Shown in pieces: positions 1-64,000 of a DNA stretch of 64,000 nt. A model generated the notes under the pieces. It was not told the DNA's origin. It was given only the letters and a program-made list of their open reading frames with translations, and ran no database searches. The translations under genes were made by a program, and so were the position numbers. This DNA is from Lachnoclostridium sp. (GTDB lineage: Bacteria > Bacteroidota > Bacteroidia > Bacteroidales > Muribaculaceae). Numbering within the stretch: position 1 is the stretch's first letter; each line of letters opens with the position of its first letter. The DNA lies in assembly GCA_023667185.1 (NCBI GenBank), contig JAMPAP010000002.1, positions 150,978 through 214,977 on the forward strand, in the 5' to 3' direction.

Positions 1-1
1 T

Positions 2-928
2 CCCTATAACAACAACCGTCAGGGCGGATACAACAACCAGGGCAATCGTCGCTTCAATAACAATAACAACCGTCAGGGCGGATACAATAACCAAGGCAAC
101 CGTCGCCCGGGTCAGAACCGCCAGAACCAGTATGGCATGCCTCAGGGTGGCAAGAGCTTTACTCCGCGTCCACGCCCTGTGGAATATGAAGTGACAATCC
201 CGGATCCCGACGAGCAAATCCGTCTCAACAAATATATGGCCAATGCCGGCATCTGCTCCCGCCGCGAGGCCGACGAATACATCAAGCAGGGCCTTGTGAA
301 GGTAAACGGCGAAGTGGTCACTGAGCTCGGCACCAAGATTACCCACAGCGATACTATCGAATATGACGACAAAGTGGTCACTCTCGAGCGTAAATGCTAC
401 ATCCTGCTCAACAAGCCCAAAGACTGCGTCACAACATCTGACGATCCCAACGGCCGCCTTACAGTGATGGACATCGTCAAAGGCGCATGCAACGAGCGCA
501 TCTACCCCGTAGGTCGCCTCGACCGCAACACCACAGGTGTGCTCCTGCTCACCAATGATGGTGACCTCGCTTCGAAGCTCACCCATCCCAAGTATGTCAA
601 GAAGAAAATCTACCACGTGTGGACTGATAAAGACATCTCTGAGGACGATATGCAGCGCATTGCCGACGGTATAGAGCTCGACGATGGCCCCATCCACGCC
701 GACGCCATCAGCTACGCTACCGAAACTGACCGCAATCAGGCCGGCATCGAAATCCACTCCGGACGTAACCGCATCGTGCGCCGCATATTCGAATCGCTCG
801 GCTACCACGTTACCAAGCTCGACCGCGTATACTTCGCCGGTCTGACCAAGAAAAACCTCCCCCGAGGCCGTTGGCGCTACCTCACCCAAGAAGAAGTCAA
901 CTACCTCAAGATGGGCTCATTCGAATAA
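2..928 (+). CDS. rluB: RluB/RsuA-family rRNA pseudouridine synthase; 5' end outside the window; N/Q/G/R-rich low-complexity N-terminal extension
   Basis: The frame is open from base 2 into ORF 137..928. It has an S4 motif (IRLNKYMANAGICSRREADEYIKQG) and the catalytic motif GRLDRNTTGVLLLTNDG. Confidence 0.85.
   Translation, partial: PYNNNRQGGYNNQGNRRFNNNNNRQGGYNNQGNRRPGQNRQNQYGMPQGGKSFTPRPRPVEYEVTIPDPDEQIRLNKYMANAGICSRREADEYIKQGLVKVNGEVVTELGTKITHSDTIEYDDKVVTLERKCYILLNKPKDCVTTSDDPNGRLTVMDIVKGACNERIYPVGRLDRNTTGVLLLTNDGDLASKLTHPKYVKKKIYHVWTDKDISEDDMQRIADGIELDDGPIHADAISYATETDRNQAGIEIHSGRNRIVRRIFESLGYHVTKLDRVYFAGLTKKNLPRGRWRYLTQEEVNYLKMGSFE
8..106 (+). repeat. Two near-identical 45-nt coding units (8..52 and 62..106) with a 54-nt period, each encoding N-N-(N)-R-Q-G-G-Y-N-N-Q-G-N-R-R
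   Basis: Direct comparison of aacaacaaccgtcagggcggatacaacaaccagggcaatcgtcgc with aataacaaccgtcagggcggatacaataaccaaggcaaccgtcgc. Confidence 0.9.
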
Positions 929-957
929 TTCCCCTCCCCGCGCCTCCACGGGCGGTA

Positions 958-1068
958 TGGCAACGTCTTTTTCATGAGCATATCATACGGGATCAGCGCT
1001 CGTATGATAATATTATGAATTATATTGACAATAATGTAGCAAACTGGTCAGTAGACTGCTTTTACTGA
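958..1068 (+). pseudogene. 3' remnant (about 36 codons) of an IS200/IS605-like Y1 (RayT-type) transposase gene
   Basis: The tail of ORF 871..1068 reads VWQRLFHEHIIRDQRSYDNIMNYIDNNVANWSVDCFY. From memory this matches the conserved C-terminus of REP-associated/IS200-like transposases (WQR.(F/Y).(D/E)H.IR....Y..I..YI..N...W). No upstream catalytic part exists because rluB ends at 928. Confidence 0.55.
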
Positions 1069-1120
1069 AATGCAAAATGCCGATGCGGGCGCGGTGGTCT
1101 CGTGCTGCAATGTAACTAAG

Positions 1121-1159
1121 AAGTCGCCGAAGGAGGTTGCAATCCTCTTTCGGCGACTT
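1121..1159 (+). terminator. Hairpin (about 15-bp stem, aagtcgccgaaggagg / cctctttcggcgactt) downstream of rluB and the transposase remnant
   Basis: Inverted repeat read directly, followed by only a short T run (tttg). Confidence 0.4.
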
Positions 1160-1332
1160 TGTCATTGAGGTAGTAGTCATGTATTATAACCATAAGATGT
1201 TCCAAAAAGTTGATATTTATGATCTATTTGGGAATACGAAATTTGTGATAATATTTTGATGAACCAATCGTCATTCCCAAAAGTCACCGGGCTCTTTCTG
1301 CATAAAAATTCATCGGGAAATGAGGGGAAATT

Positions 1333-1363
1333 TTTGTAGTTAGGTGAAAAGTCGCTACTTTTG
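1333..1363 (+). promoter_or_regulatory. Candidate Bacteroidetes sigma-A promoter (TTTG, 19 nt, TACTTTTG) upstream of rnz
   Basis: TTTG at 1333..1336 and TAnnTTTG at 1356..1363. The -7 box overlaps the TTG start given by the ORF track, so the rnz start codon is uncertain. Confidence 0.4.
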
Positions 1364-2284
1364 CGCGTGGCAAAGTTTCAAATAAATATTTTGGGCTGTG
1401 GGTCAGCTACGCCGTCGTCGCGCCATCAGCCATCGTGTCAGGTGATTGACTTCCGTGATCGCCTGATGATGGTGGATTGTGGCGAGGGTGCGCAGATGCA
1501 GTTTAAGAAGATGGGACTGAAGTTTTCCCGCCTGAGCCATATATTTATTTCTCACCTGCATGGCGACCATGTTTTCGGCTTGCCGGGACTACTGTCTACG
1601 ATGGCATTGCATGATGTGACGCCGCGGGTGACGGTTCATGTCCATGCCGAGGGTGTAAACTTGCTGCGCCAGTGGCTCGGCTACTTCCTGCGGGATACGG
1701 CTCTCGATATTATCTATGATCCCATACAGCCGGGTGAATCGCGTATCTTGCTCGAGGATAAGGCCTTGACTGTGGAATCTTTCCCGCTCTACCACCGCGT
1801 GCCGTGCTCGGGTTTTATCTTTCGAGAGAAACCCAAGGCGCGCCATATCAATGGCGAAATGGTGAAGTATCTGAATCTTACGCCGTCGCAGATCATAGCG
1901 GTGAAGGAGGGGGCTGATTATGTGTCGCCTGACGGCCGTGTGTATCCTAATTCGGCTCTTACCACTGATCCTGATCCGGCGATGAGTTATGCTTACTGCT
2001 CGGATACGGCGGCTGACTATAGGGTGGCCGAAGCGATCCGCGGCGTAGATACTATATATCATGAGGCCACTTACGATGACTCGTTCCGCGCTATGGCGCG
2101 TGAGCGCGGGCACTCCACCGCCCGCCAGGCCGCAGAAATAGCACTTAAAGCCGGCGTCAAGCGGCTGATACTTGGCCACTTCTCCAAGCGATATGACTCG
2201 GAGCAGATCCTTCTGGACGAAGCCCGTGAGACGTTCCCTGATGTGATAATCGCCCGCGAGGGCTTGAAAATTGACCTGCTCTGA
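1361..2284 (+). CDS. rnz: Ribonuclease Z (tRNA 3' endonuclease, metallo-beta-lactamase fold)
   Basis: N-terminus INILGCGSATPS and HxHxDH motif ISHLHGDHVFGLPGLL; length about 305 aa. The start (TTG 1361 or GTG 1367) is uncertain. Confidence 0.9.
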   Translation: MRVAKFQINILGCGSATPSSRHQPSCQVIDFRDRLMMVDCGEGAQMQFKKMGLKFSRLSHIFISHLHGDHVFGLPGLLSTMALHDVTPRVTVHVHAEGVNLLRQWLGYFLRDTALDIIYDPIQPGESRILLEDKALTVESFPLYHRVPCSGFIFREKPKARHINGEMVKYLNLTPSQIIAVKEGADYVSPDGRVYPNSALTTDPDPAMSYAYCSDTAADYRVAEAIRGVDTIYHEATYDDSFRAMARERGHSTARQAAEIALKAGVKRLILGHFSKRYDSEQILLDEARETFPDVIIAREGLKIDLL

Positions 2285-2289
2285 CGCTT

Positions 2290-4281
2290 ATGGATACGAC
2301 AGGTAAGACTTTGAGATGGCTCCTTGTAGCGATACTTGCCGCGGTGGTTGCCGCGTGTGCGTCGATAGGTCGACCTGAAGGGGGGCCGCGTGACGAGCTC
2401 CCTCCCGTGTATGTCAGGAGTAATCCCCGGCCGGGCCAGACTGAGTTTAAAGGTGACCGCATTACTATCGACTTTGATGAGAATGTGCAGCTTGACGATG
2501 CCATGAACAAGGTGGTGGTGTCGCCCGCTCAGCGCACTACACCTCAAGTGTCGGCTCTCGGCAAACGAATCACCGTGCAACTACGCGATACGATGATCCC
2601 CGATGTCACTTATACGATTGACTTCTCTGACGCCATCAAGGACCTAAATGAAGGGAATATTCTCGACGGATTTGCTATCGATTTCGCCACCGGCCCGGTC
2701 ATAGATACGCTCCGCATATCAGGTATGGTGCTTGAGGCAAAGACTTTGGAGCCCGCCCAAGGCATGCTCGTAGGGGTGTATTCAAATCTCTCGGACACAG
2801 CAATCTCAACCCTGCCATTCGAACGAATCACCAAGACCAACCAGCTCGGACAGTTCACCCTCCGCGGCCTTAAGGAGGGTACCTACCGCATCTTTGCCAT
2901 CGACGATAAAAACCGTGATTACCACTGGGATCGCTCCGAAAATATAGCCTTTTATGATACGTTGATCACTCCTGTAGCCCGGCCGGTGATGGTGGTGGAT
3001 ACGCTTACATCTTCGGATGGCCGCGATTCGCTGGTGGAACGTCAGACTACGGCATTTTATCCCGACGATATCCTCCTGACATGGTTCAACGAGGATTATA
3101 AAGCGCGTTACATGATGGACAACAAGCGCACCGAGCGAGGCCGTATCGACTTGATGTTCAGTACTCCGGGTGACACTTTGCCAATACTCAAACTGATTAA
3201 TACCTACCGTGCCGGCGACGACATCTCCACATGGGCTGCCTTGAAGGCTTCCGAGACCCTCGACACGCTCACTTACTGGATCACTGACACTGCTCTCGTG
3301 GCTACTGACTCTATCCTCGTCGAAGCCAAATATATGCGCACTGACACCCTCGACAATCTCTCCATGGCCACTGACACGCTGAAATTCTTCATGCGCCCGG
3401 CCCGCCCGAAAAAGGAGAAGAAATCAAAGAAGGATGAGGAAGCTGACACCATCCCGCCCGTTATTCCGACGATAAAATTAGACGTGACAAGCGGCACCAT
3501 GCAGCAGCTTAATCGTCCGCTGACACTCCGATCACAGTCGGCAATCGAAAGCTTCGACTCCACCGGCGTAAGCCTCGAGATGCTCGAAGACAGCACGTGG
3601 ATACCACTGACGCCGCCACACTTCAGCCGGGTATCGCAGTATAATCCCATGGAATATCTGGCTCCATACGAGTGGCTTGAAAACACCAAGTACCGTCTGA
3701 CCATCGACTCAGCCATGATAACAGATATCTACGGCCTTGTCAACAAGCCGGTAAAGCACGAGTTTACCACCCGCAGCCTGAGCGATTATTCTACCGTCAC
3801 GTTTAATATCGAGGGGCTCGATGGGAGGCCGGCCATGGTGGAGCTCCTGTCGACATCTGATGCCCCGGTAGCCACCGCCCCGGTAGAAAACGGCTCAGCA
3901 ACACTGAGATACCTCAACCCCGGTGTATATTACGCGCGCCTGTATATTGACTCTGATACTTCGCAGACTTATACCACCGGCAATCTCCTGACGTCACTTC
4001 AGCCGGAGGAAACCTACTATTACCCCAAGAAACTTAATCTTAAGAAAAACTGGGACATAGAGCAATCATGGAACATTTATGAACTCCCGCTCGATACCCA
4101 GAAACCTTTCGAAATAAAGAAAAACAAGCCCAAGCGATCCAACCGCGAAGAGACCTATTCTGATGAGGACGATGAGGAGGATGATATGTACAATAATCAG
4201 TTCCTCAATCCAGCCGGGAACGGCTCAAGCTTTGACAATCTAAACAACCGAAGCGGTCGAAACTCTCCACGATTTATGTAA
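2290..4281 (+). CDS. Ig-like (SbsA/Big_5-like) domain lipoprotein with an acidic, low-complexity C-terminus
   Basis: Lipoprotein signal LAAVVAAC. Near the N-terminus, FKGDRITIDFDENVQLDD resembles Big_5 Ig-like domains. The family call is tentative. Confidence 0.6.
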   Translation: MDTTGKTLRWLLVAILAAVVAACASIGRPEGGPRDELPPVYVRSNPRPGQTEFKGDRITIDFDENVQLDDAMNKVVVSPAQRTTPQVSALGKRITVQLRDTMIPDVTYTIDFSDAIKDLNEGNILDGFAIDFATGPVIDTLRISGMVLEAKTLEPAQGMLVGVYSNLSDTAISTLPFERITKTNQLGQFTLRGLKEGTYRIFAIDDKNRDYHWDRSENIAFYDTLITPVARPVMVVDTLTSSDGRDSLVERQTTAFYPDDILLTWFNEDYKARYMMDNKRTERGRIDLMFSTPGDTLPILKLINTYRAGDDISTWAALKASETLDTLTYWITDTALVATDSILVEAKYMRTDTLDNLSMATDTLKFFMRPARPKKEKKSKKDEEADTIPPVIPTIKLDVTSGTMQQLNRPLTLRSQSAIESFDSTGVSLEMLEDSTWIPLTPPHFSRVSQYNPMEYLAPYEWLENTKYRLTIDSAMITDIYGLVNKPVKHEFTTRSLSDYSTVTFNIEGLDGRPAMVELLSTSDAPVATAPVENGSATLRYLNPGVYYARLYIDSDTSQTYTTGNLLTSLQPEETYYYPKKLNLKKNWDIEQSWNIYELPLDTQKPFEIKKNKPKRSNREETYSDEDDEEDDMYNNQFLNPAGNGSSFDNLNNRSGRNSPRFM

Positions 4282-4293
4282 TCGAATGATCCT

Positions 4294-6300
4294 ATGAGAA
4301 AACTATTTATACTGCTTATCCTGACCACTCTCTCGATGACTGTGTTTTTTACGGCCTGCTCGGATCATGATAAGCATAACGCTATGGCCATGAGGGATAT
4401 TGACACCATAGCTGATAAATACTATGCAAGGATATACTCTGATCCCCTGTATGCCGATAGCGGACTGACAGCCTTACGGGCCTCCCTCTCTGACAGTGAC
4501 CAATATCACTCGATCAGCTCGATGCTTGCTCTTGTGAAGCTCGTAGAGGGAAATGCTCAGGCAAGTGACTCCATCCTGAATGATGTGCGCCGTTTCGTGG
4601 CAAGTAACGATGCCCGGTATGCCCGCGAACGCCTTGCCATTACCATAGCGGTAATCAACTCATTGTATGGGCGTAACGAAGCCGCTTGTGACGATTTTAT
4701 TATTGCCTATCGTCTTTCAGTAGAAAATAAGGACTGGCTGAACGCTATCAAGAATATGGCTAACGTAGGAGAGCTGACAGAGTTACTCGGCGACCCGGCC
4801 GAGGCTGTAATCTGGCTCCGTAATACCCTCGTGCTTGCTGACTCAGTGGGGATCTCTGACATGGACTTCTCAGTGAGGACACGCCTTGCCGGAACATATA
4901 CCTCGATGCAGAATTTTGCCGAGGCTGATCGTCTCTTTGCCCGCAATGAGCCGTTAGTAGATGCCGAGCCGCCGTCAAATCAGTTCTTCTATTATTCAGC
5001 CCGAGGCAATAGCCTGTATTACCGTCAATTGTATGCTCCTGCGCTGAAGGATTTCAAGCTTGCGGCGGCTACGTTGGCTAAGCTTGGAGACCCATACATG
5101 GAGGCCGTCACTATGACTAACATCGGCGAGGTATATATGTATCTCGGGCAGCTTGATTCGGCTCAGTATTATGTTGACCGCGCTGTTAAGACCTTTGATG
5201 AAATAGCTGTCAATGATCCGGGGCAGCTCTTTTATCTCAACTCCCTGCGGGGCGACCTGGAGATGCGTCTCGGAAACCTTGCCGAGGCACGACGGCTTCT
5301 TATGGCTATTGATCCTGATTCAGTAAGCATCACACCGCGCTATATCGCCGTGCATCATCGCCGTCTACAGGACTTTTATCAGGCTATAGGTGACTATAAG
5401 AACTCACTCAATCACCTCATAAAGGCCGATGTGATCGACGATTCGCTGCAGAACCTTATAGCCCGTAACTTCTCCGAAGAGGTGGACAACCGATATTCGC
5501 GTGACACCACCGTGCTCCACGCCCGGCTACGTGTGTCGCAGAAAGAGGAAGAGATCTCGATGCTCTATCTGTGGATTATAGGGTCAGTGCTCGTGGGTAT
5601 TGTTATCATCTTTGTACTCATTATCAATCAGGTAGTCCGACGACGCAGGGCTGCCCGCCAGCTGGAAGAGATGCGCGATTCACTTATAGGAATACGTATG
5701 GAGAGCACCCGTAACCGTATATCGCCGCATTTTATCTTCAATCTGCTCAATAATGAGCTGCCTGATGATAACGTCAATGTGCGCAATCTTGTTAACCTCA
5801 TGCGCCTTAATCTTGACCTGTGTAACCAGCCGGTCATCACTCTCAGTGAAGAACTTAACTTCATCAAGCTCTATGTCAATGTGGTGCGTGATTCCATTGG
5901 CTCGGATCTGAAGTTTGATGTGAATATATCCTCAGATATTGATCCTGACAAGGTGGAGATTCCATCCATGATGCTGCAGATCTTTGCAGAGAATGCTATC
6001 AAGCATGGTCTGCGCGGATATGAGGATCCCGGAAAGAGGTTGATTATTGATATCCGGCGTGCCGACAGCGGCATTGAAGTGAGCATCTCTAACACCACTC
6101 TGCCAGGCCATTACAAGGCCACGGGTGGCACGGGCACTGGTATGCGCGTAGTAAGCCAGACCATAGCGACACTCAACACCCGCAATCTTCAGCCCATAGA
6201 AATGTCACAGAAGGTGGAATCGCTCCCTGACGGTCATGAAATGTACACTGTGAAAATCTTCTTCCCTGACGGTTACGATTACACAATGCTCGAACATTGA
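4294..6300 (+). CDS. LytS/YehU-type sensor histidine kinase with a periplasmic TPR-like region; no response regulator gene adjacent
   Basis: Lipobox-type signal (VFFTAC), a TPR-like helical repeat region and a TM segment (LWIIGSVLVGIVIIFVLII). The His_kinase motif is RISPHFIFNLLNN and the HATPase motifs are FAENAIKHG and GTGTGM. Confidence 0.85.
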   Translation: MRKLFILLILTTLSMTVFFTACSDHDKHNAMAMRDIDTIADKYYARIYSDPLYADSGLTALRASLSDSDQYHSISSMLALVKLVEGNAQASDSILNDVRRFVASNDARYARERLAITIAVINSLYGRNEAACDDFIIAYRLSVENKDWLNAIKNMANVGELTELLGDPAEAVIWLRNTLVLADSVGISDMDFSVRTRLAGTYTSMQNFAEADRLFARNEPLVDAEPPSNQFFYYSARGNSLYYRQLYAPALKDFKLAAATLAKLGDPYMEAVTMTNIGEVYMYLGQLDSAQYYVDRAVKTFDEIAVNDPGQLFYLNSLRGDLEMRLGNLAEARRLLMAIDPDSVSITPRYIAVHHRRLQDFYQAIGDYKNSLNHLIKADVIDDSLQNLIARNFSEEVDNRYSRDTTVLHARLRVSQKEEEISMLYLWIIGSVLVGIVIIFVLIINQVVRRRRAARQLEEMRDSLIGIRMESTRNRISPHFIFNLLNNELPDDNVNVRNLVNLMRLNLDLCNQPVITLSEELNFIKLYVNVVRDSIGSDLKFDVNISSDIDPDKVEIPSMMLQIFAENAIKHGLRGYEDPGKRLIIDIRRADSGIEVSISNTTLPGHYKATGGTGTGMRVVSQTIATLNTRNLQPIEMSQKVESLPDGHEMYTVKIFFPDGYDYTMLEH

Positions 6301-6564
6301 TGAAAATCATACGTTTGGTTGTTAAATTGTGACGTATATCCAAAACTTCATTTCCCTGCTTTTGACGCCTCGAAAAAACGCCTGATTTTCGCGGTGTTAT
6401 GGATTTTATTTCTTATCTTTGCGTGTATTACTGTCTGAACGACAGACGGTTTGTCGCGGGCTTTTCAAAGCTCTTAAAGCTGCGGTTAAACGTCTTAAGA
6501 TTAGATGGTTATATGTGCAATATAGTAAATTAATTATCTTTTACAACTGATATATCTGAAGAAA

Positions 6565-9500
6565 ATGAAGGACTTTTCATTGATTCTTAACACCGGAATC
6601 CAGTTTTACCAGCTGGACAACGAGGTTACGATTGACCTTAATGAGAGCGTGATGAAGGCATTACGCTACTATGTCTACCAGTTCCGTGACACTATCTACA
6701 TGGATCCCGTGTACTATTTCCCCATGAAAGACAAATTCCTGCGACGTAATGACCTGGTAACTAACGGATATCTTGACCCGAATACCAATGTCATGGCTCC
6801 TGAGGAAGTGATAAACAACCATGTCAACTGGCTTGAGGATGATACGCTACTCTCGGTCAACGGCCTTGATGTGACTATCGGCGATGAACGTCTTTCAGGT
6901 ATCGAACAGATTGAAAATCAGTGGCTCCCCATTCCTTTCTATGAGAAAGACCGCGACGGATCGTTCTCCTATCCGGTCAACTGGTGTCGTATCAAGCTGG
7001 TGCCGGTGAAGGAGAAGAGTACCGCTCACAAGAAGGTCTACAAGGCAGTGATGGCATTTGATACCAACGAAAATCTCCAGTATGCTGATCGCAGCCCCCA
7101 CTTCAATAATGGCCAGCCTTTCAAGGATTATGCCATGTGTGGTATCTCGCAGAAGGATCTCGACAATATGACTGACTCTGACCGCAAGCGCGTCAACTCA
7201 ATGATTGTCCCCCTGCGCGCCTACGAGTTTGTAGATACAAAGAAAAACCCCGAGCTCGACGGTTACCTCCGTACTATCCTCCACAGCAGTCCTGACGGAA
7301 AGCAGGAGGATGTGCGTGACCGCGTGAAATATCTCGCCTATTATACTTACCTGATAACTTACCTGCAGCTGAAGCATATCTTCCCTGACGTAAGATTGTA
7401 TAATGACGTCAATCAGGCTGTTATCAAGACGAATCTTGTGCTCGACGTAGGTAACTCCCGCACATTTGGCCTTATAGCCGAGGATCCGTTGAACGCATCA
7501 TTCTCCAAGGCTTCACCCATAGAGCTGCGTGACCTCTCCACCGGCCAGATTTACGACAAGCCCTTCGATATGCGTCTGTGCTTCCGCCGCGAGCTGTTCG
7601 GGCTCAGCACCAGCGACCGCCAGTTCCGCTGGCCGAGCTATGTGCGCCTCGGCGAAGAAGCTCTCCGCAATATCTACGATGGCGATCAGGATCTCGACAG
7701 TAACGAGGAGTTTGAGACAAACCATTCAAGCCCCAAGCGTTATCTCTGGGATACAGCACCTTACTGCGGCGAGTGGAAATTCGTTTCGGAGAAAGACCGC
7801 TACATCGGCCCGGCCATGAAAGTAAGCATCGAGGGACTTGATGAGCAGTTTGCTACCGATGGATCCTTCGTGGCTGACCCCATGAACTTCGGCGTCAAGA
7901 GCAGCTACTCCCGCTGCTCGCTGATGACCTTCTGCTTCCTGGAGATACTTCTTCAGGTAAGAATGCAGATCAACGGCGTGAAATTCCGTGAGAAAAACGG
8001 TAACGAAAGCCGCAAGCGTCAGATTTCCCGCGTGATACTTACATGCCCTACAGCGATGAGTCGCGAGGAACAGAAGACTCTCCGCAAGTGTATGGAGGAT
8101 GCGACCATCGTGCTCCGCCGCTTCTATAACGATTCGTATAACGAAGTCTATAATCCTGAGAATGATAAAGATAAAGTGGAAATCATCCCCTCGGTGAAAG
8201 ACCTTGCCAAGAATGCCGACAATTATGAAATGCGCCGCAACTGGATATACGACGAGGCTACCTGCTGCCAGATGGTGTATCTCTACTCCGAAATGCGCCG
8301 CTACTTAGGTAATGTCAATGAGTTTTTCGACCTCTACGGTATGCGTCGCAACGGCGAACCGCAGAAGTCGCTCACAGTGGCTTCAATCGACATAGGTGCC
8401 GGCACCACTGACATCATGATCTGCAACTACCGCAATGGAGGTGAGACGATTATACCTACGCCTCTTTTTTGGGAAACATTCCATATCGCCGGCGACGAGC
8501 TCGTGAAACGCGTGATTATCGACGTGCTTATCAACGATCCCCAGGAGAAGTTCCGCGGTGCATCCGGCCTGATTACCGATAAGCTCCGCTCCATAGGCTG
8601 CCCCGACATTCCTAATACCAAGGCTCACTTCTTCGGCGACACTCAGGCTATGGGAGTAAAAGAAAAACGTATGCGCAAGGAGTTTAACGTGCAGGTGCTC
8701 ATCCCTATAGCCAACTATCTTCTCGACCTTCTCCAGAAAAATGAGGAGGATCGCATCATCAAGTTTGACGACATCTTTACCACAACCCGTCCTTCAAAAA
8801 CACTGCTTGACTTCTTCGCCAACCAGATGGGCTTCCGCTTCGAGGAAATGCCTATCAAATATTCGCGCGAGTTTATGAACGACATCGTCAGCAAGGTATT
8901 TGAGCCGTCGATGCGCAAGTGGGCTGCAATATTCTACAGCTACAAGTGCGACATCGTGCTCATGGCCGGCCGCCCCTGCTCGCTCGAGCGCGTCCACAAG
9001 ATGCTGCTTCGCCTCTATTCCGTATCACCCAACCGCCTCATCTCGATGAACGACTACCGTGTAGGCTCATGGTATCCCGGCTCAAGCGACATCGGTCACT
9101 TCGGCGACAAGAAGTCGATGGTGGCTGTAGGTGCCTTGATATCTTATCTGGCTGAGACCGGCAAGCTGTCATATCTCCGCCTGAATACTGAAAACCTGAA
9201 AACCAAGATATTACCTACGAGTGACTTCATCGGCCTGCTCAACTCCAAGACGGGCTCACTCACTCCGCTGCTTACTCCGGAAATACGTCGTGCTCGCATG
9301 GAAATCTCAGGCTTCCCCATCCGCATCGGCACCAAGCAGATCAATATCGGCGGCTATCCTTCACGACTTATGTATGTACTTGACTTCAATGAGGATTTCA
9401 TCCGTCGTAAGGCTATTGAAAATCTTATCAACCAGCTCGGACTACCCATGTCGGCCAAAGAAACCGATATCTCACCTGACTATATTGTCAACGAGATGGA

Positions 9501-9717
9501 TACGCTGAAATTCCGTACCAAGCGCGCCACGCCGCTTACCTTCGCCTTCGAACGCGAGTTTAACACTGACAAGGAGCTCATCAAGATCGAAAGCGTGACT
9601 AACGCCGAGCGTGACGAGATCTCACCCAAAATGTTCAGCCTCAAGCTGCAAAGCTGGGATGAAGATGAAAACAACTGGCTCGATTCCGGTAAATTCATCA
9701 TGCAGATCAGCGAATGA
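6565..9717 (+). CDS. SrfB-like protein: large actin/Hsp70-fold (ASKHA) ATPase
   Basis: Phosphate-1-like VLDVGNSRTFG (about 7438), phosphate-2-like SIDIGAGTTDIM (about 8383) and an adenosine-like VLMAGRPCSL. It is 1050 aa and precedes a large P-loop protein, as in srfB-srfC. The N-terminus (LILNTGIQFYQLD) resembles my memory of SrfB. Confidence 0.6.
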   Translation: MKDFSLILNTGIQFYQLDNEVTIDLNESVMKALRYYVYQFRDTIYMDPVYYFPMKDKFLRRNDLVTNGYLDPNTNVMAPEEVINNHVNWLEDDTLLSVNGLDVTIGDERLSGIEQIENQWLPIPFYEKDRDGSFSYPVNWCRIKLVPVKEKSTAHKKVYKAVMAFDTNENLQYADRSPHFNNGQPFKDYAMCGISQKDLDNMTDSDRKRVNSMIVPLRAYEFVDTKKNPELDGYLRTILHSSPDGKQEDVRDRVKYLAYYTYLITYLQLKHIFPDVRLYNDVNQAVIKTNLVLDVGNSRTFGLIAEDPLNASFSKASPIELRDLSTGQIYDKPFDMRLCFRRELFGLSTSDRQFRWPSYVRLGEEALRNIYDGDQDLDSNEEFETNHSSPKRYLWDTAPYCGEWKFVSEKDRYIGPAMKVSIEGLDEQFATDGSFVADPMNFGVKSSYSRCSLMTFCFLEILLQVRMQINGVKFREKNGNESRKRQISRVILTCPTAMSREEQKTLRKCMEDATIVLRRFYNDSYNEVYNPENDKDKVEIIPSVKDLAKNADNYEMRRNWIYDEATCCQMVYLYSEMRRYLGNVNEFFDLYGMRRNGEPQKSLTVASIDIGAGTTDIMICNYRNGGETIIPTPLFWETFHIAGDELVKRVIIDVLINDPQEKFRGASGLITDKLRSIGCPDIPNTKAHFFGDTQAMGVKEKRMRKEFNVQVLIPIANYLLDLLQKNEEDRIIKFDDIFTTTRPSKTLLDFFANQMGFRFEEMPIKYSREFMNDIVSKVFEPSMRKWAAIFYSYKCDIVLMAGRPCSLERVHKMLLRLYSVSPNRLISMNDYRVGSWYPGSSDIGHFGDKKSMVAVGALISYLAETGKLSYLRLNTENLKTKILPTSDFIGLLNSKTGSLTPLLTPEIRRARMEISGFPIRIGTKQINIGGYPSRLMYVLDFNEDFIRRKAIENLINQLGLPMSAKETDISPDYIVNEMDTLKFRTKRATPLTFAFEREFNTDKELIKIESVTNAERDEISPKMFSLKLQSWDEDENNWLDSGKFIMQISE

Positions 9718-9759
9718 TTTTCAAGTGCACAAATTTACTAATTCTGACTACTTCTTAAA

Positions 9760-12700
9760 ATGGAAAACAAGATAATAGATGCTCAGATGAGCGCTAACGG
9801 AGCAGGTCTCGGCTGGGGACGCTCTTTTCTCAAAGGATCTGACCTGCGCGAGCTTCGCAGCGATCTAATCCGTAACCGTATCGACCTGCGTCGCATCCGC
9901 TATGCTGCCAGTGTCAACCCTGCAGCCGCTATCTTCGGCAAGAGCCAGGTGGGTAAGTCGTATATGGTTGACTGTCTGCTGACAAGCGAGACCAATCCGC
10001 TTACTGTATACGATGCCCAAGGTAATGCCCATGGGTTTATCGAGAAAATCAATCCTACCGGTAATGGTAAGGAGGCCACTTCGCTGATTTCACGCTTCAC
10101 TACCCAGAAGGTGTGGAAAGATGAGCGATTCCCGGTGAAGGCTATGATGCTTTCGCCCGTCGATGTAGTGCTCGTGCTCTGCGACACATATTATAATGAC
10201 GTAATGGGTCACAAAGTGCCTAACGACGAGGCGATAAATGCCGAGATCCAGCGCCTGCGCGAAACTTACGGCAACCGCCCCGCCGTGCAGACCATCATCG
10301 GCGAAGATGACATGATGGAGCTCCGCGAATATTTCACTCTCGGGCTGATGGAACAGCGCCCTGATTTTCAGGAAGCTCTTCTCCGCCTTAACTACTTCGA
10401 GACTCTCTCGGAGTTGATAGACGCTGTCCCCGTCGCTGCCTGGGCTGATGTGTTCTCCTTCCTTTGGAATCGTAATCCTATTATCACCGAGGTGTTTAAC
10501 AAGTTGATCAATACTCTCGAGCGCCTCGACTTCAGCCCCACAGTATATATAAAAATAGCTGCTGTGGACAAGTATCTCGGCACCATCCTCCATGTTGACC
10601 GTATCTATGAGCTATTCGGTATCACCGAGCTTGACGATGAGAAAAATGGCAAGACCATGATCGAGAAGGCTAAAGAACCTCTGATGGTGGCACTTACCGA
10701 GAATGGGAAGGAGGTAGAGAATATCGAGAAGAGTGTGTTCTGCGCCTTGGCCATGGAGGTCGACTTTACCATTGTCAATCCTGATGATGCATCATCGAGC
10801 GAAAAGCTGCTCAAGGAGAAGCCTTTCCTTCATGATCTTGACATCCTCGACTTCCCCGGTGCACGTTCACGCCAGAAAAACCCCGAGGCCGATATCACCA
10901 AGAAGGATGCCTCGCTTATGCTTATCCGCGGTAAGGTGGCATATCTGTTCAACAAGTATTCACAGCAATATCTTATTACCAACCTCCTTTTCTGCCACGA
11001 TGATACTCAGAACGAGGTTAATACGCTGCCTACCCTCCTTAAGAGCTGGGTAGAGAAAACCGTCGGTAAGACTCCCTCGGAGCGTGAAGTTTTCCTCCGC
11101 ACGGCCGAGGTGTCGCCCCTCTTCGTCATCGGCACAAAGTTTAATATCGAGCTCAAGCGCCGCGACGTCGACTCCAAGGGTAGCGCCGAGCAGCGCGAGC
11201 AGGAGAAGCGTAACCGCTGGATCAAGCGTTTCAGCATCCTGAGCAGTGTGATTTCGGCTTCGATCAAGAGCCCGTGGGAGCTCGAGTGGACCCCCGGCAA
11301 GGCGTTTAAGAATTTCTATATGCTGCGCTCGTTTGAATACTCTTGCCTCGATGGCCTTTATGAAGGCTATCAAGAGAAGGATGACAACGGCGACTGGGTG
11401 CTTTCGCGTAACGCCGATGGTACGCTCCGCGGTGAGCAGCGCGTCAGCGATGACTATAAGGACTTCTTCGCCGGACTGAAATCCACATTCCTTCAGAATG
11501 AATATGTGACCGAGCACTTCGAGGACGCCTCGAAGTCATGGGATGAGGCTGTTGCTCCCGGCAAGGATGGCTCGGCTTGGATTATCGAGAATCTTACCCG
11601 CTCGGGCCGCAACATGAAGGCTGCCCGCGAGCAGACCTTCTCACGCCTGTCGGACAGCGCCATGACCAAGCTGTGCTCAGCCTTGAAAAAGCATTTCCAT
11701 GATGATAACTCTGACTCCGAATTGCGCCGCGCCCTCGAAAGCGCCGGCCGTATCGAGCTGCTGTTTGATGCTCTATTCGGCAAGGACAAATATTTCTTCT
11801 CTGATTTCATCAACGCCTTGCTCGTGCATGAGGATGAGATCAATGACACTATCCTTTGCACAGTAAATTCCATCAAGGTGCTCGACGATACTGATATGTC
11901 CGTGCTCTTCGCTATCCGTAACCGCGCCAAGATCGTCGCTCCTTACACTGAGGATGAACATGGCAACCGCACACCCGTTGACCTTGAAGAGAACATGAAG
12001 GAAAACCGCCGCCGTATGCGTGAGACGTATCACTTCTCTACTGATGAGGAGCTTGACGAGTTCCTTGCCGGCATGAAGCTCACCATGGAGGATATTATCA
12101 ATCCGCCTATGGTGCGTAACCTTGCGCGTATCATCGTCGATGCCGTCGAGAAATATTGGATGGATACATATCTGTCGCTTGAAAACTTCAGCGAGTTTGT
12201 TGAGCGTGGTATGTCAGAGAAGGGCATCGAGACCCTCCTCAGCAATATGCGCGTGCTCTACAAAGATAAACTGCATATGTCAGAGCGCCTGACTGCCCGT
12301 CTTGCTCCCTACGTTACAGCCCGCGAGAACCTCGACGATATGGCCGAAATGCTCGCCGACATATGCGCCGAGATGCTCAACAAGTTTATCAACACCATAG
12401 GTACATCCTATTTTGAGGAAGAACTTTGGAAAGACGTTCACGCCACCGTGGATCATAATGGCTTTGATATCAAGGTGGATGCTGCTGAGTATGACTCCGA
12501 TATTGACTTCGATGGCGAGAAGACCCGCGAAGGCCTCAACGACGTGTTTGACGTGTTTGATAATGTTGATGTAATCCTCAATCAAGTGCCCGTGGATACC
12601 GAGAAACTTTCATATTTCTCCAATTATCATGCTTTCCGCGAGTGGACTGACATGATGAAGATTGCCTTCCTTGCCACTTGCGGTATCCCCAAATATGACG

Positions 12701-12813
12701 TGGTGATGAATAATGAGCTCCGCAACGTGCTTGTAAAATACATAGTCGATAACGATAATCTCAAGCCCATGCTTAAGCCTGAATATGGCCTGAGCGAGCT
12801 TGCTACTCTTTGA
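9760..12813 (+). CDS. SrfC-like large P-loop (dynamin-like?) GTPase
   Basis: Walker A FGKSQVGKSYMV (about 9934), DxxG-type LDILDFPGARS and a possible G4, GTKFN. It is 1017 aa with a long helical C-terminal part. Confidence 0.55.
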   Translation: MENKIIDAQMSANGAGLGWGRSFLKGSDLRELRSDLIRNRIDLRRIRYAASVNPAAAIFGKSQVGKSYMVDCLLTSETNPLTVYDAQGNAHGFIEKINPTGNGKEATSLISRFTTQKVWKDERFPVKAMMLSPVDVVLVLCDTYYNDVMGHKVPNDEAINAEIQRLRETYGNRPAVQTIIGEDDMMELREYFTLGLMEQRPDFQEALLRLNYFETLSELIDAVPVAAWADVFSFLWNRNPIITEVFNKLINTLERLDFSPTVYIKIAAVDKYLGTILHVDRIYELFGITELDDEKNGKTMIEKAKEPLMVALTENGKEVENIEKSVFCALAMEVDFTIVNPDDASSSEKLLKEKPFLHDLDILDFPGARSRQKNPEADITKKDASLMLIRGKVAYLFNKYSQQYLITNLLFCHDDTQNEVNTLPTLLKSWVEKTVGKTPSEREVFLRTAEVSPLFVIGTKFNIELKRRDVDSKGSAEQREQEKRNRWIKRFSILSSVISASIKSPWELEWTPGKAFKNFYMLRSFEYSCLDGLYEGYQEKDDNGDWVLSRNADGTLRGEQRVSDDYKDFFAGLKSTFLQNEYVTEHFEDASKSWDEAVAPGKDGSAWIIENLTRSGRNMKAAREQTFSRLSDSAMTKLCSALKKHFHDDNSDSELRRALESAGRIELLFDALFGKDKYFFSDFINALLVHEDEINDTILCTVNSIKVLDDTDMSVLFAIRNRAKIVAPYTEDEHGNRTPVDLEENMKENRRRMRETYHFSTDEELDEFLAGMKLTMEDIINPPMVRNLARIIVDAVEKYWMDTYLSLENFSEFVERGMSEKGIETLLSNMRVLYKDKLHMSERLTARLAPYVTARENLDDMAEMLADICAEMLNKFINTIGTSYFEEELWKDVHATVDHNGFDIKVDAAEYDSDIDFDGEKTREGLNDVFDVFDNVDVILNQVPVDTEKLSYFSNYHAFREWTDMMKIAFLATCGIPKYDVVMNNELRNVLVKYIVDNDNLKPMLKPEYGLSELATL

Positions 12814-12840
12814 GATTAACCTAAAGCATTATCCATCAAT

Positions 12841-15438
12841 ATGCAACGAATATTAGGACAAAGTGATTATAACTCTTTCACCCACCATTTCAATGCCAAC
12901 GAACCGGTGGTGAAAAATCCGCGCATCAGCTCTTTTATGGCTACGCGTCTGCCCGGCCTTGACGATGCTTCACGTAAGGCACTCGCCAATCCGTATTTCA
13001 GCGGTATGCCGGGTAAGGAGCAGGTGATGTGGCAGACTGACGCCTTCGAAAGCGAGCCCGTAAGACTTAGTGACCTTTCCGGTGCTGAGCGCGAGAAATA
13101 TGAGCGTATTCTCGACAAGACTATGCGCTCGATAGCCCGCTCCGTGGAGCAGACTGACGATGAAATGAAGCGTGTGATGAAAGAGGCTGTCACATACCAT
13201 TCGCCCGATACCGTATACTGTGCTGATGATCGCGTGGTGATCACCGAGTGGGGTATGCATCCCAAGTCGCGTAGCGATTTCAGCAGCCTGCCACTGGGCG
13301 TGCAGCTCGATGAAACCGGTGAGCCCACCGGCAATTCTTCAGCTTCTGAGACTCCTGAGACTCCTGGAAATTCTGGAAATTCCGGGAATAATGAGAATTA
13401 TGGGAATACAGAGAACAATGAGAATACCGGGAACAATGAACCGGAATCTCCCACACCTCCCACACCTCCCACTCCACCCACACCTCCTGTTCCACCCGTT
13501 CCACCCACAACTCCACCTACACCCCCCGTTACTCCCACACCCCCGGTGAAGCCCTCCGGCGATTCCGGCAACTCCGGCGGCAAGAATAAGAAGGGGTGCC
13601 TCAAGAAGCTGTTGAAGTGGCTGCTCATAGCTCTTGGTGTGCTGTTGCTGCTGTGGTTGCTGTCAAGTCTGCTGAAGTCGTGTGACGGTTCCTCAACCCC
13701 CGGCTCGGAGGATATTGTGGCACTACCACCAGAAATTGACCCCGAGGAGGATATAGTGGAGAGTCCTGACTCGATGACTCGTATCGTGGCCAATCGCCTG
13801 ATCTTGCTTATCTCGGATGGTGGCACGGTCAACGAGTTTGTCGATGCGTTTTATGCCAAGTACCCTGACAAGAAGAAATACACCTTCGCTAATCCTGATA
13901 CGTTGATCCCGCGCGTAGTGCTTGTGCTGCCCGCTGATGAGCGTGAGGGGATGATAGAGCGGTTGCCGTCAGAGTTCCCTGACTGGGATCTCGTGGTGCT
14001 TCCCGAAACTCTTTTCGGCGGCTCGATGATACCTGACGATCCGGCATTCGCTGACCCTGAGAAGAGATGGTATTTCGACATGACCTCGACATTTGACGCC
14101 TGGGACACCACCCGTGGCGACAAGAAAATCAAGATAGCTATCATCGACGACGGCTTTGACCTGAATCATCCCGAAATCAAGGGTAAGGTGGTGGATCAAT
14201 ACAATGCCGTCACCCACACCCGTGATGTCTTCCCGCAGAAGGATGGCCACGGTATGCACGTAGCAGGCACGGCTGCCGGTATCGCCGGTAACCACGAGGG
14301 TATCTCCGGTATCGCCCCTGACTGCGAACTTATGCTCATCCAGGTAGGCGACCGTAATGGGGTGATGTCAACCTCGGCCGTGATTGATGCCGTGCTTTAT
14401 GCCATCAGCAATGGCGCCGATGTGGTAAATATGTCGCTCGGTATGGAATTTAACCCTATGCTGCAGCTCGCTCCCCCTGAAATGCAGGAGGAAATCATCC
14501 GCAACCAGTTTCTCGAGGAGGAAGGGATGTGGAACAAGATTTTCGAAATGGCCGATAAGAAAAACGTAACGTTTGTGCTTGCCGGTGGTAACCAGAACCT
14601 TATTATCGGCCTTGACCCGATGCAGCGCTCGTCACGCACCATCAAGGTGTCGGCCGTAACGCCCACCAAGGAGAAGGCTGACTTCTCCAACTATGGTAAA
14701 TACTCCACCCTCTCGGCTCCCGGTGTAAATATCTACAACGCCTTCCCCGGCGGCAAGTATATCTCGTATCAGGGTACGTCGATGGCCTCGCCCATCGTGG
14801 CCGGTGGTGTGGGATTGCTGAAGAGTGTTGAGCCGTCGCTCACAACGGCACAGATTGCCAACATCCTGCGCGAAACGGGTATAGAATCGCCCAGCGACGT
14901 CGGCCCGATAGTCAACTTCGCCCGCGCACTTGACCTCCTTAAAGAGAAGGGACCTGATGCCGGAACCGGTACCGGGGACACTGACTGCGACAAGATTCGC
15001 GACCGCTATCTGGAGCTCACTGAGGAGATAGAGCGCATCCGACGCGAGCATCCCGAGTGTGTCGATGCTATTGACACTCTCGAGATCCCGGTAGGTGTGG
15101 CGCTCACTGACTTGCGTGGTCTTTACCAGAGTACCACCAAGATTGTTAATGTGTCCGGCGAGGATGTTGTGATCTTCCTGTCGTTTGATGGAACGCCCAC
15201 CGGCGGTGTGATGCTCGTAGAGCCTTCGGGCGCTAAGTTTACTGCCTCAACATCAGTGTCAGTCTCCGGCGACAAGATCCTTATTCACCAGAATGGACCG
15301 GCCGAAGGCACGAGTGGCGGGTATCTGCCTTACGACTTTACCCTCATTCCTGACCGCGACCGTAAGGCGCAGGGTACAGCTGTAAATCAATCCGATCCTC
15401 GCAACAGGGTTCGCTTCCAGCTTATCCGCATAAAGTAA
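12841..15438 (+). CDS. Membrane-anchored subtilisin-like (S8) serine protease. Domain order: cytoplasmic N-domain, N/G/E- and Pro/Thr-rich linker, single TM, periplasmic S8 domain, C-terminal beta domain
   Basis: Catalytic triad motifs IAIIDDGFD (about 14146), DGHGMHVAGTAAG (about 14248) and GTSMASPIVAGG (about 14779). The TM segment WLLIALGVLLLLWLLSSLL is preceded by KNKKGCLKKLLK (positive-inside rule). Confidence 0.85.
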   Translation: MQRILGQSDYNSFTHHFNANEPVVKNPRISSFMATRLPGLDDASRKALANPYFSGMPGKEQVMWQTDAFESEPVRLSDLSGAEREKYERILDKTMRSIARSVEQTDDEMKRVMKEAVTYHSPDTVYCADDRVVITEWGMHPKSRSDFSSLPLGVQLDETGEPTGNSSASETPETPGNSGNSGNNENYGNTENNENTGNNEPESPTPPTPPTPPTPPVPPVPPTTPPTPPVTPTPPVKPSGDSGNSGGKNKKGCLKKLLKWLLIALGVLLLLWLLSSLLKSCDGSSTPGSEDIVALPPEIDPEEDIVESPDSMTRIVANRLILLISDGGTVNEFVDAFYAKYPDKKKYTFANPDTLIPRVVLVLPADEREGMIERLPSEFPDWDLVVLPETLFGGSMIPDDPAFADPEKRWYFDMTSTFDAWDTTRGDKKIKIAIIDDGFDLNHPEIKGKVVDQYNAVTHTRDVFPQKDGHGMHVAGTAAGIAGNHEGISGIAPDCELMLIQVGDRNGVMSTSAVIDAVLYAISNGADVVNMSLGMEFNPMLQLAPPEMQEEIIRNQFLEEEGMWNKIFEMADKKNVTFVLAGGNQNLIIGLDPMQRSSRTIKVSAVTPTKEKADFSNYGKYSTLSAPGVNIYNAFPGGKYISYQGTSMASPIVAGGVGLLKSVEPSLTTAQIANILRETGIESPSDVGPIVNFARALDLLKEKGPDAGTGTGDTDCDKIRDRYLELTEEIERIRREHPECVDAIDTLEIPVGVALTDLRGLYQSTTKIVNVSGEDVVIFLSFDGTPTGGVMLVEPSGAKFTASTSVSVSGDKILIHQNGPAEGTSGGYLPYDFTLIPDRDRKAQGTAVNQSDPRNRVRFQLIRIK
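13331..13580 (+). repeat. Low-complexity coding repeats (GNS/NEN units, then PTPPTPPTPPVPP units)
   Basis: Reiterated short units gagactcct, ggaaattct and cccacacct seen directly. The overlapping alternate-frame ORFs are artefacts of this tract. Confidence 0.85.
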
Positions 15439-15482
15439 TCACCACATATATTATATATAGTAACTGAAAATTTAAACCAAAT

Positions 15483-16361
15483 ATGAAAACGTTTCTTTCA
15501 ATTGTAAGTGTAATAGGCACATTGCTTTGGGCTACAGCCTTTTTCTTCGGATTCAACTACTACGTTGGCGGCGCGCTGATGCTGTCAATACCATTGGCGG
15601 TTTTCCTCGCGCTGATCCTCGGCGGCTCTGTTTTCCTGATGATCAAGAAAAGCCAGGATAAGGACTCTGTATCGCGTCGCACCGAGCGCCTTGCCATTGC
15701 AGTATATGTGCTGTTCAGCCTCCTCTCAGTTGCCTTCATCGGCCACTTCGTGGATGTCACCCTCAATAAGAAGAAGGCTATTCAGGACGAGGCCCTCGCC
15801 CAGATCGAGGAACTGTCGCTCACATTCGATGCCGGCGATGGTTCGCCCCGCGCCGGTAGCTATGAGGAGTATGTGGCTGACAATGTGTATACTTACGGTA
15901 ATAACCTTGAAGGCCTTGAACCCGGCACTATTGATGCCAAAAAGAGCGAGCTGATGTCAGATCTGCTCGATGATGGCTTCGTTGAGCTTCAGGATTATGT
16001 AAACCAGGAACTTGACTACGCCAAGGGTACTATCGAAGGATGGAACTGGCTTTATGTGTCACAGCGTCTCGACCAGCTCGAAAAGTATAAGGGTGATTGG
16101 GAAACCAGCGTTGCGGTTCAGTCACGCAATTCTGACTATACAAAGAGCACCATGGACTTCTATAAGCCGACATCCGTCCACAACAACTTCGAGATCTTCA
16201 ACGGCCTTAGAACCCTCGACTTAGCCGGATGCTTCAACATCTACACCATCCTCCTCGTGGTAGTGCTCCAGTTCATGATGATCTTCATCTACTTCGCCGC
16301 CCGTCCCAACCGTATGCACGGCCCTGAAAAGCCTAAAGGCTCTGAAGTTGAATCTTGGTAA
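15483..16361 (+). CDS. Integral membrane protein (3 N-terminal TM, soluble loop of about 150 aa, C-terminal TM); no recognised family
   Basis: Hydrophobic segments VIGTLLWATAFFFGF, LMLSIPLAVFLALILGGSVFLMI, LAIAVYVLFSLLSVAFIGHFV and IYTILLVVVLQFMMIFIYFAA. Confidence 0.65.
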   Translation: MKTFLSIVSVIGTLLWATAFFFGFNYYVGGALMLSIPLAVFLALILGGSVFLMIKKSQDKDSVSRRTERLAIAVYVLFSLLSVAFIGHFVDVTLNKKKAIQDEALAQIEELSLTFDAGDGSPRAGSYEEYVADNVYTYGNNLEGLEPGTIDAKKSELMSDLLDDGFVELQDYVNQELDYAKGTIEGWNWLYVSQRLDQLEKYKGDWETSVAVQSRNSDYTKSTMDFYKPTSVHNNFEIFNGLRTLDLAGCFNIYTILLVVVLQFMMIFIYFAARPNRMHGPEKPKGSEVESW

Positions 16362-16412
16362 AAATAAAATATTATTGATTATAATTGAAAATACAAATTA
16401 AAAATATAAGCT

Positions 16413-17954
16413 ATGCCATTCGATCATACAAAACTATCAATTTATACAGTGCCTCAGCTCATTGAGTTTATGAAGTCAGGTGAAGTAACTTTTGAAGAAC
16501 TTCAGCAACTCGGTCTTCCATATTTCAAGCAGGATGAGATACGCAAATTCCTCGCTGAAAAGGATATATGGGAAGCCGCCAAAATGACTCAGGAAGGTAT
16601 CAACAACTATCTTGCCACTTATCCCAACGGCTTCTTCGTGGATGAGGCCGGTGCAGCAATGACTGCTGCAAAAGAAGAAGGAGTTTGGCAGTGGGCTTGC
16701 GACGAAGATAATGTTGCAGCCTATAAGCGCTACCTCAGCAAATATCCTACGGGCAAGTATGCTATTAAAGCCGAAATGAGAATTGAAGAACTTGAGGAGA
16801 TAGAGAAAAATCTGAAGGAGGAGATTTTCAATGATATGCGCGAGAACTTCTGGAACTATTCTTATATGAAGATGCGCCAGCTCTATAATCCCCAGCCTCT
16901 TACTCCAGAGCAGAAAGACTTCCTCGCTTCGCAGGATGATGCTTATTCACGATTTGTAGCTAACGGGTTGAAACTGACTCATCAGGATCTGATCGATAAT
17001 GGTGTAGTTCCTGAGGGCGTCACCCAGTCAGAAGTTTCTTCACCTGAGTTTACGATGCCTGCTACTAAAATTGAAGAACTCGGTATGTTCCCCAAGGATC
17101 GCACTGACATATTCTTCCTCGGTGTGCCTCGTTCGGGTAAGTCTTCAGTTTTATCGGGTGTGATTTATCAGCTTTGGCGCGATGGTTTTGCCGGCTATGA
17201 GCCTCAACTTGTAAATGGTGTAGACCCTTGTATGGCCTATTATCAGGGTCTTATCCGTGCGGTTGCCACCAAGAAGCCGCCGGTAGGTACGGCTACTGAT
17301 ACAGTGTCGTTCATGAAAATAGACCTTGTGCATGGTAAGCGTCGCAACAAGCTGACTATTGTCGAGATGGCAGGTGAAGCTTTTAAAAGAGCTGCCGAGC
17401 GTATTGCCAAAGGTAATGGAAATCAGGAAGAAGTGTGGAAGGAACTTGGCGCCGAACAGTGCTTAAGAAGCAAGAATCAGAAGATGCTCTTCTTTGTGCT
17501 TGACTATAGTGCTGTCAAGGGTATAAATGAGGCATGCTCCGCATTTGATCAGCTCGAGATCCTTGAATCAGCTCTCCGAACCTTGAGTACCGATGGCCCT
17601 GACCCCCAAAATCCTCGCAAGGGTTGTACAATGAGCCGTGTTGAAACTGTAGCCGTGCTTGTGACAAAAAGCGACCTTATGCAGCAGTCAACAGTGCAAG
17701 GACGTCTTGCCGAGGCAAGAGCCTATATGGAAGATAACTTCAAGAACTTCATGCGTGAACTGATGGATATGTCACGTGAATTTGGTTGCAACAGGGTTAA
17801 CGATTACCGTCCTTACTTCCTTACTTTCAGCCTCGGAAATTTCTACGTAGGAAATACTGTCGTATTTAATCCTGATGATTCCAAACGAATTATTGACTTT
17901 ATCCGTACGGCTACTCCATCAGAATCGATTGATCGTTTCCGCTTCTTTAACTAA
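16413..17954 (+). CDS. TRAFAC-type GTPase-like protein with a helical N-terminal region (two YxxxYPxG repeats)
   Basis: G1 FFLGVPRSGKSSVL (about 17120), G3-like LTIVEMAGEAF and G4 VLVTKSDL. It is a paralog of 28332..29456. Confidence 0.65.
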   Translation: MPFDHTKLSIYTVPQLIEFMKSGEVTFEELQQLGLPYFKQDEIRKFLAEKDIWEAAKMTQEGINNYLATYPNGFFVDEAGAAMTAAKEEGVWQWACDEDNVAAYKRYLSKYPTGKYAIKAEMRIEELEEIEKNLKEEIFNDMRENFWNYSYMKMRQLYNPQPLTPEQKDFLASQDDAYSRFVANGLKLTHQDLIDNGVVPEGVTQSEVSSPEFTMPATKIEELGMFPKDRTDIFFLGVPRSGKSSVLSGVIYQLWRDGFAGYEPQLVNGVDPCMAYYQGLIRAVATKKPPVGTATDTVSFMKIDLVHGKRRNKLTIVEMAGEAFKRAAERIAKGNGNQEEVWKELGAEQCLRSKNQKMLFFVLDYSAVKGINEACSAFDQLEILESALRTLSTDGPDPQNPRKGCTMSRVETVAVLVTKSDLMQQSTVQGRLAEARAYMEDNFKNFMRELMDMSREFGCNRVNDYRPYFLTFSLGNFYVGNTVVFNPDDSKRIIDFIRTATPSESIDRFRFFN

Positions 17955-17972
17955 CAAAACACGATTTTACTA

Positions 17973-20900
17973 ATGATCCAAGATATAGGTTTAGTAATCT
18001 GGGGCTGCAAAGGCGGATGCCGCACGTTCTGCAACAATCGCGTCATTAACGTCGAGGAGCCCGTCATTCGCCAGACTTTAAAAGATGTTCGTTCATCAAT
18101 ATATTTTAAGCGTTCCGGCCTTGACTATTATGCAGTGGAGTTTACGCAGCGCTACAAGGTGTATACCCACTACCGCTCGTCGAACGACTCCGGAGGTGGT
18201 GCATTTATCGCCATAACGATTTATGTACCTCACAATCTTATGATTAAAAATGTCCGCTCGATTCTCGACGAGATGATTGTGCTTTACTTCAAGGAGTACA
18301 TGAACCCGATGTCCTACACTCCGCTCCCCGGCAAGTATGACGACATCAATATGTTCCTGCGCATACTCGATGAGCATCAGAATGATATCGTCACTGATCG
18401 CCGCGGCTATGCTTACCATCCCTCAGAGCAGGATGATCGCCCTCAGATTATCAAGTATAATGATGTAACTGAGATAGATAAGTATTTCGAAAATCCTTAT
18501 CATAAGGAATTTTTCGCCTGCCAGGAGGTAATGTTCCTGCGTAGCGAATACTACGACCGTCCACAGGAATTTGACATCGACTTCGTGCAGCGGCTCCAGC
18601 TCATCGACAAGGTGTCAGAGTCAGTGCGCATGAACCGTCTGCTCCCGTTTGACAAGCCCGGGAAGAAGCTCAGTCGCCTGATAATTAATGGAGATGACTT
18701 TACCAATGATAAGGATGGCGCGTCGCTCGACAAAAAGGACCTCGTCAGCTTCACCATCGAATCCGCCGACGATCGATATGAGCCGATGAAGGCTGACAAC
18801 ATCACCGTCGAAGATATGCTCCGGCGTAGGTTGATTCGCAAGAAAGGTGATGATTACGAGTGGGATGACATTATTCTCGACAAACGCACGTATGAGTTGA
18901 AAGTAAGTGCCTCGCCTGAGAGCAGTGTCAGGATGCGCGACTTCGCTGCCCACCTTCAGCTCGTTATAGGTAAAGGCAAATATCATGCAACGGTGATGGC
19001 TGATGGTACGGCTCGATTCCTTTTGCGAGGCCCCGAGGTTGACCAGGAGTGTACTCTCGTATTCGGGTATGACGAAAAGACCGATCTGCCAATCCAAAAG
19101 GTTGTTCCCGCGCAACATCTTGACAATGGCCTCACCGTAGCAGCCGACGAGCATCAGTTGAAGGTGAAATTAGAAGGCTTTGATGGTGATAGTCCTCTCG
19201 TTGAGGCAGAGGTCAAGTTGGCCGGCGACACTGTCTATACTCCTATTGAAGATAATAAGATATATACACCTGTAATCAATGGTGAGCACGCCACTGTAGG
19301 CATCAGAGCCCGGGATTGTAACGTCAAATTCAATGGCGATGCATGGGTGGTTACGCCCACAGTTGTCAGGGTTAAAGTGTTCATCCCCAAGGAAATATCC
19401 GGCTTGTTAAAGCGTATAGGAGCAAAGGTGTCATTTAATGGCAAAACTTATGGCATTAATGACTCGGGTAAGGTATCGCTTCCTTATGGTTGGGAAGAAA
19501 ACGGCGAAATGCCTGAAATTCAGCTGACTGATGAAAGCGGGGTGGTTAGACAGCCGATGAACTACGAAGGTGGATACCTTCGCTTTACCGGATGTGTGAT
19601 CTCAAACAAGACACGCGAGGCAGTAAAGCTATCGATTAACGGAGAAGAGAAAACATTTAAGGCACGTACTGAATTTTTTCACTACAACGTCGACGGCAAA
19701 TATAACATTGATTTTGCCAATCCTTTAGATAAGGATCTCATGAAGATCTCTTCCTCGCAAAAGGATGGATTCACTTACTATGTCGTTGAGCCAAAAGATC
19801 GTGACATCGTTGTAATTCCCGGAGGAGACTCTCACTCTGGCAACTCCAAGTCTAAGGATAAGAACGATAGTAAGGCTGATAAAAAACTGCCGTTCGGCGG
19901 TAAAGGTCGTATTCTCTTCCACGCTTGTAAGGGATACTTTACTTTTGAAGGTGAAGACAGAATTAAATTCGATAAGACGATCGAAATCACAGTCAAACAG
20001 CAAGTATATAAGATTTTTGATCCAGGCAATAGAGAAGTGGGTTCTATCAATGTTTCAAATCCATGCGATTATACTACCGGACAATTTGATGTGAAGTATA
20101 AAGAAGAAAATGGATTGAAAATATGGGAAGTAACTTATCGCAAAACATTTATTGACAAATTCATTGACTTTGTTACCTCGAAGCTCGGTCTTGGACTGAT
20201 CGGTCTCCTGGTGGTATTGGTAATTGGAGGCTGGATTGCCTGGCCTCACCTCTTCGGCGCAAAGGAATACACAGCAACTATCACCTTCACCACCGATGAT
20301 CCCATTGCTTCAATTACGGTGGTGAAGCCGGAGAATGGAATTACGATTACCCCCAGTGAAAGCACCATCACCATTAGACGTAGCAAGGACGACAAGAACC
20401 AATTTGCCGGAACCGCATTGCTTAAATTCTCGTACAAGGATGAAGGCGATACCGAAAAGATGCTGAAAGATCTGCCCGACGTTGATATGAAATCTCTCCG
20501 TGCGGTTCTCAGCGAAAACCATGAGAAAGATGCCTCCACTGCATTTACGGCAGCTGCGCCTCAGTCACCGGCTCATGTTGAGTATCTTGACATAACGTCG
20601 GTTACTCCTCTTGACTCAGCCAAAGTCGCTAACTTCCAAACGCAATATCAAGGTTCAAATTACGAGAAGAAGTTAACCGAGTCTTATGGCAAACAAGTGG
20701 CAGCCGAAGAGGAAGAGAAGGCTAAAAGAAACGCAGAAGAAGCCTCTCATCAAAGTCTCGTTGATAAGTATAACAAGCTCCTTGAAAAACTGAATAGTAT
20801 GGATGTTATGGCTTCAGATGTCGCAGTAATTGAGGCTTTCGAAACTGTGCATAGGAAAGACCTTGCAAGGGAAATCGCAGCCAATCGCGCCAAAGTCAAG

Positions 20901-21086
20901 GCTTACAAGGGTTTCTTTAAACTAGATGACTCTCCATCAAAGACATCGTATCTACAACAGTTTACCCATGAGCAGCAGGAGGCATGCAAGTATTACATCA
21001 AGTATTATAATAAGAATAATAAGAATGACACGATACGCGACTTCAGCTATGCAAAAAAACGGGCTAAAGCAATGGGTATTTTATAA
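17973..21086 (+). CDS. Large single-pass membrane protein (about 735-aa beta-rich cytoplasmic part, TM, about 280-aa periplasmic helical part); no recognised family
   Basis: The TM segment LGLGLIGLLVVLVIGGWIAW has basic residues on its N-side. The pre-TM module, TM and C-terminal domain are paralogous to the next gene. Confidence 0.7.
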   Translation: MIQDIGLVIWGCKGGCRTFCNNRVINVEEPVIRQTLKDVRSSIYFKRSGLDYYAVEFTQRYKVYTHYRSSNDSGGGAFIAITIYVPHNLMIKNVRSILDEMIVLYFKEYMNPMSYTPLPGKYDDINMFLRILDEHQNDIVTDRRGYAYHPSEQDDRPQIIKYNDVTEIDKYFENPYHKEFFACQEVMFLRSEYYDRPQEFDIDFVQRLQLIDKVSESVRMNRLLPFDKPGKKLSRLIINGDDFTNDKDGASLDKKDLVSFTIESADDRYEPMKADNITVEDMLRRRLIRKKGDDYEWDDIILDKRTYELKVSASPESSVRMRDFAAHLQLVIGKGKYHATVMADGTARFLLRGPEVDQECTLVFGYDEKTDLPIQKVVPAQHLDNGLTVAADEHQLKVKLEGFDGDSPLVEAEVKLAGDTVYTPIEDNKIYTPVINGEHATVGIRARDCNVKFNGDAWVVTPTVVRVKVFIPKEISGLLKRIGAKVSFNGKTYGINDSGKVSLPYGWEENGEMPEIQLTDESGVVRQPMNYEGGYLRFTGCVISNKTREAVKLSINGEEKTFKARTEFFHYNVDGKYNIDFANPLDKDLMKISSSQKDGFTYYVVEPKDRDIVVIPGGDSHSGNSKSKDKNDSKADKKLPFGGKGRILFHACKGYFTFEGEDRIKFDKTIEITVKQQVYKIFDPGNREVGSINVSNPCDYTTGQFDVKYKEENGLKIWEVTYRKTFIDKFIDFVTSKLGLGLIGLLVVLVIGGWIAWPHLFGAKEYTATITFTTDDPIASITVVKPENGITITPSESTITIRRSKDDKNQFAGTALLKFSYKDEGDTEKMLKDLPDVDMKSLRAVLSENHEKDASTAFTAAAPQSPAHVEYLDITSVTPLDSAKVANFQTQYQGSNYEKKLTESYGKQVAAEEEEKAKRNAEEASHQSLVDKYNKLLEKLNSMDVMASDVAVIEAFETVHRKDLAREIAANRAKVKAYKGFFKLDDSPSKTSYLQQFTHEQQEACKYYIKYYNKNNKNDTIRDFSYAKKRAKAMGIL
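20757..21086 (+). repeat. Direct DNA repeat, copy 1 (3' end of the 1037-aa gene)
   Basis: Collinear, gap-free similarity to 21656..21985 at a constant offset of 899 nt. Example: ctgaatagtatggatgttatggcttcagatgtcgcagtaattgaggctttcg versus ctgaatagaatggatgttatggcaacagatgtcgcagcaattgaggctttcg. Confidence 0.85.
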
Positions 21087-21094
21087 TTTCAGAA

Positions 21095-21985
21095 ATGATG
21101 TACGATTCGAATGATACATTGCGGGCATCGGGTGGGGGAGTGGCTCCCATCCGCCCCGACACACCCTCTCCGTCAACGCCTCTTGACGGACGCAGTCGCG
21201 TGACGTTTGTAAATTGTAAAGGCTTTTATACCTATTTTGTTCGCCCCGGTGAAACTGCTTTGAAGCTCAACGAGATCACTGAGAACTCGTGGACCGTCAC
21301 TCTTCGACAGCCTACCATCTCTCTCTACGATGCCGCCGGGAAAGAAATATGCAAATTTGACCCGGCAACCACCCGGAAGATTGGCTATTTCACCCTTGAG
21401 CAGTCGGGAGAATACGACTGGACTGTAGAAAATACTGAGACACTATTTGATGAAATCAAAGACAAAGTCGTAGCATGGGTAGGCAAAAATCCGCTCCTGA
21501 TACCTGCAGCAATCCTTATCTTCCTGATCGGTTTGGCTATTGGATTCACTTCTAATAAAGAGACGGTCAAAACAGAATATGTAACAGAGAAAATCGTAGT
21601 TCACGATACGATCTATATAGAACAGGATGAGCCAGCGAGAAAAGTTGATATAAGACTCGTTGATGAGTATAACAGGCTCCTTGCAAGACTGAATAGAATG
21701 GATGTTATGGCAACAGATGTCGCAGCAATTGAGGCTTTCGCAGCTGAACCCAGTAAGGAGCTTGCAAAGGTAATTGCAGAAAATCGCGCCAAAGTCAACG
21801 CCTACAAAAAATTCTTCGATCAAGAGGATGCTCCAACTTCCGATGAAGCAAAGAAATATTTTACAAAGGAGCAGCAAAATGCATATAAATATTACAATCA
21901 ATATTATAATTTGCATAAGAAGAATGACCCGAAACGCGACTTCAACTATGCTAAAAGGAAACTTGAAGAAATGGGATTATACTAA
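21095..21985 (+). CDS. Single-pass membrane protein; short paralog of the C-terminal third of 17973..21086
   Basis: Shared motifs are FVNCKGFYTYF / FHACKGYFTFE, MDVMATDVAAIEAF / MDVMASDVAVIEAF and AENRAKVNAYKKFF / AANRAKVKAYKGFF. The C-terminal KNDxxRDFxYAK...MG is also shared. TM segment: LLIPAAILIFLIGLAIGF. Confidence 0.7.
   Translation: MMYDSNDTLRASGGGVAPIRPDTPSPSTPLDGRSRVTFVNCKGFYTYFVRPGETALKLNEITENSWTVTLRQPTISLYDAAGKEICKFDPATTRKIGYFTLEQSGEYDWTVENTETLFDEIKDKVVAWVGKNPLLIPAAILIFLIGLAIGFTSNKETVKTEYVTEKIVVHDTIYIEQDEPARKVDIRLVDEYNRLLARLNRMDVMATDVAAIEAFAAEPSKELAKVIAENRAKVNAYKKFFDQEDAPTSDEAKKYFTKEQQNAYKYYNQYYNLHKKNDPKRDFNYAKRKLEEMGLY
21656..21985 (+). repeat. Direct DNA repeat, copy 2 (3' end of the 296-aa gene)
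   Basis: See 20757..21086. Confidence 0.85.
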
Positions 21986-21991
21986 AAACTA

Positions 21992-22798
21992 ATGAAAATG
22001 AAAACGATAATAAAATTGATGCTGGTTTGTCTGATTCTTACAGCTTGCGGTGAGTCGCGAAGCTCGGATTCAGGGAAAAACAATAAAAGAACCAGCTCGT
22101 CAGAGAAGGTGATCGTGCAAAATATCGAGAACCTTAAGGAAAATAAATGGAACAAGAAGGCTTATACGGAGATTCTTGAAAATCAGATTAAGTCGTCGAG
22201 CCGACTTAGAAATGCCCAGCGTGAGGGCTTGACCCACAAGCTTGAGGTGGTTTATTCCGGCGTGCTGGTCCGCGATGCCAACGACATCATGGACAATAGC
22301 TGTGGCGCAAACCATAAGCTGCTTGACCAGATTGTCGCCGAGCTCAAAGACCATAAGAAGGATAATGGCGCGGAAGCCGTTTTCAGCCGATATAATGAGC
22401 ATCAGGCTGAAATGGCATTTGTCAGCTCCATCTACGGAAAGCAGCGTCTCACCAACTGGAATACCGCTTACGATGAGTCGTTTGAAGCCACTAAGCGCAC
22501 AGAAGTGGCTGCGCATCGTGCCAAGAGTCCCGTCTGCTCTTACTTGAAGAGCCGTCTTGAGGACAACTCCGTCAATGCCGCTTATGCCCAGCGCCGTATC
22601 GCATACGCCAATGCCGTTGTCGACCTCTACTGCAAGAAACCGGATTATAAAGAGGTAGAAGAGAAGCAGGCAAAAAGCCGTATAAATTTTGCTCTCAATA
22701 AGTTTGTATCGGCTTCCGATAAGGCCAAAACACTCGACAAACTTAATGAGAAGTTTGAAGAGTTCCGCGAAGAAAAAGAGCCGAAAGAGTCCATTTAA
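21992..22798 (+). CDS. Lipoprotein, helical, no recognised family
   Basis: Signal plus lipobox MLVCLILTACGES. Confidence 0.65.
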   Translation: MKMKTIIKLMLVCLILTACGESRSSDSGKNNKRTSSSEKVIVQNIENLKENKWNKKAYTEILENQIKSSSRLRNAQREGLTHKLEVVYSGVLVRDANDIMDNSCGANHKLLDQIVAELKDHKKDNGAEAVFSRYNEHQAEMAFVSSIYGKQRLTNWNTAYDESFEATKRTEVAAHRAKSPVCSYLKSRLEDNSVNAAYAQRRIAYANAVVDLYCKKPDYKEVEEKQAKSRINFALNKFVSASDKAKTLDKLNEKFEEFREEKEPKESI

Positions 22799-22801
22799 AA
22801 G

Positions 22802-24010
22802 ATGATGAAACAGAAGATTAAGATAATCCTCATGGCGGTCAGTGCTCTGTGCATGGCTTCCGGGACTTCAGCCCAGAAGTCAGCAGCAAAGGCCATCGGC
22901 TACTACCGCTATGACCCTGCTAAGGTAAGCGAGCTTGCCGATCAAGCCGTCGACACGCTGAAAGCAGACGCGCTTCAGAAGGAAGCGTATAAAGTTGCTG
23001 TGACCGACGCGTTTAGCGCCCTGGTGAAGCGCTCAGACAAGAAAGTGAAGGAAAGCGAAATCCTTGATCAGCGCCAGCTTCTTGCCAACGCTGATACGAC
23101 AATTAAGAGCCTTAACGAGCGGCTCAAACTGGTTAAGGACTCGTTGGCTCTGCCGCTTGACAGTGTTTCACAGACTGAAGTCCCCACAGCCGAACAGAAT
23201 CTCATCAAAGAGATTGAAACCCTGAAAGTAGAATTAACTAACGCCAATGCTGATACCCTTGAATATAAGGAAGAGTTAGCGCGAGCCATGGCTCTCTATA
23301 ATGAGAAAGATAGCATCTTCAAATCCAAAGAGGATGAGGCTAATGCCATGAAATCTCAACTCAATGCAATGCTTAACGATTCGGTTGTAGCGAGTGTAAG
23401 TGCTGCAGAAGATGTATTGGCAAAACTTCACGAAGCCGCCGTAGCAAGTGAAGGGCCTCTGGCTAATGTTGATACAGATTCACTTGGCAATTCCTTGAAT
23501 GTGTATAGAGCCAACCGACTCAAATACGAAGGCGTATACCCTGCCGACCGACTTAAAGCAGCTGATGCTGACGCTGAAATCGTAAGTCAGGCGATTGATC
23601 TTGCCGGCCCGATAAAAAAAACCGTGGAAATCATGAAAGGCCGATATAACAAGGCTGATAACGACAAAGCTCATTCGGCAATTGCTGCATTAGTTGCCAA
23701 AGCGGGCGATCACAAGGCAGAGGTAAATGAGATTGCCGATGCTCTCGGAGAACGAGATCGTGCATACCGAAACGTTACCTACCTGTTGAATCAAATTGAC
23801 GAAATGGGCGAAAGTGGTTTCGAGTCCGATTTTGATATCGATTATACAATAACCAAAATAGTTGAGCTTTACTCTGATTCCGGCCGTTACAGTGAGTATT
23901 ACGTCAGGTTTAACGACGCCTTGAAAACCCTGAGTATGAAAATCAAAGGTAAAAAGCTCAGTGGAGATAAGATAAAGAAAATTACTAAAGAAATTAGAGA
24001 AACAATATGA
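22802..24010 (+). CDS. Secreted coiled-coil protein (402 aa)
   Basis: Signal peptide ILMAVSALCMASGTSAQ. A long heptad-like E/K/L/A-rich region follows. Confidence 0.65.
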   Translation: MMKQKIKIILMAVSALCMASGTSAQKSAAKAIGYYRYDPAKVSELADQAVDTLKADALQKEAYKVAVTDAFSALVKRSDKKVKESEILDQRQLLANADTTIKSLNERLKLVKDSLALPLDSVSQTEVPTAEQNLIKEIETLKVELTNANADTLEYKEELARAMALYNEKDSIFKSKEDEANAMKSQLNAMLNDSVVASVSAAEDVLAKLHEAAVASEGPLANVDTDSLGNSLNVYRANRLKYEGVYPADRLKAADADAEIVSQAIDLAGPIKKTVEIMKGRYNKADNDKAHSAIAALVAKAGDHKAEVNEIADALGERDRAYRNVTYLLNQIDEMGESGFESDFDIDYTITKIVELYSDSGRYSEYYVRFNDALKTLSMKIKGKKLSGDKIKKITKEIRETI

Positions 24011-25215
24011 TACGCAAGTTATTGATAATGCTGTTGGCCGCTATGCCCGCCGTTATGGCCTTGGCTGACGCTGCAGATGATGTGACTCTGTTCACCCTTA
24101 CCAACGATACACGGAACGTCGTTGTCAAGGATGCGACGCTGGAGGACTCTGTCGCCGGTCAGGTAGTCGACAAGGTGATAAAGAGATTCCTTGAAGAGCC
24201 ATGGGCTGTATCAGAGTATAACACAGCCTCACTGGATGAATACAAAACCTTGACAAAGACCGCCAACGATAGCATCAGGAAGCTGAAAGACCAACTAAAA
24301 AAAGAAGAAAAAGCTCTGAAGGCTCTGAATAATTCACTAGAAAAGGCTAAAGAGGAAGCCTCTAAAAAGGAAAAGAACCGCATTGATAGCCTGACAACGG
24401 TCAGAAACAAAGTCAAGGCTCAGCTTGATTCTATAAACAAGCAAAACAATAAACTTGAATCCTTGACAATAGTATATCGCAATAAGGTCGCTCATCTCGA
24501 CTCCCTAACCAATGCTCTAAATTCGCAGATTGACGAAATGGACACCGAACTCTCGCGCGGCTCTGCCATCAAGAAAGACTTTGATGACAAGAAAAATGAA
24601 GCCGCCAACGTTGTGAACTCCATCCGCAAAAATCTTGATACGATGCGCGCTACCGATCTGACGAAAGTTGACAAGAAGCCTATTGAGCAGTCAAAAAAGC
24701 TCCTTGCCGACAACAGCTTGCTTATACAAAACTATAACCCTGTCCTACTCCAGGAAGCCAAGAAGTATATCCGAGACATGGAGCAGATCCTCGAGGTCAA
24801 GAATGCTTGTGACGAATCACTCCTCCTCATGAGCCAGAAGTATGCCCCTGCAGCTGTAAATGCCCAAATCAGCAAACTTCAGGCAATACGCAGAGATGCC
24901 GATATGCTCTCATCCGCTCAGGAAAATTATGTGGTAGTTGTCCTTAATCTCCTTAAAGTGGAAGGTGAAACAGTCAATAAATTCAAAGAAACAGTCGAGG
25001 GGCTGAAAAAGCATATTGCGCTTGATGGGACCCCGGGTCAAGAGAATACGATAAAAAAAGAGCTTAATGGAGTGGTTATTAATCCTGAATACACTTATTA
25101 TATACAGATGCGCAAGAAAATCCTGGATGATTTCTTTGTGAATAAAACCAAAGGAGATCTCCTTGATTTCGAGCGATATGATGATTATTTAAATAAAACT
25201 CTAAACGATCTATAA
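24007..25215 (+). CDS. Secreted coiled-coil protein (402 aa), same length as the preceding gene
   Basis: Signal peptide LLIMLLAAMPAVMALADA. It is K/E/L/N-rich with coiled-coil character, and an ATGA start/stop overlap links it to the upstream gene. Confidence 0.65.
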   Translation: MIRKLLIMLLAAMPAVMALADAADDVTLFTLTNDTRNVVVKDATLEDSVAGQVVDKVIKRFLEEPWAVSEYNTASLDEYKTLTKTANDSIRKLKDQLKKEEKALKALNNSLEKAKEEASKKEKNRIDSLTTVRNKVKAQLDSINKQNNKLESLTIVYRNKVAHLDSLTNALNSQIDEMDTELSRGSAIKKDFDDKKNEAANVVNSIRKNLDTMRATDLTKVDKKPIEQSKKLLADNSLLIQNYNPVLLQEAKKYIRDMEQILEVKNACDESLLLMSQKYAPAAVNAQISKLQAIRRDADMLSSAQENYVVVVLNLLKVEGETVNKFKETVEGLKKHIALDGTPGQENTIKKELNGVVINPEYTYYIQMRKKILDDFFVNKTKGDLLDFERYDDYLNKTLNDL

Positions 25216-25216
25216 C

Positions 25217-26443
25217 ATGAGATTACTATCAGAAGAGTCGTTCAGCCGCATTGAGCCGCTGATTGCCGATGATTATAAACGCACCCGCAGCCGCCTGGCG
25301 CTGTTGTTGTCCCCGCAAGACTGCGAAGTGTTTGCCCAGGTGGACCTGCTGCCCAACCGCGGCAAGTGGGTAGCCGATGTCCCCGGCCAGCTGATGCCCT
25401 ATTCCGAGGCTTCGGCCGCCGAGCGCGAGCAGATCGCAGCCTATCTCGAGGATAAGAAGCGCGCCATAGCCGCTGCCATCGGCGACAAGGTCCCCTACGT
25501 CAACGACCTTTTCCGTATCCCTGATGAAAACCAGATCTTCTGGTTCAAGGACAGCACCGGCAATGTCCGCGTAGTGCTGTCGCAGTGGGGATTCCGCCGC
25601 ATCAATGCTCCCGGCGACGTCGACGTGATAGAATTTCTCATCTCCCAGCCCCGCACAATGTCAATATGCGAGGTTGTGGCCAAGGGCGTATACTCTGACG
25701 GACAGCCTTACGCCTGCCAGCCCATCACGCTCTCGATTTTCGGCAATACATCTGAGGTAAAAACCGCTACTGATGGTACTTACTTCATAGGCAAAGTGCC
25801 CATGAACAAGGAATTCTCAATCACGGCCGATGGACAGATATACGACTTCGTGACAAGTGCTGACCGCGAAAGCTACGACTTCATTGTCAATCGCTACACC
25901 GGGTGGAGTGTCCGCGTCGTTGGTCAGAAAGGTGAGTCTGTAGCCAACTATCCGGTGAAGATCAACGGCCGCGACTGCATGACCGATGCTGACGGCATCA
26001 TCGCTGCCGATAATGTCATGATGACCGGCGATGACCGCCTGCAGGTAGAAGCTGAATATGGCGAACCGATGGAATACACCCTCTCTCCAGTCAGAGAAAA
26101 CAACGACTTCGAATACCGCGTTACTCTCCCTGTAAAAGAGGAAGTGAAGCCCCCGCTGCCCCCTGTGCCCCCCGAACCGCCGGTTAAGAAACCCGTCAGA
26201 GTGCATCTGCTCGACCTTGACGGCTCGCCCCTTGACTTCGTTGATGTATTCATTGACCAGCCCAACGGCACCACTGTCACCGCCACAACCGATGCCGACG
26301 GCTGGGCCACCTTCCCACGCGACACCTTTGTTGACAAGAAGAAGTCAAAGCTCCGCTTCAAGCTCACCAAGGAGTATCAGGAGCGTCGCCGCCAGATGAA
26401 AGAACAGCAAAAACAGCAACAAACTTCACAGAATCATGGCTAA
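25217..26443 (+). CDS. Cytoplasmic protein: N-domain shared with the S8 protease, CarboxypepD_reg-like beta-sandwich repeats, Pro-rich stretch, basic tail
   Basis: SAAEREQIAAYLEDKKRAIAAAI...VRVVLSQWGF resembles SGAEREKYERILDKTMRSIARSV...RVVITEWGM in 12841..15438. Repeats of the type TDADG.. occur. Pro-rich stretch: PPLPPVPPEPP. Confidence 0.65.
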   Translation: MRLLSEESFSRIEPLIADDYKRTRSRLALLLSPQDCEVFAQVDLLPNRGKWVADVPGQLMPYSEASAAEREQIAAYLEDKKRAIAAAIGDKVPYVNDLFRIPDENQIFWFKDSTGNVRVVLSQWGFRRINAPGDVDVIEFLISQPRTMSICEVVAKGVYSDGQPYACQPITLSIFGNTSEVKTATDGTYFIGKVPMNKEFSITADGQIYDFVTSADRESYDFIVNRYTGWSVRVVGQKGESVANYPVKINGRDCMTDADGIIAADNVMMTGDDRLQVEAEYGEPMEYTLSPVRENNDFEYRVTLPVKEEVKPPLPPVPPEPPVKKPVRVHLLDLDGSPLDFVDVFIDQPNGTTVTATTDADGWATFPRDTFVDKKKSKLRFKLTKEYQERRRQMKEQQKQQQTSQNHG

Positions 26444-28325
26444 ATCTCAGGATATCAACTATCAGAAAAAATTCAAGTTTGACCCCCGGCAGGACGAATA
26501 CGAATTCCAGCTCAAGAAGAAACGTAACTGGTGGTGGCTGCTGTTGCTGCTGTTACCCCTTCTGCTGCTGATCCGCTGCGAGCGCGACATGACCATAACC
26601 GTGGTCGACGATGATACCGACGAGCCTATCGAAGGAGCCCAGCTCAACTTAAGGTACACTTCCCATTATCTGCTCAAAGACTGGAAATTCCTCCTCAACG
26701 AGCCGGTGGCGCGCGAGGCTATTACTGATGTCGACGGAGAAGCACGTTTCGAGAAGCTCCCCTGCAGCGTCTACTCCTACATATTCTATTGCCTGAGCCG
26801 CGCTGCTGTCACGGCCTCCGACCCTTGCCATGAACCGGCCTCGATAATGCCGCTGGTTCACTACACATGGAATGCCGAAATCCGCCTCAAAAAGCTCCTC
26901 ACTGACGTCACCGTCACGGTGGTCGATGATGAGACCTCTGATCCAATCCCGGGGGCTGTGGTCACAGTAACCACCGGCGAAGTCACTGATTCCGTAACCA
27001 CAGATGCCGCCGGGCGTGTCAAGCTCGAAAAAGTGCCTCACTGTGGTATTATCGATGTGCTGAAAGGCTCGGCCTTCGGCTACGCTGATACCTTGCGGCG
27101 CAACCTGCCCGTGGCGCTGCTCGAAGACCCTGACAGCGCTTATCTGCGACTCCGTCCCGTCAAGGAGCGCTTCACATTCTTCGTCAAAGATGTGGAGACT
27201 CGCGAGCCGATCCCCGGTGCAACAGCTGTGGTGACCCTCGACGACCCCCGATCCGGCTATCGCGGCACTCATGAATACAAGACCAACGTCGATGGCCGCG
27301 GCATGGGATTCTACGACGAAGGGTTTATCCTCTCGCGCCTCAGCATAAAGGCCTCAAAAGTGCATTACAACGATTCCACCCTGAAGGGTGACTACACTAT
27401 CGGTGAATTTATAAAACTGCCTGACTCGCTTCGCACCGTATGGCTGCGCCCGATGCCATTTAACACTGAATTCCAGTGTATCGACTCCCTCTCGCGCAAG
27501 CCCATACCGGGAGTGGAAAATGTGATCACTGTCACTGACCCTGCCGGAAATACCGAGACCTATACCGAGATATCCAACCGCAATGGCAAATTCCCCGTCC
27601 ATGCCAAGGAAGGCTCCAAGATACATATCGACTCGCGTCTCCCCGGCGAGTACAAGGACAAGGCTACTGACATCCCCTCCTACGACGGAAAAGAGGAGAT
27701 CATCGAAATGATGCCTGACGTCACTCCGCTTGACGTAGACATGGTGATGGTGATTGACAACACCGGCTCAATGTCAGGAACCATAGGTATGGTAAAGCGC
27801 AATGCCTCGAATTTCTATTCTGACCTCAACGAGGAATGTGTGAAACATAAACTGTATATCAACAAGTTCCGCCTGAAGGTGATCTCGTACGGCGACCTGT
27901 CAGAAAAGCCGTTCAATGTATCACCGCTATATGAATTACCTGACCAGACTGCTGCTTACAAAGCATTCGTAAGCTCAATTATAGCCGCCGGAGGTGGCGA
28001 TGAGCCTGAGGATGGATTGCAGGCCGTGCGCGACGCCATGTCGACATCCTGGGTAAGCGGGCCGCAGCTCAAGCGCCATGTGATCGTCGTGTACACTGAT
28101 GCTCCGACCCATAGTATGTCATCCGGCGACTTCGACGCCATTAAATCCAAATGGATGTCAATGGATCCCGATTCGCGGCGCATGATCCTCTTTGCCCCGG
28201 CTAAAGATTCATGGAACACGCTGGCCACCTGGCCTCAGGTAAGTCACGAGACCGGTTCGCTCTCGTCAGTGCTCGCCGGAACCGGTTACGCCAACGTCCT
28301 CGAAAATATCTGTAAATCACTCTAA
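26436..28325 (+). CDS. N-terminally anchored periplasmic protein: four CarboxypepD_reg-like repeats plus a C-terminal von Willebrand factor A (vWA) domain
   Basis: TM segment KKKRNWWWLLLLLLPLLLLIRC. Repeats are ITVVDDDTDEPIEGAQ, VTVVDDETSDPIPGAV, FFVKDVETREPIPGAT and FQCIDSLSRKPIPGVE. The MIDAS-like motif is VMVIDNTGSMSG (about 27750), followed later by GGGDEPEDG and VVYTDAP. Confidence 0.8.
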   Translation: MAKSQDINYQKKFKFDPRQDEYEFQLKKKRNWWWLLLLLLPLLLLIRCERDMTITVVDDDTDEPIEGAQLNLRYTSHYLLKDWKFLLNEPVAREAITDVDGEARFEKLPCSVYSYIFYCLSRAAVTASDPCHEPASIMPLVHYTWNAEIRLKKLLTDVTVTVVDDETSDPIPGAVVTVTTGEVTDSVTTDAAGRVKLEKVPHCGIIDVLKGSAFGYADTLRRNLPVALLEDPDSAYLRLRPVKERFTFFVKDVETREPIPGATAVVTLDDPRSGYRGTHEYKTNVDGRGMGFYDEGFILSRLSIKASKVHYNDSTLKGDYTIGEFIKLPDSLRTVWLRPMPFNTEFQCIDSLSRKPIPGVENVITVTDPAGNTETYTEISNRNGKFPVHAKEGSKIHIDSRLPGEYKDKATDIPSYDGKEEIIEMMPDVTPLDVDMVMVIDNTGSMSGTIGMVKRNASNFYSDLNEECVKHKLYINKFRLKVISYGDLSEKPFNVSPLYELPDQTAAYKAFVSSIIAAGGGDEPEDGLQAVRDAMSTSWVSGPQLKRHVIVVYTDAPTHSMSSGDFDAIKSKWMSMDPDSRRMILFAPAKDSWNTLATWPQVSHETGSLSSVLAGTGYANVLENICKSL

Positions 28326-28331
28326 ATCGAT

Positions 28332-29456
28332 ATGCCTAAAACCAATATGTCACCCGTCAAGGAGCAGCTTCTCCGCCACATGAAGGAAGCCCCGCAATAC
28401 TACCATCCGGCACTGTTGCGCGACATCCTTGACGGCCGACTTGGGGATGCTGACGACTACGCCCTCATGCCCGGCCCGATGAAGGAGTTCATCGAGTCAG
28501 GGCAGAGGCTTACGTGGGAGGAGATCCTTGGGGCCGGAGTGCTTCCCCGGCCGCTTCCCCGCGAGGTGGTGACCGCTGATGAGGATATGCGCCTACCCGT
28601 CTACTCCGTTAAGCAGTATGAGGGCGGCATCGTAGCTCCGCATCGCACTGACGTGTTTATCCTCGGCGTGGCCGGTACAGGAAAATCCTCTCTTGCCTGT
28701 AGCCTTATCCGCCAGCTCGTGGATGTGTGTGAGTATGAGTATCAGCCTATGAAGTCCTCGCCCGATGATGCCAAGACTGCTGATTATTATAATGCTGTCA
28801 TGGACATAACTTTGCGGTTCAACAAGCCCGTGGCTCCTTCGCTCAACGATAACCTACTTTTCACCCAGCTTCGCGACACCCATTCTCGCCGCCGCCTTAC
28901 CATTATTGACGGTGACAGCAATGATATGTCAGATCTGGCACGGATCAACACCCCTGACGGAGTGATATTCAAGAAATACAATATCTACCGTATCATGGGC
29001 AACCGCAACTCCAAGATCCTGCTACTGCTCTTCAACTATCGTCAGATCAAGACCTCCGGCCATCGCACCATGTTCAACCAGTCAATGCTCATCGAGCGCT
29101 TCCTCAATGCCATGACATCTGACGGATCACCCGATAATCCCGAAAAGGATAGCTCGTTCAGCCGATTGAAAGGACTGGTATTTGTGTTTACAAAGTGCGA
29201 CAATCAGGATCCTGACGCGCTGAATGTCATCAACCGGTTTCTTGAAGAGCATCTCAAGACTGTGATGATGCGGCTCGACATCATCAACCGCCGTTTCGGC
29301 ATCAACAAGGAGAATGGCTACCGCCCGTATATCCTCCCCGTTACCCTCGGGCAGTTTACCATCGGAAACACGTTCATCTACAACCCGGAAACATCCATAA
29401 ACCTTGCCAAACTTATCACCTCGATTACACCTACGCAGTGGCCCTGGCAATGTTGA
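28332..29456 (+). CDS. TRAFAC-type GTPase-like protein, paralog of 16413..17954, with a degenerate G3
   Basis: G1 FILGVAGTGKSSLA (about 28666) and G4 FVFTKCDN. The G3 position reads LTIIDGDSND, with no DxxG glycine. The C-terminus GYRPYILPVTLGQFTIGNTFIYNPETS matches DYRPYFLTFSLGNFYVGNTVVFNPDDS in the paralog. Confidence 0.65.
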   Translation: MPKTNMSPVKEQLLRHMKEAPQYYHPALLRDILDGRLGDADDYALMPGPMKEFIESGQRLTWEEILGAGVLPRPLPREVVTADEDMRLPVYSVKQYEGGIVAPHRTDVFILGVAGTGKSSLACSLIRQLVDVCEYEYQPMKSSPDDAKTADYYNAVMDITLRFNKPVAPSLNDNLLFTQLRDTHSRRRLTIIDGDSNDMSDLARINTPDGVIFKKYNIYRIMGNRNSKILLLLFNYRQIKTSGHRTMFNQSMLIERFLNAMTSDGSPDNPEKDSSFSRLKGLVFVFTKCDNQDPDALNVINRFLEEHLKTVMMRLDIINRRFGINKENGYRPYILPVTLGQFTIGNTFIYNPETSINLAKLITSITPTQWPWQC

Positions 29457-29494
29457 TGAATATAACCTAATCCAAGAAAAATATAATAAGTGCA

Positions 29495-30949
29495 ATGTTA
29501 GATATAATCGCTAAAAACCCGTTCCGCATCCTCGGTGTCTACTCTGACTCCGGCCTGCGTGACATCGTGGCCAATCGCAACCGCATCAATGCCTTTGCGA
29601 AAGTGGGGAAGCCCTGTACGTTTCCTACTGATCTTGCCTCACTCGCCGGACCGGTTGACCGCTCGCCCGAATCAGTGCAGGCTGCTGACTCGGCTCTTAC
29701 CATCGATGCTGACAAACTGAAATATGCTACCTTCTGGCTTATGAAGGGGGAGCCGGCTGACGCTGACGCCCTCCGTATGGCCTCGGAAGGAAACATAGCC
29801 GGTGCGCTCGCCTCGCTCGAGAGCCGCAGCTCCATGGCCTCGCTTCAGAACCTTGCAGTCATCAGCCTGATGCGCAACGATATCCGCAAGGCTTCAGTGG
29901 CTTTCGCAAATATGACTGACCGCTATGCCGCAAACTTCTACTCGGCTATCGGACTCAATGTCGGCGGCACGGAAACTCTCGTGGATACATACGTGAAGAC
30001 ACTCCTGGAGAATGACAGCACGATCGATGCGGCCGTGTTTACCGGTAATGATTATCCCGCCTCGTGGAATGCAACTGTAAAAGACGTGGCCGCTGTGCCC
30101 GTCATCTCCCAGCTTGAGGCGTTGATAGCCGAGGCCCGCAAGTCGAAGGACGGCAGCCCCGTAGAGCGTCTCAAAGCCGGTATCAACCTCTCCAAGAAGT
30201 CAAAACCGCTGCTGATGAAGCTGCGCAATATGCTGACCACCAAAGATCTCAAACTCGTCAATATATCTGACAAGGTAGGCAACGAGGTGCTTCAGTGCGG
30301 TATCGACTTCTATAACGATTCTGACGACATTTCTACTGCCAAGGATGCCCTCGCTCTTGCCAAGGATGCCCGCATGATAGTGCTCGGCTCCATGGCCCGC
30401 CAGCGTTGCGACGAGAATATCAAGACCCTCGAAAACAATGCCGCTCTTATCCCGTCAGCCGCTATTCAGGCCGACGTTAATGCTATCAGTGTAGCTCTCA
30501 ACGACTTCACCTCCCACAACCAGTCGTTTGACTCGCTCATCAGCCTCCTTGACCTTGTAGAGCCTCACCTGAAGAAGATGAAGGACACTGTAGGTGAAAA
30601 TGATCCTATCTATATCAACTGGTCAACAAACGTAGTGAATGTAGCTCTTAACCTGATCATCGACAAGGTTAATGCTGCACAAAATGTAGCAGGCAATGGC
30701 TCTAAACAGCTTCAGGACTATGTCACATATGTCGCAATGGCTCACGGTTTCATGAATCGTCTGTCGAAATACGCGATGGATCAGGCGTGCCGCAATCGAT
30801 TCAATACCAATAACAATACACTCAATGATCTTTATGCCCAAACCAAAAATGTCAATACCGGCGGCAGCAGCGATTCCGGCTTCAGCAGCTGCTTTATACA
30901 GATCCTGATTTATTTGGGTATCATGGCATTAGTGGGAATGTGTAGTTAA
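29495..30949 (+). CDS. Tail-anchored helical protein with a J-domain-like N-terminus that lacks the HPD motif
   Basis: NPFRILGVYSDSGLRDIVANRNRINAF resembles J-domain helix I/II (DYYEILGV...). No HPD tripeptide follows. C-terminal TM: FIQILIYLGIMALVGM. The family call is weak. Confidence 0.45.
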   Translation: MLDIIAKNPFRILGVYSDSGLRDIVANRNRINAFAKVGKPCTFPTDLASLAGPVDRSPESVQAADSALTIDADKLKYATFWLMKGEPADADALRMASEGNIAGALASLESRSSMASLQNLAVISLMRNDIRKASVAFANMTDRYAANFYSAIGLNVGGTETLVDTYVKTLLENDSTIDAAVFTGNDYPASWNATVKDVAAVPVISQLEALIAEARKSKDGSPVERLKAGINLSKKSKPLLMKLRNMLTTKDLKLVNISDKVGNEVLQCGIDFYNDSDDISTAKDALALAKDARMIVLGSMARQRCDENIKTLENNAALIPSAAIQADVNAISVALNDFTSHNQSFDSLISLLDLVEPHLKKMKDTVGENDPIYINWSTNVVNVALNLIIDKVNAAQNVAGNGSKQLQDYVTYVAMAHGFMNRLSKYAMDQACRNRFNTNNNTLNDLYAQTKNVNTGGSSDSGFSSCFIQILIYLGIMALVGMCS

Positions 30950-30969
30950 TAAAAAATTTAATACCAGAT

Positions 30970-31899
30970 ATGAAAAAATATTTTACAATGCTTGCTCTTG
31001 CAGCGGCAATGACAATGTCGGCACAGATGCCGGGTATCCCTTCAGAAAATCTCGCTGATTCGCTTAAGGCGGTTAATAAGGAGCTCGTTACCATTAACGA
31101 TGCTGTAAAAAAGAATGCCGAGGATATAAAGGCAGTCAATGAGTGCATTGACGCCACTGAAAAGGCTTTCGTTGCCAAAACTGACTCAATGACAGCCGAG
31201 GCCTCCGCGCTCGCGGCTCGCGTTGACGATATCAACTCTACTCTCAATGCCGCCATCGAGAAGGTGAACGAGACCCTCGGCACCGAGATCCGTACCACCA
31301 AGACTGAGGTGACAACGCGCACCGGCTCGCTGCTGACATACGGTATTATTGCGGCCATCGTGCTACTCCTTCTTGTTGTGGCTGCATATATGATACTTCG
31401 CAAACGTATCGGCGACGGCAGCGTGGATCTTGACACGGTCAAGGAGGCTAACAAGCAACTTCAGGAGCAGTCAGTCAGCCTTGACAATAAGCTTACTGAA
31501 GTGCTTCAGCAACAACTCGCCATGGCTGATACGCTGAAAAAGGCCACGGCAAACAGCTCTTCCGAGCCTGATCACTCTCTGGAGCTATCGATTGCCAACG
31601 AGCTCGCCCGCATAGAGCAGAACCTCGCTTTCATGGATCCCAAAACCAAGGGTGTGTCACAGCTTAAAAACCGTGCAGCGGCTATCAGCGAAGCTCTCAA
31701 AAAGAAGGGCTACGAGATTGTGCCGATGCTCGGCCAGGATTACAAGGAGGGCATGAACGTGGAGGCCACGATGGAGGAGGATGACACTCTCGAGCCCGGT
31801 AAGCAGATTATTCGCCGCGTTAGCCGTCCGGCCGTGCTCTACAAAGGATCTATGATACAGCCCGCTCAGGTAGTGGTGGCTTTCAACCCCGAAGACTAA
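30970..31899 (+). CDS. Membrane-spanning protein with a cytoplasmic GrpE-like C-terminal domain
   Basis: It has a signal peptide (MLALAAAMTMSAQ), a periplasmic coiled coil, and the TM segment LLTYGIIAAIVLLLLVVAAYMIL followed by RKR. The C-terminus KKGYEIVPMLGQDYKEGMNVEATMEEDDTLEPGKQIIRRVSRPAVLYKGSMIQPAQVVVA follows the GrpE beta-domain pattern (G.E.I...G...dp..h.A.......PG.V..V...GY...G..iRpA.V.V). Confidence 0.6.
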   Translation: MKKYFTMLALAAAMTMSAQMPGIPSENLADSLKAVNKELVTINDAVKKNAEDIKAVNECIDATEKAFVAKTDSMTAEASALAARVDDINSTLNAAIEKVNETLGTEIRTTKTEVTTRTGSLLTYGIIAAIVLLLLVVAAYMILRKRIGDGSVDLDTVKEANKQLQEQSVSLDNKLTEVLQQQLAMADTLKKATANSSSEPDHSLELSIANELARIEQNLAFMDPKTKGVSQLKNRAAAISEALKKKGYEIVPMLGQDYKEGMNVEATMEEDDTLEPGKQIIRRVSRPAVLYKGSMIQPAQVVVAFNPED

Positions 31900-31920
31900 A
31901 AAGAAATAAATTTACATTAT

Positions 31921-34422
31921 ATGGCATCACTTAAAATAATATACGGTATCGACCTCGGTACCACCAACTCGGCAATCACCCGATTCGAAAATGGTAAGGC
32001 CGTAGTAAAGAAAAATTCGCTCCAGAGTGACACCACACCATCTGTTGTGGCATATCGCGCCCAGGGTAAGGCCCCTTCGGTAGGCTCACGTGCAAAAACT
32101 CAGCTTGAGAAGGATCACGTGATGGCCTTCCGCAAGCCGGGCTATAAGTCAAACGTATTCCATGAGTTCAAGCGCGTGATGGGCACTGACCATAAGTTTT
32201 TCTCTTCAGCGCTTAATGCCGAGCTGACTCCTGAGGATCTTTCGGCCGAAGTGCTAAAAGAGCTGCGTAAGAATATCCTTGATGATGAGGTCTCATCGGC
32301 CGTAATCACCGTCCCTGCGATGTTTAATAACACTCAGAAGGATGCAACCAAGCGAGCTGCAAAACTCGCCGGATTTGACCATGTAGAGCTTATTCAGGAA
32401 CCGGTGGCCGCATCTGTGGCTTATGGTTTGTCCTCAAAGATGAAGAATGCTTACTGGGTGGTGTTTGACTTCGGTGGCGGTACATTTGACGCTGCTCTGA
32501 TGCGTATCACTGACGGTATCATGCAGGCTATAGACACTGCCGGTAACAACAAGCTCGGCGGCAAGGATATCGACAACGCTATAATCGAGCAGATTATGAT
32601 CCCATATTTCCGCTCCAACTATACAATTGAAAACATCCTGACCAACAATCGCAAGGCCTTTGCCGAGGTGTGGAAGGCAAAGGCTGAGGAGGCGAAGATT
32701 AACCTTTCGTTCAACTCATCGTATGAGCTCGAGACTGACCTCGGCGAGGATTACGGTACTGATGATCTCGGCGATGAGCTTGCCCTCTCGCTCACCATCA
32801 CTCAGGATGATCTGGAGCGTGTGGCTGCGCCCATCTATCAGAAAGCCATCGATATAACCAAGGAACTGCTTGCCCGCAACGGTATCAACGGCAAGGATCT
32901 CGGCGCTCTTATCCTCGTGGGCGGTCCTACACATTCGCCCATTGTGCGTCGTATGCTCCGCGAGCAGGTGACTCCGAATGTCGACACTTCTATTGACCCG
33001 ATGACCTGTGTGGCTGCCGGGGCTGCCATCTATGGCTCTACAATAGATGTCCCTGAGGAGATTGCTGACACCAAGCGTGACCGCTCCAAGGTGCAGCTCG
33101 CCGTGACTTATCAGAGTACCTCAGTCGAGACCGAGGAGTGGGTGTCAGTATCGCTGCTCCGTGACAAGTGTGACAACTACACCGAGCCTACGGTGAGAGT
33201 GGAATTTGCCCGCACTGACGGCCTGTTTACCTCGCCCGCCTCAGAAGTGGATGCAGCCGGCGACGTTGTATCGCTGATGCTCAAGCCGGATGCTACAAAT
33301 ACGTTTGATATCCGCTGCTACGACAGCCGCGGCACACGCCTCGAGTGTGAACCATCGCAGATCTCCATCATTCAGGGTGTGGCCGGATTAGGCGATGCTG
33401 TCATCCCTATGGCTCTCGGTATCGGTGCTACCAATAAGGATAATGTCGAAGTATTCATCCCCATTCAGGGTCTCGAGAAGAGCCGCAAGCTCCCCGCTTC
33501 GGGAAGTACTCGCTCTAACGGACTTCGCACACAGAAGGATATTCGCCCAGGTGTGGAGTCTGACACCGTCAGAATGTCTCTTTATCAGACCGAGGATGTG
33601 GGCGAAAACGTCAGAGTGCTCTATTGCCAGCGCATCTACGATGTACTGGTCACCGGCGAGGATGTACCCGTACTCGTGCCTGCCGAGAGTGTGATAAATA
33701 TCAACCTCCATGCCGAGCGCTCGGGCACAATCGATAAGTTTGAGATCGAGATTCCGAGCATCAACTTCACTCTCGACCTTACCGAGCGCATGAGCAAGAG
33801 CACCACATCAGCTCTCTCCGAAAGCTTCCTTGTGCATGAGATATATGATGCCAAGACCCGCGCCCGCCGCCTTGATAATGCCGCCTTGATCAACCGCATT
33901 GACCTTCTTGAGCAGCGCCTGAAGAATGCTGCCGGCGACCGCGATGCCCTCGATGGTATCTTTGCCGAGCTCCAGTCAATCGGTCGCGAGATCGATCATC
34001 AGATGTCGCTCGGCGAATGGGATCGCGAGGCTGCCCGACTTAAGTCAATGTTTGCCGAACTCTCAAACGATAACGTCAAGTATGGCAACGCTGATACCAC
34101 CGCTCTAATCGAGCAGATCAAGAAGGAGATGGACAAGGTGCTCGAAAGCCGTAACGTCCAGCTTGCCAAGGATCTTTACAGCCAGATGTGGAATCTCGAC
34201 TTCCGCATCGCTGAGGTGGAATTCTATATCGCATGGATACAGCAATGGAACAGCGAGTTTGCCCGCAAGAACTGGACTAATCCCTCGCGTGCCCGCCAGC
34301 TCGTTGACAATGGTCTGTCCATCATCCGCCAGGGCTCGCCTACGGCCGATGCTCTCCGCCCCATTGCCTTTGAGCTCAACGATATGCTACCCGAACACCA
34401 GAAAACCGATACTCTTCACTGA
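31921..34422 (+). CDS. Non-canonical Hsp70 (DnaK-family) ATPase, 833 aa
   Basis: IYGIDLGTTNSAI, VITVPAMFNNTQKDATKRAAKLAGF, VFDFGGGTFDAAL and LVGGPTHSPIVRRML. SBD-beta-like: IPMALGIGATN...VFIPI. An extra segment of about 115 aa lies between the NBD and SBD, and the helical C-terminus is long. Confidence 0.9.
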   Translation: MASLKIIYGIDLGTTNSAITRFENGKAVVKKNSLQSDTTPSVVAYRAQGKAPSVGSRAKTQLEKDHVMAFRKPGYKSNVFHEFKRVMGTDHKFFSSALNAELTPEDLSAEVLKELRKNILDDEVSSAVITVPAMFNNTQKDATKRAAKLAGFDHVELIQEPVAASVAYGLSSKMKNAYWVVFDFGGGTFDAALMRITDGIMQAIDTAGNNKLGGKDIDNAIIEQIMIPYFRSNYTIENILTNNRKAFAEVWKAKAEEAKINLSFNSSYELETDLGEDYGTDDLGDELALSLTITQDDLERVAAPIYQKAIDITKELLARNGINGKDLGALILVGGPTHSPIVRRMLREQVTPNVDTSIDPMTCVAAGAAIYGSTIDVPEEIADTKRDRSKVQLAVTYQSTSVETEEWVSVSLLRDKCDNYTEPTVRVEFARTDGLFTSPASEVDAAGDVVSLMLKPDATNTFDIRCYDSRGTRLECEPSQISIIQGVAGLGDAVIPMALGIGATNKDNVEVFIPIQGLEKSRKLPASGSTRSNGLRTQKDIRPGVESDTVRMSLYQTEDVGENVRVLYCQRIYDVLVTGEDVPVLVPAESVININLHAERSGTIDKFEIEIPSINFTLDLTERMSKSTTSALSESFLVHEIYDAKTRARRLDNAALINRIDLLEQRLKNAAGDRDALDGIFAELQSIGREIDHQMSLGEWDREAARLKSMFAELSNDNVKYGNADTTALIEQIKKEMDKVLESRNVQLAKDLYSQMWNLDFRIAEVEFYIAWIQQWNSEFARKNWTNPSRARQLVDNGLSIIRQGSPTADALRPIAFELNDMLPEHQKTDTLH

Positions 34423-36179
34423 TGATTTACAAAGCTAAAGATACAATACTTGACCGCTACACTGTCCTTTTCCCGATAAAGGAAGGAGCCTACGCCGAGT
34501 CGTATCGCGTGAAAGATGCTGCCGGCAAGCGGTATTTCTTCAAGCTGATTGACCGGTCCAGGCTTCAGCCCGAGCAGATCGATGACTATGGGCGTGTGCG
34601 CGAAATAGAGATCGTAAAGGATTTGGCTCACCCATGCCTCCCGGCTATGATCGAGTCGGGCGAGGTGACTATCGGCGGCAAGGAGTACGAATACCTTGTC
34701 AACAAATATGTGCCCTCCGAGACCCTTGCTGACCGCCTTCAGCGCGCGCAGACCCTCAAAATGTATGATATCAAGGCCATAGCTCGCGGAGTGCTCTCGG
34801 CTCTGACAGCGCTGCATGAGAATGACAATCCGGTGATCCACAATGAGGTCACGGCTCTGAATGTGCTGATGGATCTGTCGGTCGACGATCCGTCGGCTGT
34901 ATGCCTTATCGACTTTGGCTATGCCCGCCATACTGACGAGGCTCATGGCCAGTCGATCGAGGGGCTCAACTGGTTTTACCTCGCTCCGGAACGGTTTGAC
35001 GGCGCTTCAACGGTGCAGAGCGACCTCTATTCAGTAGGAGCTCTGCTATATCAGCTGACCTTCGGGCTGCTCCCCTGGTTCTGCGACCTCTCGACCATAG
35101 CTCCCGAGAAGCGTAAGCAGTATATCCTGCGCCAGAAGCACACCGCATTGCTGATGCCCGTAGTGGATAAGTTTGAGCTCGACGATCGTTTCCTCAACAT
35201 CCTCCGCAAAGCTCTTGCTGCTGATGTCGACGAGCGTTTTCAGTCGGCCCGGGAGTTTCTTGACGCCATCGAGGGAAAAGGCGAGGTGATAGCGCCGTCG
35301 CAGAATCCTGCTACGGCTGATGATCGCCGCGATGCTTTCTCAGCTTCGCGTCAGCGCTCCGGCAACGGGTTTGAGGATGTGGCAGGTATGACAGAGCTTA
35401 AGGAAATGCTCCGCAAGCGGGTGCTCAACATCCTGCGCGATACCGAGAAGGCAAAGCGTTACAAGCTTCAGATACCCAACGGTATACTCTTCTACGGCCC
35501 TCCCGGATGCGGCAAGTCGTTTCTTGCTGAGAAGTTTGCCGAGGAAGCCGGCTACAATTTCAAGCTCGTGAAGGCATCTGACCTGGCGTCTATCTATGTT
35601 CACGGCTCGCAGGAAAAGATAGGCCAGCTCTTTGACGAGGCACGCAAGAATGCGCCTACGATCCTCTGCTTCGACGAGTTTGACGCTCTGGTGCCGGCTC
35701 GCGGTACGCAGGGCGCCGAGCACCAGTCGGGCGAGGTCAACGAGTTTCTTACCCAGCTCAACAACTGCGGCGAGACCGGCGTCTTCGTCATCGCGTCGAC
35801 CAATCGTCCCGACATGATCGACCAGGCCGTGCTGCGTCGCGGCCGTATTGACCAGGTGATTTTCATCCCGGTGCCTGATGCCGAGAGTCGTGCCGCGATG
35901 TTTGAGCTCCATCTCAAGGGTCGCCCCTTCGACACCTCGATCGACTATTCAGCACTCGCTGCCTTGACTGAGAATTACGTGGCAAGTGACATAGCCTACG
36001 TGGTCAACGAGGCCGCAGCCCGCGCAGCGTTTGCTGACGAGAAGATCACTTCCGAGCATCTCGAAGAGGTAATCTCCGAGTGCCGCCCTTCGCTCAACGA
36101 GGGCGCGCTGCGCAACTACGACAAGCTACGCGAAAAAATGGAAGGCATCGTGGAGTCACGGCGCCGCATAGGTTTTTAA
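34422..36179 (+). CDS. Fusion of a Ser/Thr-kinase-like domain (atypical catalytic loop) and a classical-clade AAA+ ATPase
   Basis: Kinase-like motifs: YFFKLI (beta-3 Lys), IHNEVTALNVLMD in place of HRDLKPxN (34839..), DFGYA (34911..) and YLAPERF. AAA+ motifs: Walker A GPPGCGKS (about 35496), Walker B ILCFDEFD, sensor-1 IASTN and the Arg-finger region DQAVLRRGRID. Confidence 0.85.
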   Translation: MIYKAKDTILDRYTVLFPIKEGAYAESYRVKDAAGKRYFFKLIDRSRLQPEQIDDYGRVREIEIVKDLAHPCLPAMIESGEVTIGGKEYEYLVNKYVPSETLADRLQRAQTLKMYDIKAIARGVLSALTALHENDNPVIHNEVTALNVLMDLSVDDPSAVCLIDFGYARHTDEAHGQSIEGLNWFYLAPERFDGASTVQSDLYSVGALLYQLTFGLLPWFCDLSTIAPEKRKQYILRQKHTALLMPVVDKFELDDRFLNILRKALAADVDERFQSAREFLDAIEGKGEVIAPSQNPATADDRRDAFSASRQRSGNGFEDVAGMTELKEMLRKRVLNILRDTEKAKRYKLQIPNGILFYGPPGCGKSFLAEKFAEEAGYNFKLVKASDLASIYVHGSQEKIGQLFDEARKNAPTILCFDEFDALVPARGTQGAEHQSGEVNEFLTQLNNCGETGVFVIASTNRPDMIDQAVLRRGRIDQVIFIPVPDAESRAAMFELHLKGRPFDTSIDYSALAALTENYVASDIAYVVNEAAARAAFADEKITSEHLEEVISECRPSLNEGALRNYDKLREKMEGIVESRRRIGF

Positions 36180-36200
36180 ACTATTCACAAAGTGTAAATC

Positions 36201-36692
36201 ATGATAAAAGATAATTTGAATCTCGCTACAGCCTTCGCATTTATGGCATGCGACGGCGATATCTCGCCCGATGAGGTGAAGTTGATAAAGCAGATGAATG
36301 CTGACGGCATCATCCCGTGTGACGATGTCGACGATAAGCTCGAGCAGCTACTCGGGCAGCTCAACGCCCGCGGTCACGGCTTTATGAAAGACTATTTCCA
36401 GGCCGTCACTGACGCTGACCTTGACGCCGACGCGGCTCTCGCGCTACTCAAGATTGCCGTCGCCACCATCTATGCCGACGAAATCGTGGAATACTCCGAG
36501 GTGAAGTTTTTCCGAGCCGTGCGCTCGCATATCCTCTCAATGACCGATGAGCAGATCCTCGAGGCTATCCCCGAGGTTGAGGACTTTTGGCTGGAGTCTG
36601 ACGTCAAGTCGGCCGCTCCGGGCTACCTCGACCAGCAGTATATGGAAGCTGTCGAGCTACCGCAGTTTGACATCGCATCATTGAAGAAGTAA
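36201..36692 (+). CDS. TerB-like (tellurite-resistance TerB / DjlA N-domain type) protein
   Basis: Two copies of the TerB-type motif: FMACDGDISPDEVKLIKQM and IYADEIVEYSEVKFFRAV. All-helical, 163 aa. Confidence 0.65.
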   Translation: MIKDNLNLATAFAFMACDGDISPDEVKLIKQMNADGIIPCDDVDDKLEQLLGQLNARGHGFMKDYFQAVTDADLDADAALALLKIAVATIYADEIVEYSEVKFFRAVRSHILSMTDEQILEAIPEVEDFWLESDVKSAAPGYLDQQYMEAVELPQFDIASLKK

Positions 36693-37744
36693 TGGATAAG
36701 GTATTTATAAGCTACCGCCGCGATACGGGGCAGGATATCGCCCGCGGCCTCAACGACCGTCTCACCCAGCGCGGCATCAAGACCTTCTTTGACCGTGAGA
36801 CGCTCCATAACGGCAAGTTTAACCAGCAACTGCTCGGCGCCATCCGCGAGTGCCGCGACTTCATACTTGTGTTCTCCAAGGGCGCCCTTGACCGCTGCGT
36901 CAACCCTGACGACTGGGTGCGCACCGAGATCGAGTGTGCTCTGAAGCTGCATAAAAACATTGTGATAGTCTACACCATCCAGCCGCTCGAATTTCCGGCC
37001 AATCTCCCCGCGTCGCTCAACGAGCTGAAGTTTTACCAGGGCGTGTATCTCAACCATGAGTATTACAACGAGAGCATTGACCGCATCATCAACCACCTCG
37101 AGACCGGGCGTCAGCTCCATCGCAGCCGCGTCTTGACATGGGGATGCGTGGCTCTGGCCATTATCGTGACTGCCGCGTGGATGTACTTCGGCCATGAAAA
37201 GAACGCTGACTCTCAGCCCGCTGCCGTAGAGGATAGCGTGGCAGTGGTTGAGGAAGAGCAGATTGTAGTGGAGCAGCCTTCAAAGAAGAAGTCTACCCCC
37301 GTGCAGCAAGCCCCCTCAAAGCCCGTCGAAAAGTCTACCCCGGCCGTGGAGGAAAAGTCTCAGCCCGCAGCTACCCAGCCTGTAACCACCCAGCCTGTCG
37401 CCACTCAACCCGTAGCAACTCAGCCGCAGACACCCCGCAAGAGCGACGTGGAGCAGCTTGCCGAACGAGCTGCCTCGGGTGATGCCGCCGCAGCCTGTCA
37501 GATGGGTCTGCGGTTCCTTAACGGCGATGGCGTGTCAAAAAATTTCAAGACCGCCTTTGCATATTTCAACCAGTCGGCCTCGGCCGGTAACATCGATGGT
37601 ATGTACTGGCTCGGATACTGCTATCGCATGGGGCGCGGCACTTCCAAGGATTTAAATAAAGCCAAGCAATTGTGGAAACGCGCTGCCTCGGCGGGAAATG
37701 CCCGTGCCGCCCACGACCTCGAAGAAATCGAATCATTAATGTAA
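36692..37744 (+). CDS. TIR domain - TM - Pro/Thr/Gln-rich linker - Sel1 (SLR) repeat protein
   Basis: TIR: VFISYRRDTGQDIARGLNDRLTQRGIKTFFDRETLHNGKF...FILVFSKGAL...DWVRTEIECAL, with the conserved Glu present. TM: VLTWGCVALAIIVTAAWMYFG. Sel1: AACQMGLRFLNGDGVSKNFKTAFAYFNQSASAGNIDGMYWLGYCYRMGRGTSKDLNKAKQLWKRAASAGN. Confidence 0.85.
   Translation: MDKVFISYRRDTGQDIARGLNDRLTQRGIKTFFDRETLHNGKFNQQLLGAIRECRDFILVFSKGALDRCVNPDDWVRTEIECALKLHKNIVIVYTIQPLEFPANLPASLNELKFYQGVYLNHEYYNESIDRIINHLETGRQLHRSRVLTWGCVALAIIVTAAWMYFGHEKNADSQPAAVEDSVAVVEEEQIVVEQPSKKKSTPVQQAPSKPVEKSTPAVEEKSQPAATQPVTTQPVATQPVATQPQTPRKSDVEQLAERAASGDAAAACQMGLRFLNGDGVSKNFKTAFAYFNQSASAGNIDGMYWLGYCYRMGRGTSKDLNKAKQLWKRAASAGNARAAHDLEEIESLM
37370..37429 (+). 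repeat. Four tandem 15-nt coding units (ATQPV TTQPV ATQPV ATQPQ) in the TIR-Sel1 linker
   Basis: The four units gctacccagcctgta, accacccagcctgtc, gccactcaacccgta and gcaactcagccgcag were read directly. Confidence 0.85.
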
Positions 37745-37762
37745 TAAATAATCTGTATTGTT

Positions 37763-38374
37763 ATGAAAAAAACTATCATTTTATCACTGGTCACCATTAT
37801 GACCTCGTTGCTTTGTCCGGCAGAAATGTCAGCCCAAGGTTTTTGGAAAAAGGTTCAGAAAGCCGGTAAAGACATCGAGAAGACACTGAATGGAGTGTCT
37901 GAGACCTTGAATTCTGTGTCAGACAACAGTACCACCACCGCCGGAACATCCAAGACCTACACTCCCGGCAGCGACGGCCGCCTCAGCACCTCGAGCGAAG
38001 CCGATGGAATAAAACTGAAAGTCAAGAGCTGTAATGTCGACGATGAAAACAACGCCGTCATAGTCTTCACCCTCACCAACAACCGCCCCGATGACTACAG
38101 AGGATGGTTCAGTAACAATAGCAGCGAGGCATATGATGACGAAGGTAACTTATATCAGGGAAGTGATATCATAAGTTATGCTCCGGGTAATGCGGTAGTA
38201 TATGATTATAATAGTGAGTTGAAGATACCGGCCGGCCTTACTACGAAATGGAAAATGCGTGTCCGCAGAGTTGATCCTGCCGCAACGATGCTTAAAAAGG
38301 TACGCGTTCGTCTTACAAATAATCAAAGCTTCTACATCTACAACCTCCCCATCACCCGCGAAGGCGACGAATAA
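37763..38374 (+). CDS. Secreted beta-rich protein, last co-directional gene of the cluster; no recognised family
   Basis: Signal peptide IILSLVTIMTSLLCPAEMSAQ. Membership of the cluster rests only on the 18-nt spacing from the previous gene. Confidence 0.6.
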   Translation: MKKTIILSLVTIMTSLLCPAEMSAQGFWKKVQKAGKDIEKTLNGVSETLNSVSDNSTTTAGTSKTYTPGSDGRLSTSSEADGIKLKVKSCNVDDENNAVIVFTLTNNRPDDYRGWFSNNSSEAYDDEGNLYQGSDIISYAPGNAVVYDYNSELKIPAGLTTKWKMRVRRVDPAATMLKKVRVRLTNNQSFYIYNLPITREGDE

Positions 38375-38608
38375 CCCCCTCCACCTGTAGTGCCGCTCAT
38401 CCCGATACTGCAAACAAGCCCGGAGAGCGATGCCCTGCATGACCATATACCCGCCAGGGTGCTATTCTTGTCTCAGGAAATTTCCTCTCGATGAGATATC
38501 TATAGCTGAGCAAAATGTTATGGAAAGAGCGCCTTTAGGTGCTCCACAATGGTAGGCCCGGGCGATTTTATGAGCCCGGGTACATAAGCAACATAATGTA
38601 AACGAGCT

Positions 38609-38665
38609 CTGTAGGAGCGAAACAATGACAACGGCATAGCCAATGAAATTGTTTCGCGCCTACAG
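38609..38665. repeat. 18-bp inverted repeat (ctgtaggagcgaaacaat / attgtttcgcgcctacag, 17 of 18 complementary) with a 21-nt spacer
   Basis: Read directly. It lies 80 nt upstream of the Rhs start codon, in the 371-nt gap after the cluster. Confidence 0.8.
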
Positions 38666-38708
38666 CAGTTATCGCACAAATCTAGCGATGTTAAAGATTG
38701 TGAAATTC

Positions 38709-38739
38709 TTGCTTCACAAGCCTTTTCTTTCTATATTTG
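38709..38739 (+). promoter_or_regulatory. Candidate promoter of the Rhs gene (TTG, 20 nt, TATATTTG)
   Basis: A TAnnTTTG match at 38732..38739 ends 6 nt before the ATG at 38746, implying a very short leader or none. Confidence 0.35.
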
Positions 38740-38745
38740 TGAATT

Positions 38746-40320
38746 ATGAGATGGCTTCTCTCCATACTGATGCTCGCATCGCTTTCAATCCTTGTCGCCA
38801 ATCCCCTCCCCGCCAACGATTTGCGCCGTTACGGTGGTAAAAATCCTTTTGAAAACGATTTGGTTGATGATCTCGAGCTTACCTACTCCGGAAATCAGTT
38901 GCAGAATGTAACCGATGCCGCCACTGACTTTCCTTACTCAGAGTCACTCGATTTCAGAGCCCGTAAACATACAATCTTTACACCCGGCGATAAAATAGCC
39001 ACGGTATTTGACCGTTATGACGGGATTGTAGCTGACTCACTTGTGTTGGAACCCTACATTCCTTTCAATTCCACTGATTTCTCTTATGATGCCAACGGCA
39101 ATGTATGCCGCGACTTCCATTCAGGCATCTCATCGATATCATACAATCCTTTAAACCTGCCACAGAAGGTCAACTATAGCGACGAGGAAATCATTGCAGC
39201 GCGACTGCCACTTGTTACCCAAATATCATACACTTATGATGCCCTTGGGAAGAAGCACTCCGTCAATGAATGTCGGAAACTGGGCAATCGTATCCTGTCA
39301 CAGGGTGACAAGATCAGTTATATCGGAGACTACATTGTAGTAAATGACACAATAGATCGTCTGATGACTCCTTACGGATACCTTCGCAATGGAGTGTTTC
39401 ATACATATCTGCGCGACTATCAGCAAAACATAGTATGCGTAGTGACACCCGATGACGTTATACAGACCAATATTTATTATCCCGACGGCCTGACCACATC
39501 CAACTCCACCGGCGTAGCAGCCAACACATTCAAGCATACCGGTAAAGAGCTCCTTCTCGGACATGGTTTGCCCAGATATGACTTCACAGCCCGATTCACA
39601 CAGCCCTCCACCGGAAATCACTTCCGGTCAATCGACCCCAACGCCGAAACCTATACAAAGTTATCACCTTACACCTTCTGTGCCGGTGACCCCATCAATA
39701 ATACCGACCCCTCCGGCCGAGATGTATTTATTTTATATTATAGCGAATGGGCTTGTCACCTTGCTATGTTGATTCAAAATAATGAAGGTAAATGGCAGTA
39801 TTATTCGATTAATGGTACTAAGTCTTATTATTCTTGGGGAAGTTCTGGGAGTGGTTCTCTTAATGGATCGTCCTCCGGCTTAAGTCATGATGATGTAGGT
39901 GTAGGTAATTGGGACAGTCCGGAGGAATTTCTGAATTCAGACTATAATTCTGAGGGAGACAAAGAAGATCCAAATATAAATCACTATGGCTATAATCAAG
40001 GATTATACATCCCAACCAGCCAGGAACAAGATCAACAAATGTCGGAAGACTTTAGGACACTTTCAGAAAAAACGAAATATAATGTATTTAATAACAACTG
40101 CGCAACAGCAGTTCAATTAGTATTACATAATGCAAAGATTCCTATAACGAGGACAGCAAGAAATAATCCTGATAATATGCATAGAATTGAAATCAATCAG
40201 AATATGAAAAGGGATAAGAGTTATAAAGAGTTACAATTTTTACCATATTGTGCATATACATCAATTAGACAAAATACTCTAAATCGCAGAACGATTTGGC
40301 GTAAGGGAAAAGGTCGATAA
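38746..40320 (+). CDS. Short Rhs/YD-repeat protein with an Rhs core end motif and a variable C-terminal toxin domain
   Basis: YD-type repeats FSYDANGNVCRD and YTYDALGKK. The core end is RYDFTARFTQPSTGNHFRSIDP...YTFCAGDPINNTDPSGR. The roughly 200 aa after DPSGR are encoded by markedly AT-rich DNA. Confidence 0.8.
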   Translation: MRWLLSILMLASLSILVANPLPANDLRRYGGKNPFENDLVDDLELTYSGNQLQNVTDAATDFPYSESLDFRARKHTIFTPGDKIATVFDRYDGIVADSLVLEPYIPFNSTDFSYDANGNVCRDFHSGISSISYNPLNLPQKVNYSDEEIIAARLPLVTQISYTYDALGKKHSVNECRKLGNRILSQGDKISYIGDYIVVNDTIDRLMTPYGYLRNGVFHTYLRDYQQNIVCVVTPDDVIQTNIYYPDGLTTSNSTGVAANTFKHTGKELLLGHGLPRYDFTARFTQPSTGNHFRSIDPNAETYTKLSPYTFCAGDPINNTDPSGRDVFILYYSEWACHLAMLIQNNEGKWQYYSINGTKSYYSWGSSGSGSLNGSSSGLSHDDVGVGNWDSPEEFLNSDYNSEGDKEDPNINHYGYNQGLYIPTSQEQDQQMSEDFRTLSEKTKYNVFNNNCATAVQLVLHNAKIPITRTARNNPDNMHRIEINQNMKRDKSYKELQFLPYCAYTSIRQNTLNRRTIWRKGKGR

Positions 40321-40337
40321 TTATTAACTATTTTACG

Positions 40338-40637
40338 ATGAAGATATTATCATGGCGAACGAAAGTGAGGCTGATAAAAGCTATACAGTTTTTATTGGTG
40401 GCAGCGCTGTTTGGATACGGTTTGTTCCTAATGATTATTTCTGCGATTTATCCGGCAAATTTTTCGTTGTTCAAGTATTTCTACGCGGCGCTATTGTTAT
40501 ATGGATTAATAAATCTGACATTATTTCGCGAAGCCGTTTCTTGGAAACGAACTATGAATATCATGCTGTTTTTGAGTCTGACGCCTGTGATTAATTATGT
40601 TATATTTGGGTTTCTTTGTGGATTGCTTTTTCATTAG
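40338..40637 (+). CDS. Small 3-TM membrane protein; candidate immunity protein 1
   Basis: It lies immediately downstream of the toxin tip and has the same AT-rich composition. Hydrophobic segments: FLLVAALFGYGLFLMIISAIY, YFYAALLLYGLINLTLF and IMLFLSLTPVINYVIFGFLCGLLF. Confidence 0.5.
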   Translation: MKILSWRTKVRLIKAIQFLLVAALFGYGLFLMIISAIYPANFSLFKYFYAALLLYGLINLTLFREAVSWKRTMNIMLFLSLTPVINYVIFGFLCGLLFH

Positions 40638-40639
40638 TC

Positions 40640-40945
40640 ATGAGACATACAGTAAAAGATTTGATAATCGGATGGCTGAAAACGATTGTGGCATTTGTGT
40701 TTATTGAAATTTTGGGATTGTTTCTCGCATTTCTTCCAGCAGTCTTTAATCAGTCTCCGCTTGTGTTATTATTTTCAGTTCCGGTGTTTTACGGTGCCAT
40801 TTATTTATTCAAGCAATATAGCAGGGATGAGCTTTCAAGTTTTATGCCCTCTCTATATCTTGATTGGGTAAGGTATATGATGATATTGATTTTTATTGCA
40901 GAGATAGTCATCGCAATATCGATGAGATTGATTTGGATAGATTAG
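40640..40945 (+). CDS. Small 3-TM membrane protein; candidate immunity protein 2 (or orphan immunity)
   Basis: ATG at 40640 (MRHTVKD), just after the previous stop; the ORF-track start at 40616 would overlap the previous gene. AT-rich and hydrophobic. Confidence 0.45.
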   Translation: MRHTVKDLIIGWLKTIVAFVFIEILGLFLAFLPAVFNQSPLVLLFSVPVFYGAIYLFKQYSRDELSSFMPSLYLDWVRYMMILIFIAEIVIAISMRLIWID

Positions 40946-40974
40946 TTCACGCACCTAAAGATGGGTGCGTGAAC
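40945..40974. terminator. 11-bp GC-rich hairpin (gttcacgcacc / ggtgcgtgaac) between convergent genes
   Basis: Perfect inverted repeat with an 8-nt loop between the stop at 40945 and the dxs-like stop at 41000. No clear U tract. Confidence 0.45.
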
Positions 40975-40999
40975 TAAGTGTGAGGGATGTTGTAAGGGG

Positions 41000-42754
41000 T
41001 CAGGAGAGGAGGGCGGAGATGTCGTCGGCGATCAGGGTGGGGGTGAGGTGGAGGTCGGTGGCCATTTGGCGCGGGTCGTAACGGTCAGCAAATTTCTTGT
41101 TTAGGCCGTAGCATTTGACTTCCACATCGGATGTGCCGTAGTAACGGGCGATCTTTTCACCATATCCGCCATCGAGGATGCCATCTTCGAGAGTTACCAC
41201 GAGGCGGTGATCGGCCTTGAAGCTGTCGAGCATCTCGGCATCGATGCCGCTGAGAAACCGCGGATTGACGAGCGTGGGGTTGAAGCCGCGGCACACGAGC
41301 TCTTTGGCGGCCTCTTCGCCGAGCTGGTAGAATGAGCCGGCGGCTATGATGGCCACGTCTTTTCCGTGGCGGGTGATGTCGTATTTGTTGAGGTCAGAGT
41401 AGTCAGCGGGGAAATGTTCGCCGGTGGTTATGACCCGTGTTCCCGGCACACGGATTGCTACGGGGTGATCCTTCTGAGCCATGGCCCAGTCGAGCATGGC
41501 GAGGTATTCCTCTTTGCAAGTAGGCGCCAGGTAGATGAATCCCGGGATGTTGCTTACGAGGGTGATGTCAAACCAGCCGAGGTGGGTGACGTCGGTCATG
41601 GCGTAAAGTGAGCCGTAGAAGATGTTGATCACGGCGGGGGTATTGTTGATGGCAATATCCTGAGAGAGCTGGTCATAAGCGCGCTGCAGGAATGAGCTGA
41701 CCACGCCGAAGCATGGGCGCACACCGCCGCGGGCGAGGCCCGAGGCGAGCGACACGGCTTCCTGCTCGGCGATACCTACATCAATGAACTGCGACCCGGC
41801 CTGATGGCGACGGTCGGGGGTGAAGCCGATGGAGCCCGGAGTGCCGGCCGTGATGACGGCTACATCCTCATGCTCCTTCATCATCTCGAGTATATGGGTG
41901 GCGAAGATATCGGAATAGTCCTCTTTCTCGCTGATATGTAGCGGATTGCCCGAAGGAATGTCAAACGGCGCTCCGAAGTGATATTGCTCCTTATGAGCTT
42001 CGGCCGGAGCATAGCCTTTGCCCTTCTGGGTGTTGATATGCACGAGCACCGGGTGATTCGTCCCCTTGACGGCGCGGAAAGCCTCTACGAGCGAAGTCAC
42101 GTCATTGCCGTAAGCCACATAGTGATACTCGAAGCCGAGAGCCTTGAAATAGTTGGGCTCAGCCTGCCCGTCAGTCTCGCGAAGCAGCAGGAGGTTGTCA
42201 TAAAGTCCTCCATGGTTTTCGGCTATCGACATATCGTTATCATTGACCACGACGATGAAATTAGAGCCGAGCTCGGCGGCATAGTCAAGACCCTCAAAGG
42301 CCTCGCCGCCGCTGAGGGCGCCGTCGCCTACTACGGCCACCACGTTCTCCGAGCCGTGACGCATATCGCGAGCCTTGGCCAGGCCGCCTGCGAGGCTGAC
42401 AGCGGTGGAGGTGTGGCCGATGGTGAAGATGTCATATTCGCTTTCGGCCGGATTAGTGAAGCCGGTGACGTCGTCGTAATGGGCAGGATCAGTGAATGCC
42501 TCCATTCTCCCGGTCAGCATCTTGTGGACGTAGGTCTGGTGAGATACGTCAAACACTATCTTATCCTTCGGGGTGTCAAACACATAGTGAAGCGCCACGG
42601 TGGCCTCCACCATGCCGAGGTTTGGCCCGATATGGCCTCCGTGGGCCGCCAATTTCTTAAGGAGGGTTTCACGAAGCCGGTCGCACAGCTCGGGGAGCTG
42701 CGATACTTTCAGGGCGCGCAGGTCTTTGGGCGAATGAATAGTATTCAAGTCCAT
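41000..42754 (-). CDS. dxs: 1-deoxy-D-xylulose-5-phosphate synthase-like transketolase-family enzyme (584 aa, shorter than canonical Dxs)
   Basis: GHIGPNLGMVEATVALHYVFDTPKDKIVFDVSHQTYVHKMLTGR parallels Dxs GH..S.LG.VELT.ALH..F....D..IWDVGHQ.Y.HK.LTGR. The ThDP motif is GDGALSGGEAFEGLD...NDN. Confidence 0.75.
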   Translation of the reverse strand: MDLNTIHSPKDLRALKVSQLPELCDRLRETLLKKLAAHGGHIGPNLGMVEATVALHYVFDTPKDKIVFDVSHQTYVHKMLTGRMEAFTDPAHYDDVTGFTNPAESEYDIFTIGHTSTAVSLAGGLAKARDMRHGSENVVAVVGDGALSGGEAFEGLDYAAELGSNFIVVVNDNDMSIAENHGGLYDNLLLLRETDGQAEPNYFKALGFEYHYVAYGNDVTSLVEAFRAVKGTNHPVLVHINTQKGKGYAPAEAHKEQYHFGAPFDIPSGNPLHISEKEDYSDIFATHILEMMKEHEDVAVITAGTPGSIGFTPDRRHQAGSQFIDVGIAEQEAVSLASGLARGGVRPCFGVVSSFLQRAYDQLSQDIAINNTPAVINIFYGSLYAMTDVTHLGWFDITLVSNIPGFIYLAPTCKEEYLAMLDWAMAQKDHPVAIRVPGTRVITTGEHFPADYSDLNKYDITRHGKDVAIIAAGSFYQLGEEAAKELVCRGFNPTLVNPRFLSGIDAEMLDSFKADHRLVVTLEDGILDGGYGEKIARYYGTSDVEVKCYGLNKKFADRYDPRQMATDLHLTPTLIADDISALLS

Positions 42755-42830
42755 AGGTCAGGATATAGTAAACGGGTTATGTAGGTTAAATTTTCACCTA
42801 TATAACCCGTTAAAATGGAAAAAGTTCAAA

Positions 42831-45623
42831 TCAGCGCACCGTCACTTTTGAGGCATGGCCGGCTGCGGTGACTATGTAGACGCCTGCGGGAAGCGATGAT
42901 GTGCCAACTTTCACGCCCGAAGTGGTGTAGACGTTGACATCGGCCGGGTCGCATCCCTCGACGTAGATTGAGCCGTCAACTGCATAGATGGCGGGGGTGG
43001 TTACGAAGTCAGATGCAATTTCGTCGATGCCTGACACGTTGGTGGTGGCATATACGGCATACGCGCCTGCATCAAGAGTGACTGAGGTGGCGTTGACCTG
43101 CGGAGTGACGCCGTAGCTTGCCGATACCAGATGGTAGGCCGAGGATGAAAGATCCACCGAAACTTCGAATTTCAATCCGGCACTGACGCGCGGGTTGACA
43201 AACAGGTACAGCTCCTTGTTGCCGTTCTTGAGGGTCAGTGTGCGACCTGTATCCCAGCCTGAGAAGTTGACGTCAGTTGATGAGGCTTGGCTGAACAGCT
43301 CGGGCGAGTTGGCGCGGATGCCGAGCAGCTCGGAGTAAGACTCTTTAAGGCCTGCGCGGTCAGGATCGTCGAGGTAGCTCCATACCATCTTCTTGGGATC
43401 GGTATTGTTGCCGCCGTCGGAGTTTTTGGTAGTCTGGTCAGCGCCAAACTCCTGGAACTGCCATATCATGTGTGCGCCGGGCGAAAGAATCATCTGTGCG
43501 GCCACTGAGCCGAGGCGGCGCATCGACATCGGCACATTGTTGCGCACGCCCGCAGCCCCGTAGATGCGCTGCTTGTAAGCCATGCGCTCCTCGTCGTGGC
43601 TCTCGGCGTAGCTTACGGTTGAGCCCCATGTGCGGCTGTCATCGGGCGCGTAGAAGCGGTTGAGATCAGAGTCGTCACTGTAGCCCATGGCAAACTGGCA
43701 GGAAGCATTGTTGATGTTGGCCCAGTTTATTTCACCATCGGTAGCCATCTCGTTCTCTTCTTGAGCTGTAGCGAGGTTCTCGTTGATGAAATATGCATCA
43801 GGGCTGATCTCGCGCATTGCATCGTGAAGCACCTTCATGCGGGCTACGCGGGTAGCGTTGTAGCGGTTAGTATTAGCATCGGAGGGAGTGCCCCAGGTGT
43901 TGGTGGAGGCATTGTAAGTGTTGCCGTAGCTTGAATTGTCGCCGAGACCCTTCACGAGGTCAAAGCGGAAGCCGTCAGCCTTATATTCGCTGAGCCAGTA
44001 TTTGAGACAGTCGTGCCACTGCTGCTGCACAAGGTCGCAGTCCTGACTCCAGTCGTTGAGTACGCTGTAGGCGTGGGGCGACGAGGCGTTGTAGAAGTAG
44101 TTGACATTCGAGGGGTAGAGCTGATACCACGGATGGAGGCCGTCGCTCTGGTTGAACACGATGTCGAGAATCACGGCCATGCCGCGGGCGTGACACTCGT
44201 CGATGAGGCGGCGGTAGTCGGCAGGGGTGCCGTAAGCCTTGTCAGGTGCAAAGTAGAAATTAGTGTTGTAGCCCCACGAATTGTTGCCGTTAAACTCCAT
44301 GATGGGCATGAACTCCACAGCATTCACGCCGAGGCTCTTGATATAGTCGAGTTTCGACAATACACCGGCGATGGTGCCCTCGCCGTTACGTTCTCCCTCA
44401 GTGCCGGTGAAGTCGCGGATAAGGAGCTCGTAGATAAGCAGGTCGCTCTGGTCAACCCCTTTGAACGATTTGACTTTCCAGTCGTAAGCCTCGCGTGAGG
44501 GATTGTAGATGGCCAGGGGCACATTCTGCACCTTGTCAGAAGGATAGGCGGGCAGGTCAGGGAACACTGTCGAGGGTATCCATTTATCGTTTGACGGGTC
44601 AAGCACCAGGCGGGCATACGGGTCGCCGATGGGCGTTACACCGTCGGCAAGGAAGTAATAGAGATTGTCCTTGGTCTTGTCGATGCCGCTGATGGTGGTC
44701 CAGAAGTAGTTGAAGCCGTTTACCTTTTGGCATTTCATCACGCAGTCGTCAGTGACACTGTAGCCGGTCCACGACGGCACGAGAAGCATCGACGAGGTGG
44801 CATCGAGAGTAGCGATGCAGAAAGTCACCGAGCCGTCAGCATTCTCTACGGGGCCCATCTTGGGGATGCCGCCGGGATAGGTCTGCTCGTCTGACTGGTC
44901 CACGCGGGTTATCGTGAGCGTGGCTGTTTCGGTCTCGGTTCCGGTGGTAGCCTTGGCGATAATGGTATAAGTGCCGGCCTGGGTGAATGCTTGGGAATGA
45001 GTGAGCGAAGTCACGCCGGAGGCCGATGCTACCGGAGCTGACCCCATTGAGCCGACATACAGGGAGATATCGGCATCAGAGGTCGTCGAGGCGGTAAACG
45101 TCACCGGTGAGTCATCGCGTACTATATTATTTGTGGCGTTGGTGGTCAGGGTAAGATGGAAACCGGCCTGCACCACATCCACGAAAATGTCAGAATTCCC
45201 TGCGCCTTTTCCTTCGAGCGTACCGTTGGCGTTACGGAATACGAAGGCGAGCTTCTCTACCACAACGTTAGGGTCAGTGATGCCGTAGAAGCTGTTGATC
45301 GATGGGATCGTGAGCGACCAGGTGTTTTCGGCCACCCATGTCATGCGGTATTTGGGGAGGTTAGTGCTCCAGTTGGTGGCATACTGCCAGTCAGACTGGC
45401 TTGTGGAAGTCGACGTGATCACACCGGTATGAGCATAGATCTCGGCCGTCGACGGCTGACCCATCAGCCCTTTGGAGCCCTGGTCGGCGTGAAAAGTAAT
45501 CACAATGTCAGTGGAATTTGTCTGCACGATTTGCGGGACAGTGGTCACCACCTGAGCCACAGCAGTTGAAACGCTGAAAAGAGATGCTACCGCGAGAAGC
45601 ATCAGAGTGTAGAATTTTTTCAT
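42831..45623 (-). CDS. GH13 alpha-amylase-family glycoside hydrolase with a signal peptide and a T9SS-type C-terminal sorting domain
   Basis: GH13 regions GMAVILDIVFNQ, GFRFDLVKGL and YAESHDEERM. The C-terminal roughly 80 aa end in LPAGVYIVTAAGHASKVTVR, typical of Por/T9SS tails. Confidence 0.8.
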   Translation of the reverse strand: MKKFYTLMLLAVASLFSVSTAVAQVVTTVPQIVQTNSTDIVITFHADQGSKGLMGQPSTAEIYAHTGVITSTSTSQSDWQYATNWSTNLPKYRMTWVAENTWSLTIPSINSFYGITDPNVVVEKLAFVFRNANGTLEGKGAGNSDIFVDVVQAGFHLTLTTNATNNIVRDDSPVTFTASTTSDADISLYVGSMGSAPVASASGVTSLTHSQAFTQAGTYTIIAKATTGTETETATLTITRVDQSDEQTYPGGIPKMGPVENADGSVTFCIATLDATSSMLLVPSWTGYSVTDDCVMKCQKVNGFNYFWTTISGIDKTKDNLYYFLADGVTPIGDPYARLVLDPSNDKWIPSTVFPDLPAYPSDKVQNVPLAIYNPSREAYDWKVKSFKGVDQSDLLIYELLIRDFTGTEGERNGEGTIAGVLSKLDYIKSLGVNAVEFMPIMEFNGNNSWGYNTNFYFAPDKAYGTPADYRRLIDECHARGMAVILDIVFNQSDGLHPWYQLYPSNVNYFYNASSPHAYSVLNDWSQDCDLVQQQWHDCLKYWLSEYKADGFRFDLVKGLGDNSSYGNTYNASTNTWGTPSDANTNRYNATRVARMKVLHDAMREISPDAYFINENLATAQEENEMATDGEINWANINNASCQFAMGYSDDSDLNRFYAPDDSRTWGSTVSYAESHDEERMAYKQRIYGAAGVRNNVPMSMRRLGSVAAQMILSPGAHMIWQFQEFGADQTTKNSDGGNNTDPKKMVWSYLDDPDRAGLKESYSELLGIRANSPELFSQASSTDVNFSGWDTGRTLTLKNGNKELYLFVNPRVSAGLKFEVSVDLSSSAYHLVSASYGVTPQVNATSVTLDAGAYAVYATTNVSGIDEIASDFVTTPAIYAVDGSIYVEGCDPADVNVYTTSGVKVGTSSLPAGVYIVTAAGHASKVTVR

Positions 45624-45715
45624 GTTATGTAGGTATAGTATGTATCTCTAAATGCAAAGATAATGTAAAAACGTTTTAGCCTATGACCATTGTTGACACC
45701 CGCCCTCGGCTTTAA

Positions 45716-45762
45716 CAAAAAATAACAAAAAGCCGGAGAGCAGCGATTGCTGCGCTCCGGCT
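45716..45762 (-). terminator. Rho-independent terminator of the lipoprotein gene
   Basis: On the minus strand, a 14-bp stem (agccggagcgcagc / gctgctctccggct, 13 of 14 paired, loop aatc) is followed by ttttgttatttttt. Confidence 0.65.
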
Positions 45763-45781
45763 GTATAGGGGGATTAAGGGC

Positions 45782-46576
45782 TTACTTCCAGCTGAAAGTC
45801 ATGGCATCGTATTCGTAGTCACCTTCCCAGAACTTGGTGGGGAGACCGTTGGCGTTGAATTCCCAGTTGAAGGTTTCAGAGCCGGTGTAGGTAGAGCCAC
45901 CCTCTTTCTCTACATAAGAGTAGCCCATGGGGAGGTTCTTGGTGGCTTTGCCGAGAAGGCCTGCATAGTAAGCAACACCCATCTCGTCCATGTCAATATT
46001 GAAGAATGAGTCGAAGTCCATTACGCCACCCTTATTGGCAACGGCGGTAGTGTATTTGCTGTTGGTGTAAACGAAGGTGTATTCTTCGTAATCACCATCT
46101 TCTTCAACCTCTTTTGTTGTAGCGATGTCACCGTTAGAGTAGGTGATAGTGACTGTAGATTCGTTTTCGCTGCGATAAAGTTTGGTGAGTTGGCCGTCAG
46201 AGTTGTAATCGAATTCCCATGTTTCAGAATCCTCTAATTGGTCGCCATCATAATAATATTCTTCAGCATATTTCACGAAACCCTGGCCGTTGAGCTGCAT
46301 ATAGAATTCATCGCGGTCGTCAGAGCCTTTTTCAGTGATGGTCATGAGCACCTGGAAAGTGTTGGCGCGGCTGAATGAGCCATATTGGAAAGTTGCGGTG
46401 TTGTACTGGTTAGAGATTTCCACTACCTGACCGGCAGCATTGGTTTTGATGGTTGCACCGTCGATTGAGGGCAGACCTTCAGGAAGTACATCCTCGATGC
46501 CCACTACCGGGGGATTCTTGTCGTCATCATCGTCAGAGCATGATGTGAATGTGAATGCGCAGCAGGCTGCGAGCAT
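45782..46576 (-). CDS. Lipoprotein of unknown function with an unusually short signal peptide
   Basis: The N-terminus is MLAACCAFTFTSCSDDDDD: a lipobox is present but there is no basic n-region. No alternative in-frame start lies upstream. Confidence 0.6.
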   Translation of the reverse strand: MLAACCAFTFTSCSDDDDDKNPPVVGIEDVLPEGLPSIDGATIKTNAAGQVVEISNQYNTATFQYGSFSRANTFQVLMTITEKGSDDRDEFYMQLNGQGFVKYAEEYYYDGDQLEDSETWEFDYNSDGQLTKLYRSENESTVTITYSNGDIATTKEVEEDGDYEEYTFVYTNSKYTTAVANKGGVMDFDSFFNIDMDEMGVAYYAGLLGKATKNLPMGYSYVEKEGGSTYTGSETFNWEFNANGLPTKFWEGDYEYDAMTFSWK

Positions 46577-46591
46577 TGCGGGCGCAAATTT

Positions 46592-46648
46592 AGTGACGAT
46601 TAAAAAATAACATGGTAAACTTTTCTATGTTATTTATGAATCTTCACT
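46592..46648 (-). repeat. Palindromic intergenic repeat, copy A (57 nt, inverted relative to copies B-D)
   Basis: The reverse complement is agtgaagattcataaataacatagaaaagtttaccatgttattttttaatcgtcact, matching copy D at 55 of 57 positions. Confidence 0.9.
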
Positions 46649-46693
46649 TTTTCCAAACAATCATTTAGCTCGCTAAACTCATGCTTGTTCAAA

Positions 46694-46754
46694 AGTAAAT
46701 CTTCAAAAAATAACATTGACGAAAATTTTACCAAGTTATTTTTTAATCGTCACT
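46694..46754 (+). repeat. Palindromic intergenic repeat, copy B (61 nt, left arm diverged)
   Basis: agtaaatcttcaaaaaataacattgacgaaaattttaccaagttattttttaatcgtcact. The right arm is identical to copy D. Confidence 0.8.
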
Positions 46755-46861
46755 TAAGAAATTTGTTCATAGTGTTTTATTTGTCCACGTGCCCCTGGTT
46801 CGTGGTCGTTGCAAGAGTTTTATTGGATTAAACGGCAGCGGGGGCAGCCGCTGTTTCGGTT

Positions 46862-46918
46862 AGTGATGATTCACAAATAAAATAGAAAAGTTTACCATGT
46901 TATTTTTTAATCGTCACT
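46862..46918 (+). repeat. Palindromic intergenic repeat, copy C (57 nt), abutting the prfB stop codon
   Basis: agtgatgattcacaaataaaatagaaaagtttaccatgttattttttaatcgtcact, matching copy A (reverse complement) at 54 of 57 positions. Confidence 0.9.
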
Positions 46919-48037
46919 TAGTTTTCTTCTTCGCCGGCAAACTGCATCAGGTAGCTCTTGATGAAGCCGTCAAGGTCGCCGTCCATCACACCGTTGACGT
47001 CAGAGGTCTGGTAGCCGGTGCGGTGATCCTTGACGCGGCGGTCGTCAAATACGTAAGAGCGTATCTGCGAGCCCCATTCGATCTTCATCTTTCCGGCCTC
47101 CACCTTGGCTTGCTCCTGCAGACGGTGTTGCAGCTCCTTGTCGTAGAGTATGGAGCGGAGTTGGCGCAGGGCGTTCTCCTTGTTTTTGGGCTGGTCACGG
47201 GTTTCGGTGTTTTCGATAAGGATCTCCTCGTGCTCGCCGGTGTAGGGGTCAGTGAACTGGTAGCGCAGTCGCACGCCTGACTCCACCTTGTTGACGTTCT
47301 GGCCGCCGGCACCACCCGAGCGGAAGGTGTCCCACGACAGGAGCGCGGGCTCCACTTTCACCTCGATGGTATCGTCGACGAGCGGCGTCACAAACACTGA
47401 TGCAAACGAGGTCATGCGCTTGCCCTGAGCATTGTAAGGCGACACGCGCACCAGACGGTGCACACCATTTTCGCTCTTGAGGTAACCGTAGGCAAAGTCG
47501 CCCTCGATGTTGATGGTGCATGACTTGATGCCGGCCTCGTCGCCGTCAAGAATGTTGGCAATCGATGTCTTATAGTTGTGAGCTTCAGCCCAGCGCAGAT
47601 ACATACGCATGAGCATTGATGCCCAGTCCTGACTCTCGGTGCCGCCGGCGCCGGAGTTGATCTTCAGCACCACGCCGAGCTTGTCCTCCTCGCGGCGCAG
47701 CATATTGCGCAGCTCGAGGGCTTCGATTTTCTCCAGGGTGTTGGCATAGATGCTGTCGAGCTCAGCCTCTTCCACGAGACCCTCCTTCAGGAAGTCCCAT
47801 GCGAGCTGCAGCTCCTCGGTGAGCTTGTCAATCTCCTCGTAGCCCTCTATCCAAGCCTGAAGATCTTTTATCTTCTTCATCTGCACCTGTGCCTCCTTGG
47901 GGTGCTCCCAGAAGTCGGGCACATGGGTGCGGAGCTCTTCTTCTTCTACTTGTATTTTCTTGCTATCGATGTCAAAGATACCTCCTCAGCGCCAGCTTGC
48001 GCTCAAAAGTCTCTTTTAATTGTTCCTGTGTAATCAT
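46918..48037 (-). CDS. prfB: Peptide chain release factor 2, requiring a programmed +1 ribosomal frameshift (frame 0: 48037..47975; frame +1: 47973..46918)
   Basis: Upstream frame: ATG ATT ACA ... GCG CTG AGG AGG TAT CTT TGA C (MITQEQLKETFERKLALRRYL-stop). After skipping one T, the +1 frame reads DIDSKKIQVEEEELRTHVPDFWEH and joins ORF 46918..47922. The joined length is about 372 aa. The SPF-region and GGQ motifs (RSGGAGGQNVNKVES) are present. Confidence 0.92.
47971..47986 (-). promoter_or_regulatory. prfB +1 frameshift site: SD-like AGGAGG, spacer TAT, slippery CTT, in-frame TGA, then C
   Basis: The minus strand reads AGGAGGTATCTTTGAC, nearly identical to the classical E. coli prfB site (AGGGGGTATCTTTGAC). 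Confidence 0.9.
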
Positions 48038-48095
48038 TAGAATCAGTTTTCGGTTGAAAATTTCGGCAAAATTACTAAATATTAACCACAAAATA

Positions 48096-48126
48096 TTGAC
48101 AACGCCTGTTAAAATGACTAATTTTG
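48096..48126 (+). promoter_or_regulatory. Candidate promoter of ftsX (TTG, 20 nt, TAATTTTG)
   Basis: TAnnTTTG match at 48119..48126. The TTG start in the ORF track (48124) lies inside this box, which favours the ATG at 48163. Confidence 0.4.
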
Positions 48127-48162
48127 CAAAAATTTTTCCTTGAAACGCGTTCGAGGCCAGTT

Positions 48163-49038
48163 ATGGGCACTAAAAAACGACATAATATCATACCACTGTT
48201 CAGCACCCGCGTCACGGCCACCATATCAGTAGCCATGGTGCTATTGCTCGTAGGCCTTGCTGCGTTCATAGGTGTGGCTGCCCATAACGTCGAGAATATC
48301 ATCCGCGAGAATACCGGCTTCACCATCGTCCTTGCTGACAATCTGACGGCATCGCAGACCGACGCTCTCCGCCATAAGCTCGATGCCCATCCCGCCGTGG
48401 CTCGCGTGGTCTACAATTCGCCTGATGCCACCCTTGAGCGATGGAAGGACATGATGGGCGATGATATTGAGGCTCTTGCTGGATTGAACCCGTTCGCCCC
48501 TGAGTTTGAGGTCAATGTCAAGGCTGCCTACGCTCATCCTGACTCGATAGCCGCTGTCGTGGAGCAGTTTGAAGATATGCCTGAGGTGGATGATATTGCC
48601 GTTGTCAACAATATCACTTCCGAGATTTCAAGCCTCTTTGACAGCCTGGAGCTTATCCTGATAATCATAGCCGCGGCGCTCCTGCTGGTATCGCTCGTGC
48701 TGATATCCAACACCGTGCGTCTGGCCGTCTATTCCCGCCGCTTTGCCATTCATACGATGAAGCTCGTAGGAGCCACGCCGGGCTTTATCCGCCGCCCCTT
48801 CCTGACTTCCAATATGGTCAACGGCCTCATAGCAGGATTAGCTGCTGCACTGATTCTCAGTGGTATTCTATATTATCTCTATACACTTGAGCCCCAAATC
48901 GACGAGATAATTACTCCGGTGGCCACCGCCGTGATTCTCGGAGCGATAGTAGTGGCCGGAGTGCTGATATGCCTTGTAACTTCGGCTTTTGCCACTAACA
49001 AATACATCCGTCAAAACTACGACGATATGTTCAAATAA
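48163..49038 (+). CDS. ftsX: Cell-division permease-like protein FtsX
   Basis: It has an N-terminal TM, a periplasmic domain of about 100 aa and three C-terminal TM segments of the FtsX type (LVGATPGFIRRPF). It is followed by DUF3098-uppP-truB-queA, as in other Bacteroidales. The start is revised to ATG 48163. Confidence 0.82.
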   Translation: MGTKKRHNIIPLFSTRVTATISVAMVLLLVGLAAFIGVAAHNVENIIRENTGFTIVLADNLTASQTDALRHKLDAHPAVARVVYNSPDATLERWKDMMGDDIEALAGLNPFAPEFEVNVKAAYAHPDSIAAVVEQFEDMPEVDDIAVVNNITSEISSLFDSLELILIIIAAALLLVSLVLISNTVRLAVYSRRFAIHTMKLVGATPGFIRRPFLTSNMVNGLIAGLAAALILSGILYYLYTLEPQIDEIITPVATAVILGAIVVAGVLICLVTSAFATNKYIRQNYDDMFK

Positions 49039-49046
49039 TAATTCCC

Positions 49047-49388
49047 ATGACCCGACCCACTTCAACTAAAAAAGACAACACAGATATACTCATCAAAGAG
49101 GAATCAAAAGATATGCCTCTCACCGGTAAAAATTTCAAGCTCATGGCTGTAGCCGGACTGACCATTATCATCGGCTTCCTGCTGATGGCCGGTGGCTCAA
49201 CTACCGTTGATAATTTCAACCCCGACATTTTTTCCACACGCCGCATCATCGTCGGTCCCACGGTGGCATTCCTCGGCTTCATTTTCATGGGTGTGGCTAT
49301 AATGTGGAGCGGCCGCAAGAAAAATACGATAGCCGAAAAAACTGAAAAGCCGGCCGAGTCAGCTGACGAATCTACATCGAAAATCTGA
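49047..49388 (+). CDS. Small 2-TM membrane protein (DUF3098-like)
   Basis: FKLMAVAGLTIIIGFLLMAG and IVGPTVAFLGFIFMGVAIM. The position after ftsX is conserved in Bacteroidetes; the family name is from memory. Confidence 0.65.
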   Translation: MTRPTSTKKDNTDILIKEESKDMPLTGKNFKLMAVAGLTIIIGFLLMAGGSTTVDNFNPDIFSTRRIIVGPTVAFLGFIFMGVAIMWSGRKKNTIAEKTEKPAESADESTSKI

Positions 49389-49405
49389 TTATAATCATCA
49401 CATAA

Positions 49406-50224
49406 ATGGATTGGTTAGACGCCCTTATTCTCGGTATAGTCCAGGGACTTGCCGAATATCTTCCCATCAGTTCTAGCGGACATCTGGAGATTTTCCGCGA
49501 AATCCTTCATCTTGACCTCTCGGGAGCCGATGCTCTCGAGTTTGATGTCACGCTTCATGTGGCCACCGTATTGAGTACCATCGTGGTGCTCTGGAGCGAG
49601 TTTGTGCCGCTGTGCAAATCATTCTTCACCATCGCGCGTGACGACAAGTTTTTCTACGTCTGCAAGATTCTCCTGTCATGTATCCCTGTGGCTATCGTAG
49701 GCTTATGTTTCAAGGATGTTGTGGAGTCGTTTTTTGGAAATGGATTGACCGTGGTAGGTTGCTGCCTGCTTGTCACTGCCCTGCTTCTGAGCTTCGCTTA
49801 CTTTTTCCGTAACCCCGAGCGCGAGAAGACCGAGCATTTCAAAGGTCACGACATTACTTGGCTTGACGCCTTCATCATCGGATGCGCCCAGGCCGTAGCC
49901 GTGCTTCCGGGTCTCAGCCGCTCAGGTACGACAATTGCCACCGGACTCCTGCTGGGCGACCGCCGCGACCGCATCGCTCAGTTCTCATTCTTCATGGTGG
50001 TAATCCCTATTCTCGGCGAGGCTCTTCTTGATGTCAAGGATATGCTTGGCGGAGAGGCCGTGGGTCAGTCAGTAGGTACGCTGCCTCTGGTGATCGGCTT
50101 TTTGGCCTCATTCATTGTAGGCTGTCTGGCATGCAAGTGGATGATTAGTATTGTCAAAAAAGGTAAATTAATCTGGTTTGCACTCTACTGCCTTGTAGTG
50201 GGCATCCTGTGTCTTTGCTGGTAA
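49406..50224 (+). CDS. uppP: Undecaprenyl-diphosphate phosphatase
   Basis: GIVQGLAEYLPISSSGHL and PGLSRSGTTIATGLLLG motifs; polytopic membrane protein. Confidence 0.92.
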   Translation: MDWLDALILGIVQGLAEYLPISSSGHLEIFREILHLDLSGADALEFDVTLHVATVLSTIVVLWSEFVPLCKSFFTIARDDKFFYVCKILLSCIPVAIVGLCFKDVVESFFGNGLTVVGCCLLVTALLLSFAYFFRNPEREKTEHFKGHDITWLDAFIIGCAQAVAVLPGLSRSGTTIATGLLLGDRRDRIAQFSFFMVVIPILGEALLDVKDMLGGEAVGQSVGTLPLVIGFLASFIVGCLACKWMISIVKKGKLIWFALYCLVVGILCLCW

Positions 50225-50280
50225 GTGAAGATTCATAAATAACATAGAAAAGATTACCAAGTTATTTTTTAATCGTCACT
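50224..50280 (+). repeat. Palindromic intergenic repeat, copy D (57 nt), filling the entire uppP-truB spacer
   Basis: agtgaagattcataaataacatagaaaagattaccaagttattttttaatcgtcact. It starts at the last base of the uppP stop and ends 2 nt before the truB ATG. Confidence 0.9.
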
Positions 50281-50282
50281 AA

Positions 50283-51011
50283 ATGAATTTCATCGAAGGA
50301 GAGATACTGCATATTGACAAGCCATTAGGCTGGACTTCGTTTGACGTGGTGAAGCGTCTGCGGGGTGTGATACTCCACCGCCTCCACCGCAAGAAGTTCA
50401 AGGTGGGTCACGCCGGTACGCTCGATCCTCTCGCCTCAGGGGTGATGATCGTGGTCACCGGGCGCGCCACCAAGCTCATAGAGCAGCTTCAGGCCGGGGT
50501 GAAGGAATATTTGGCCACGCTGAAACTCGGCGCTACCACTCCATCTCACGACCTTGAGACTGAAATCGATGCCACTTTCCCCACTGAGCATATCACCCGC
50601 CGTCTTATCGACGAGGTCATTCCCCGCTTTACGGGCGAAATCGAGCAGATCCCCCCGGCATTCTCGGCCTGCAAGGTCGACGGCCGCAGGGCTTACGATA
50701 TGGCCCGAAAAGGCCGCGAGGTGAATCTGAAGCCCAAGACCCTTGTAATTGACGAAATCGAGGTGCTCGACTTCAACCCTGACACCATGGAGCTTACCCT
50801 CCGCATCGTATGCAGCAAAGGCACCTACATCCGCGCTCTTGCCCGCGACATCGGCGAGGCGCTCGGCTCGGGCGCCCATTTGACGGCTCTGCGACGCACC
50901 CGGGTGGGTGAGGTAAATATCGCTGACTGCCTGAGCATCGACGCCGCCGTGGAGATGATACGCAACTGCACCCTCGAGATGCCTGAAGATCAAGAGCAGG
51001 ATGCTCAATAA
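50283..51011 (+). CDS. truB: tRNA pseudouridine(55) synthase
   Basis: KVGHAGTLDPLASGVMIV catalytic motif and IPPAFSACKVDGRRAY. Confidence 0.92.
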   Translation: MNFIEGEILHIDKPLGWTSFDVVKRLRGVILHRLHRKKFKVGHAGTLDPLASGVMIVVTGRATKLIEQLQAGVKEYLATLKLGATTPSHDLETEIDATFPTEHITRRLIDEVIPRFTGEIEQIPPAFSACKVDGRRAYDMARKGREVNLKPKTLVIDEIEVLDFNPDTMELTLRIVCSKGTYIRALARDIGEALGSGAHLTALRRTRVGEVNIADCLSIDAAVEMIRNCTLEMPEDQEQDAQ

Positions 51012-51062
51012 TACCGCATAAATTATAATCGTAAACAACATATATTTATATAAGTACTGTCT

Positions 51063-52112
51063 ATGAAGCTCTCACAATTCAAATTCCGCCTGCCTGAGGA
51101 ATTGATCGCCCAGTACCCGTCGGCCGAACGCGACGAAGCGCGCCTGATGGTGGTCAACCGCCACGACGGAACTATCGAGCATCGTATCTTTAAAGAAATT
51201 CTTAACTATTTTGACGATGGCGACCTGATGGTGTTTAACGACACCAAGGTGTTCCCGGCTCGCCTTGACGGTAACAAAGAGAAGACCGGAGCGCGCATCG
51301 AGGTGTTTCTCCTGCGCGAACTCAATGCCGAAAACAAGCTGTGGGATGTGCTCGTGGAGCCCGCCCGCAAGATCCGTATCGGCAACAAGCTTTACTTCGG
51401 CGATGATGAGTCAATGGTGGCCGAGGTGATTGACAACACTACCTCTCGCGGCCGCACTCTGCGATTCCTCTATGACGACCCTCACGATGAGTTCAAGAAG
51501 GCTCTCTTCGCCATGGGCACCACTCCGCTCCCTATGTATATCAACCGCCCTGCCACTGAGGAGGATGCCGAGCGTTACCAGACCATCTATGCCGAAAAGG
51601 AGGGTGCCGTGGTAGCCCCCGCAGCCGGCATGCATTTCTCTCGCGAGCTCATGAAACGCCTCGAAATCAAGGGCGTGAACCAGGGATTCATCACCATACA
51701 CAGCGGCCTTGGCAATTTTCGCGAAATAGATGTGGAGGATCTTACAAAGCATCGCATGGACGCCGAGGAGATGGTGGCTGACCAGAAGCTCGTCGACATG
51801 GTCAACGACACCAAGGATCGTGGCGGAAAGGTCTGTGCCGTAGGTACTTCAGTGCTCCGCGCTATCGCAAGTGCCGTAAGTGTAGGAGGTCACATGAAGA
51901 CATTCTCCGGGTGGACCAACAAGTTTATCTTCCCTCCTTACGACTTCACCGTCACTAATGCCCTCATCTCTAATTTCCACCTTCCTTACTCCACCATGCT
52001 CATGATGGTGGCTGCTTTCGGCGGATATAATCTGGTCATGAAGGCTTACGAGGAGGCTATTGCTGAAGGGTATAAGTTTGGCGCTTACGGCGACGCAATG
52101 CTGATAATCTGA
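51063..52112 (+). CDS. queA: S-adenosylmethionine:tRNA ribosyltransferase-isomerase
   Basis: [24 protein letters not shown] and [11 protein letters not shown], plus the C-terminal [13 protein letters not shown]. Confidence 0.93.
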
Positions 52113-52117
52113 CCCGC

Positions 52118-52711
52118 GTGGCCCGGTTTCTTACTCTGCAAAACGAATCTAAAGCGGTTTATCGTGAAAAGATGAGCCGCTTTCTTTCCTTTGCCATTCC
52201 GGTAAGTACGGCCGCTGAGGCTAAAGAGTATATCGCCCTATACGCCAATGAATATCACGATGCTCGCCACGTCTGCTGGGCCTACATGATAGGGGCTGAT
52301 CGCAAGGAGTTTCTCTCAAGCGACAATGGCGAGCCCTCGGGCACGGCCGGAAAGCCTATTCTCGGACAGATCAATTCTTTCAATCTTACGAATGTAGTAA
52401 TCATCGTGGTGCGCTACTTCGGCGGCATCAAGCTGGGCACCTCCGGCCTTATCGCGGCTTACCGCGAGGCGGCGCGCCTGGCTATCGAGGATGGAACGAT
52501 TATCGAGGGACGAGAGATGTCAACTCTCTCGCTTACATTTCCTTACATGGCCATGAATCCGGTGATGCAACTCATCAAAAGCCGCAATTACAATATCCTC
52601 GAGCAGACGTTTGACAATACCTGCTCGCTGACTATATCTCTCCCCCTTGACGAAAAACAGGAAATGGCATCGCGATTAGGTGCCATCTCCGGAACCTCAA
52701 TTTTACCATGA
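52118..52711 (+). CDS. yigZ: YigZ/IMPACT-family protein
   Basis: KSRFLSFAIPV, ARHVCWAY, DNGEPSGTAGKPIL and VVRYFGGIKLG. Confidence 0.8.
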   Translation: MARFLTLQNESKAVYREKMSRFLSFAIPVSTAAEAKEYIALYANEYHDARHVCWAYMIGADRKEFLSSDNGEPSGTAGKPILGQINSFNLTNVVIIVVRYFGGIKLGTSGLIAAYREAARLAIEDGTIIEGREMSTLSLTFPYMAMNPVMQLIKSRNYNILEQTFDNTCSLTISLPLDEKQEMASRLGAISGTSILP

Positions 52712-55128
52712 AAAATATTATCTTAAGTTGTGCATTTGCATTATCAGCATCACTTTTCTCAAGTGCCCGCACTGTTACTACCCTTCACGATGGATGGATG
52801 TTCAGTCGCGGCGATGCTGACAGTATCACCGCATTGTCTCCGGTCAGAGTGCCTCACGACTGGGCTATCTATGGCCCATTTGACCGCAGTATTGACCTGC
52901 AGGAGGTAGCAATCAAGCAGAATGGCGAGACGGAAAAGACCTGGAAAACAGCCCGCACCGGCGGGTTGCCCTTCATTGGTAAGGGCGTTTATCGCACTAC
53001 TTTTGAGGTAGCTGACACTGCCTCACGCTCCATATCGCTGCTATTTGATGGGGCGATGAGTAACCCCGTGGTATATGTCAATGGCCGTGAAGCTGGCCAC
53101 TGGGGTTCGGGCTACAATAGTTTCTATCTCGATGTTACTGACCTTGTGGCGCCCGGCAGCAACGACCTTGAGGTACGCCTTGAAAACAAGCCTTCCTCCT
53201 CGCGCTGGTATCCCGGCGCAGGGCTTTACCGCAATGTCCACGTTATCGAGACATACCGTATCCACGTCCCCGTATGGGGCACGCATCTCACTACGCCTCA
53301 CGTTTCCGCTGATATGGCTTCGGTGAACCTTACCACTACTATTGCAGGAGCACCCTCACGCTCCCGCATCAAAGCTGTTACCGTGATTCGTGACATGGAG
53401 GGTAATGTCGTTACGGCTGACTCTACCGTGCATGAAGTTCACGGCCAGCCTCTCAGCCAGAATTTCCTTATCGAAAATCCCCGCCTGTGGTCGCCTGATA
53501 GCCCGGAGCTTTATACCGCTACGACTACACTGTCGCTTGACAGTGCTGTTGTGGATACTTACACCACGCGCTTCGGCATCCGCTCGATTGAATATATACC
53601 CAAGAAGGGTTTCTTCCTCAATGGCCGGCCGATGAAATTCCGCGGCGTATGCAATCACCATGACCTCGGTCCGCTCGGAGCTGCTGTCAACCGCTCAGCC
53701 CTGCGCCACCAGCTGATGCTGCTTAAGGATATGGGCTGCAATGCTATACGCACCTCCCACAATATGCCGGCACCGGAACTCGTGGAGCTTTGCGATGAAC
53801 TCGGCCTGATGATGATGGTCGAGGCTTTTGACGATTGGAGCTACCGCCCGAAGAGCGAAAATGGCTACGGCTCGATTTTCGACCAGTGGTATGAGCGCGA
53901 CATATCTAATATGGTGCGCCACTATCGTAACAATCCCTCCGTAGTGATGTGGAGCAATGGCAACGAAGTACCCTCGCAATGGGATCGTACCAATGGCGTA
54001 ACCACCTCTCAGGCGATGATCGATATTATCCACGACCTCGATCCCACCCGCCCGGTCACTAATGGCATGGATCAGATTAAGGCCGTGCTTGACAATGGTT
54101 TTGCCTCTACGCTCGACATCCCCGGCTTCAACTATAAGCCCGGCCATTATCAACGCGCTTACGAAAAGCTCCCCCAGAAGCTGATACTCGGCTCGGAGAC
54201 TGCCTCAACTGTCTCATCCCGCGGCGTCTACAAGTTTCCGCCCGAGCAGAAGAAGATGGCCACGTATCCTGATATGCAGTCCTCATCTTATGACGTCGAG
54301 GCCTGCTCATGGTCAAATATCCCGGATATCGACTTTGCAGCCGACGACGATCTGCCATATATGATAGGCCAGTTTGTATGGACCGGTTTTGACTATCTCG
54401 GTGAACCAACTCCTTATGATACTGACTCCTGGCCTGCCCATAGCAGCTACTTCGGCATCATCGACCTGGCATCCCTCCCCAAAGATCGCTTCTACCTCTA
54501 TCGCTCAAAGTGGAACGAGGCTGACACTACTCTCCACATCCTCCCTCACTGGACATGGCCCGGCCGCGAAGGCGAAGTGACTCCGGTATTTGTCTACACT
54601 AATTTCCCCGGTGCCGAGCTCTTTGTAAATGGCGAAAGTCAAGGCATCCGCCACAAATGTGACTCCACCGTCATGCACCGCTGCCGCCTGATGTGGGACG
54701 ATGTCATCTATCGCCCCGGCACACTCCGTGTCGTAGCCTACGATGCTGAAGGCCACCCTGCCGCTGAATCGTCAGTCGCCACCGCCGGCAAGCCTCATCA
54801 CCTTGTCCTTACTCCCCACCGTGACTCTGTACCCGCTTCTGACGACGAACTCGTCTATATCACCGTAACTGCTGAAGATCGCGACGGCAACCCGGTTCCC
54901 GTGGCCGACAATCTTGTGAAATTCTCCGTCGAAGGTGGCGGCACGTTTGAAGCCACAGCCAATGGCGACCCCAAATCGCTGCGACCATTCCACCTCCCCG
55001 AGATGCCCCTCTTCTCCGGCGCCGCCACATTAATAGTAAGATCGTCCACCTCTCCCTCCGACATCACCATCCGCGCCACCGCCAAATCCCTCCATCCGGC
55101 CACCCTCACTCTCCCCAAATCCCATTAA
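52708..55128 (+). CDS. Glycoside hydrolase family 2 (beta-galactosidase-like), secreted
   Basis: It has a signal peptide, and GCNAIRTSHN, WSNGNEVP (acid/base region) and LILGSETAS (nucleophile region). An ATGA overlap links it to yigZ. Confidence 0.8.
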   Translation: MKNIILSCAFALSASLFSSARTVTTLHDGWMFSRGDADSITALSPVRVPHDWAIYGPFDRSIDLQEVAIKQNGETEKTWKTARTGGLPFIGKGVYRTTFEVADTASRSISLLFDGAMSNPVVYVNGREAGHWGSGYNSFYLDVTDLVAPGSNDLEVRLENKPSSSRWYPGAGLYRNVHVIETYRIHVPVWGTHLTTPHVSADMASVNLTTTIAGAPSRSRIKAVTVIRDMEGNVVTADSTVHEVHGQPLSQNFLIENPRLWSPDSPELYTATTTLSLDSAVVDTYTTRFGIRSIEYIPKKGFFLNGRPMKFRGVCNHHDLGPLGAAVNRSALRHQLMLLKDMGCNAIRTSHNMPAPELVELCDELGLMMMVEAFDDWSYRPKSENGYGSIFDQWYERDISNMVRHYRNNPSVVMWSNGNEVPSQWDRTNGVTTSQAMIDIIHDLDPTRPVTNGMDQIKAVLDNGFASTLDIPGFNYKPGHYQRAYEKLPQKLILGSETASTVSSRGVYKFPPEQKKMATYPDMQSSSYDVEACSWSNIPDIDFAADDDLPYMIGQFVWTGFDYLGEPTPYDTDSWPAHSSYFGIIDLASLPKDRFYLYRSKWNEADTTLHILPHWTWPGREGEVTPVFVYTNFPGAELFVNGESQGIRHKCDSTVMHRCRLMWDDVIYRPGTLRVVAYDAEGHPAAESSVATAGKPHHLVLTPHRDSVPASDDELVYITVTAEDRDGNPVPVADNLVKFSVEGGGTFEATANGDPKSLRPFHLPEMPLFSGAATLIVRSSTSPSDITIRATAKSLHPATLTLPKSH

Positions 55129-55140
55129 CTAAGAGGTATA

Positions 55141-55656
55141 TCAGTCGAGGGTGGGGGAGGAGTAGCGGATGTGGTTGAGGGGACGGAGCACGTTGCAGAG
55201 GGTCTGGCTCCAGTAGTCAGCAAAGTCGGTCTTGATGGTTGCAAGGGCGGGCATCATCTCTTCAGGGTCAAGGTATTTCACGGTGGAGATGAAGTTGAAG
55301 AATACCTGGTAGAGGTCAGCGAGTGACTCCGAGATGGATGCGCCGATAGGTGTGTCAGAATACTTCATTTCCTCCATAAACACTTCGAGGTATACGTCGT
55401 CAGCGCCAAGAAGCTCCGTGATGGCGGTACGTATTGAGTCGTAAGTCTCCTCATCGAGAGCCTGATGGATGCTGTCGTCGTCAGGTTCTTCGGCAAGCTC
55501 CGGCTCGAGGTCAGTTGCAGCCATGTAGATGCGGGGCAGGAGTCGCAACATCGAGGCTGTAAACTCTTCAGGGGCGGCAGTGCCGAGGTTTTCTACGGCG
55601 CTGCAATATTCGTTGGCCAGAGCGATGAATGCTAATGTGTTGGGGGTGAGTTTCAT
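55141..55656 (-). CDS. Conserved hypothetical protein (DUF5063-like) downstream of nadD
   Basis: Acidic helical protein of 171 aa. A 4-nt overlap with nadD suggests co-transcription. The family name is from memory. Confidence 0.55.
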   Translation of the reverse strand: MKLTPNTLAFIALANEYCSAVENLGTAAPEEFTASMLRLLPRIYMAATDLEPELAEEPDDDSIHQALDEETYDSIRTAITELLGADDVYLEVFMEEMKYSDTPIGASISESLADLYQVFFNFISTVKYLDPEEMMPALATIKTDFADYWSQTLCNVLRPLNHIRYSSPTLD

Positions 55657-56255
55657 TCTGATTGTTTTTTCTGATACAGACCGTTTTCGCGGATATAGTC
55701 ATTTACTTTTTCGGGCAGGAAAATGTTTAGATTCTTGCCGCGTGCGATGGCCGAGCGGATCCAGGTGCTCGAGAGGTCGCAGGTAGGAGCGTTCACCACA
55801 TCTACGCCGTCGTCGTAGATAGGCGGTAGTTCATAGCCGGGACGCGGATAGATTATCACACCATAGTTGTCGATAATCTCCTGATAGTTACGCCACTTAT
55901 TGAAGTTTTTCCAGTTATCGCTGCCGATGATGAGCTTGAAGCTGCGGCGGGGGTAGCGGCGTGACAGAAACCGCAGCGTGTTGATGGTGTATGACGGGCG
56001 GGGCATTGACAGCTCTATGTCGCTGACTTCCACGCCGTCAACGTCCTCAGTGGCGAGTTCAAGCATCTTGAGGCGGGTCAGGTCAGGCAGCAGGGCTGAG
56101 GGATCATCTTTTAGCGGATTGAGGGGCGAAAGAAGCATCCACACCTCGTCGACCTTAGTAAACTGGCGGATATAGCTTGCCACCATGAGGTGTCCGGTAT
56201 GAACAGGGTTGAATGAGCCGCCGAGAAGGGCAGTGATGGTTTTCTCTTGAGCCAT
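55653..56255 (-). CDS. nadD: Nicotinate-nucleotide adenylyltransferase
   Basis: LLGGSFNPVHTGHLMVA (HxGH) and ISSTWIR-type LSSTWIRSAI. Confidence 0.9.
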   Translation of the reverse strand: MAQEKTITALLGGSFNPVHTGHLMVASYIRQFTKVDEVWMLLSPLNPLKDDPSALLPDLTRLKMLELATEDVDGVEVSDIELSMPRPSYTINTLRFLSRRYPRRSFKLIIGSDNWKNFNKWRNYQEIIDNYGVIIYPRPGYELPPIYDDGVDVVNAPTCDLSSTWIRSAIARGKNLNIFLPEKVNDYIRENGLYQKKQSE

Positions 56256-56257
56256 AT

Positions 56258-56815
56258 TCAGCGGTTGATAATGTCAGAAATCTCAGCTACGGCCTTGTCA
56301 AGGTCGTCGTTTACGACGGTAAAGTCAAATTTCGGGGCAAATTCCATTTCCCAAGCCGCCTTGCCTACTCGCTTGTCGATCCATTCCTGAGTCTCGGTGC
56401 CACGCAGCTCAAGGCGGCGGCGCAGCTCGTCGACTGACGGCGGCATCACAAAAATGGAGATCGCGCGGCCGCCATACAGGCGCTTTACATTGAGGGCACC
56501 CTTTACGTCGATGTCGAGCACACAGTAATGCCCCTCGGAGCATATTCGTTCGATTTCACTCTTGAGTGTGCCATAATAGCGCCCGGCATACACCTCTTCA
56601 TATTCCACGAAGTCGTTAGCCCGGATATGCTCCTCAAACTCCTCGGTGGTAATGAAGTTGTAGTGTACACCATCGACCTCGCCGGGGCGTGGCGGGCGGT
56701 TGGTAGCCGACACTGAGAGTTGGATGTCGATCTTACCGGCCTCCATGATCCGGCCGATGATCGACGACTTGCCGCATCCCGAGGGTGCTGACAATATGAT
56801 TATTTTGCCTTCCAT
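56258..56815 (-). CDS. gmk: Guanylate kinase
   Basis: P-loop LSAPSGCGKSSI, RPPRPGEVDGVHYNF and YAGRYYGT. Confidence 0.93.
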   Translation of the reverse strand: MEGKIIILSAPSGCGKSSIIGRIMEAGKIDIQLSVSATNRPPRPGEVDGVHYNFITTEEFEEHIRANDFVEYEEVYAGRYYGTLKSEIERICSEGHYCVLDIDVKGALNVKRLYGGRAISIFVMPPSVDELRRRLELRGTETQEWIDKRVGKAAWEMEFAPKFDFTVVNDDLDKAVAEISDIINR

Positions 56816-56834
56816 AACGTAGAGATGTAGAGGA

Positions 56835-57710
56835 TTACATTACGTTGAGCACCTGCTCCTTGATCTGCTCGAGCTCATCTTTCATCGCCACGACGGTCTT
56901 CTGCATCATGGCGTGGTTGCTCTTCGAACCGAGGGTGTTGATTTCACGACCCATTTCCTGGGCGATAAATCCGAGTTTTTTGCCCTGGCCTTGTGTCTCG
57001 TCAAGGGTCTCGAGGAAGTAGCGGAGGTGCTGGGTGAGGCGCTGTTTCTCCTCGTTGATGTCGAGCTTTTCGATGTAATATATCATCTCCTGCTCCAGGC
57101 GCGAACGATCAAAGTCGACGGTGACAATTTTCTCGATGGAGTCGACGATGCGGGCGCGGATTTTGCCTACGCGCTCTTGTTCATACTGAGGTATTTCGGC
57201 AAGCAACTGGGAGATGCTGCAGATGCGGGCTCTGAAAAATTCCTCCAGCTTGATGCCCTCGGCGCGGCGGTATTCCATCAGAGCCTCGATGGCCTGATGG
57301 AGGGCGCTGAGGATAGCCTCCTTCTCGTTGTCATCGACCACCGATGAGGTGTCTGACTTCATGGCGTCAGGGAAGCGGAGCAGCGTGGCATACCAGTCGA
57401 CAGGCTCACCGATGCCTAATTCGGCGCCCATGCGGTCAATCTGCTCCTTATAATTTCTTAGAACGGGTATGTTGAGCTTCATTGCAGCCTCGGCTGTGAC
57501 TGACTCTATCACTACTGAGAGGTCAACCTTGCCGCGCTCGAGGCGATGTGACACTGCGTTACGTATCTCAAGGTCGAGCTCGCGCAGCGAGGTGGGAATG
57601 CGTGAGGCGATGTCCATCTGCTTGCTGTTGAGCGACTTGATCTCTACGGTAATTTTTTTGTTCGGGAGTTCGACTGTAGCTTTCCCGAAACCGGTCATGG
57701 AATATAGCAT
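56835..57710 (-). CDS. yicC: YicC-family stress-induced protein
   Basis: MLYSMTGFGKA N-terminus and the C-terminal GKKLGFIAQEMGREINTLGSKSN. Confidence 0.88.
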   Translation of the reverse strand: MLYSMTGFGKATVELPNKKITVEIKSLNSKQMDIASRIPTSLRELDLEIRNAVSHRLERGKVDLSVVIESVTAEAAMKLNIPVLRNYKEQIDRMGAELGIGEPVDWYATLLRFPDAMKSDTSSVVDDNEKEAILSALHQAIEALMEYRRAEGIKLEEFFRARICSISQLLAEIPQYEQERVGKIRARIVDSIEKIVTVDFDRSRLEQEMIYYIEKLDINEEKQRLTQHLRYFLETLDETQGQGKKLGFIAQEMGREINTLGSKSNHAMMQKTVVAMKDELEQIKEQVLNVM

Positions 57711-57729
57711 TATTTATGTAGATTTTTTG

Positions 57730-57760
57730 CAAAGATACTTAAAACGGCTCAATCTTCAAA
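57730..57760 (-). promoter_or_regulatory. Candidate promoter of yicC (TTTG, 19 nt, TATCTTTG)
   Basis: The minus strand reads TTTGaagattgagccgttttaagTATCTTTG, ending 19 nt upstream of the ATG at 57710. This matches the Bacteroides -33/-7 consensus and spacing. Confidence 0.5.
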
Positions 57761-57800
57761 AAATTAAAAAAATATAGGTCGCTTAACCGATAAGCGACCT
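57761..57800 (-). terminator. Rho-independent terminator downstream of the thioredoxin-family gene
   Basis: The minus strand reads aggtcgctta-tcggt-taagcgacct (perfect 10-bp stem), followed by atatttttttaattt. Confidence 0.65.
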
Positions 57801-57937
57801 ATAGATCATTAAACTCGAGTAAGTAATTATCCTGTAATATTATCCTGATGCAAAATTACAATATAAAGTCACAGTGAAATATCACTTAAAACGAGTAAAT
57901 TTCTTGAAAAAATCTGCTGCCTGATAATCAAATTTGA

Positions 57938-58414
57938 TTACTGCATGCCGAGCATCTGAAGAAATGTGGCTTCATCCATCAAGCCTACGGAGGTCTGAGT
58001 GGTGCCGTCGGGCATGAGCATGGTCACCTGAGGTATGGCTGATACTTCAAACTGCTCTGCGGCTTCGGGGTTGTTGTCGACGTCAACCGAGAGGAAGATG
58101 ATATCCTGATGCTCGCCGGCCACTTTCTTAAACACCGGCTCAAATTGCTTGCAGGGGCCGCACCATGTGGCGTTGAAGTCGATCACTACGGGGAGCTCGG
58201 CGTCAGGTCGGATGTTTTTGCCATAGACATTTGAGTCATATTCGATTACGCCTGTGCCACGGGGATAAGTGGGGACGTCAGCTACTACGGCTTCAGTCTC
58301 TACGGCTGAATTTTCGCTGGTTTCTTCGGATGCCTTGGCGTCCTTGGATGCGCACGAGCCGAGAGCGAGTGTCATCAGCGACAGCGCGGTAAGTTTGAAT
58401 AATTTGATGTTCAT
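57938..58414 (-). CDS. Thioredoxin-family lipoprotein
   Basis: Signal plus lipobox LALGSCAS; active site ATWCGPCKQF. Confidence 0.85.
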   Translation of the reverse strand: MNIKLFKLTALSLMTLALGSCASKDAKASEETSENSAVETEAVVADVPTYPRGTGVIEYDSNVYGKNIRPDAELPVVIDFNATWCGPCKQFEPVFKKVAGEHQDIIFLSVDVDNNPEAAEQFEVSAIPQVTMLMPDGTTQTSVGLMDEATFLQMLGMQ

Positions 58415-58509
58415 AATACTTAAATTTTTAGCAAAGATAATAAACAGGAAGATAATATAAGTTGCATAGGGCGGAATTTTTGGTTAAATTTGCAGAAAAT
58501 AATCTTTAG

Positions 58510-58800
58510 ATGAATAAAATATTACACTGGTGCAAGAGATATATGTCGCTGACACTGCTGATTGCGGTGGCGGTAGCGGCATTTGTAATGTTTTTCAACG
58601 ACAACTCGGTGATGAACACTTACGAGGCTGAGCGGGAGATTGACCGGCTTGAGAGCATCATCCGCCAGGAGGAGGATACACTCAACTATTACCGGAGGCT
58701 CAACGCGTCGCTCGATACTGACCGCGCGACGATGGAACGTATTGTAAGAGAACAACATCACATGCAACACCCCGACGAAGATGTTTACCTTTTCGAATAG
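58510..58800 (+). CDS. Septum formation initiator (FtsB/FtsL/DivIC-like) protein
   Basis: It has an N-terminal TM (LTLLIAVAVAAFVMFF), a short coiled coil, and a C-terminal ERIVREQHHMQHPDEDVYLF typical of this family. A candidate -7 box, TAAATTTG, lies at 58485..58492. Confidence 0.7.
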   Translation: MNKILHWCKRYMSLTLLIAVAVAAFVMFFNDNSVMNTYEAEREIDRLESIIRQEEDTLNYYRRLNASLDTDRATMERIVREQHHMQHPDEDVYLFE

Positions 58801-59152
58801 AAACCAAATATCTTCAGCAGTGGCGATGGCCGGGCTGCTGATCATCGTGGCGGCTACAGCTATGCCGCTGATATGGATGGATAACAATTGGTATCAGTGG
58901 CTTTACGCCGCCGGTGCCATAGTGCTTTTTATCGGCCGACTGATGACGCCCGGCCTCAAGGAGGCGCCCCTGCGATTGCGCCGGCTGCTACGCATCGAGA
59001 CCTGGGGCTCGCTGCTCTTCGTGGTAGGTGCGGCATCGATGTTCTGGGACAGCGGCTCGGGGCGCGACTGGATCGCCTTCACCCTTGCCGGCGGCATCAT
59101 CCAGGTGTATACGTCGATTATGATACCCCGAGTCCAACAACCCAACGAATAA
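58781..59152 (+). CDS. Small polytopic membrane protein, unknown function; start uncertain
   Basis: It has four hydrophobic segments. The 58781 start overlaps the previous gene by 20 nt, and an internal Met (MAGLLIIV) is an alternative. Confidence 0.5.
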   Translation: MFTFSNRNQISSAVAMAGLLIIVAATAMPLIWMDNNWYQWLYAAGAIVLFIGRLMTPGLKEAPLRLRRLLRIETWGSLLFVVGAASMFWDSGSGRDWIAFTLAGGIIQVYTSIMIPRVQQPNE

Positions 59153-59170
59153 ATTGATACACAACACAAT

Positions 59171-60526
59171 ATGCAACTGACTTCACTCACAGCTATTTCG
59201 CCGGTCGACGGCCGTTACCGCTCCAAATGCGAGCGCCTTGATGAATTTTTCTCAGAATATGCTTTGATACGTTACCGTGTCAAGGTGGAAGTGGAATATT
59301 TCATCGCATTATGTGAGATACCTCTGCCGGCACTTGCTTCAGTGCCCGCTGATACAGCAGGGCGTCTCCGCGCCATCGTGGACAACTTCACAGTGGCTGA
59401 TGCCGAGCGCATCAAGGATATCGAGTCGGTGACAAACCACGATGTGAAAGCTGTGGAATATTTTCTCAAGGAGCATTTCGATGCTCTCGGCCTTGAGGCT
59501 TATAAAGAGTATATCCATTTCGGATTGACTTCTCAGGATATCAATAACACCTCGGTGCCGATGTCGATCGCCGATGCTCTCCGGGAGGTGTACCTCCCCA
59601 AGCTCGAGGAGCTTGTAGAGGCTCTCGAGCAGCGAGCTCGCGAGTGGGCTGATGTGGCCATGCTCGCCAAAACTCATGGTCAGCCGGCATCACCTACGGT
59701 GCTGGGCAAGGAGATCGAAGTGTTTGTCTACCGCCTGCGCGAGCAGATTGCCTCTCTCAAGGCTGTGAAAATCAGCGGTAAGTTCGGCGGTGCAACAGGT
59801 AATTTCAACGCCCACAACGTGGCTTTTCCCTCGATTGACTGGCGCTCGTTTGCCGCACGCTTCCTTTCCGAAAAGCTCGGCATAGCGCGTGAGATGTACA
59901 CCACCCAGATTTCCAACTACGACAATCTCGCCGCCCTCTTTGACACCATGCGCCGCATCAATACCATTATCCTTGACCTTGACCGCGATATGTGGCTATA
60001 TGTGTCGATGGAATACTTCAAACAGCGCATCAAAGCCGGCGAGGTAGGCTCATCGGCTATGCCTCACAAGGTTAACCCTATCGATTTCGAAAATTCGGAG
60101 GGAAACCTCGGTATGGCCAACGCCATTCTTGGCCATCTCGCTACCAAGCTCCCGGTGTCACGTCTGCAGCGTGACCTTACTGACTCTACCGTGCTCCGCA
60201 ACATAGGTGTACCTATGGCTCACTCTCTTATAGCATTCGCTTCTACCCTCAAGGGCCTTGGCAAGCTGCTGCTCAACCGTCAGGCTATCGATGCTGACCT
60301 TGAGCAGACCTGGAGCGTAGTGGCTGAGGCTATCCAGACCATCCTCCGCCGCGAGGGATACCCCAAGCCTTACGAGACGCTGAAGGCTCTGACCCGCACT
60401 AACTCTGCCATCACAGCCGAAAGCATTTCCTCGTTTATCGATACTCTTGATGTGTCAGATGAGGTAAAGGCTGAGCTTCACGCCATCACCCCGTCAAACT
60501 ATACCGGACTCAAATTCACCGTATAA
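59171..60526 (+). CDS. purB: Adenylosuccinate lyase
   Basis: SPVDGRY N-terminus, HFGLTSQDINNT, and the signature GSSAMPHKVNPIDFEN. Confidence 0.93.
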   Translation: MQLTSLTAISPVDGRYRSKCERLDEFFSEYALIRYRVKVEVEYFIALCEIPLPALASVPADTAGRLRAIVDNFTVADAERIKDIESVTNHDVKAVEYFLKEHFDALGLEAYKEYIHFGLTSQDINNTSVPMSIADALREVYLPKLEELVEALEQRAREWADVAMLAKTHGQPASPTVLGKEIEVFVYRLREQIASLKAVKISGKFGGATGNFNAHNVAFPSIDWRSFAARFLSEKLGIAREMYTTQISNYDNLAALFDTMRRINTIILDLDRDMWLYVSMEYFKQRIKAGEVGSSAMPHKVNPIDFENSEGNLGMANAILGHLATKLPVSRLQRDLTDSTVLRNIGVPMAHSLIAFASTLKGLGKLLLNRQAIDADLEQTWSVVAEAIQTILRREGYPKPYETLKALTRTNSAITAESISSFIDTLDVSDEVKAELHAITPSNYTGLKFTV

Positions 60527-60532
60527 CTCAGG

Positions 60533-60991
60533 ATGAAGATCGTAATTCAGCGGGTGTCAGAGGCGTCAGTGACTATTGGCGGTGATGTGGCGGGCAAGAT
60601 CGGAACCGGAATAATGGTGCTCGTCGGTGTGGCCGTGGGAGATACCCGGCAGGATGCCGAGCGCCTTGCTGACAAGATGCTGAAGCTCAGAATATTCCCT
60701 GACGAGAATGGCGTGATGAACCGTTCGCTGCTCGATGTTCAGGGCGATCTGCTGATAATCAGTCAGTTCACCCTTCTTGCATCTACAGCCCGCGGCAATC
60801 GCCCGAGCTATATCAACGCTGCCCGCCCCGAGGAGTCAGTGCCGCTCTACGAATACTTCATCGAGCTGTGCCGCAGCCGTATGCCCGAGGGCACTACACT
60901 CGCTACCGGACGCTTCGGCGCAGATATGAAAGTGGCTCTCGTGAACGATGGCCCTGTGACAATTGTTATAGATACAAAGGAGAAGGCATGA
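60533..60991 (+). CDS. dtd: D-aminoacyl-tRNA deacylase
   Basis: MKIVIQRVSEASV, SQFTLLA and NDGPVTIVIDT. Confidence 0.92.
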   Translation: MKIVIQRVSEASVTIGGDVAGKIGTGIMVLVGVAVGDTRQDAERLADKMLKLRIFPDENGVMNRSLLDVQGDLLIISQFTLLASTARGNRPSYINAARPEESVPLYEYFIELCRSRMPEGTTLATGRFGADMKVALVNDGPVTIVIDTKEKA

Positions 60992-61335
60992 CTATTGAAA
61001 CTGTGACACCCCTGACCATCGACGAGATGCAGCAGATTGTGGACCGATGGATAACCACCATCGGTGTGCGCTACTTCTCGCCGCTGACCAACACTGCCAT
61101 CCTCGCCGAGGAGACCGGTGAAGTGGCTCGTATCATGGCTCGCCTCCATGGCGACCAGTCGGCCAAGCCGGGCGAGAAACTTGACCTCGCTGATGAGCTG
61201 GCTGACCTGATGTGGGTGGTAACGGCTATCGCTAATCAGGAAGGTATAAACCTTACCGAGGCTTTTCGCGCCAACATCGACAAGAAGACCCGACGCGACG
61301 CCTCGCGCCATAAAGATAACCCCAAACTCAAGTAA
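60988..61335 (+). CDS. MazG-like nucleotide pyrophosphohydrolase (small, single domain)
   Basis: LAEETGEVARI and ELADLMWVV (EExxE/ExxD-type motifs). The start is revised to ATG 60988, which makes an ATGA overlap with the dtd stop. Confidence 0.78.
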   Translation: MTIETVTPLTIDEMQQIVDRWITTIGVRYFSPLTNTAILAEETGEVARIMARLHGDQSAKPGEKLDLADELADLMWVVTAIANQEGINLTEAFRANIDKKTRRDASRHKDNPKLK

Positions 61336-61372
61336 TTACCGTAATTATAATCATAATAAATCTTTTAAAACC

Positions 61373-62260
61373 ATGGCTGACAAATATCAAGAAGCAATTG
61401 CCGCTTCATGTGTCACTACTGATGATGAAGTGGTCGCTGCCAAGGTGAAAGAAATCCTTGACAAGCATCTCGAAGAAAATCGCAACATCGAAACCTATAA
61501 GCAAATCTTCAACTCTATTGACCTGACCACCCTCAAGTCAACTGACTCACAACAGTCAGTGGCTGACTTTGTGGAGCGTGTCAATGCCTTTGAGCAGGAG
61601 CACGGTGATCTGCCTAACGTGGCTGCAATATGTGTATATCCTAACTTTGTGCCCATCGCGCGCACCGTCCTTGACTGCTCTGATGTGGATATCGCTGCCG
61701 TATCAGGATGTTTCCCCTCGGCTCAGTCATTCATCGAGGTTAAGATTGCTGAAGTAGGTCTGGCTGTTGAGGCCGGTGCCGATGAGATCGACGTAGTGTT
61801 CGGTCTCGGCGACTTCTTTGACAAAGACTATGAAGAGGTATGTGACCAACTTTCAGAGATGAAACACTCCTGCCGCAACGCTATCATGAAGGTTATCCTC
61901 GAGACAGGCGCCCTCAAGACGGCTGAAAACATCCGCAACGCATCAGTGCTCTCTCTCTATTCAGGCGCTGACTTCCTGAAAACCTCCACAGGTAAGGAGT
62001 ATCCCGGAGCTTCGCTCGAGGCTTGCTACATAATGTGTGAGTGTATCAAGGAATATTACGAGAAGACCGGCCGAATGGTAGGCTTTAAGGCTTCAGGTGG
62101 CGTATCCACTACTGAGGAGGCTCTGAAATACTACACTATCGTACGCACCGTCCTCGGTGACAAGTGGCTGGAAACCAACGAGTATTTCCGTATCGGAGCT
62201 TCTCGCCTGGCTAATGCGGTGCTCTCAGATATCCTCGGAACCGAAACCAAATTCTTCTGA
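61373..62260 (+). CDS. deoC: Deoxyribose-phosphate aldolase (long form)
   Basis: AICVYPNFV, DVVF and the Schiff-base lysine context FLKTSTGK, followed by GFKASGG. Confidence 0.85.
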   Translation: MADKYQEAIAASCVTTDDEVVAAKVKEILDKHLEENRNIETYKQIFNSIDLTTLKSTDSQQSVADFVERVNAFEQEHGDLPNVAAICVYPNFVPIARTVLDCSDVDIAAVSGCFPSAQSFIEVKIAEVGLAVEAGADEIDVVFGLGDFFDKDYEEVCDQLSEMKHSCRNAIMKVILETGALKTAENIRNASVLSLYSGADFLKTSTGKEYPGASLEACYIMCECIKEYYEKTGRMVGFKASGGVSTTEEALKYYTIVRTVLGDKWLETNEYFRIGASRLANAVLSDILGTETKFF

Positions 62261-62751
62261 TGGTTTACTGGCTTATTATCAACGGACAACAGCAAGGGCC
62301 TCTGACTCTCAACGAGGTCCTTGCTCATCCGCTTCTTACGCCGGAGACCCCGGTGTGGCGCGAAGGCCTCGACGACTGGGCTACAGCTGAACTGTTTCCT
62401 GAATTTCAGGTGAGGTTTGTAGTTCCTACGGTTGAATCAGAGCCTGTAATTGTCGAGACTGAGGAGAAACCGGCTCAGCAGCCGCTCCCGGCCTGGTGGA
62501 CAGCTGACGACCGTGCCAGCCACAAGATGCCTCCCACTAATCTTACTTGGGCTATCATCGCCACAATCTGCTGCTGCCTCGTGACCGGCATCATCGCTAT
62601 CGTATATGCCTCGCAGGTGGCTCCGTGCTATTATCGAGGTGAATATGAGCGCGCCAACGATATGTCAGAGAAAGCTCTGATATGGGTGCTGGTGTCATTC
62701 GTGGCCGGACTGATTTTTACTCCCTTCTATCTCTTGTTCAGCTTGCTGTGA
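62260..62751 (+). CDS. GYF_2 (DUF4339)-domain plus CD225/dispanin-family membrane protein
   Basis: N-terminus WLIINGQQQGPLTLNEV...VWREGLDDWATA. C-terminus LTWAIIATICCCLVTGIIAIVYASQV...G.Y..A. Confidence 0.7.
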   Translation: MVYWLIINGQQQGPLTLNEVLAHPLLTPETPVWREGLDDWATAELFPEFQVRFVVPTVESEPVIVETEEKPAQQPLPAWWTADDRASHKMPPTNLTWAIIATICCCLVTGIIAIVYASQVAPCYYRGEYERANDMSEKALIWVLVSFVAGLIFTPFYLLFSLL

Positions 62752-63125
62752 TGCAGCTGTCACATAATCGCTTGATTTTACTCGTGCTGATGCTTGCCGC
62801 GGCAGTCATAGCCGTGGTGTATGCCCTGTTTGACCCTGCCGAGGTTGGTTTCTTCCCACGCTGTATGTTCAAGACTCTGACGGGGCTCGACTGCCCCGGA
62901 TGCGGATCACAGCGTGCCGTTCATGCCTTGCTCAATGGCGATTTTGCTGCAGCATGGCATTTCAACGCTCTCTTTTTATTAGAGATACCGCTACTCGCCC
63001 TTCTCGTGTTCACCGGACTGTTTCCGGGACGATTCCCCCGGCTCAACAGGCTGCTTGACTCGCAGGGTTTTATCCTTACGATATTGGCTGTAATAGTGGT
63101 ATTTACTATTCTACGAAATCTGTAA
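62751..63125 (+). CDS. DUF2752-like membrane protein
   Basis: FPRCMFKTLTGLDCPGCGSQRA motif. The start is revised to ATG 62751, which makes a TGATG overlap with the upstream gene. Confidence 0.68.
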   Translation: MQLSHNRLILLVLMLAAAVIAVVYALFDPAEVGFFPRCMFKTLTGLDCPGCGSQRAVHALLNGDFAAAWHFNALFLLEIPLLALLVFTGLFPGRFPRLNRLLDSQGFILTILAVIVVFTILRNL

Positions 63126-64000
63126 CCTCCTCAACTTCACGGCTGAAATAAGCCTTGACTTCGTCGCGAACCACTCCGCGCAGTTTCAGCAGCGTAAACA
63201 TTGTGGGGAAGGCCATGAATGCGTAAAACAGATCACACAGGCTGACGGCCACTCCCAGGGGTATTACGGCAAATACCACTAAGGTCAAGATGAAAAACCA
63301 TGTGTAATATTTTGCCTTGTCTTCGCCGAAGAGATATGCTGCACATCGTGTGCCGTAGAAAGAGTAGCTGAACATTGACGACATGGCGAAAAATGTCACC
63401 ACCATCATCAGCAGATATTTACCCATAGGTATTGCCGAGCCGAAGGCGTTGAGGGCTATCTCAAGACCTTTGATGTCAGGCGACGAGATGTCGCCACACA
63501 CGAGCAGGGCGAGAGCTGTCAGTGTGCAGACGAGTCCTGAGTCAATGCTCGGCCCCAACATTGCGATAAGTCCTTCACGCACAGGTGTATCATTGGCCGA
63601 TGAACCATGCATAATCGTGGCCGTGCCTACTCCGGCGTCATTGACAAGTGCAGCGCGCCGGGCGCCGATGATAGCTATTCCGGCTAAGGCTCCGATACCG
63701 GCTCTGAGGTTGAAAGCGCCGTGGAATATCGATGCTATTGCTCCCGGGATACGCCCGGGATTAGTGACAAGGATATATACCACCATAGCAAAATAGAGCG
63801 TGACCATCAGCGGCACAAGATATGACGCTACTGATGCTATGCGACGTATGCCACCGATTACCACCACCGCCACCACCGTGGCTATAGCCATGCCGCATAT
63901 CAGGCGGAGTGATAAGGCATTGTCAAGGCCTGTAATCATGGATACAGTAGATAGCGCTCTGCTTGCCGCTACTCCTTCCGGAGTGGAGAAAGTGGCTGTG
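63106..64000 (-). CDS. Alanine/glycine:cation symporter (AGCS) family transporter; N-terminal part outside the window
   Basis: It is polytopic, with GGIRRIASVASYLVPLM and GVGTATIMHGSS. The frame stays open upstream of Met 63939 to the window edge. Confidence 0.82.
   Translation of the reverse strand, partial: TATFSTPEGVAASRALSTVSMITGLDNALSLRLICGMAIATVVAVVVIGGIRRIASVASYLVPLMVTLYFAMVVYILVTNPGRIPGAIASIFHGAFNLRAGIGALAGIAIIGARRAALVNDAGVGTATIMHGSSANDTPVREGLIAMLGPSIDSGLVCTLTALALLVCGDISSPDIKGLEIALNAFGSAIPMGKYLLMMVVTFFAMSSMFSYSFYGTRCAAYLFGEDKAKYYTWFFILTLVVFAVIPLGVAVSLCDLFYAFMAFPTMFTLLKLRGVVRDEVKAYFSREVEEVTDFVE

Follow-up and report, generated by a model that had tools for sequence, protein, structure and literature searches.

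A complete GTPase and a switch-II-degenerate paralog, both distantly related to DO-GTPases, in a Srf-type operon of gut Bacteroidales

The window analysed here, a stretch of 64,000 nucleotides, holds one long plus-strand operon of gut Bacteroidales, Srf-type and envelope-associated, in which two GTPase-like genes (here GTPase A and GTPase B) raise the question of what a copy with a degenerate switch II might do beside a complete one. An earlier note on this DNA had described the two ORFs as paralogous, and this was borne out by BLASTP, in which the proteins aligned with 27% identity over ~380 columns (E 7e-40), far beyond chance. Every motif quoted in that note was present in the translations, namely RTDIFFLGVPRSGKSS, TIVEMAGE, VTKSD, and the tail YRPYFLTFSLGNFYVGNTVVFNPDD in A, and RTDVFILGVAGTGKSS, TIIDGDS, FTKCD, and the tail YRPYILPVTLGQFTIGNTFIYNPET in B. 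The homology begins well ahead of the P-loop, with residues 9 to 100 of B aligned with residues 134 to 228 of A, indicating that the paralogy is not confined to the G domain but takes in the helical pre-G domain too. The two YxxxYPxG repeats attributed to the N-terminal domain of A were read as YLATYPNG and YLSKYPTG, and the genome of the window contains exactly two copies, A and B. The positions of the genes and motifs are collected in Table 1.

Table 1. Genes, domains, and sequence motifs of the two GTPases and their neighbourhood (positions in the window)
Feature	Position	Strand	Remarks
SrfB (PF07520), SrfC-like Virul_Fac (PF10139), and S8 subtilase, operon head	6565..15438	+	same order in L005, L006, L016, and L017
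292-aa protein	15483..16361	+	invariably ahead of the A-type GTPase
GTPase A, 513 aa	16413..17954	+	ORF confirmed
Domains of A			N-terminal helical domain with the two YxxxYPxG repeats, aa 1-130; pre-G helical domain, aa 134-228; G domain, aa 229-504
A P-loop GVPRSGKS, aa 237-244	17121..17144	+	G237, G242, and K243 kept in 97-98 of 98 A-type proteins
A Walker B/switch II VEMAGE, aa 317-322	17361..17378	+	Glu-type Walker B, then Gly-Glu
A G4 TKSD, aa 418-421	17664..17675	+	A-type alignment
1037-aa protein	17973..21086	+	invariably after the A-type GTPase(s)
CarboxypepD_reg + VWA protein, 629 aa	26436..28325	+	immediately upstream of B in every B locus
GTPase B, 374 aa	28332..29456	+	ORF confirmed
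Domains of B			pre-G helical domain, aa 1-100; G domain, aa 103-368; without the N-terminal repeat domain of A
B P-loop GVAGTGKS, aa 112-119, intact	28665..28688	+	G112, A114, G117, and K118 invariant in 11 B-type proteins
B degenerate Walker B/switch II IDGDS, aa 192-196	28905..28919	+	Asp kept; Gly at +3 and the next Glu gone
B G4 TKCD, aa 287-290	29190..29201	+	B-type alignments
B C-terminal WPWQC tail	29439..29453	+	WPWxC conserved among close B orthologs
Five-gene cassette: 484-aa helical, 309-aa GrpE-like membrane, Hsp70, kinase-like/AAA+, and TerB-like proteins	29495..36692	+	downstream of B
P-loop across the family			A-type GxPRSGKS; B clade GxAxxGK[ST], kept
Switch I across the family			A-type Thr at least 90% conserved (T293 in A); B clade Ser or Thr in 11/11
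Walker B/switch II across the family			A-type hhVE[ILM][SA]GE; B clade keeps Asp, loses Gly-Glu
G4 across the family			A-type TKxD; B clade TKCD, decaying in the most divergent members

AlphaFold2 modelling with family alignments gave confident P-loop GTPase folds for both proteins (pLDDT 92.3 for A; pLDDT 91.1 and pTM 0.90 for B), and these high-confidence models assign A and B to the TRAFAC Ras-like G domains. The best structural matches of both were Gtr1/Rag, Arf, SR-beta, and G-alpha, with YcjX in addition for A, and all Foldseek matches listed for B were GTPases or GTPase-containing complexes (among them eIF5B, EF-Tu, SSU-processome and 90S pre-ribosome entries, EngB, GIMAP2, and Der). 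The description of the pair as small GTPase-like proteins was therefore right about the fold but loose about the size, as the G domains, enlarged by insertions, measure ~270 aa each. In the models, the region ahead of the G domain was nearly all helical in A, as the earlier note had expected, and the pre-G domain of B was also helical; both chains end soon after alpha5. Window B is ~40 N-terminal residues shorter than four close orthologs (374 vs 410-414 aa), and divergent B-clade members, at 402-418 aa, are ~30-45 residues longer than window B. In the alignment, this N-terminal gap (28332-28350; cf. L003:10001-10141) comes after the first six residues, so that window B has either a lineage-specific N-terminal deletion or a shifted start.

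Judged from the models, the resemblance to the Rag/Gtr GTPases is at the fold level only. Gtr1-Gtr2 and RagA-RagC dimerise through C-terminal roadblock domains, of which A and B have none, both Rag subunits have working switches, and the structural alignments of A and B are limited to the Gtr1/RagA G domains (chain residues 4-190 of ~290). YcjX gave no sequence match at E ≤1 when the family profile was searched against PDB sequences, a search that returned only P-loop-level noise, and it was absent among the best 50 structural matches of B. The partner of YcjX is the membrane protein YcjF; a degenerate paralog is not known to take that place.

To determine the motif states, 98 A-type and 11 B-type proteins were aligned by MAFFT and HMM, the B-type set consisting of 5 close orthologs and the representatives P0104-P0109 from an exhaustive profile search. 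The Walker B Glu (E318 in A) was present in 96 of 98 A-type proteins, and the Walker B Asp (D193 in B) was present in all 11 B-type proteins. The pattern E..GE was found in 167 of 214 superfamily proteins and D..GE in 9, and the Gly-Glu signature was missing throughout the B clade. The Gly that A had been said to retain at the DxxG position (EMAG) was indeed kept; it belongs, however, to a Glu-type Walker B (ExxGE), which is defining for DO-GTPases, rather than to a weakened DxxG. The loss of switch II in B also proved real, since IDGDS is invariant in the five closest B orthologs and survives the family-wide alignment, in which MAFFT and HMM set hhVE[ILM][SA]GE of the A-type proteins against IDGDS or ID[SA]GR of the B clade, so that the register read by eye was no artefact. 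Other B-type proteins read IDSGR, IDAGR, or IDGGS, and G4 has decayed in P0106-P0109. A loss of the switch-I Thr in B was also considered and was dropped, because Ser or Thr occupies the T293-equivalent position in all B-type proteins and only a less conserved second Thr is lost. The possibility that B is a decaying pseudogene was rejected in view of its intact frame, its invariant motifs, and a clade with the same gene order down to ~30% identity.

In the Ras superfamily, the amide of the switch-II Gly contacts the gamma-phosphate, and the residue that follows occupies the position of Ras Gln61. B is without both residues, and, to judge from its sequence, its nucleotide/Mg site is otherwise intact (P-loop Lys/Ser, switch-I Ser/Thr, Walker-B Asp, and TKCD), from which nucleotide binding without efficient hydrolysis is predicted. 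Thus, B is most likely a GTP binder with little or no intrinsic hydrolysis. This prediction agrees with the suggestion of the earlier note that B may be a regulatory or pseudo-GTPase, as G1 and G4 are kept and the G3 Gly and catalytic residue are lost. Rnd proteins and RhoH are nucleotide-binding pseudo-GTPases, and B resembles them in that G1 and G4 are kept and the switch-II catalytic residues replaced, with binding but no hydrolysis predicted; they differ in belonging to eukaryotic, unrelated lineages.

Beyond the G motifs, the residues invariant in both clades (P0001 numbering) are R105, D107, K228, Y236, D264-G265, and N325, which include the R-T-D just ahead of strand 1, a Lys with which strand 4 opens, and, behind alpha3, an Asp-Gly loop that falls within the predicted A:B interface. 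In the close B orthologs, the C-terminal TPTQWPWxC is invariant, with Cys as the final residue, and the C-termini of other A- and B-type proteins are short stretches of aromatic or hydrophobic residues (GLFGIF, RFRFFN, and GIF). These tails may be a membrane-binding or partner-docking element.

Searching HMM libraries, as the earlier note had proposed, gave no curated name for A or B, but a family signal emerged. A scored 17.8 bits (E 0.0027) against the Pfam family DO-GTPase2 (PF19993), for which the gathering cut-off is 27, and B had no DO-GTPase Pfam match in the curated libraries, in which only P-loop noise was seen. Among the relatives, 32 of 50 matched PF19993 and 21 of 50 matched DO-GTPase1 (PF19975) at E <0.01 (best E 5e-7), and some carry DO-GTPase families in a precomputed family table. 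The nearest ESM Atlas clusters of B carry both DO-GTPase families (features 0.95-0.96; structure TM 0.62-0.68). This signal, consistent across relatives and Atlas clusters, indicates that A and B are distant, peripheral members of the DO-GTPase superfamily (YcjX-like branch, TRAFAC class). PADLOC and NCBIfam gave no meaningful match for A, B, or the uncharacterised neighbours.

The DO-GTPases (double-GTPases) of GTPase-centric conflict systems were described by Kaur, Burroughs, Iyer and Aravind (2020, eLife 9:e52696, PMC7159879), and pairs of them were thus already predicted computationally in 2020. Among the features discussed in that paper are a conserved Walker B glutamate as the hallmark of the family, two paralogous GTPase copies in 38% of the systems, for which the authors suggested dimers, systems themed on Hsp70-GrpE or on a kinase, N-terminal zinc ribbon(s) on 60% of the members, a common but not a strictly diagnostic trait, and a GAP1 protein (GAP1-N1/-N2, -M, -C) downstream of the GTPase together with a GASH/FNIII component. 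The present locus shares with them the TRAFAC G fold in both proteins, the Glu-type Walker B in A (B differs with Asp), two paralogous GTPase genes within one operon, and a membrane-associated multi-gene neighbourhood with vWA, Hsp70/GrpE, kinase, peptidase, and TIR components. It differs in several respects. A and B fall below the Pfam gathering scores, and the zinc ribbon is absent from both (no zinc-ribbon family match; helical pre-G regions). No GAP1, GASH, GAAD, or FNIII Pfam match was found in the neighbours at E ≤1, a level at which a divergent GAP1 could escape because the GTPases themselves are sub-threshold; the 1037-aa protein (~1000 aa in relatives) occupies the GAP1 position without detectable GAP1 homology. 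SrfB/SrfC/S8 genes form the head of the window operon, and the main text of PMC7159879 makes no mention of "Srf". The second copy here has a degenerate switch II, of which we found no discussion in that paper, and it is set apart from A by eight genes.

In the operon, the SrfB, SrfC-like, and S8 subtilase genes are followed by those of the 292-aa protein, GTPase A, the 1037-aa protein, and four uncharacterised proteins. The middle part encodes an MG4-like protein (408 aa), the CarboxypepD_reg-VWA protein (629 aa), GTPase B, and the 484-aa protein, and the end encodes the GrpE-like membrane protein (309 aa, with a weak GrpE match), Hsp70, the kinase-like/AAA+ protein, the TerB-like protein, and a TIR-Sel1 protein. 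No BLASTP similarity was found between the 1037-aa and 484-aa proteins, whose genes follow A and B, respectively; paralogy of these two would have meant a duplicated GTPase-plus-partner module. The GC content is ~0.42-0.49 over 16-25 kb, which holds A and the uncharacterised genes (~0.44-0.46 around A), and 0.51-0.57 over 25-38 kb, which holds B, the cassette, and TIR (0.52-0.55 around B), apart from ~0.48 at 30-31 kb. A and B therefore sit in compositionally different segments. The C-terminal part of the 1037-aa protein recurs in a 296-aa protein (20757-21086 vs 21656-21985; 56% identity by tblastn), and the same signal of tail duplication was seen in related loci.

Anchor-gene scans yielded 3 related loci from genome contigs and 5 from metagenome contigs. 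In the short form, which ends after the VWA gene, A occurs without B (L005, L006, and L012), and L011 and L015 are partial variants of this form, also with A and without B. The long form continues with the 629-aa protein, B, and the cassette (L003/L010, L007, L008, and L009), whose order is retained even at ~30% B identity. B was found only where the Hsp70/GrpE-like/kinase-AAA+/TerB cassette is appended, at the junction. These results show that A is the constant core of the operon, whereas B is an accessory, tied to the attachment of the cassette and absent from most A-type operons. In 6 of 400 sampled Bacteroidota genomes, the five-gene cassette occurred on its own, and neither tblastn nor HMM detected an A- or B-type GTPase in the flanks fetched from these six. 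When B was used as the query against 400 genomes sampled from the whole order, only the genome of the window had either paralog, so that this sample gives no count of co-occurrence.

The reading of L016 and L017 as loci without A was rejected, because an HMM match (E 1e-46) revealed a distant A-type gene after S8. In both, TIR/Sel1-like sequence lies between the A-type GTPase and the MG4-like gene (~8500-9950), which suggests that effector modules move within these operons. Other long-form loci have a separate ~365-aa VWA gene between the MG4-like and 630-aa genes, and the window has none (25217-28325 vs L003:5749-10001).

A maximum-likelihood tree of the G domains of 70 proteins was built with IQ-TREE (LG+G4, SH-aLRT support). 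The B clade formed a single group (support 89) that was sister to P0126 (support 95) and nested within the A-type radiation. According to this tree, B descends from a duplicated A-type gene and has shed the N-terminal repeat domain. P0126 is itself degenerate, with the P-loop Lys changed to Arg and IDHDG at Walker B, and its gene stands between the 3' end of an A-type gene, which it follows directly, and a 1037-aa-like gene. A second, independent degenerate lineage, P0112/P0113, has the P-loop Lys changed to His or Arg and reads VEYGDG or VEFGGG, and it occupies a tandem position like that of P0126; the contigs of P0126 and P0112 are only ~2 kb long, with flanking genes still identifiable. In a further locus (L026:994-5109), three tandem GTPase genes lie between the 292-aa-like and 1037-aa-like genes. 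The first two are A-type (483 and 477 aa) with an intact P-loop and TKSD, ExxGE being confirmed in the first, and the third, a short copy of 388 aa, is degenerate, with Arg in place of the P-loop Lys. Like B, the degenerate tandem copies are without the N-terminal repeat domain of A. This operon family thus repeatedly pairs a complete GTPase with a shortened, degenerate paralog, and this recurrence argues for A as the partner of B.

The A:B complex was predicted from residues 130-513 of A and the B protein, with a separate alignment for each. The ipSAE values were 0.80, 0.80, and 0.79, and the best of three controls reached 0.00; partner pLDDT was at least 86, and at least 87% of the contacts were in common between runs. 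In the calibration of the tool, 58 of 80 solved complexes scored as high, as did 2 of 110 mismatched pairs; these figures are rough guides here given the custom alignments, and close cousins of a true partner pass as well. The predicted interface is asymmetric (head-to-tail). On the A side, it comprises the end of alpha1 with the strand-helix insert before switch I (residues 254-285) and two tail residues, and on the B side, the post-switch II residues 206-211, alpha3 with the invariant Asp-Gly loop (248-270), and the helix 309-321. The interface is no more conserved than the rest of the domain (0.42 vs 0.58 in A; 0.55 vs 0.67 in B) and adds no support for A:B binding, and since A and B are paralogous, a homotypic A:A contact, which B merely resembles, could lie behind the high score. 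Within these bounds, the model supports A:B binding. The heterodimeric switch proposed in the earlier note is thus favoured by the complex model and the tandem paralogs, but not as an obligate pair, because most A-type operons are without B.

On balance, we consider it probable that B is a regulatory paralog, able to bind nucleotide but poor at hydrolysing it, which docks on A and probably connects the Hsp70 cassette with the GTP cycle of A. In such a mechanism, A would be the constant switch, with all four G motifs and an ExxGE switch II, and B would bind GTP, hydrolyse it poorly, and serve as a regulatory subunit. The alpha3/DG-loop/alpha4 face of B would dock onto the insert of A beside switch I, and B would tie the activity of the joined Hsp70/GrpE-like/AAA+/TerB cassette to the GTP cycle of A, the likeliest role for a protein that occurs only where a separate cassette has joined the Srf operon. 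Several observations weigh against this explanation. A stands without B in most operons (the five short-form and partial loci), and B always lies beside the Hsp70 cassette, ~10 kb from A, so that adjacency alone favours the cassette as its partner. The background-level conservation of the interface and the possible homotypic origin of the score also count against it. In addition, some GTPases without canonical switch-II residues hydrolyse GTP through residues supplied in trans, as in the dimer-activated GTPases.

Alternatively, B could be a dedicated GTP switch of the Hsp70 cassette that works with the cassette proteins and not with A, the likeness to A reflecting common descent only. B lies between the 629-aa VWA protein and the cassette in 5 of 5 long-form loci, and the Hsp70-GrpE and kinase themes discussed by Kaur et al. 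(PMC7159879) would fit such a switch. However, the cassette does not need such a GTPase, since none of type A or B lay within reach of it in any of the 6 other Bacteroidota genomes examined, P0126, the sister of B, stands in tandem with A-type and 1037-aa-like genes and no cassette, and the A:B model passes its controls; we therefore regard this alternative as unlikely.

It is less likely still that B, its switch II being non-canonical, is a fully active GTPase whose catalytic residues would come in trans on dimerisation with A or another B. The retention of the P-loop, Walker-B Asp, switch-I Ser/Thr, and TKCD is consistent with such an enzyme, and the invariance of DGDS itself suggests function over decay. 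Nevertheless, the Gly-Glu pair that most of the superfamily keeps is missing from the whole B clade, and its mixed replacements (DGDS, DSGR, DAGR, and DGGS), together with the G4 decay in P0106-P0109, fit a relaxed catalytic constraint. That A and B are non-interacting homo-oligomers, united in one operon only by the fusion of two gene modules, would suit the different GC contents around them, the usual solitude of A, and a head-to-tail interface that could equally be homotypic, but it is made improbable by a complex score of 0.80 against controls of 0.00, by the recurrence of complete-plus-degenerate tandem paralogs in related operons, and by the nesting of B within the A-type radiation of the same operon family.

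The locus unites the DO-GTPase systems, a large and purely computational prediction, with the Srf proteins. To our knowledge, the Srf (SrfABC) proteins have been without a mechanism for over two decades. Our literature searches found no biochemical tests of paired DO-GTPases and no paper linking SrfB/SrfC with phage defence or with these GTPases. In the literature searched, we also found no description of a Bacteroidales branch below the Pfam thresholds, of DO-GTPase-like genes in SrfB/SrfC/S8 operons, or of a switch-II-degenerate copy at an Hsp70-cassette junction. The locus offers a simple test pair, a complete and a switch-II-degenerate GTPase for which an interface is predicted with confidence. 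Should the two act as predicted, this would show how such systems build asymmetric live/dead GTPase switches and how an Hsp70 cassette is wired to GTPase switches, and it would provide an entry point to the Srf operons and Hsp70-based cassettes of gut Bacteroidales. A more specific idea, which we put forward tentatively and with some doubt, is that B is a GTP-locked docking paralog: a conflict or envelope system would have duplicated its switch subunit, disabled switch II in the copy, and put it to use as a physical adaptor plugging a separately occurring Hsp70/GrpE/AAA+ machine into a Srf-type NTPase operon. If true, modular bacterial systems would have in this a general way of recruiting add-on modules.

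Two minor observations concern the surroundings of the operon and the related contigs. After the operon, a 524-aa ORF (38746-40320) gave only a sub-threshold RHS-repeat match (E 0.12) and lies outside the present finding, and the GC content is down to 0.35 by 40-41 kb. The MAG contigs L010 and L011 carry the operon with up to 86% protein identity to the window and are titled "uncultured Staphylococcus sp.", a label that looks wrong for a Bacteroidales-type gene set.

Follow-up and report, generated by a model that had tools for sequence, protein, structure and literature searches.

Specialized Hsp70 systems at the bacterial membrane

Proteins of the HSP70 and GrpE families are found together with DnaJ-fused proteins in membrane-proximal DO-GTPase conflict systems (Kaur, Burroughs, Iyer & Aravind, eLife 2020; PMC7159879). 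A specialized Hsp70 is also known in Escherichia coli, where the sporadically distributed HscC (Hsc62) has its own co-evolved J-partners, DjlB and DjlC, and probably acts with them at the membrane (PMC8215388).

The window described here, meaning the whole stretch of 64,000 nucleotides that was analysed, carries a triad of genes at 29495-34422, all on the + strand and separated by 20-21 nt. The triad encodes a "J-like" helical adaptor of 484 aa (29495..30949), a membrane-spanning GrpE-like protein of 309 aa (30970..31899) and a divergent Hsp70 of 833 aa (31921..34422). An earlier note on this DNA had called them three consecutive genes, and the ORF ends match exactly.

The divergent Hsp70 and its GrpE-like partner

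The 833-aa protein is matched by Pfam HSP70 with an E-value of 1e-68, over profile positions 2-375 of 599 only, and by DnaK structures with an E-value of 1e-53, which upholds its earlier description as a divergent Hsp70. Only its residues 7-374 align with E. coli DnaK in hhalign, and the best-scoring NCBIfam models, DnaK and HscA, both fall far under their cut-offs. Residues 8-375 make up a canonical nucleotide-binding domain (NBD) in which the catalytic D11, K84, E160, D183, T188 and D190 are invariant; judged by its sequence, the protein certainly has an Hsp70 NBD with intact ATPase residues. The equivalent of DnaK R167 is Glu in all 134 of 134 family members. Of the salt bridges known from DnaK, R56-E264 in the lower nucleotide cleft is lost and K55-E267 is retained. 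The C-terminal region of 460 aa is conserved within the family; no similarity to a DnaK-type substrate-binding domain could be detected in it, and its profile matched no Hsp70 in the PDB.

The 309-aa protein begins with a signal-peptide-like N-terminus, followed by a coiled coil, about 100 aa long and predicted to be extracytoplasmic, and one strong transmembrane (TM) segment at about 125-143, with RKR after it (hydropathy). This arrangement would place residues 148-309 on the cytoplasmic side, a topology read solely from hydropathy and the positive-inside rule. Pfam GrpE matches the protein below the Pfam threshold (E 0.04, profile positions 51-164 of 165) and also matches 8 of 62 homologues, with a best E-value of 1.7e-5; the family profile found no GrpE among PDB sequences. 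The AF2 model of residues 148-309 (pLDDT 88.1) combines a long helix with two others and a beta domain, and in a Foldseek search of the PDB with this model ranks 1-13 were all GrpE, with E-values from 1.2e-5 to 9e-3. TM-scores of these matches are low (0.35-0.45) because the long helix is positioned differently. The modelled fold supports a GrpE-like C-terminal domain, for which sequence support is weak, and together with the predicted topology it agrees with the TM protein bearing a cytoplasmic GrpE-like domain that had been proposed earlier. The TM segment is kept in 80 of 82 homologues, although a soluble form of 132-134 aa exists in one subclade; the core mechanism can therefore do without the membrane tether.

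The adaptor in the J position

The adaptor consists of a conserved N-terminal domain of 125 aa, with the motif NPYRILGV or NPFRILGV and then KVGK, a helical body, and the hydrophobic tail SCFIQILIYLGIMALVGMC (hydropathy). Its AF2 model (pLDDT 88.9) is all-helical with a repeat body, and the family of its N-terminal domain comprises 1836 clusters at 50% identity. The HPD motif is absent from the adaptor, and none of at least 145 homologues contains a Pfam domain. No J-domain signal was obtained by hhalign (probability 2%), the adaptor profile had no significant J-domain match in the PDB (best E 0.37), and Foldseek returned only TPR/Sel1-type helical repeats and no J domain. These searches give a J-domain identity no statistical backing. 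The earlier note had described a tail-anchored J-like protein, of which the hydrophobic C-terminal tail stands and the J domain is unsupported; of the two similarities it had proposed to look for, that to GrpE was recovered by fold and that to J domains by neither profile nor structure searches. Lacking both J-domain similarity and HPD, the N-terminal domain may not stimulate ATPase activity.

The adaptor is a recurrent member of the locus. Among about 260 J-like sequences, [KR]V[GN][KR] dominates the position of HPD, with EAEQ in its place in the Haliscomenobacter member, and 94 of 120 J-like proteins end in a C-terminal TM segment or CFI-box. The gene directly precedes the GrpE-like gene in 14 of 16 tabulated loci; the exceptions are one locus with the J-like gene after TerB (L016) and one with a gap of about 780 nt between the two (L015). 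Inner-membrane anchoring of both co-factors, as first suggested, fits the adaptor tail and the widely kept TM segment of the GrpE-like protein, but is not universal given the soluble subclade.

A mobile five-gene cassette

The triad is not specific to the cluster in the window and forms the first part of a mobile unit of five genes that is conserved in gut Bacteroidota. The cassette runs in the order of one to three J-like paralogues, GrpE-like, Hsp70, kinase-like/AAA+ and TerB, and is carried by 15 Bacteroidales genomes and by a plasmid of Haliscomenobacter (H. hydrossis). Its distribution is patchy, with occurrences on this plasmid and next to a relaxase; it was not found in phage genomes, a result neutral to a role in defence.

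The fourth gene (34422..36179, + strand), whose start shares one base with the Hsp70 stop, encodes a kinase-like/AAA+ fusion (Pfam Pkinase, E 2e-26; Pfam AAA, E 6e-34). In the kinase-like domain the HRD motif is read as H-N-E, and the domain is probably a pseudokinase or an atypical kinase. The AAA+ half is classical and of FtsH/Cdc48 type, with NCBIfam CDC48/FtsH matches. In PADLOC the fusion matches mad6/PD-T4-6 kinases and the IetA ATPase with scores well under the family cut-offs; the J-like, GrpE-like, Hsp70 and TerB proteins have no PADLOC match. The fusion gene is present in most cassettes and missing from two (L017 and L022). The fifth gene (36201..36692, + strand) encodes a stand-alone TerB-domain protein of 163 aa. 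Pfam TerB matches the window copy with an E-value of 0.0024 and 11 of 13 orthologues with a best E-value of 3.5e-7, so that the TerB protein noted earlier two genes downstream of the triad is confirmed, now as a cassette member. Its motifs are duplicated (ACDGDI..EE / ADN.IEYSE), its TerB-fold PDB matches 2ou3 and 2h5n are both weak, and the Haliscomenobacter orthologue carries the RefSeq name "TerB family".

The genes around the cassette in the window are variable. Directly downstream, 36692..37744 (+ strand) encodes a TIR protein with Sel1 repeats (Pfam TIR_2, E 2e-12; Pfam Sel1, E 3e-17; TIR effectors in PADLOC) and a TM segment at 147-165 (hydropathy). None of the other loci examined has a homologue of this gene after its cassette, and it is a variable, effector-like addition to the cassette in this genome. 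Upstream are a P-loop protein with a degenerate Walker B (28332..29456, + strand), which accompanies the cassette only in its closest relatives (L004 and L022), and a membrane-anchored protein with CarboxypepD_reg/prealbumin-like and vWA domains by Pfam (26436..28325, + strand). The latter has an N-terminal WWWLLLLLL segment, and its gene, with orthologues in the same two loci, is a lineage-specific upstream extension. The P-loop protein is a paralogue, at 27% identity, of a DO-GTPase-like P-loop protein (16413..17954, + strand; Pfam DO-GTPase2, E 0.0027) with Walker A GVPRSGKS, Walker B IVEMAGE (ExxG) and TKSD motifs. Most cassettes occur without a GTPase nearby. An S8 subtilase of the IetS class is located 19 kb upstream in the window.

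This distribution bears directly on the earlier view that the triad is dedicated to the cluster, as an assembly or quality-control chaperone for its envelope-spanning complexes (vWA, secreted paralogues, SrfB/SrfC, subtilase) with co-factors at the inner membrane. Many neighbours in the window do encode membrane or secreted proteins, the operon is tightly packed, and HscC with DjlB and DjlC probably acts on membrane proteins in E. coli (PMC8215388). However, the cassette recurs in more than 15 genomes with unrelated flanks, and the vWA, GTPase-like and TIR genes flanking it here do not extend beyond its closest relatives. Flanks that differ wholly in most genomes mean that the client cannot be the specific cluster of the window, and the constant partners are the kinase-like AAA+ and TerB proteins rather than envelope proteins. 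The claim of dedication to the cluster fails, and the chaperone reading as a whole is unlikely. BREX, restriction-modification, SIR2 and TIR genes are among the variable flanks, with brxL-pglZ beside the cassette in two loci that belong to different Bacteroidota classes; other neighbours are 5mC restriction, N6-methyltransferase/Eco57I, SLFN_AlbA_2, DUF3800 and relaxase genes. This company of BREX, restriction-modification, SIR2, SLFN/AlbA, TIR and relaxase genes places the cassette in phage-defence islands, an association read from about eight inspected loci and not from a statistical enrichment. It is more in keeping with a module for conflict or defence than with a chaperone that assembles membrane complexes.

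The same neighbours weigh on a second, similarly improbable explanation, in which a specialized Hsp70 and TerB would safeguard or restore proteins of the inner membrane during envelope, oxidative or metal stress, in parallel with HscC-DjlB/DjlC (Cd2+, UV) and the Ter tellurite-resistance proteins. The constancy of TerB in the cassette, the hydrophobic C-terminal tail of the adaptors and the Cd2+ and UV resistance conferred by HscC with membrane-associated J-proteins (PMC8215388) agree with such a role, but the patchy distribution, the plasmid location and the adjacent relaxase do not, and effector-like genes that change from locus to locus (TIR), together with BREX adjacency, are marks of conflict systems and not of stress regulons. 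Least probable is an actin-fold ATPase that polymerizes or scaffolds a higher-order assembly outside any chaperone cycle, with a "J-like" protein that is only a membrane-anchored scaffold of helical repeats and has no relation to J-proteins: the undetectable substrate-binding domain, the failed J-domain tests and the multimeric HSP70 and tubulin assemblies proposed as effectors by Kaur et al. (PMC7159879) speak for it, but the Hsp70 catalytic residues are invariant, and strict co-inheritance of the GrpE-fold partner, even where it is reduced to a minimal soluble domain, is easiest to understand if nucleotide exchange in an Hsp70-type cycle is important.

A proposed membrane-proximal switch

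With a probability of roughly one half, the cassette works close to the membrane as an ATP-driven switch in a conflict system, probably an anti-phage one. The Hsp70 ATPase cycle looks like it has been reused as such a switch rather than kept as a housekeeping chaperone. In the proposed arrangement, the GrpE-like protein would dimerize through long helices running straight on from the TM segment, and the dimer would speed ADP release from the cassette Hsp70 at the membrane, while the extracytoplasmic coiled coil may couple events in the envelope to exchange activity. The N-terminal domain of the J-like protein would recruit Hsp70 to the membrane or to clients. J-like proteins may contact the NBD surface where the otherwise universally conserved Arg (DnaK R167) is Glu; this replacement and the basic [KR]V[GN][KR] at the HPD position point to a possible Hsp70/J-like interface. 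The unusual C-terminal region of the Hsp70 may bind a client or effector, and the AAA+ module and TerB could add a second step of remodelling or thresholding. The output would be the switching on of variable effectors, in the window the membrane protein with the TIR domain and Sel1 repeats and, perhaps, the vWA/GTPase module upstream of the cassette.

Comparison with known systems

The housekeeping DnaK-DnaJ-GrpE set shares with the cassette the chemistry of the Hsp70 NBD and a GrpE with a long helix, four-helix-bundle helices and a beta domain; its co-factors are soluble, in contrast to those of the cassette, which also has Glu at the R167 equivalent and no HPD. The several J-like paralogues per cassette recall several J-proteins serving one Hsp70. 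HscC with DjlB and DjlC is likewise a non-housekeeping Hsp70 with dedicated partners and sporadic occurrence, and DjlC is tail-anchored. DjlB and DjlC differ in carrying true J domains with HPD, and HscC in keeping a DnaK-like substrate-binding domain and in its exchange factor being thought unneeded, whereas the cassette Hsp70 is always paired with a GrpE-like protein. DjlA (TM, TerB-like domain and J domain) also brings a TerB-type domain alongside an Hsp70 co-factor at the inner membrane, although in the cassette TerB is a separate protein. The AAA+ half of the fusion resembles IetA of IetAS, and its kinase half is similar to PD-T4-6 and to MAD6 of MADS, but the catalytic loop of the cassette kinase is degenerate, and the fusion and the Hsp70 partnership are not found in those systems.

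The closest precedent is the HSP70-GrpE-DnaJ theme of DO-GTPase conflict systems. This theme is reported mainly from actinobacteria and firmicutes, and has GAP1 and genuine DnaJ domains joined to FNIII proteins (PMC7159879), whereas the present cassette is from Bacteroidota, no GAP1 is detectable, the protein in the J position has neither HPD nor any J-domain signal, and the GrpE-like protein is transmembrane. The new C-terminal region of the Hsp70 and the constant kinase-like/AAA+ and TerB partners also set the cassette apart. The likeness lies in the overall design: GAP1-N2 DO-GTPase systems place a dedicated Hsp70 and GrpE within a membrane-proximal, multi-gene system that also has vWA proteins, kinases, GTPase pairs and variable effectors (PMC7159879), and the window has two paralogous DO-GTPase-like P-loop proteins, one with ExxG and TKSD.

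A portable five-gene cassette

The three consecutive genes read by the earlier note as a membrane-tethered chaperone set are present as + strand open reading frames at exactly 29495-30949 (J-like, 484 aa), 30970-31899 (GrpE-like, 309 aa) and 31921-34422 (Hsp70, 833 aa). They are separated by gaps of 20-21 nt and embedded in a long series of + strand genes. A kinase-like/AAA+ gene (34422-36179) follows, overlapping the Hsp70 stop codon by one base, and the TerB-type protein that the same note placed two genes downstream of the Hsp70 is encoded at 36201-36692.

Related loci were collected with a GrpE-like profile from 15 species-level genomes of Prevotellaceae, Bacteroides, Muribaculaceae, Parabacteroides, Odoribacter, Butyricimonas and Porphyromonadaceae, and contigs encoding homologues were also looked up. 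Gene order is constant: one to three paralogous J-like genes are followed by those for the GrpE-like protein, Hsp70, the kinase-like/AAA+ protein (missing from loci L017 and L022) and TerB. The five-gene cassette is also found on plasmid pHALHY02 of Haliscomenobacter hydrossis DSM 1100 (class Saprospiria), where RefSeq names the J-like and GrpE-like products 'CFI-box-CTERM domain-containing protein' and 'septum formation initiator', and the remaining three 'Hsp70 family protein', 'AAA family ATPase' and 'TerB family tellurite resistance protein'. It was not found in phage genomes.

The flanks of the cassette differ wholly from locus to locus. The BREX genes brxL and pglZ adjoin it in convergent orientation in a Muribaculaceae MAG (locus L019, 16782-21037) and on the H. 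hydrossis plasmid (locus L027, 15774-20161), two loci from different classes of Bacteroidota. Elsewhere the flanks include SIR2, a 5mC-restriction component, N6-methyltransferase/Eco57I, SLFN_AlbA_2, DUF3800, WYL, ADP-ribosylglycohydrolase and ART/NADAR genes, and a relaxase. The upstream set of the window, comprising three secreted paralogues, a vWA protein and a 374-aa P-loop protein, recurs only in its closest relatives, L004 and L022, and the TIR-TM-Sel1 gene (36692-37744) lies downstream of the cassette in no other locus examined. Because the order is constant while the flanks are unrelated, the triad is best described as the core of a portable cassette with variable attached genes. Its supposed dedication to the surrounding cluster is contradicted by this recurrence of all five genes in unrelated settings. 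A sigma-70 promoter and terminator scan, which does not cover Bacteroidota promoters, gave counts close to the shuffled expectation.

The MAG under which the exact GrpE-like and Hsp70 proteins are deposited bears the label 'Lachnoclostridium sp.', and that of L004, the closest relative, reads 'uncultured Staphylococcus sp.'. Every other relative belongs to the Bacteroidota, whose signal peptides those of the window appear to resemble. Both labels are probably binning errors.

Membrane topology and the GrpE-like protein

A hydropathy scan of the triad located one hydrophobic segment in the J-like protein at its extreme C-terminus (residues 465-483), the tail that had been proposed for it, and no convincing transmembrane (TM) segment in the Hsp70. 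The GrpE-like protein carries a signal-peptide-like N-terminal segment, MKKYFTMLALAAAMTMSAQ, and a strong TM segment at about residues 125-143, followed by RKR. By the positive-inside rule, residues 148-309 are predicted to be cytoplasmic and residues 20-120, a coiled coil, extracytoplasmic. The GrpE-like domain thus falls on the cytoplasmic side of the predicted TM segment, as the earlier note had supposed.

By sequence, the GrpE-like protein resembles GrpE weakly. Its Pfam GrpE (PF01025) match covers profile positions 51-164 of 165 but, at 14.0 bits (E 0.04), stays under the cut-off of 25.8, and NCBIfam GrpE gave an E-value of 0.005; among 62 homologues, eight had an E-value below 0.01 with Pfam GrpE, the best being 1.7e-5. 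When the C-terminal part was searched as a family profile, no PDB sequence matched, and coiled-coil matches dominated the PDB search with the whole protein. An AlphaFold2 model of residues 148-309, made with 23 homologues (mean pLDDT 88.1), comprises in its own numbering a 43-residue helix (4-46), two shorter helices (56-73 and 82-98) and a six-stranded beta domain. In a Foldseek search of the PDB with this model, ranks 1-13 were all GrpE, with E-values of 1.2e-5 to 9e-3, probabilities of 0.75-1.0 and 144-172 aligned columns, and the next match had an E-value of 0.14. The structures matched are those of E. coli, Geobacillus, Thermus, M. tuberculosis and human GrpEL1. TM-scores were modest (0.35-0.45), as expected since the long helix of the monomer model is oriented differently. 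The predicted structure therefore argues strongly for a GrpE-like fold in the C-terminal domain, sequence support being weak, and the identity first proposed for the 309-aa protein is borne out by fold rather than by profile score. We infer a nucleotide-exchange activity for it.

Membrane anchoring of the GrpE-like protein is the usual state of the family, a TM segment being present in 80 of 82 homologues. A soluble subclade of 132-134 aa nevertheless exists (L019 9595-9996, L025 9578-9982 and L026 8545-8943, all in related loci), which lacks signal peptide, coiled coil and TM segment and consists of the last helices and the beta domain. These minimal forms accompany Hsp70s of 848-849 aa. The tether proposed in the earlier note is accordingly right for most members but not obligatory.

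An Hsp70 with a divergent C-terminal region

The divergent 833-aa Hsp70 was correctly recognised from the outset. Residues 8-375 match Pfam HSP70 (PF00012) with an E-value of 1e-68, over profile positions 2-375 of 599 only, and DnaK structures match the same residues with an E-value of 1e-53. The catalytic residues D11, K84, E160, D183, T188 and D190, equivalent to DnaK D8, K70, E171, D194, T199 and D201, are invariant in 27 family members of 47-82% identity.

The likeness to DnaK ends with the nucleotide-binding domain. When the Hsp70 family was aligned by hhalign with full-length E. coli DnaK (hand-entered sequence), only that domain aligned (7-374 with 4-382), and a profile of residues 377-833 found no Hsp70 among PDB sequences. 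The C-terminal 460 residues are thus without a DnaK-type substrate-binding domain detectable by these sequence comparisons; they are well conserved inside the family. The position of DnaK R167 is occupied by Glu in all 134 family sequences (xxELIQEP). In DnaK this arginine is the contact of Asp35 in the HPD motif of the J domain (DnaK-J-domain structure 5NRO, cited in PMC8215388). Of the two salt bridges that span the nucleotide cleft of DnaK, K55-E267 is kept and R56-E264 is lost.

The J-like protein family

The conserved part of the J-like protein is its N-terminal 125 residues, with N8, P9, R11, G14, N27, V37, D46, R56, F80 and W81 invariant. This domain belongs to a family of 1836 clusters at 50% identity (E ≤ 0.001, profile against a representative library); it is mostly N-terminal in proteins of 140-1000 aa, and in some internal, after Sel1 repeats. 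The proteins end in a hydrophobic tail or a CFI-box-CTERM domain (NCBIfam NF041770) in 94 of 120 homologues. The tail of the window protein (30890-30949), SSCFIQILIYLG, itself contains 'CFI', and a family subset (L027 8235-9950 and the single homologous proteins P0182 and P0186) ends in a 69-residue CFI-box-CTERM domain, GCYIATMAYGD...LRQFRD, with an E-value of about 1e-24.

The assignment of the protein to the J-domain class found no support in any search. At least 145 J-like homologues lack a Pfam domain of any kind; Pfam DnaJ (PF00226) in particular matched neither the window protein nor 23 N-terminal domains nor 145 homologues, and Pfam returned nothing relevant for ten long members of the domain family. 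The best PDB match of the family profile was the pseudo-J domain 2cug, at an E-value of 0.37 over 26 residues. Seven bona fide J domains were entered by hand and confirmed individually with Pfam (E-values of up to 9e-31); the hhalign comparison with them gave a probability of 2%, its 18 columns being confined to 'PFRILGV' and the beginning of helix II. The full model is all-helical (pLDDT 88.9), and its Foldseek search of the PDB and BFVD, dominated by the repeat body, returned TPR/Sel1-like repeats only. Its helices lie at 9-12, 21-36, 48-51, 58-67 and 71-79; the first two and the loop after them roughly parallel J-domain helices I, II and the HPD loop, while helix III is broken and mismatched.

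The HPD motif is absent. By the spacing of ILGV, its place is taken by K36-V37-G38-K39, and across about 260 sequences this position reads KVGK, KVGR, RVGK, KVNK and similar, never HPD; a distant Haliscomenobacter member has EAEQ. The 'J-like' label rests on a short motif, its spacing and the genomic position, and homology to J domains, which is unproven, appears to us somewhat doubtful. The genomic context makes it plausible that the protein is an adaptor recruiting the Hsp70.

The kinase-like/AAA+ and TerB proteins

In the kinase-like domain (34422-36179), the VAIK Lys, the αC Glu and the DFG motif are retained. Throughout the family, however, the catalytic loop has H-N-E-V-T instead of H-R-D-L-K (H-L-G in one member), and on account of this replacement the domain is probably an atypical kinase or a pseudokinase. 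The AAA+ module to which it is fused is classical, and its Walker A (GPPGCGKS), Walker B (DEFD) and arginine fingers are intact. The kinase-like domain probably provides this active module with a sensor or scaffold. In PADLOC, the kinase half resembles PD-T4-6/MAD6 kinases and the AAA+ half IetA. IetAS was rejected as an identity for the cassette, as the likeness is confined to the AAA+ half and the score is below cut-off.

The window TerB protein scores 18.6 bits against a Pfam cut-off of 24.4, and 11 of 13 orthologues match Pfam TerB (PF05099; best 3.5e-7). It contains duplicated acidic motifs, ACDGDIspDE and YADEIVEYSE, of the metal-binding type [AS]DG-x-[IL]-x3-E, and PDB matches to the TerB fold are weak. 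The orthologue matches and the duplicated motifs together support the TerB assignment.

The surrounding island

The cassette lies in an island of about 6.5-38.4 kb, between a TPR/His-kinase gene and dxs. The + strand gene run opens with SrfB (PF07520, E 4e-160) and SrfC-type 'Virul_Fac' (PF10139, E 2e-99) genes at 6565-12813; no SrfA gene is recognisable upstream of them, and the TIR-Sel1 protein (36692-37744) has a weak NCBIfam SrfA_fam match (E 1.8e-4). An S8 subtilase follows (12841-15438, 865 aa), with one TM helix at 260-278, and after it a 4-TM protein of 292 aa (15483-16361). At 17973-21086 and 21095-21985, proteins of 1037 and 296 aa, both without a Pfam match, have in common a C-terminal domain of 108 residues (56% identity) and, less strongly, a region ahead of their single TM helices. 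The interval 22802-26443 is occupied by a row of three genes for proteins of about 400 aa, the first two with signal peptides and the third ending in an MG4/CarboxypepD_reg-like beta domain; this trio is also upstream of the cassette in L004 and L022.

Two P-loop paralogues with 27% identity resemble an active and inactive GTPase pair by their motifs. The 513-aa protein (16413-17954) has a Walker A (GVPRSGKS, GxxxxGKS), a Walker B (IVEMAGE, ExxG) and TKSD, and matches Pfam DO-GTPase2 below cut-off (E 0.0027), while the 374-aa protein (28332-29456) has a degenerate Walker B (IIDGDS). A faint Pfam YfiO/TPR-like repeat, 'Y..YP.G.Y', occurs at the N-terminus of the 513-aa protein (residues 48-133), and the same repeat is found in the C-terminal extensions of long J-like paralogues (L001, L019, L024 and L026).

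A candidate Hsp70-based switch

Domain identities, membrane segments, co-inheritance and gene neighbourhoods are the observations on which a functional reading can be built; the interactions and biological roles that follow are all inferred. The best-supported reading, which we hold at a probability of about 0.5, is that a conflict or defence system uses a membrane-proximal Hsp70 ATPase cycle as its regulated switch. J-like adaptors, with their several paralogues, variable helical bodies and hydrophobic C-terminal tail, would position the Hsp70, and a GrpE-like dimer on stalk helices rising from the membrane would reset it by nucleotide exchange. The Hsp70 may hold a client in its new C-terminal region. 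Further control could come from the AAA+ module and TerB, and the response would be executed by variable effectors, in the window genome TIR-Sel1.

A more specific, joint form of this proposal, which we think unlikely as a whole, makes the GrpE-like protein an outside-in transducer gating a dedicated Hsp70 that is recruited via a charge-reversed, J-derived interface. The stalk helices of soluble GrpE are a thermosensor. Here, the extracytoplasmic coiled coil would sense phage adsorption, DNA injection or peptidoglycan damage, and the signal would run via the TM helix into the GrpE stalk helices, gating nucleotide exchange on the Hsp70. The adaptors, J-derived and HPD-less, would recruit the Hsp70, its R167-equivalent Glu facing their basic [KR]V[GN][KR] loop, and abortive-infection effectors, TIR-Sel1 for example, would next be released or activated by the Hsp70. 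If true, outside-in signalling would arise from a chaperone cycle, in a new class of Hsp70-based bacterial immunity.

Three rival explanations give the same genes other work. The cassette might be a dedicated envelope-assembly chaperone, for which we see a similarly small chance as for the transducer, and a membrane or metal stress module is just as improbable. A polymerising, non-chaperone Hsp70 is slightly less probable still.

The cassette is widespread and horizontally mobile, with an Hsp70 whose putative client-binding region is new and which is always paired with a GrpE-fold, usually membrane-spanning protein, and it brings a very large uncharacterised adaptor family of about 1,800 sequence clusters. 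If it works as proposed here, bacterial conflict systems would have taken over an Hsp70/exchange-factor cycle as a switch, a tractable system would be available for an Hsp70 driven without a canonical HPD J-domain, and a candidate defence system would be added for the Bacteroidota, which are dominant in gut microbiomes.

Relation to known systems

Hsp70 systems are, in the textbook view, soluble proteostasis machines. In the literature searched, no description was found of the five-gene cassette, the HPD-less adaptor family, a transmembrane GrpE with an extracytoplasmic coiled coil, or a universal Arg-to-Glu change at the J-contact position, and the sole precedent found for Hsp70/GrpE/TerB defence systems is Kaur et al. 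2020. The two P-loop paralogues of the island recall the DO-GTPase conflict systems of that study (PMC7159879). In one theme of these systems, vWA proteins and kinases occur near the membrane together with HSP70, GrpE and DnaJ-fused proteins. GAP1 is a defining component of them. No GAP1 was detected in the window, the 1037-aa protein downstream of the GTPase-like gene being without a Pfam match at E < 0.1, and most cassettes elsewhere have no BLAST-detectable GTPase-like gene. The DO-GTPase/GAP1 system was rejected as an identity for the cassette on both counts.

According to a review of bacterial Hsp70s (PMC8215388), neither HscA nor HscC requires an exchange factor. HscC-DjlB/DjlC is a known case of a specialised Hsp70 with J-proteins associated with the membrane, and for dedicated Hsp70-GrpE modules of conflict systems there is published computational precedent.

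Follow-up and report, generated by a model that had tools for sequence, protein, structure and literature searches.

A 64,000-nucleotide stretch of DNA, referred to below as the window, was analysed. An open reading frame of 309 amino acids with an ATG start was located at 30970..31899 (+) and is called GrpE-TM here. The C-terminal string that the earlier sequence-only reading had attributed to a GrpE-like domain, KKGYEIVPMLGQ...QVVVA, was found at residues 245-304 of the translation. Upstream of GrpE-TM lies a gene for a 484-aa protein (29495..30949, +), and downstream of it lie genes for an 833-aa Hsp70 (31921..34422, +), a 585-aa kinase-AAA+ fusion (34422..36179, +) and a 163-aa TerB-like protein (36201..36692, +), after which a TIR-TM-Sel1 gene follows. 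The spacing of the genes, 20, 21, -1, 21 and -1 bases, fits one operon. Among the other products of the operon are exported coiled-coil proteins, a lipoprotein and a vWA protein with a TM anchor and a predicted periplasmic orientation; altogether the operon has many exported or membrane proteins, with an S8 peptidase and SrfB/SrfC-like proteins encoded upstream.

Conserved core genes

Five genes, coding for the tail-anchored helical protein, GrpE-TM, Hsp70, the kinase-AAA+ fusion and the TerB-like protein, were present together in 10 of the 11 loci compared. The 484-aa protein was predicted to be all-helical and TPR-like; it carries a TM tail anchor at its C-terminus and the motif 'NPFRILGV' at its N-terminus. 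Its AlphaFold model (pLDDT 88) contained helices throughout, and Foldseek returned weak helical-repeat matches alone. The gene was conserved in five relatives' loci according to tblastn, while in the others a gene for about 500-570 aa occupied the equivalent place.

The 'NPFRILGV' motif resembles the start of a J domain. The assignment of the 484-aa product as a J-domain protein was not supported, and the resemblance is a weak lead at most: the HPD tripeptide is absent from the family (consensus ...KAFLKVGKxVSFPLDL..., with V37, D46 and R56 invariant), no Pfam match, including PF00226, was obtained with 30 of its members, the hhalign comparison with the J domain of E. coli DnaJ covered 20 columns with a probability of 6%, and Foldseek gave no support. 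The best match of the family among PDB sequences, with E = 0.23, was 2cug, a J domain.

The kinase-AAA+ protein, whose gene was detected in 10 of 11 loci, combines a protein-kinase-like domain (Pfam Pkinase, E = 1.8e-26) with one AAA+ domain of the CDC48/FtsH type (Pfam AAA, E = 6.4e-34). PADLOC matched it with the kinase models mad6 and PD-T4-6 and with the ATPase model IetA. For the TerB-like protein, Pfam TerB (PF05099) was matched near full length and below threshold in four of five orthologues, with E values from 1.2e-4 to 0.016 over profile positions 8-113 of 118 (15.9-22.7 bits, cut-off 24.4). The TerB-like gene was found by tblastn in loci L001, L003, L005 and L006, and a gene for 154-174 aa occupies its place in L010-L012. 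A P-loop GTPase-like gene at 28332-29456 had a tblastn homologue in L005 alone and was absent from the other loci, which makes it present in 2 of 11 loci including the window.

Membrane topology of GrpE-TM

The N-terminus of GrpE-TM (aa 1-19, MKKYFTMLALAAAMTMSAQ; 30970..31026, +) reads from the sequence as signal-peptide-like: its n-region is basic, its core is hydrophobic, and it ends in the small residues SAQ. Lysine or arginine occurred within residues 2-7 in 91% of 218 relatives. The following segment (aa 20-120; 31027..31329, +) shows the hydrophobic periodicity of a coiled coil and is predicted to be exported to the periplasm. Its periodicity near 3.5 residues resulted in z = 4.3 for the query, with a family median of 3.9 and values above 2 in 83% of members. 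Proline makes up 0.24% of the exported segments, their length ranges from 69 to 268 aa with a median of 96, and coiled-coil PDB chains were matched by the family profile. Variability is highest in this part of the protein: the identity of relatives to the query was 13% in the exported segment vs 53% in the cytoplasmic part.

A single transmembrane helix (aa 121-143, LLTYGIIAAIVLLLLVVAAYMIL; 31330..31398, +) was identified with a Kyte-Doolittle 19-residue mean of 3.0, and in nearly all relatives it is placed about 165 aa from the C-terminus. It is followed by a basic stop-transfer motif with a short hinge (aa 144-151, RKRIGDGS; 31399..31422, +), for which the family consensus is LRKRIxxGS. The mean number of K+R in the 15 aa flanking the helix was 4.4 after it vs 2.2 before it. 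The excess after the helix was observed in 91% of 218 members and the opposite in 2%. A signal-like N-terminus together with one internal TM helix was detected in 206 of 223 relatives, and the N-terminus, the helix and the RKR motif are all conserved across the family. The topology suggested by the sequence-only reading places the N-terminal coiled coil outside and the GrpE domain in the cytoplasm, with one TM helix between them; it is thus predicted for the family as a whole. The GrpE domain must be cytoplasmic to meet its partner, since the neighbouring Hsp70 has no signal peptide.

The sequence-only reading had suggested gating of the Hsp70 cycle by a periplasmic signal. In such a mechanism the periplasmic part would sense an event in the envelope and pass a conformational change via the paired TM and long helices, switching nucleotide exchange on or off. 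The long coiled coil of canonical GrpE is a regulatory thermosensor that melts at 48 C (PMC10825016), and its counterpart in GrpE-TM begins only about 8 residues past the TM helix. The high variability of the exported segment is what would be expected of an arms-race sensor, and the exported coiled-coil proteins, the lipoprotein and the periplasm-facing vWA protein of the operon would suit such a role. Candidate cues would be phage adsorption or injection, cell-wall damage, or a periplasmic partner such as the vWA protein. However, the conserved RKRIxxGS hinge contains a helix-breaking glycine, which speaks against a rigid continuous signalling helix, the exported segment has no ligand-binding domain, and its low conservation and wide length range suit a spacer or an oligomerisation stalk equally. 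We consider gating unlikely on balance; the glycine hinge and the divergence of the exported segment fit simple tethering at least as well.

Sequence similarity to GrpE

The E. coli GrpE string given in the sequence-only reading was found to be exact and corresponds to residues 137-193 of grpE in NC_000913. The GrpE-like character of the C-terminus was upheld by the fold and family evidence presented below, but the correspondence had been described as nearly position by position, which is too strong: the local alignment of the beta domain with E. coli GrpE contained 13 identities in 56 columns (about 23%) with one 2-residue gap. The Smith-Waterman score of the query against E. coli GrpE was 40, compared with 22.2 +/- 4.3 in 2000 shuffles (z = 4.2, p = 0.003). 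In a tblastn search of the window and the relatives' loci with E. coli GrpE, no match was obtained at the ORF with E < 10 in the window.

The Pfam profile PF01025 matched residues 166-304 of the query with E = 0.04, and the NCBIfam GrpE profile PRK14151 matched residues 215-307 with E = 0.005 (16.5 bits, cut-off 231). A significant GrpE profile match, on which the earlier reading had made its assignment depend, was formally lacking for the single sequence, as the PF01025 score was 14.0 bits vs a cut-off of 25.8. Among 46 relatives, PF01025 was matched by 11 at E < 0.1, the best value being 1.7e-5, and one relative carried a precomputed PF01025 annotation. With hhalign, the family aligned to a 3-sequence GrpE alignment over 133 colinear columns (P = 1.1e-4, probability 56%), and the beta domain aligned to residues 130-194 of E. 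coli GrpE with P = 4e-4. When PDB sequences were searched with the full-length family profile, coiled-coil proteins only were retrieved, driven by the exported segment. The profile trimmed to the cytoplasmic domain retrieved no GrpE chain from the PDB sequences, which indicates that a profile-to-sequence search is too insensitive here. Taken by itself, the sequence of the query is no more than suggestive of GrpE.

The conservation of GrpE motifs was compared using an alignment of E. coli, Geobacillus and human GrpE. Three motifs are invariant in these canonical proteins: E-N-x-R-x-R in the long helix, and D-P-x-x-H-x-A and G-Y-x-L-x-x-R-x-x-R-x-A in the beta domain. According to the hhalign alignment, the first two are not kept in the GrpE-TM family and the third alone is partly retained; their counterparts are a variable loop, Y-x-x-G-x-N and Y-x-G-x-M-I-Q-x-A, respectively. 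The family has a strongly conserved set of its own, consisting of DHS, RIEQNL, MD, KG and MIQ. Due to the loss of the canonical motifs, exchange activity cannot be assumed from homology. GrpE-TM was rejected as a housekeeping grpE in view of its architecture with a TM helix, its very low similarity and a gene context that is accessory and variable.

Fold of the cytoplasmic half

The AlphaFold model of residues 150-309 had a mean pLDDT of 89.5 and consisted of helices at model positions 3-44, 54-72 and 80-96, followed by six strands. As in GrpE, a long N-terminal helix comes first, then the two bundle helices, and last the beta domain at the C-terminus. In the Foldseek search of the PDB with this model, ranks 1-13 were all GrpE, with E values from 6.7e-6 to 2.8e-2 and 151-165 aligned columns. 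The probability was 1.0 for ranks 1-8 and 11, 0.99 for ranks 9, 10 and 12, and 0.63 for rank 13; after these matches E dropped sharply in significance, to 0.29 at rank 14. The GrpE chains matched came from 9a81, 4ani, 1dkg, 9bls, 9blt, 8gb3 and 3a6m and represent five organisms.

The modelled long helix (aa 152-193; 31423..31548, +; pLDDT mostly above 90) aligned to the long N-terminal helix of GrpE in both hhalign and Foldseek. In the family alignment, L171 and D172 of this helix are invariant and L175, L179 and Q182 nearly so. The loop and two helices that follow in the model (aa 194-245; 31549..31704, +) are the equivalent of the four-helix-bundle helices of the GrpE dimer within the Foldseek alignment of about 160 columns, and D201, H202, E211, I215, N218, D223, G228, L232 and I239 are invariant there. 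The C-terminal beta domain with its six model strands (aa 246-309 and the stop codon; 31705..31899, +) was aligned to GrpE by hhalign and is covered by the below-threshold NCBIfam GrpE match. In GrpE, it is the beta domain that contacts the nucleotide-binding domain of Hsp70.

A chance resemblance, in which a C-terminal domain unrelated to GrpE would have acquired a similar shape of helices and a small beta domain, was considered. The single-sequence profile scores below threshold, the missing BLAST match and the large global RMSD of 18-30 A in the Foldseek alignments would be in line with it. The large RMSD is due to the different angle of the long helix in the monomer model. The possibility is extremely improbable given that the 13 best structural matches were all GrpE and were followed by the sharp drop, the elements follow one another as in GrpE, sequence methods independent of the fold agree on family and register, and an Hsp70 gene adjoins in 11 of 11 loci. 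The identification as GrpE is based on this fold and family-level evidence and not on the single-sequence profile score. The GrpE-like region proved to be larger than the last 70 or so residues noted originally, as AlphaFold, Foldseek and hhalign delimit a complete GrpE core at residues about 150-305. The fold evidence is decisive: as modelled, the cytoplasmic half is a complete, divergent GrpE core.

Partner Hsp70

The Hsp70 gene starts 21 bases after GrpE-TM. Its product has a DnaK-like nucleotide-binding domain (Pfam HSP70, E = 1e-68, residues 8-375) and about 450 aa of unassigned C-terminal sequence. The nucleotide-binding domain shares 32% identity with DnaK (BLASTP 1e-47). An Hsp70 of 828-864 aa was encoded directly downstream of GrpE-TM in all 11 loci, with identities of the GrpE domain down to about 33%; locus L012 has an extra NBD-only Hsp70 between the two genes. 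The equivalents of the DnaK ATP-site residues D8, T11, E171, D194, T199 and D201 were kept in six of six orthologues, implying a working cycle that needs exchange. Four positions of DnaK that contact co-chaperones are substituted in the partner (R167E, N170Q, T173V and E28K). No DnaK-type substrate-binding domain was detected in the C-terminal 450 residues by hhalign against the single DnaK sequence, a comparison of low power. The partner Hsp70 may not run the classical chaperone cycle.

The loss of the GrpE signature residues bears on a different role, that of an exchange-dead anchor or inhibitor. GrpE-TM would then bind the nucleotide-binding domain of Hsp70 without catalysing exchange, and either dock the Hsp70 at the membrane or hold it nucleotide-free and inactive. 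Release of the Hsp70 could be imagined through another component, e.g. the kinase-AAA+ protein. The replacement of the canonical residues by the family's own conserved set and the very low sequence similarity to GrpE would agree with such a protein. However, GrpE promotes exchange largely through binding and opening the nucleotide-binding domain, and binding in the manner of GrpE would likely promote release as well (PMC10825016). The preserved ATP site of the partner likewise points to a cycle in operation, and the anchor or inhibitor role is judged quite unlikely.

Family distribution and genomic context

The GrpE-TM family comprises at least 1195 clusters at 50% identity, nearly without informative names in the source databases. 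A contig scan of 185,579 species-representative genomes with restrictive patterns returned 3 loci. The taxonomic picture of a family of gut Bacteroidales is thin, being drawn from the labels of metagenome-assembled genomes and from gene content. As far as the scan shows, the distribution is patchy, as would be expected of accessory or mobile genes and less so of genes for core biogenesis.

The core is constant, whereas the flanking genes vary between loci. The window has the TIR-TM-Sel1 gene beside the core; among the genes near it in other loci are those for an integrase, type I RM HsdM, M78/DUF4411, a relaxase and an ADP-ribosylglycohydrolase. In the PADLOC search, no component besides the kinase-AAA and TIR proteins matched a known defence model. 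The combination of a conserved core with variable flanks indicates that the five genes most likely form a membrane-associated conflict or defence module of gut Bacteroidales, and judging by gene content the loci look like the contexts typical of defence islands in this group. An extension of CoCoNuT type III-A was rejected, its defining genes being outside the conserved core.

A function outside defence was weighed on the same data. The module could be an Hsp70 motor bound to the membrane that serves envelope biogenesis, secretion or the extraction of membrane proteins, comparable with the mitochondrial import motor, in which Hsp70, a membrane-anchored J protein and GrpE act at a translocon. 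Two or three co-chaperone-like components are membrane-anchored, the window operon is rich in exported and membrane proteins and contains the S8 peptidase and SrfB/SrfC-like genes, and the PAM motor is a precedent for the action of Hsp70 and GrpE at a membrane (PMC12987570). Against this, the conserved core has no translocon or secretion-system gene, the flanks vary by locus, with TIR, RM, integrase and toxin-antitoxin-like genes among them, and the patchy occurrence, to the extent that the restrictive scan reflects it, is not that of a biogenesis system. A motor of this kind is very unlikely, and a conflict module is preferred.

Proposed function

GrpE-TM is probably a membrane-tethered exchange factor dedicated to the neighbouring Hsp70 and acting within a conflict system. 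It would be a bitopic inner-membrane protein, with an N-terminal coiled coil of about 100 residues outside the cytoplasm and the C-terminal 160 residues inside, and would serve as a nucleotide-exchange factor or, at the minimum, give the nucleotide-binding domain of Hsp70 a place to dock. In the canonical GrpE dimer, the two long helices run parallel from their N-termini, and a normal GrpE dimer could therefore form with its two N-termini anchored in the membrane. For GrpE-TM we infer a dimer of this type, whose beta domains would reach into the cytoplasm by roughly the length of one helix and bind Hsp70 so that its C-terminal, client-binding end points back at the membrane.

The ATPase cycle of Hsp70 would thereby be confined to the inner membrane face, together with the tail-anchored helical protein and the TM-vWA and TM-TIR proteins, and may act as the NTP-driven switch of the module. 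The ORF, its family, the fold, the topology signals and the gene linkage are shown by the analysis. The role in defence is suggested by the gene context, while binding to Hsp70 and exchange activity are suggested indirectly by the Hsp70 gene directly downstream in 11 of 11 loci and by the ATP-site residues that the partner keeps. A more far-reaching version, in which a co-chaperone-based transducer detects an envelope event such as phage attack with its variable periplasmic coiled coil, the paired TM and long helices turn this into altered nucleotide exchange, and the Hsp70 cycle arms the kinase-AAA+ protein and TIR-type effectors, appears decidedly doubtful. If true, it would represent a new bacterial transmembrane signalling principle and a new class of Hsp70-based immunity.

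GrpE is known as a soluble protein, found in the cytoplasm of bacteria and the matrix of mitochondria. In the literature searched, neither a membrane-integrated GrpE nor a module of Hsp70, kinase-AAA and TerB was described. A large unannotated family thus appears to solve the membrane retention of GrpE via membrane integration. If the proposed function of a tethered exchange factor holds, GrpE-TM would be a natural example of an Hsp70 cycle spatially confined by its own exchange factor and part of what may be a new conflict system built on Hsp70, in a group of gut bacteria that is important. It would also be a convenient system for testing whether GrpE's regulatory long helices can be driven from the other side of a membrane.

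Comparison with known systems

Canonical GrpE (E. coli 1DKG, Geobacillus 4ANI, human GrpEL1 9BLS, PF01025) resembles GrpE-TM in the order of structural elements, in the colinear though weak profile similarity and in the position of its gene beside an Hsp70 gene. Where canonical GrpE has a disordered N-terminal tail, GrpE-TM has a predicted signal peptide followed by an exported coiled coil and then a TM helix, and it does not keep the motifs E-N-x-R-x-R and D-P-x-x-H-x-A of canonical GrpE. Canonical GrpE serves the housekeeping DnaK, whereas the partner of GrpE-TM is a specialised Hsp70. The words 'transmembrane', 'membrane-anchored' and 'signal peptide' are absent from a 2025 review of GrpE-like factors (PMC12987570).

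The predicted GAP1-N2 DO-GTPase conflict systems described by Kaur, Burroughs, Iyer and Aravind in 2020 have their own sets of Hsp70 and GrpE, sometimes with DnaJ (PMC7159879, section 29). They sometimes contain an extra NBD-only Hsp70, as locus L012 does, and have membrane-associated components, with vWA and kinase genes in related themes (PMC7159879). These systems occur mainly in actinobacteria and firmicutes (PMC7159879), whereas the lineage of GrpE-TM is Bacteroidales. They are defined by the DO-GTPase and GAP1, while a GTPase-like gene was found in only 2 of 11 GrpE-TM loci; since this gene is not in the conserved core, the assignment of the module to the GAP1-N2 systems was rejected. 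The text of PMC7159879 contains no TM-anchored GrpE, and the one supplement examined has no GrpE entry.

The mitochondrial presequence-translocase motor consists of mtHsp70, Pam18/Pam16, Tim44 and Mge1/GrpEL1, of which Pam16 lacks the HPD (PMC12987570). As proposed for the GrpE-TM module, it runs an Hsp70 cycle at a membrane; it does so with membrane-anchored J and J-like proteins and a GrpE-type exchange factor. Its GrpE homologue is soluble, in contrast to the membrane-integrated GrpE-TM, and the bacterial module encodes no translocon. The 2025 review counts the way in which GrpE is held at the inner membrane of mitochondria among the questions still open (PMC12987570).

DjlA of E. coli is a membrane-anchored co-chaperone with a TerB-like domain, and it must be located at the membrane in order to direct DnaK to membrane signalling proteins (PMC11709261). 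Unlike the proposed GrpE-TM, it is an ATPase-stimulating J-domain protein and not an exchange factor, it has a short periplasmic stub only, and it works with the housekeeping DnaK and soluble GrpE. The TerB-like domain lies within DjlA, whereas in the GrpE-TM module it is encoded by a separate core gene. In DjlA, one TM helix keeps an Hsp70 co-chaperone on the cytoplasmic face of the inner membrane, an arrangement that is predicted for GrpE-TM as well.

GrpE-TM gene and family

The ORF of GrpE-TM, the 309-residue protein under study, starts with ATG and occupies window positions 30970-31899 (+). The C-terminal string quoted in the sequence-only reading corresponds to its residues 245-304, and the E. 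coli GrpE string given there agrees exactly with the product of grpE in NC_000913. The near position-by-position match claimed between the two overstates a modest similarity, with 13 identities in 56 columns and one gap. The local alignment of GrpE-TM with E. coli GrpE scored 40 versus 22.2 ± 4.3 in 2000 shuffles (z = 4.2, p = 0.003), and at the ORF E. coli GrpE gave no match in a tblastn search of the window. The Pfam PF01025 (E = 0.04, 14 bits, cut-off 25.8, residues 166-304) and NCBIfam GrpE (E = 0.005, residues 215-307) models were both sub-threshold, so that the single sequence gives no significant GrpE profile match, the outcome that the sequence-only reading had named as refuting it. 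A Ser/Ala-rich antisense ORF of 177 aa (30921-31454, -) overlaps the gene and is taken to be a by-product of coding-strand composition.

A search of a 5.8-billion-protein collection resulted in 82 clusters of relatives, all of 215-349 residues; almost none carried informative names, and exact look-ups also gave none. One architecture was found throughout the family alignment: an MKK-type hydrophobic N-terminus, a variable and poorly conserved helical segment, one hydrophobic helix, the basic motif LRKRIxxGS and a conserved C-terminal part of 160 residues, in which L171, D172, E211, I215, N218, D223, G228, L232, I239, Y248, D271, P287 and Q297 are invariant. With a profile of this C-terminal part, 1195, 963 and 548 proteins were retrieved from 1.84 billion representatives (50% identity) at E ≤ 0.001, 1e-10 and 1e-30, respectively. 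The domain was C-terminal in all of the 150 best matches and was preceded by about 50-330 residues, usually 130-260. These searches thus show a large family that is defined by its architecture.

GrpE fold of the cytoplasmic half

A Pfam GrpE match at E < 0.1 was given by 11 of 46 family members (best 1.7e-5), and a precomputed PF01025 annotation was found on one member. The family profile did not retrieve GrpE from PDB sequences. Using hhalign, the family aligned with E. coli GrpE alone over 65 columns of the beta domain (P = 4e-4), and with an alignment of the E. coli, Geobacillus and human proteins the colinear match extended over 133 columns and took in the helices (P = 1.1e-4, probability 56%).

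The AlphaFold2 model of residues 150-309, calculated with the family alignment, had a mean pLDDT of 89.5 and consisted of a 42-residue helix, two more helices and a six-stranded beta domain. In the Foldseek search against PDB, GrpE chains occupied ranks 1-13 without exception (sources: E. coli, Geobacillus, Thermus, Mycobacterium and human mitochondria), with E-values down to 6.7e-6, probabilities mostly 1.0 and 151-165 aligned columns; the next match had E = 0.29. The global RMSD to these chains was high because the angle of the long helix differs in the monomer model. This result, obtained with a predicted structure, is regarded as decisive for the GrpE identity. Together, the profile, hhalign and structural matches indicate that the whole cytoplasmic half is, as modelled, a complete GrpE core. 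The GrpE-like C-terminal end proposed earlier was thus confirmed, but its extent of about 70 residues was too short.

As judged from the alignments, the core is highly divergent. E-N-x-R-x-R and D-P-x-x-H-x-A, invariant in the three canonical GrpEs aligned, were absent at the aligned positions of the family in the hhalign alignment, and the family alignment has a conserved residue set of its own in their place. Such a loss of signature residues would be expected of a domain that binds Hsp70 and does not catalyse exchange any more, which is considered quite unlikely.

Topology and exported segment

In 206 of 223 family members, a hydrophobic signal-like N-terminus was accompanied by a single internal TM helix, situated about 165 residues before the C-terminus. 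Lys/Arg counts in 218 members averaged 4.4 in the 15 residues following the TM helix and 2.2 in those preceding it; the surplus lay after the helix in 91% and before it in 2%, and Lys/Arg occurred within residues 2-7 in 91%. The positive-inside rule therefore predicts a cytoplasmic C-terminal domain. The partner Hsp70, which begins directly with the ATPase motif and has no signal peptide, agrees with this location.

The exported segment, bounded by the signal-like N-terminus and the TM helix, contains 0.24% proline and has a hydrophobic periodicity near 3.5 residues (z = 4.3 for the query, family median 3.9, 83% above 2), and the full-length family profile matched coiled-coil chains in PDB. 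Both the exported coiled coil and the membrane-spanning topology proposed in the sequence-only reading were supported by these predictions. The length of the exported segment varies from 69 to 268 residues across the family, and its identity to the query is 13% versus 53% for the cytoplasmic domain.

Partner Hsp70 and the helical protein

The Hsp70 encoded downstream of GrpE-TM (31921-34422, +; 833 aa, Pfam E = 1e-68) has a nucleotide-binding domain 32% identical to DnaK and keeps the equivalents of the ATP-site positions D8, T11, E171, D194, T199 and D201. In each of the six orthologues compared, DnaK R167, N170 and T173, which contact the J-domain HPD, are replaced with E, Q and V/I, respectively; E28 and D326 are replaced with K and R. 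In the approximately 450 C-terminal residues, the DnaK substrate-binding domain was not detectable beyond its first strand (VQLAVTYQSTSVET vs LLLDVTPLSLGIET).

The 484-aa protein encoded upstream (29495-30949, +) was all-helical in the AlphaFold model (pLDDT 88) and has a C-terminal TM tail anchor. Its N-terminus, NPFRILGVYS..., with invariant N8, P9, R11, G14 and V15, resembles J-domain helix I/II; VGK/FPxD stands at the site expected for HPD, and the remainder consists of TPR-like helices. HPD is absent, and a J domain was supported by none of Pfam, hhalign and Foldseek. The protein may be a J-like regulator comparable to Pam16, or may have no relation to J domains.

Probable operon and related loci

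GrpE-TM lies within a tightly packed gene run on the + strand, with gaps around the core of 20, 21, -1, 21 and -1 bases. The run includes a vWA protein (26436-28325, +) that carries CarboxypepD_reg repeats and an N-terminal TM helix (WWWLLLLLLPLLLL) and whose predicted location is the periplasmic side, and a GTPase-like P-loop protein of 374 aa with GxxxxGKS (GVAGTGKSS) and TKCD motifs (28332-29456, +). Downstream of Hsp70, curated profiles identified a fusion of a protein-kinase-like domain with an AAA+ domain of the CDC48/FtsH type (34422-36179, +). Among the PADLOC defence models, the kinase half matches mad6/PD-T4-6 and the AAA+ half IetA. In five of six orthologues, H-N-E-V-T-x-x-N replaces H-R-D-x-K-x-x-N in the catalytic loop of the kinase (H-N-G in L010), and the DFG motif is degenerate in two; these motifs point to a possible atypical kinase or pseudokinase. 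The next protein, of 163 aa (36201-36692, +), matched Pfam TerB just below threshold, near full length in four of five orthologues. TerB-like domains are also found in DjlA, a membrane-anchored DnaK co-chaperone. The product of the following gene (36692-37744, +) combines a TIR domain (PF13676, E = 1.7e-12) with a TM helix (residues 147-165), a Pro/Thr/Gln linker of low complexity and Sel1 repeats, and is a candidate membrane-anchored TIR effector. Housekeeping genes including dxs start at 41000 on the opposite strand.

Further upstream, co-directional genes encode an SrfB homologue (6565-9717, +; PF07520, E = 4e-160), an SrfC-like "putative virulence factor" (9760-12813, +; PF10139, E = 2e-99) and an S8 subtilase with a TM helix (12841-15438, +); all three were absent from the other loci compared. 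At 21992-25215 (+), a lipoprotein (lipobox LILTAC) is followed by two 402-aa proteins, both of which have long coiled coils and a signal peptide. The exported coiled coil of GrpE-TM may have its periplasmic partners among these proteins.

The window was compared with ten loci from relatives (L001/L002, L003/L004, L005, L006, L007, L010, L011, L012, L013). An Hsp70 of 828-864 residues was located directly 3' of GrpE-TM in 11 of 11 loci, and the order helical protein of about 500 aa, GrpE-TM, Hsp70, kinase-AAA+ and protein of about 165 aa was found in ten. The exception, L013, has no kinase-AAA+ gene at that position, two full-length Hsp70 genes (9519-12113 and 14955-17437) and a GrpE-TM of 478 aa with a longer exported part. 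L012 encodes an extra Hsp70 with the nucleotide-binding domain only (5393-6529). The closest module relative is L005 (CAZKNK010000003.1), whose Hsp70 and kinase-AAA+ proteins are 82-86% identical to those of the window and whose MAG label, "uncultured Staphylococcus sp.", is probably wrong. The vWA and GTPase-like genes recur only there, and the TIR gene was conserved in none of the related loci. Flanking genes encode an integrase (L010), type I RM HsdM with M78/DUF4411 (L011), a relaxase (L003) and an ADP-ribosylglycohydrolase (L001), and a DUF6804 gene is recurrent. A core that stays constant while its effector-like flanks vary, set among mobile elements or in defence islands, is the pattern of conflict systems. 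The hosts appear to be Bacteroidales, owing to the MAG labels Bacteroides and Prevotellaceae and to neighbour genes with BACON and GH95 domains.

Discussion

Canonical GrpE is a dimer with a long coiled coil, a four-helix bundle and two beta domains, which opens the Hsp70 nucleotide-binding domain; the coiled coil acts as a thermosensor (PMC10825016). According to the alignment and the AlphaFold2 model, the long helix of GrpE-TM starts about 8 residues past the TM helix. Since the long helices of the dimer are parallel, both N-termini could be held in the membrane with the beta domains projecting into the cytoplasm, and an Hsp70 docked in the usual GrpE manner would point its C-terminal end towards the membrane. 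From this geometry GrpE-TM is proposed to be a membrane-tethered exchange factor, which would confine a dedicated Hsp70 cycle to the inner face of the membrane and place it beside the tail-anchored helical protein and membrane-bound effectors. Dimer formation, Hsp70 binding and nucleotide exchange by GrpE-TM, as well as a role in defence, are inferred.

The sequence-only reading suggested that a periplasmic signal gates the Hsp70 cycle. Control of the exchange factor by the exported coiled coil would be in line with the variable sequence of the outer segment and with the part that the GrpE long helices play as a thermosensor; however, the Gly-containing hinge after the TM helix and the lack of any ligand-binding domain favour plain tethering, and gating is considered doubtful.

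A membrane-integrated GrpE or the five-gene module was not found described in the literature searched; the coverage, including that of TerB systems, was incomplete, and an earlier description is therefore possible. The words "transmembrane", "membrane-anchored" and "signal peptide" do not occur in a 2025 review of GrpE-like factors (PMC12987570). GrpE-TM is classed as a GrpE-fold putative exchange factor, of which the architecture and the genomic partnership are new. The precedent for a membrane-held Hsp70 co-chaperone is DjlA, a membrane-anchored J protein with a TerB-like domain, whose location at the membrane is required for guiding DnaK to signalling proteins there (PMC11709261). The GrpE-TM/Hsp70 module has its precedent in the predicted conflict systems bearing their own Hsp70, GrpE and DnaJ (PMC7159879).
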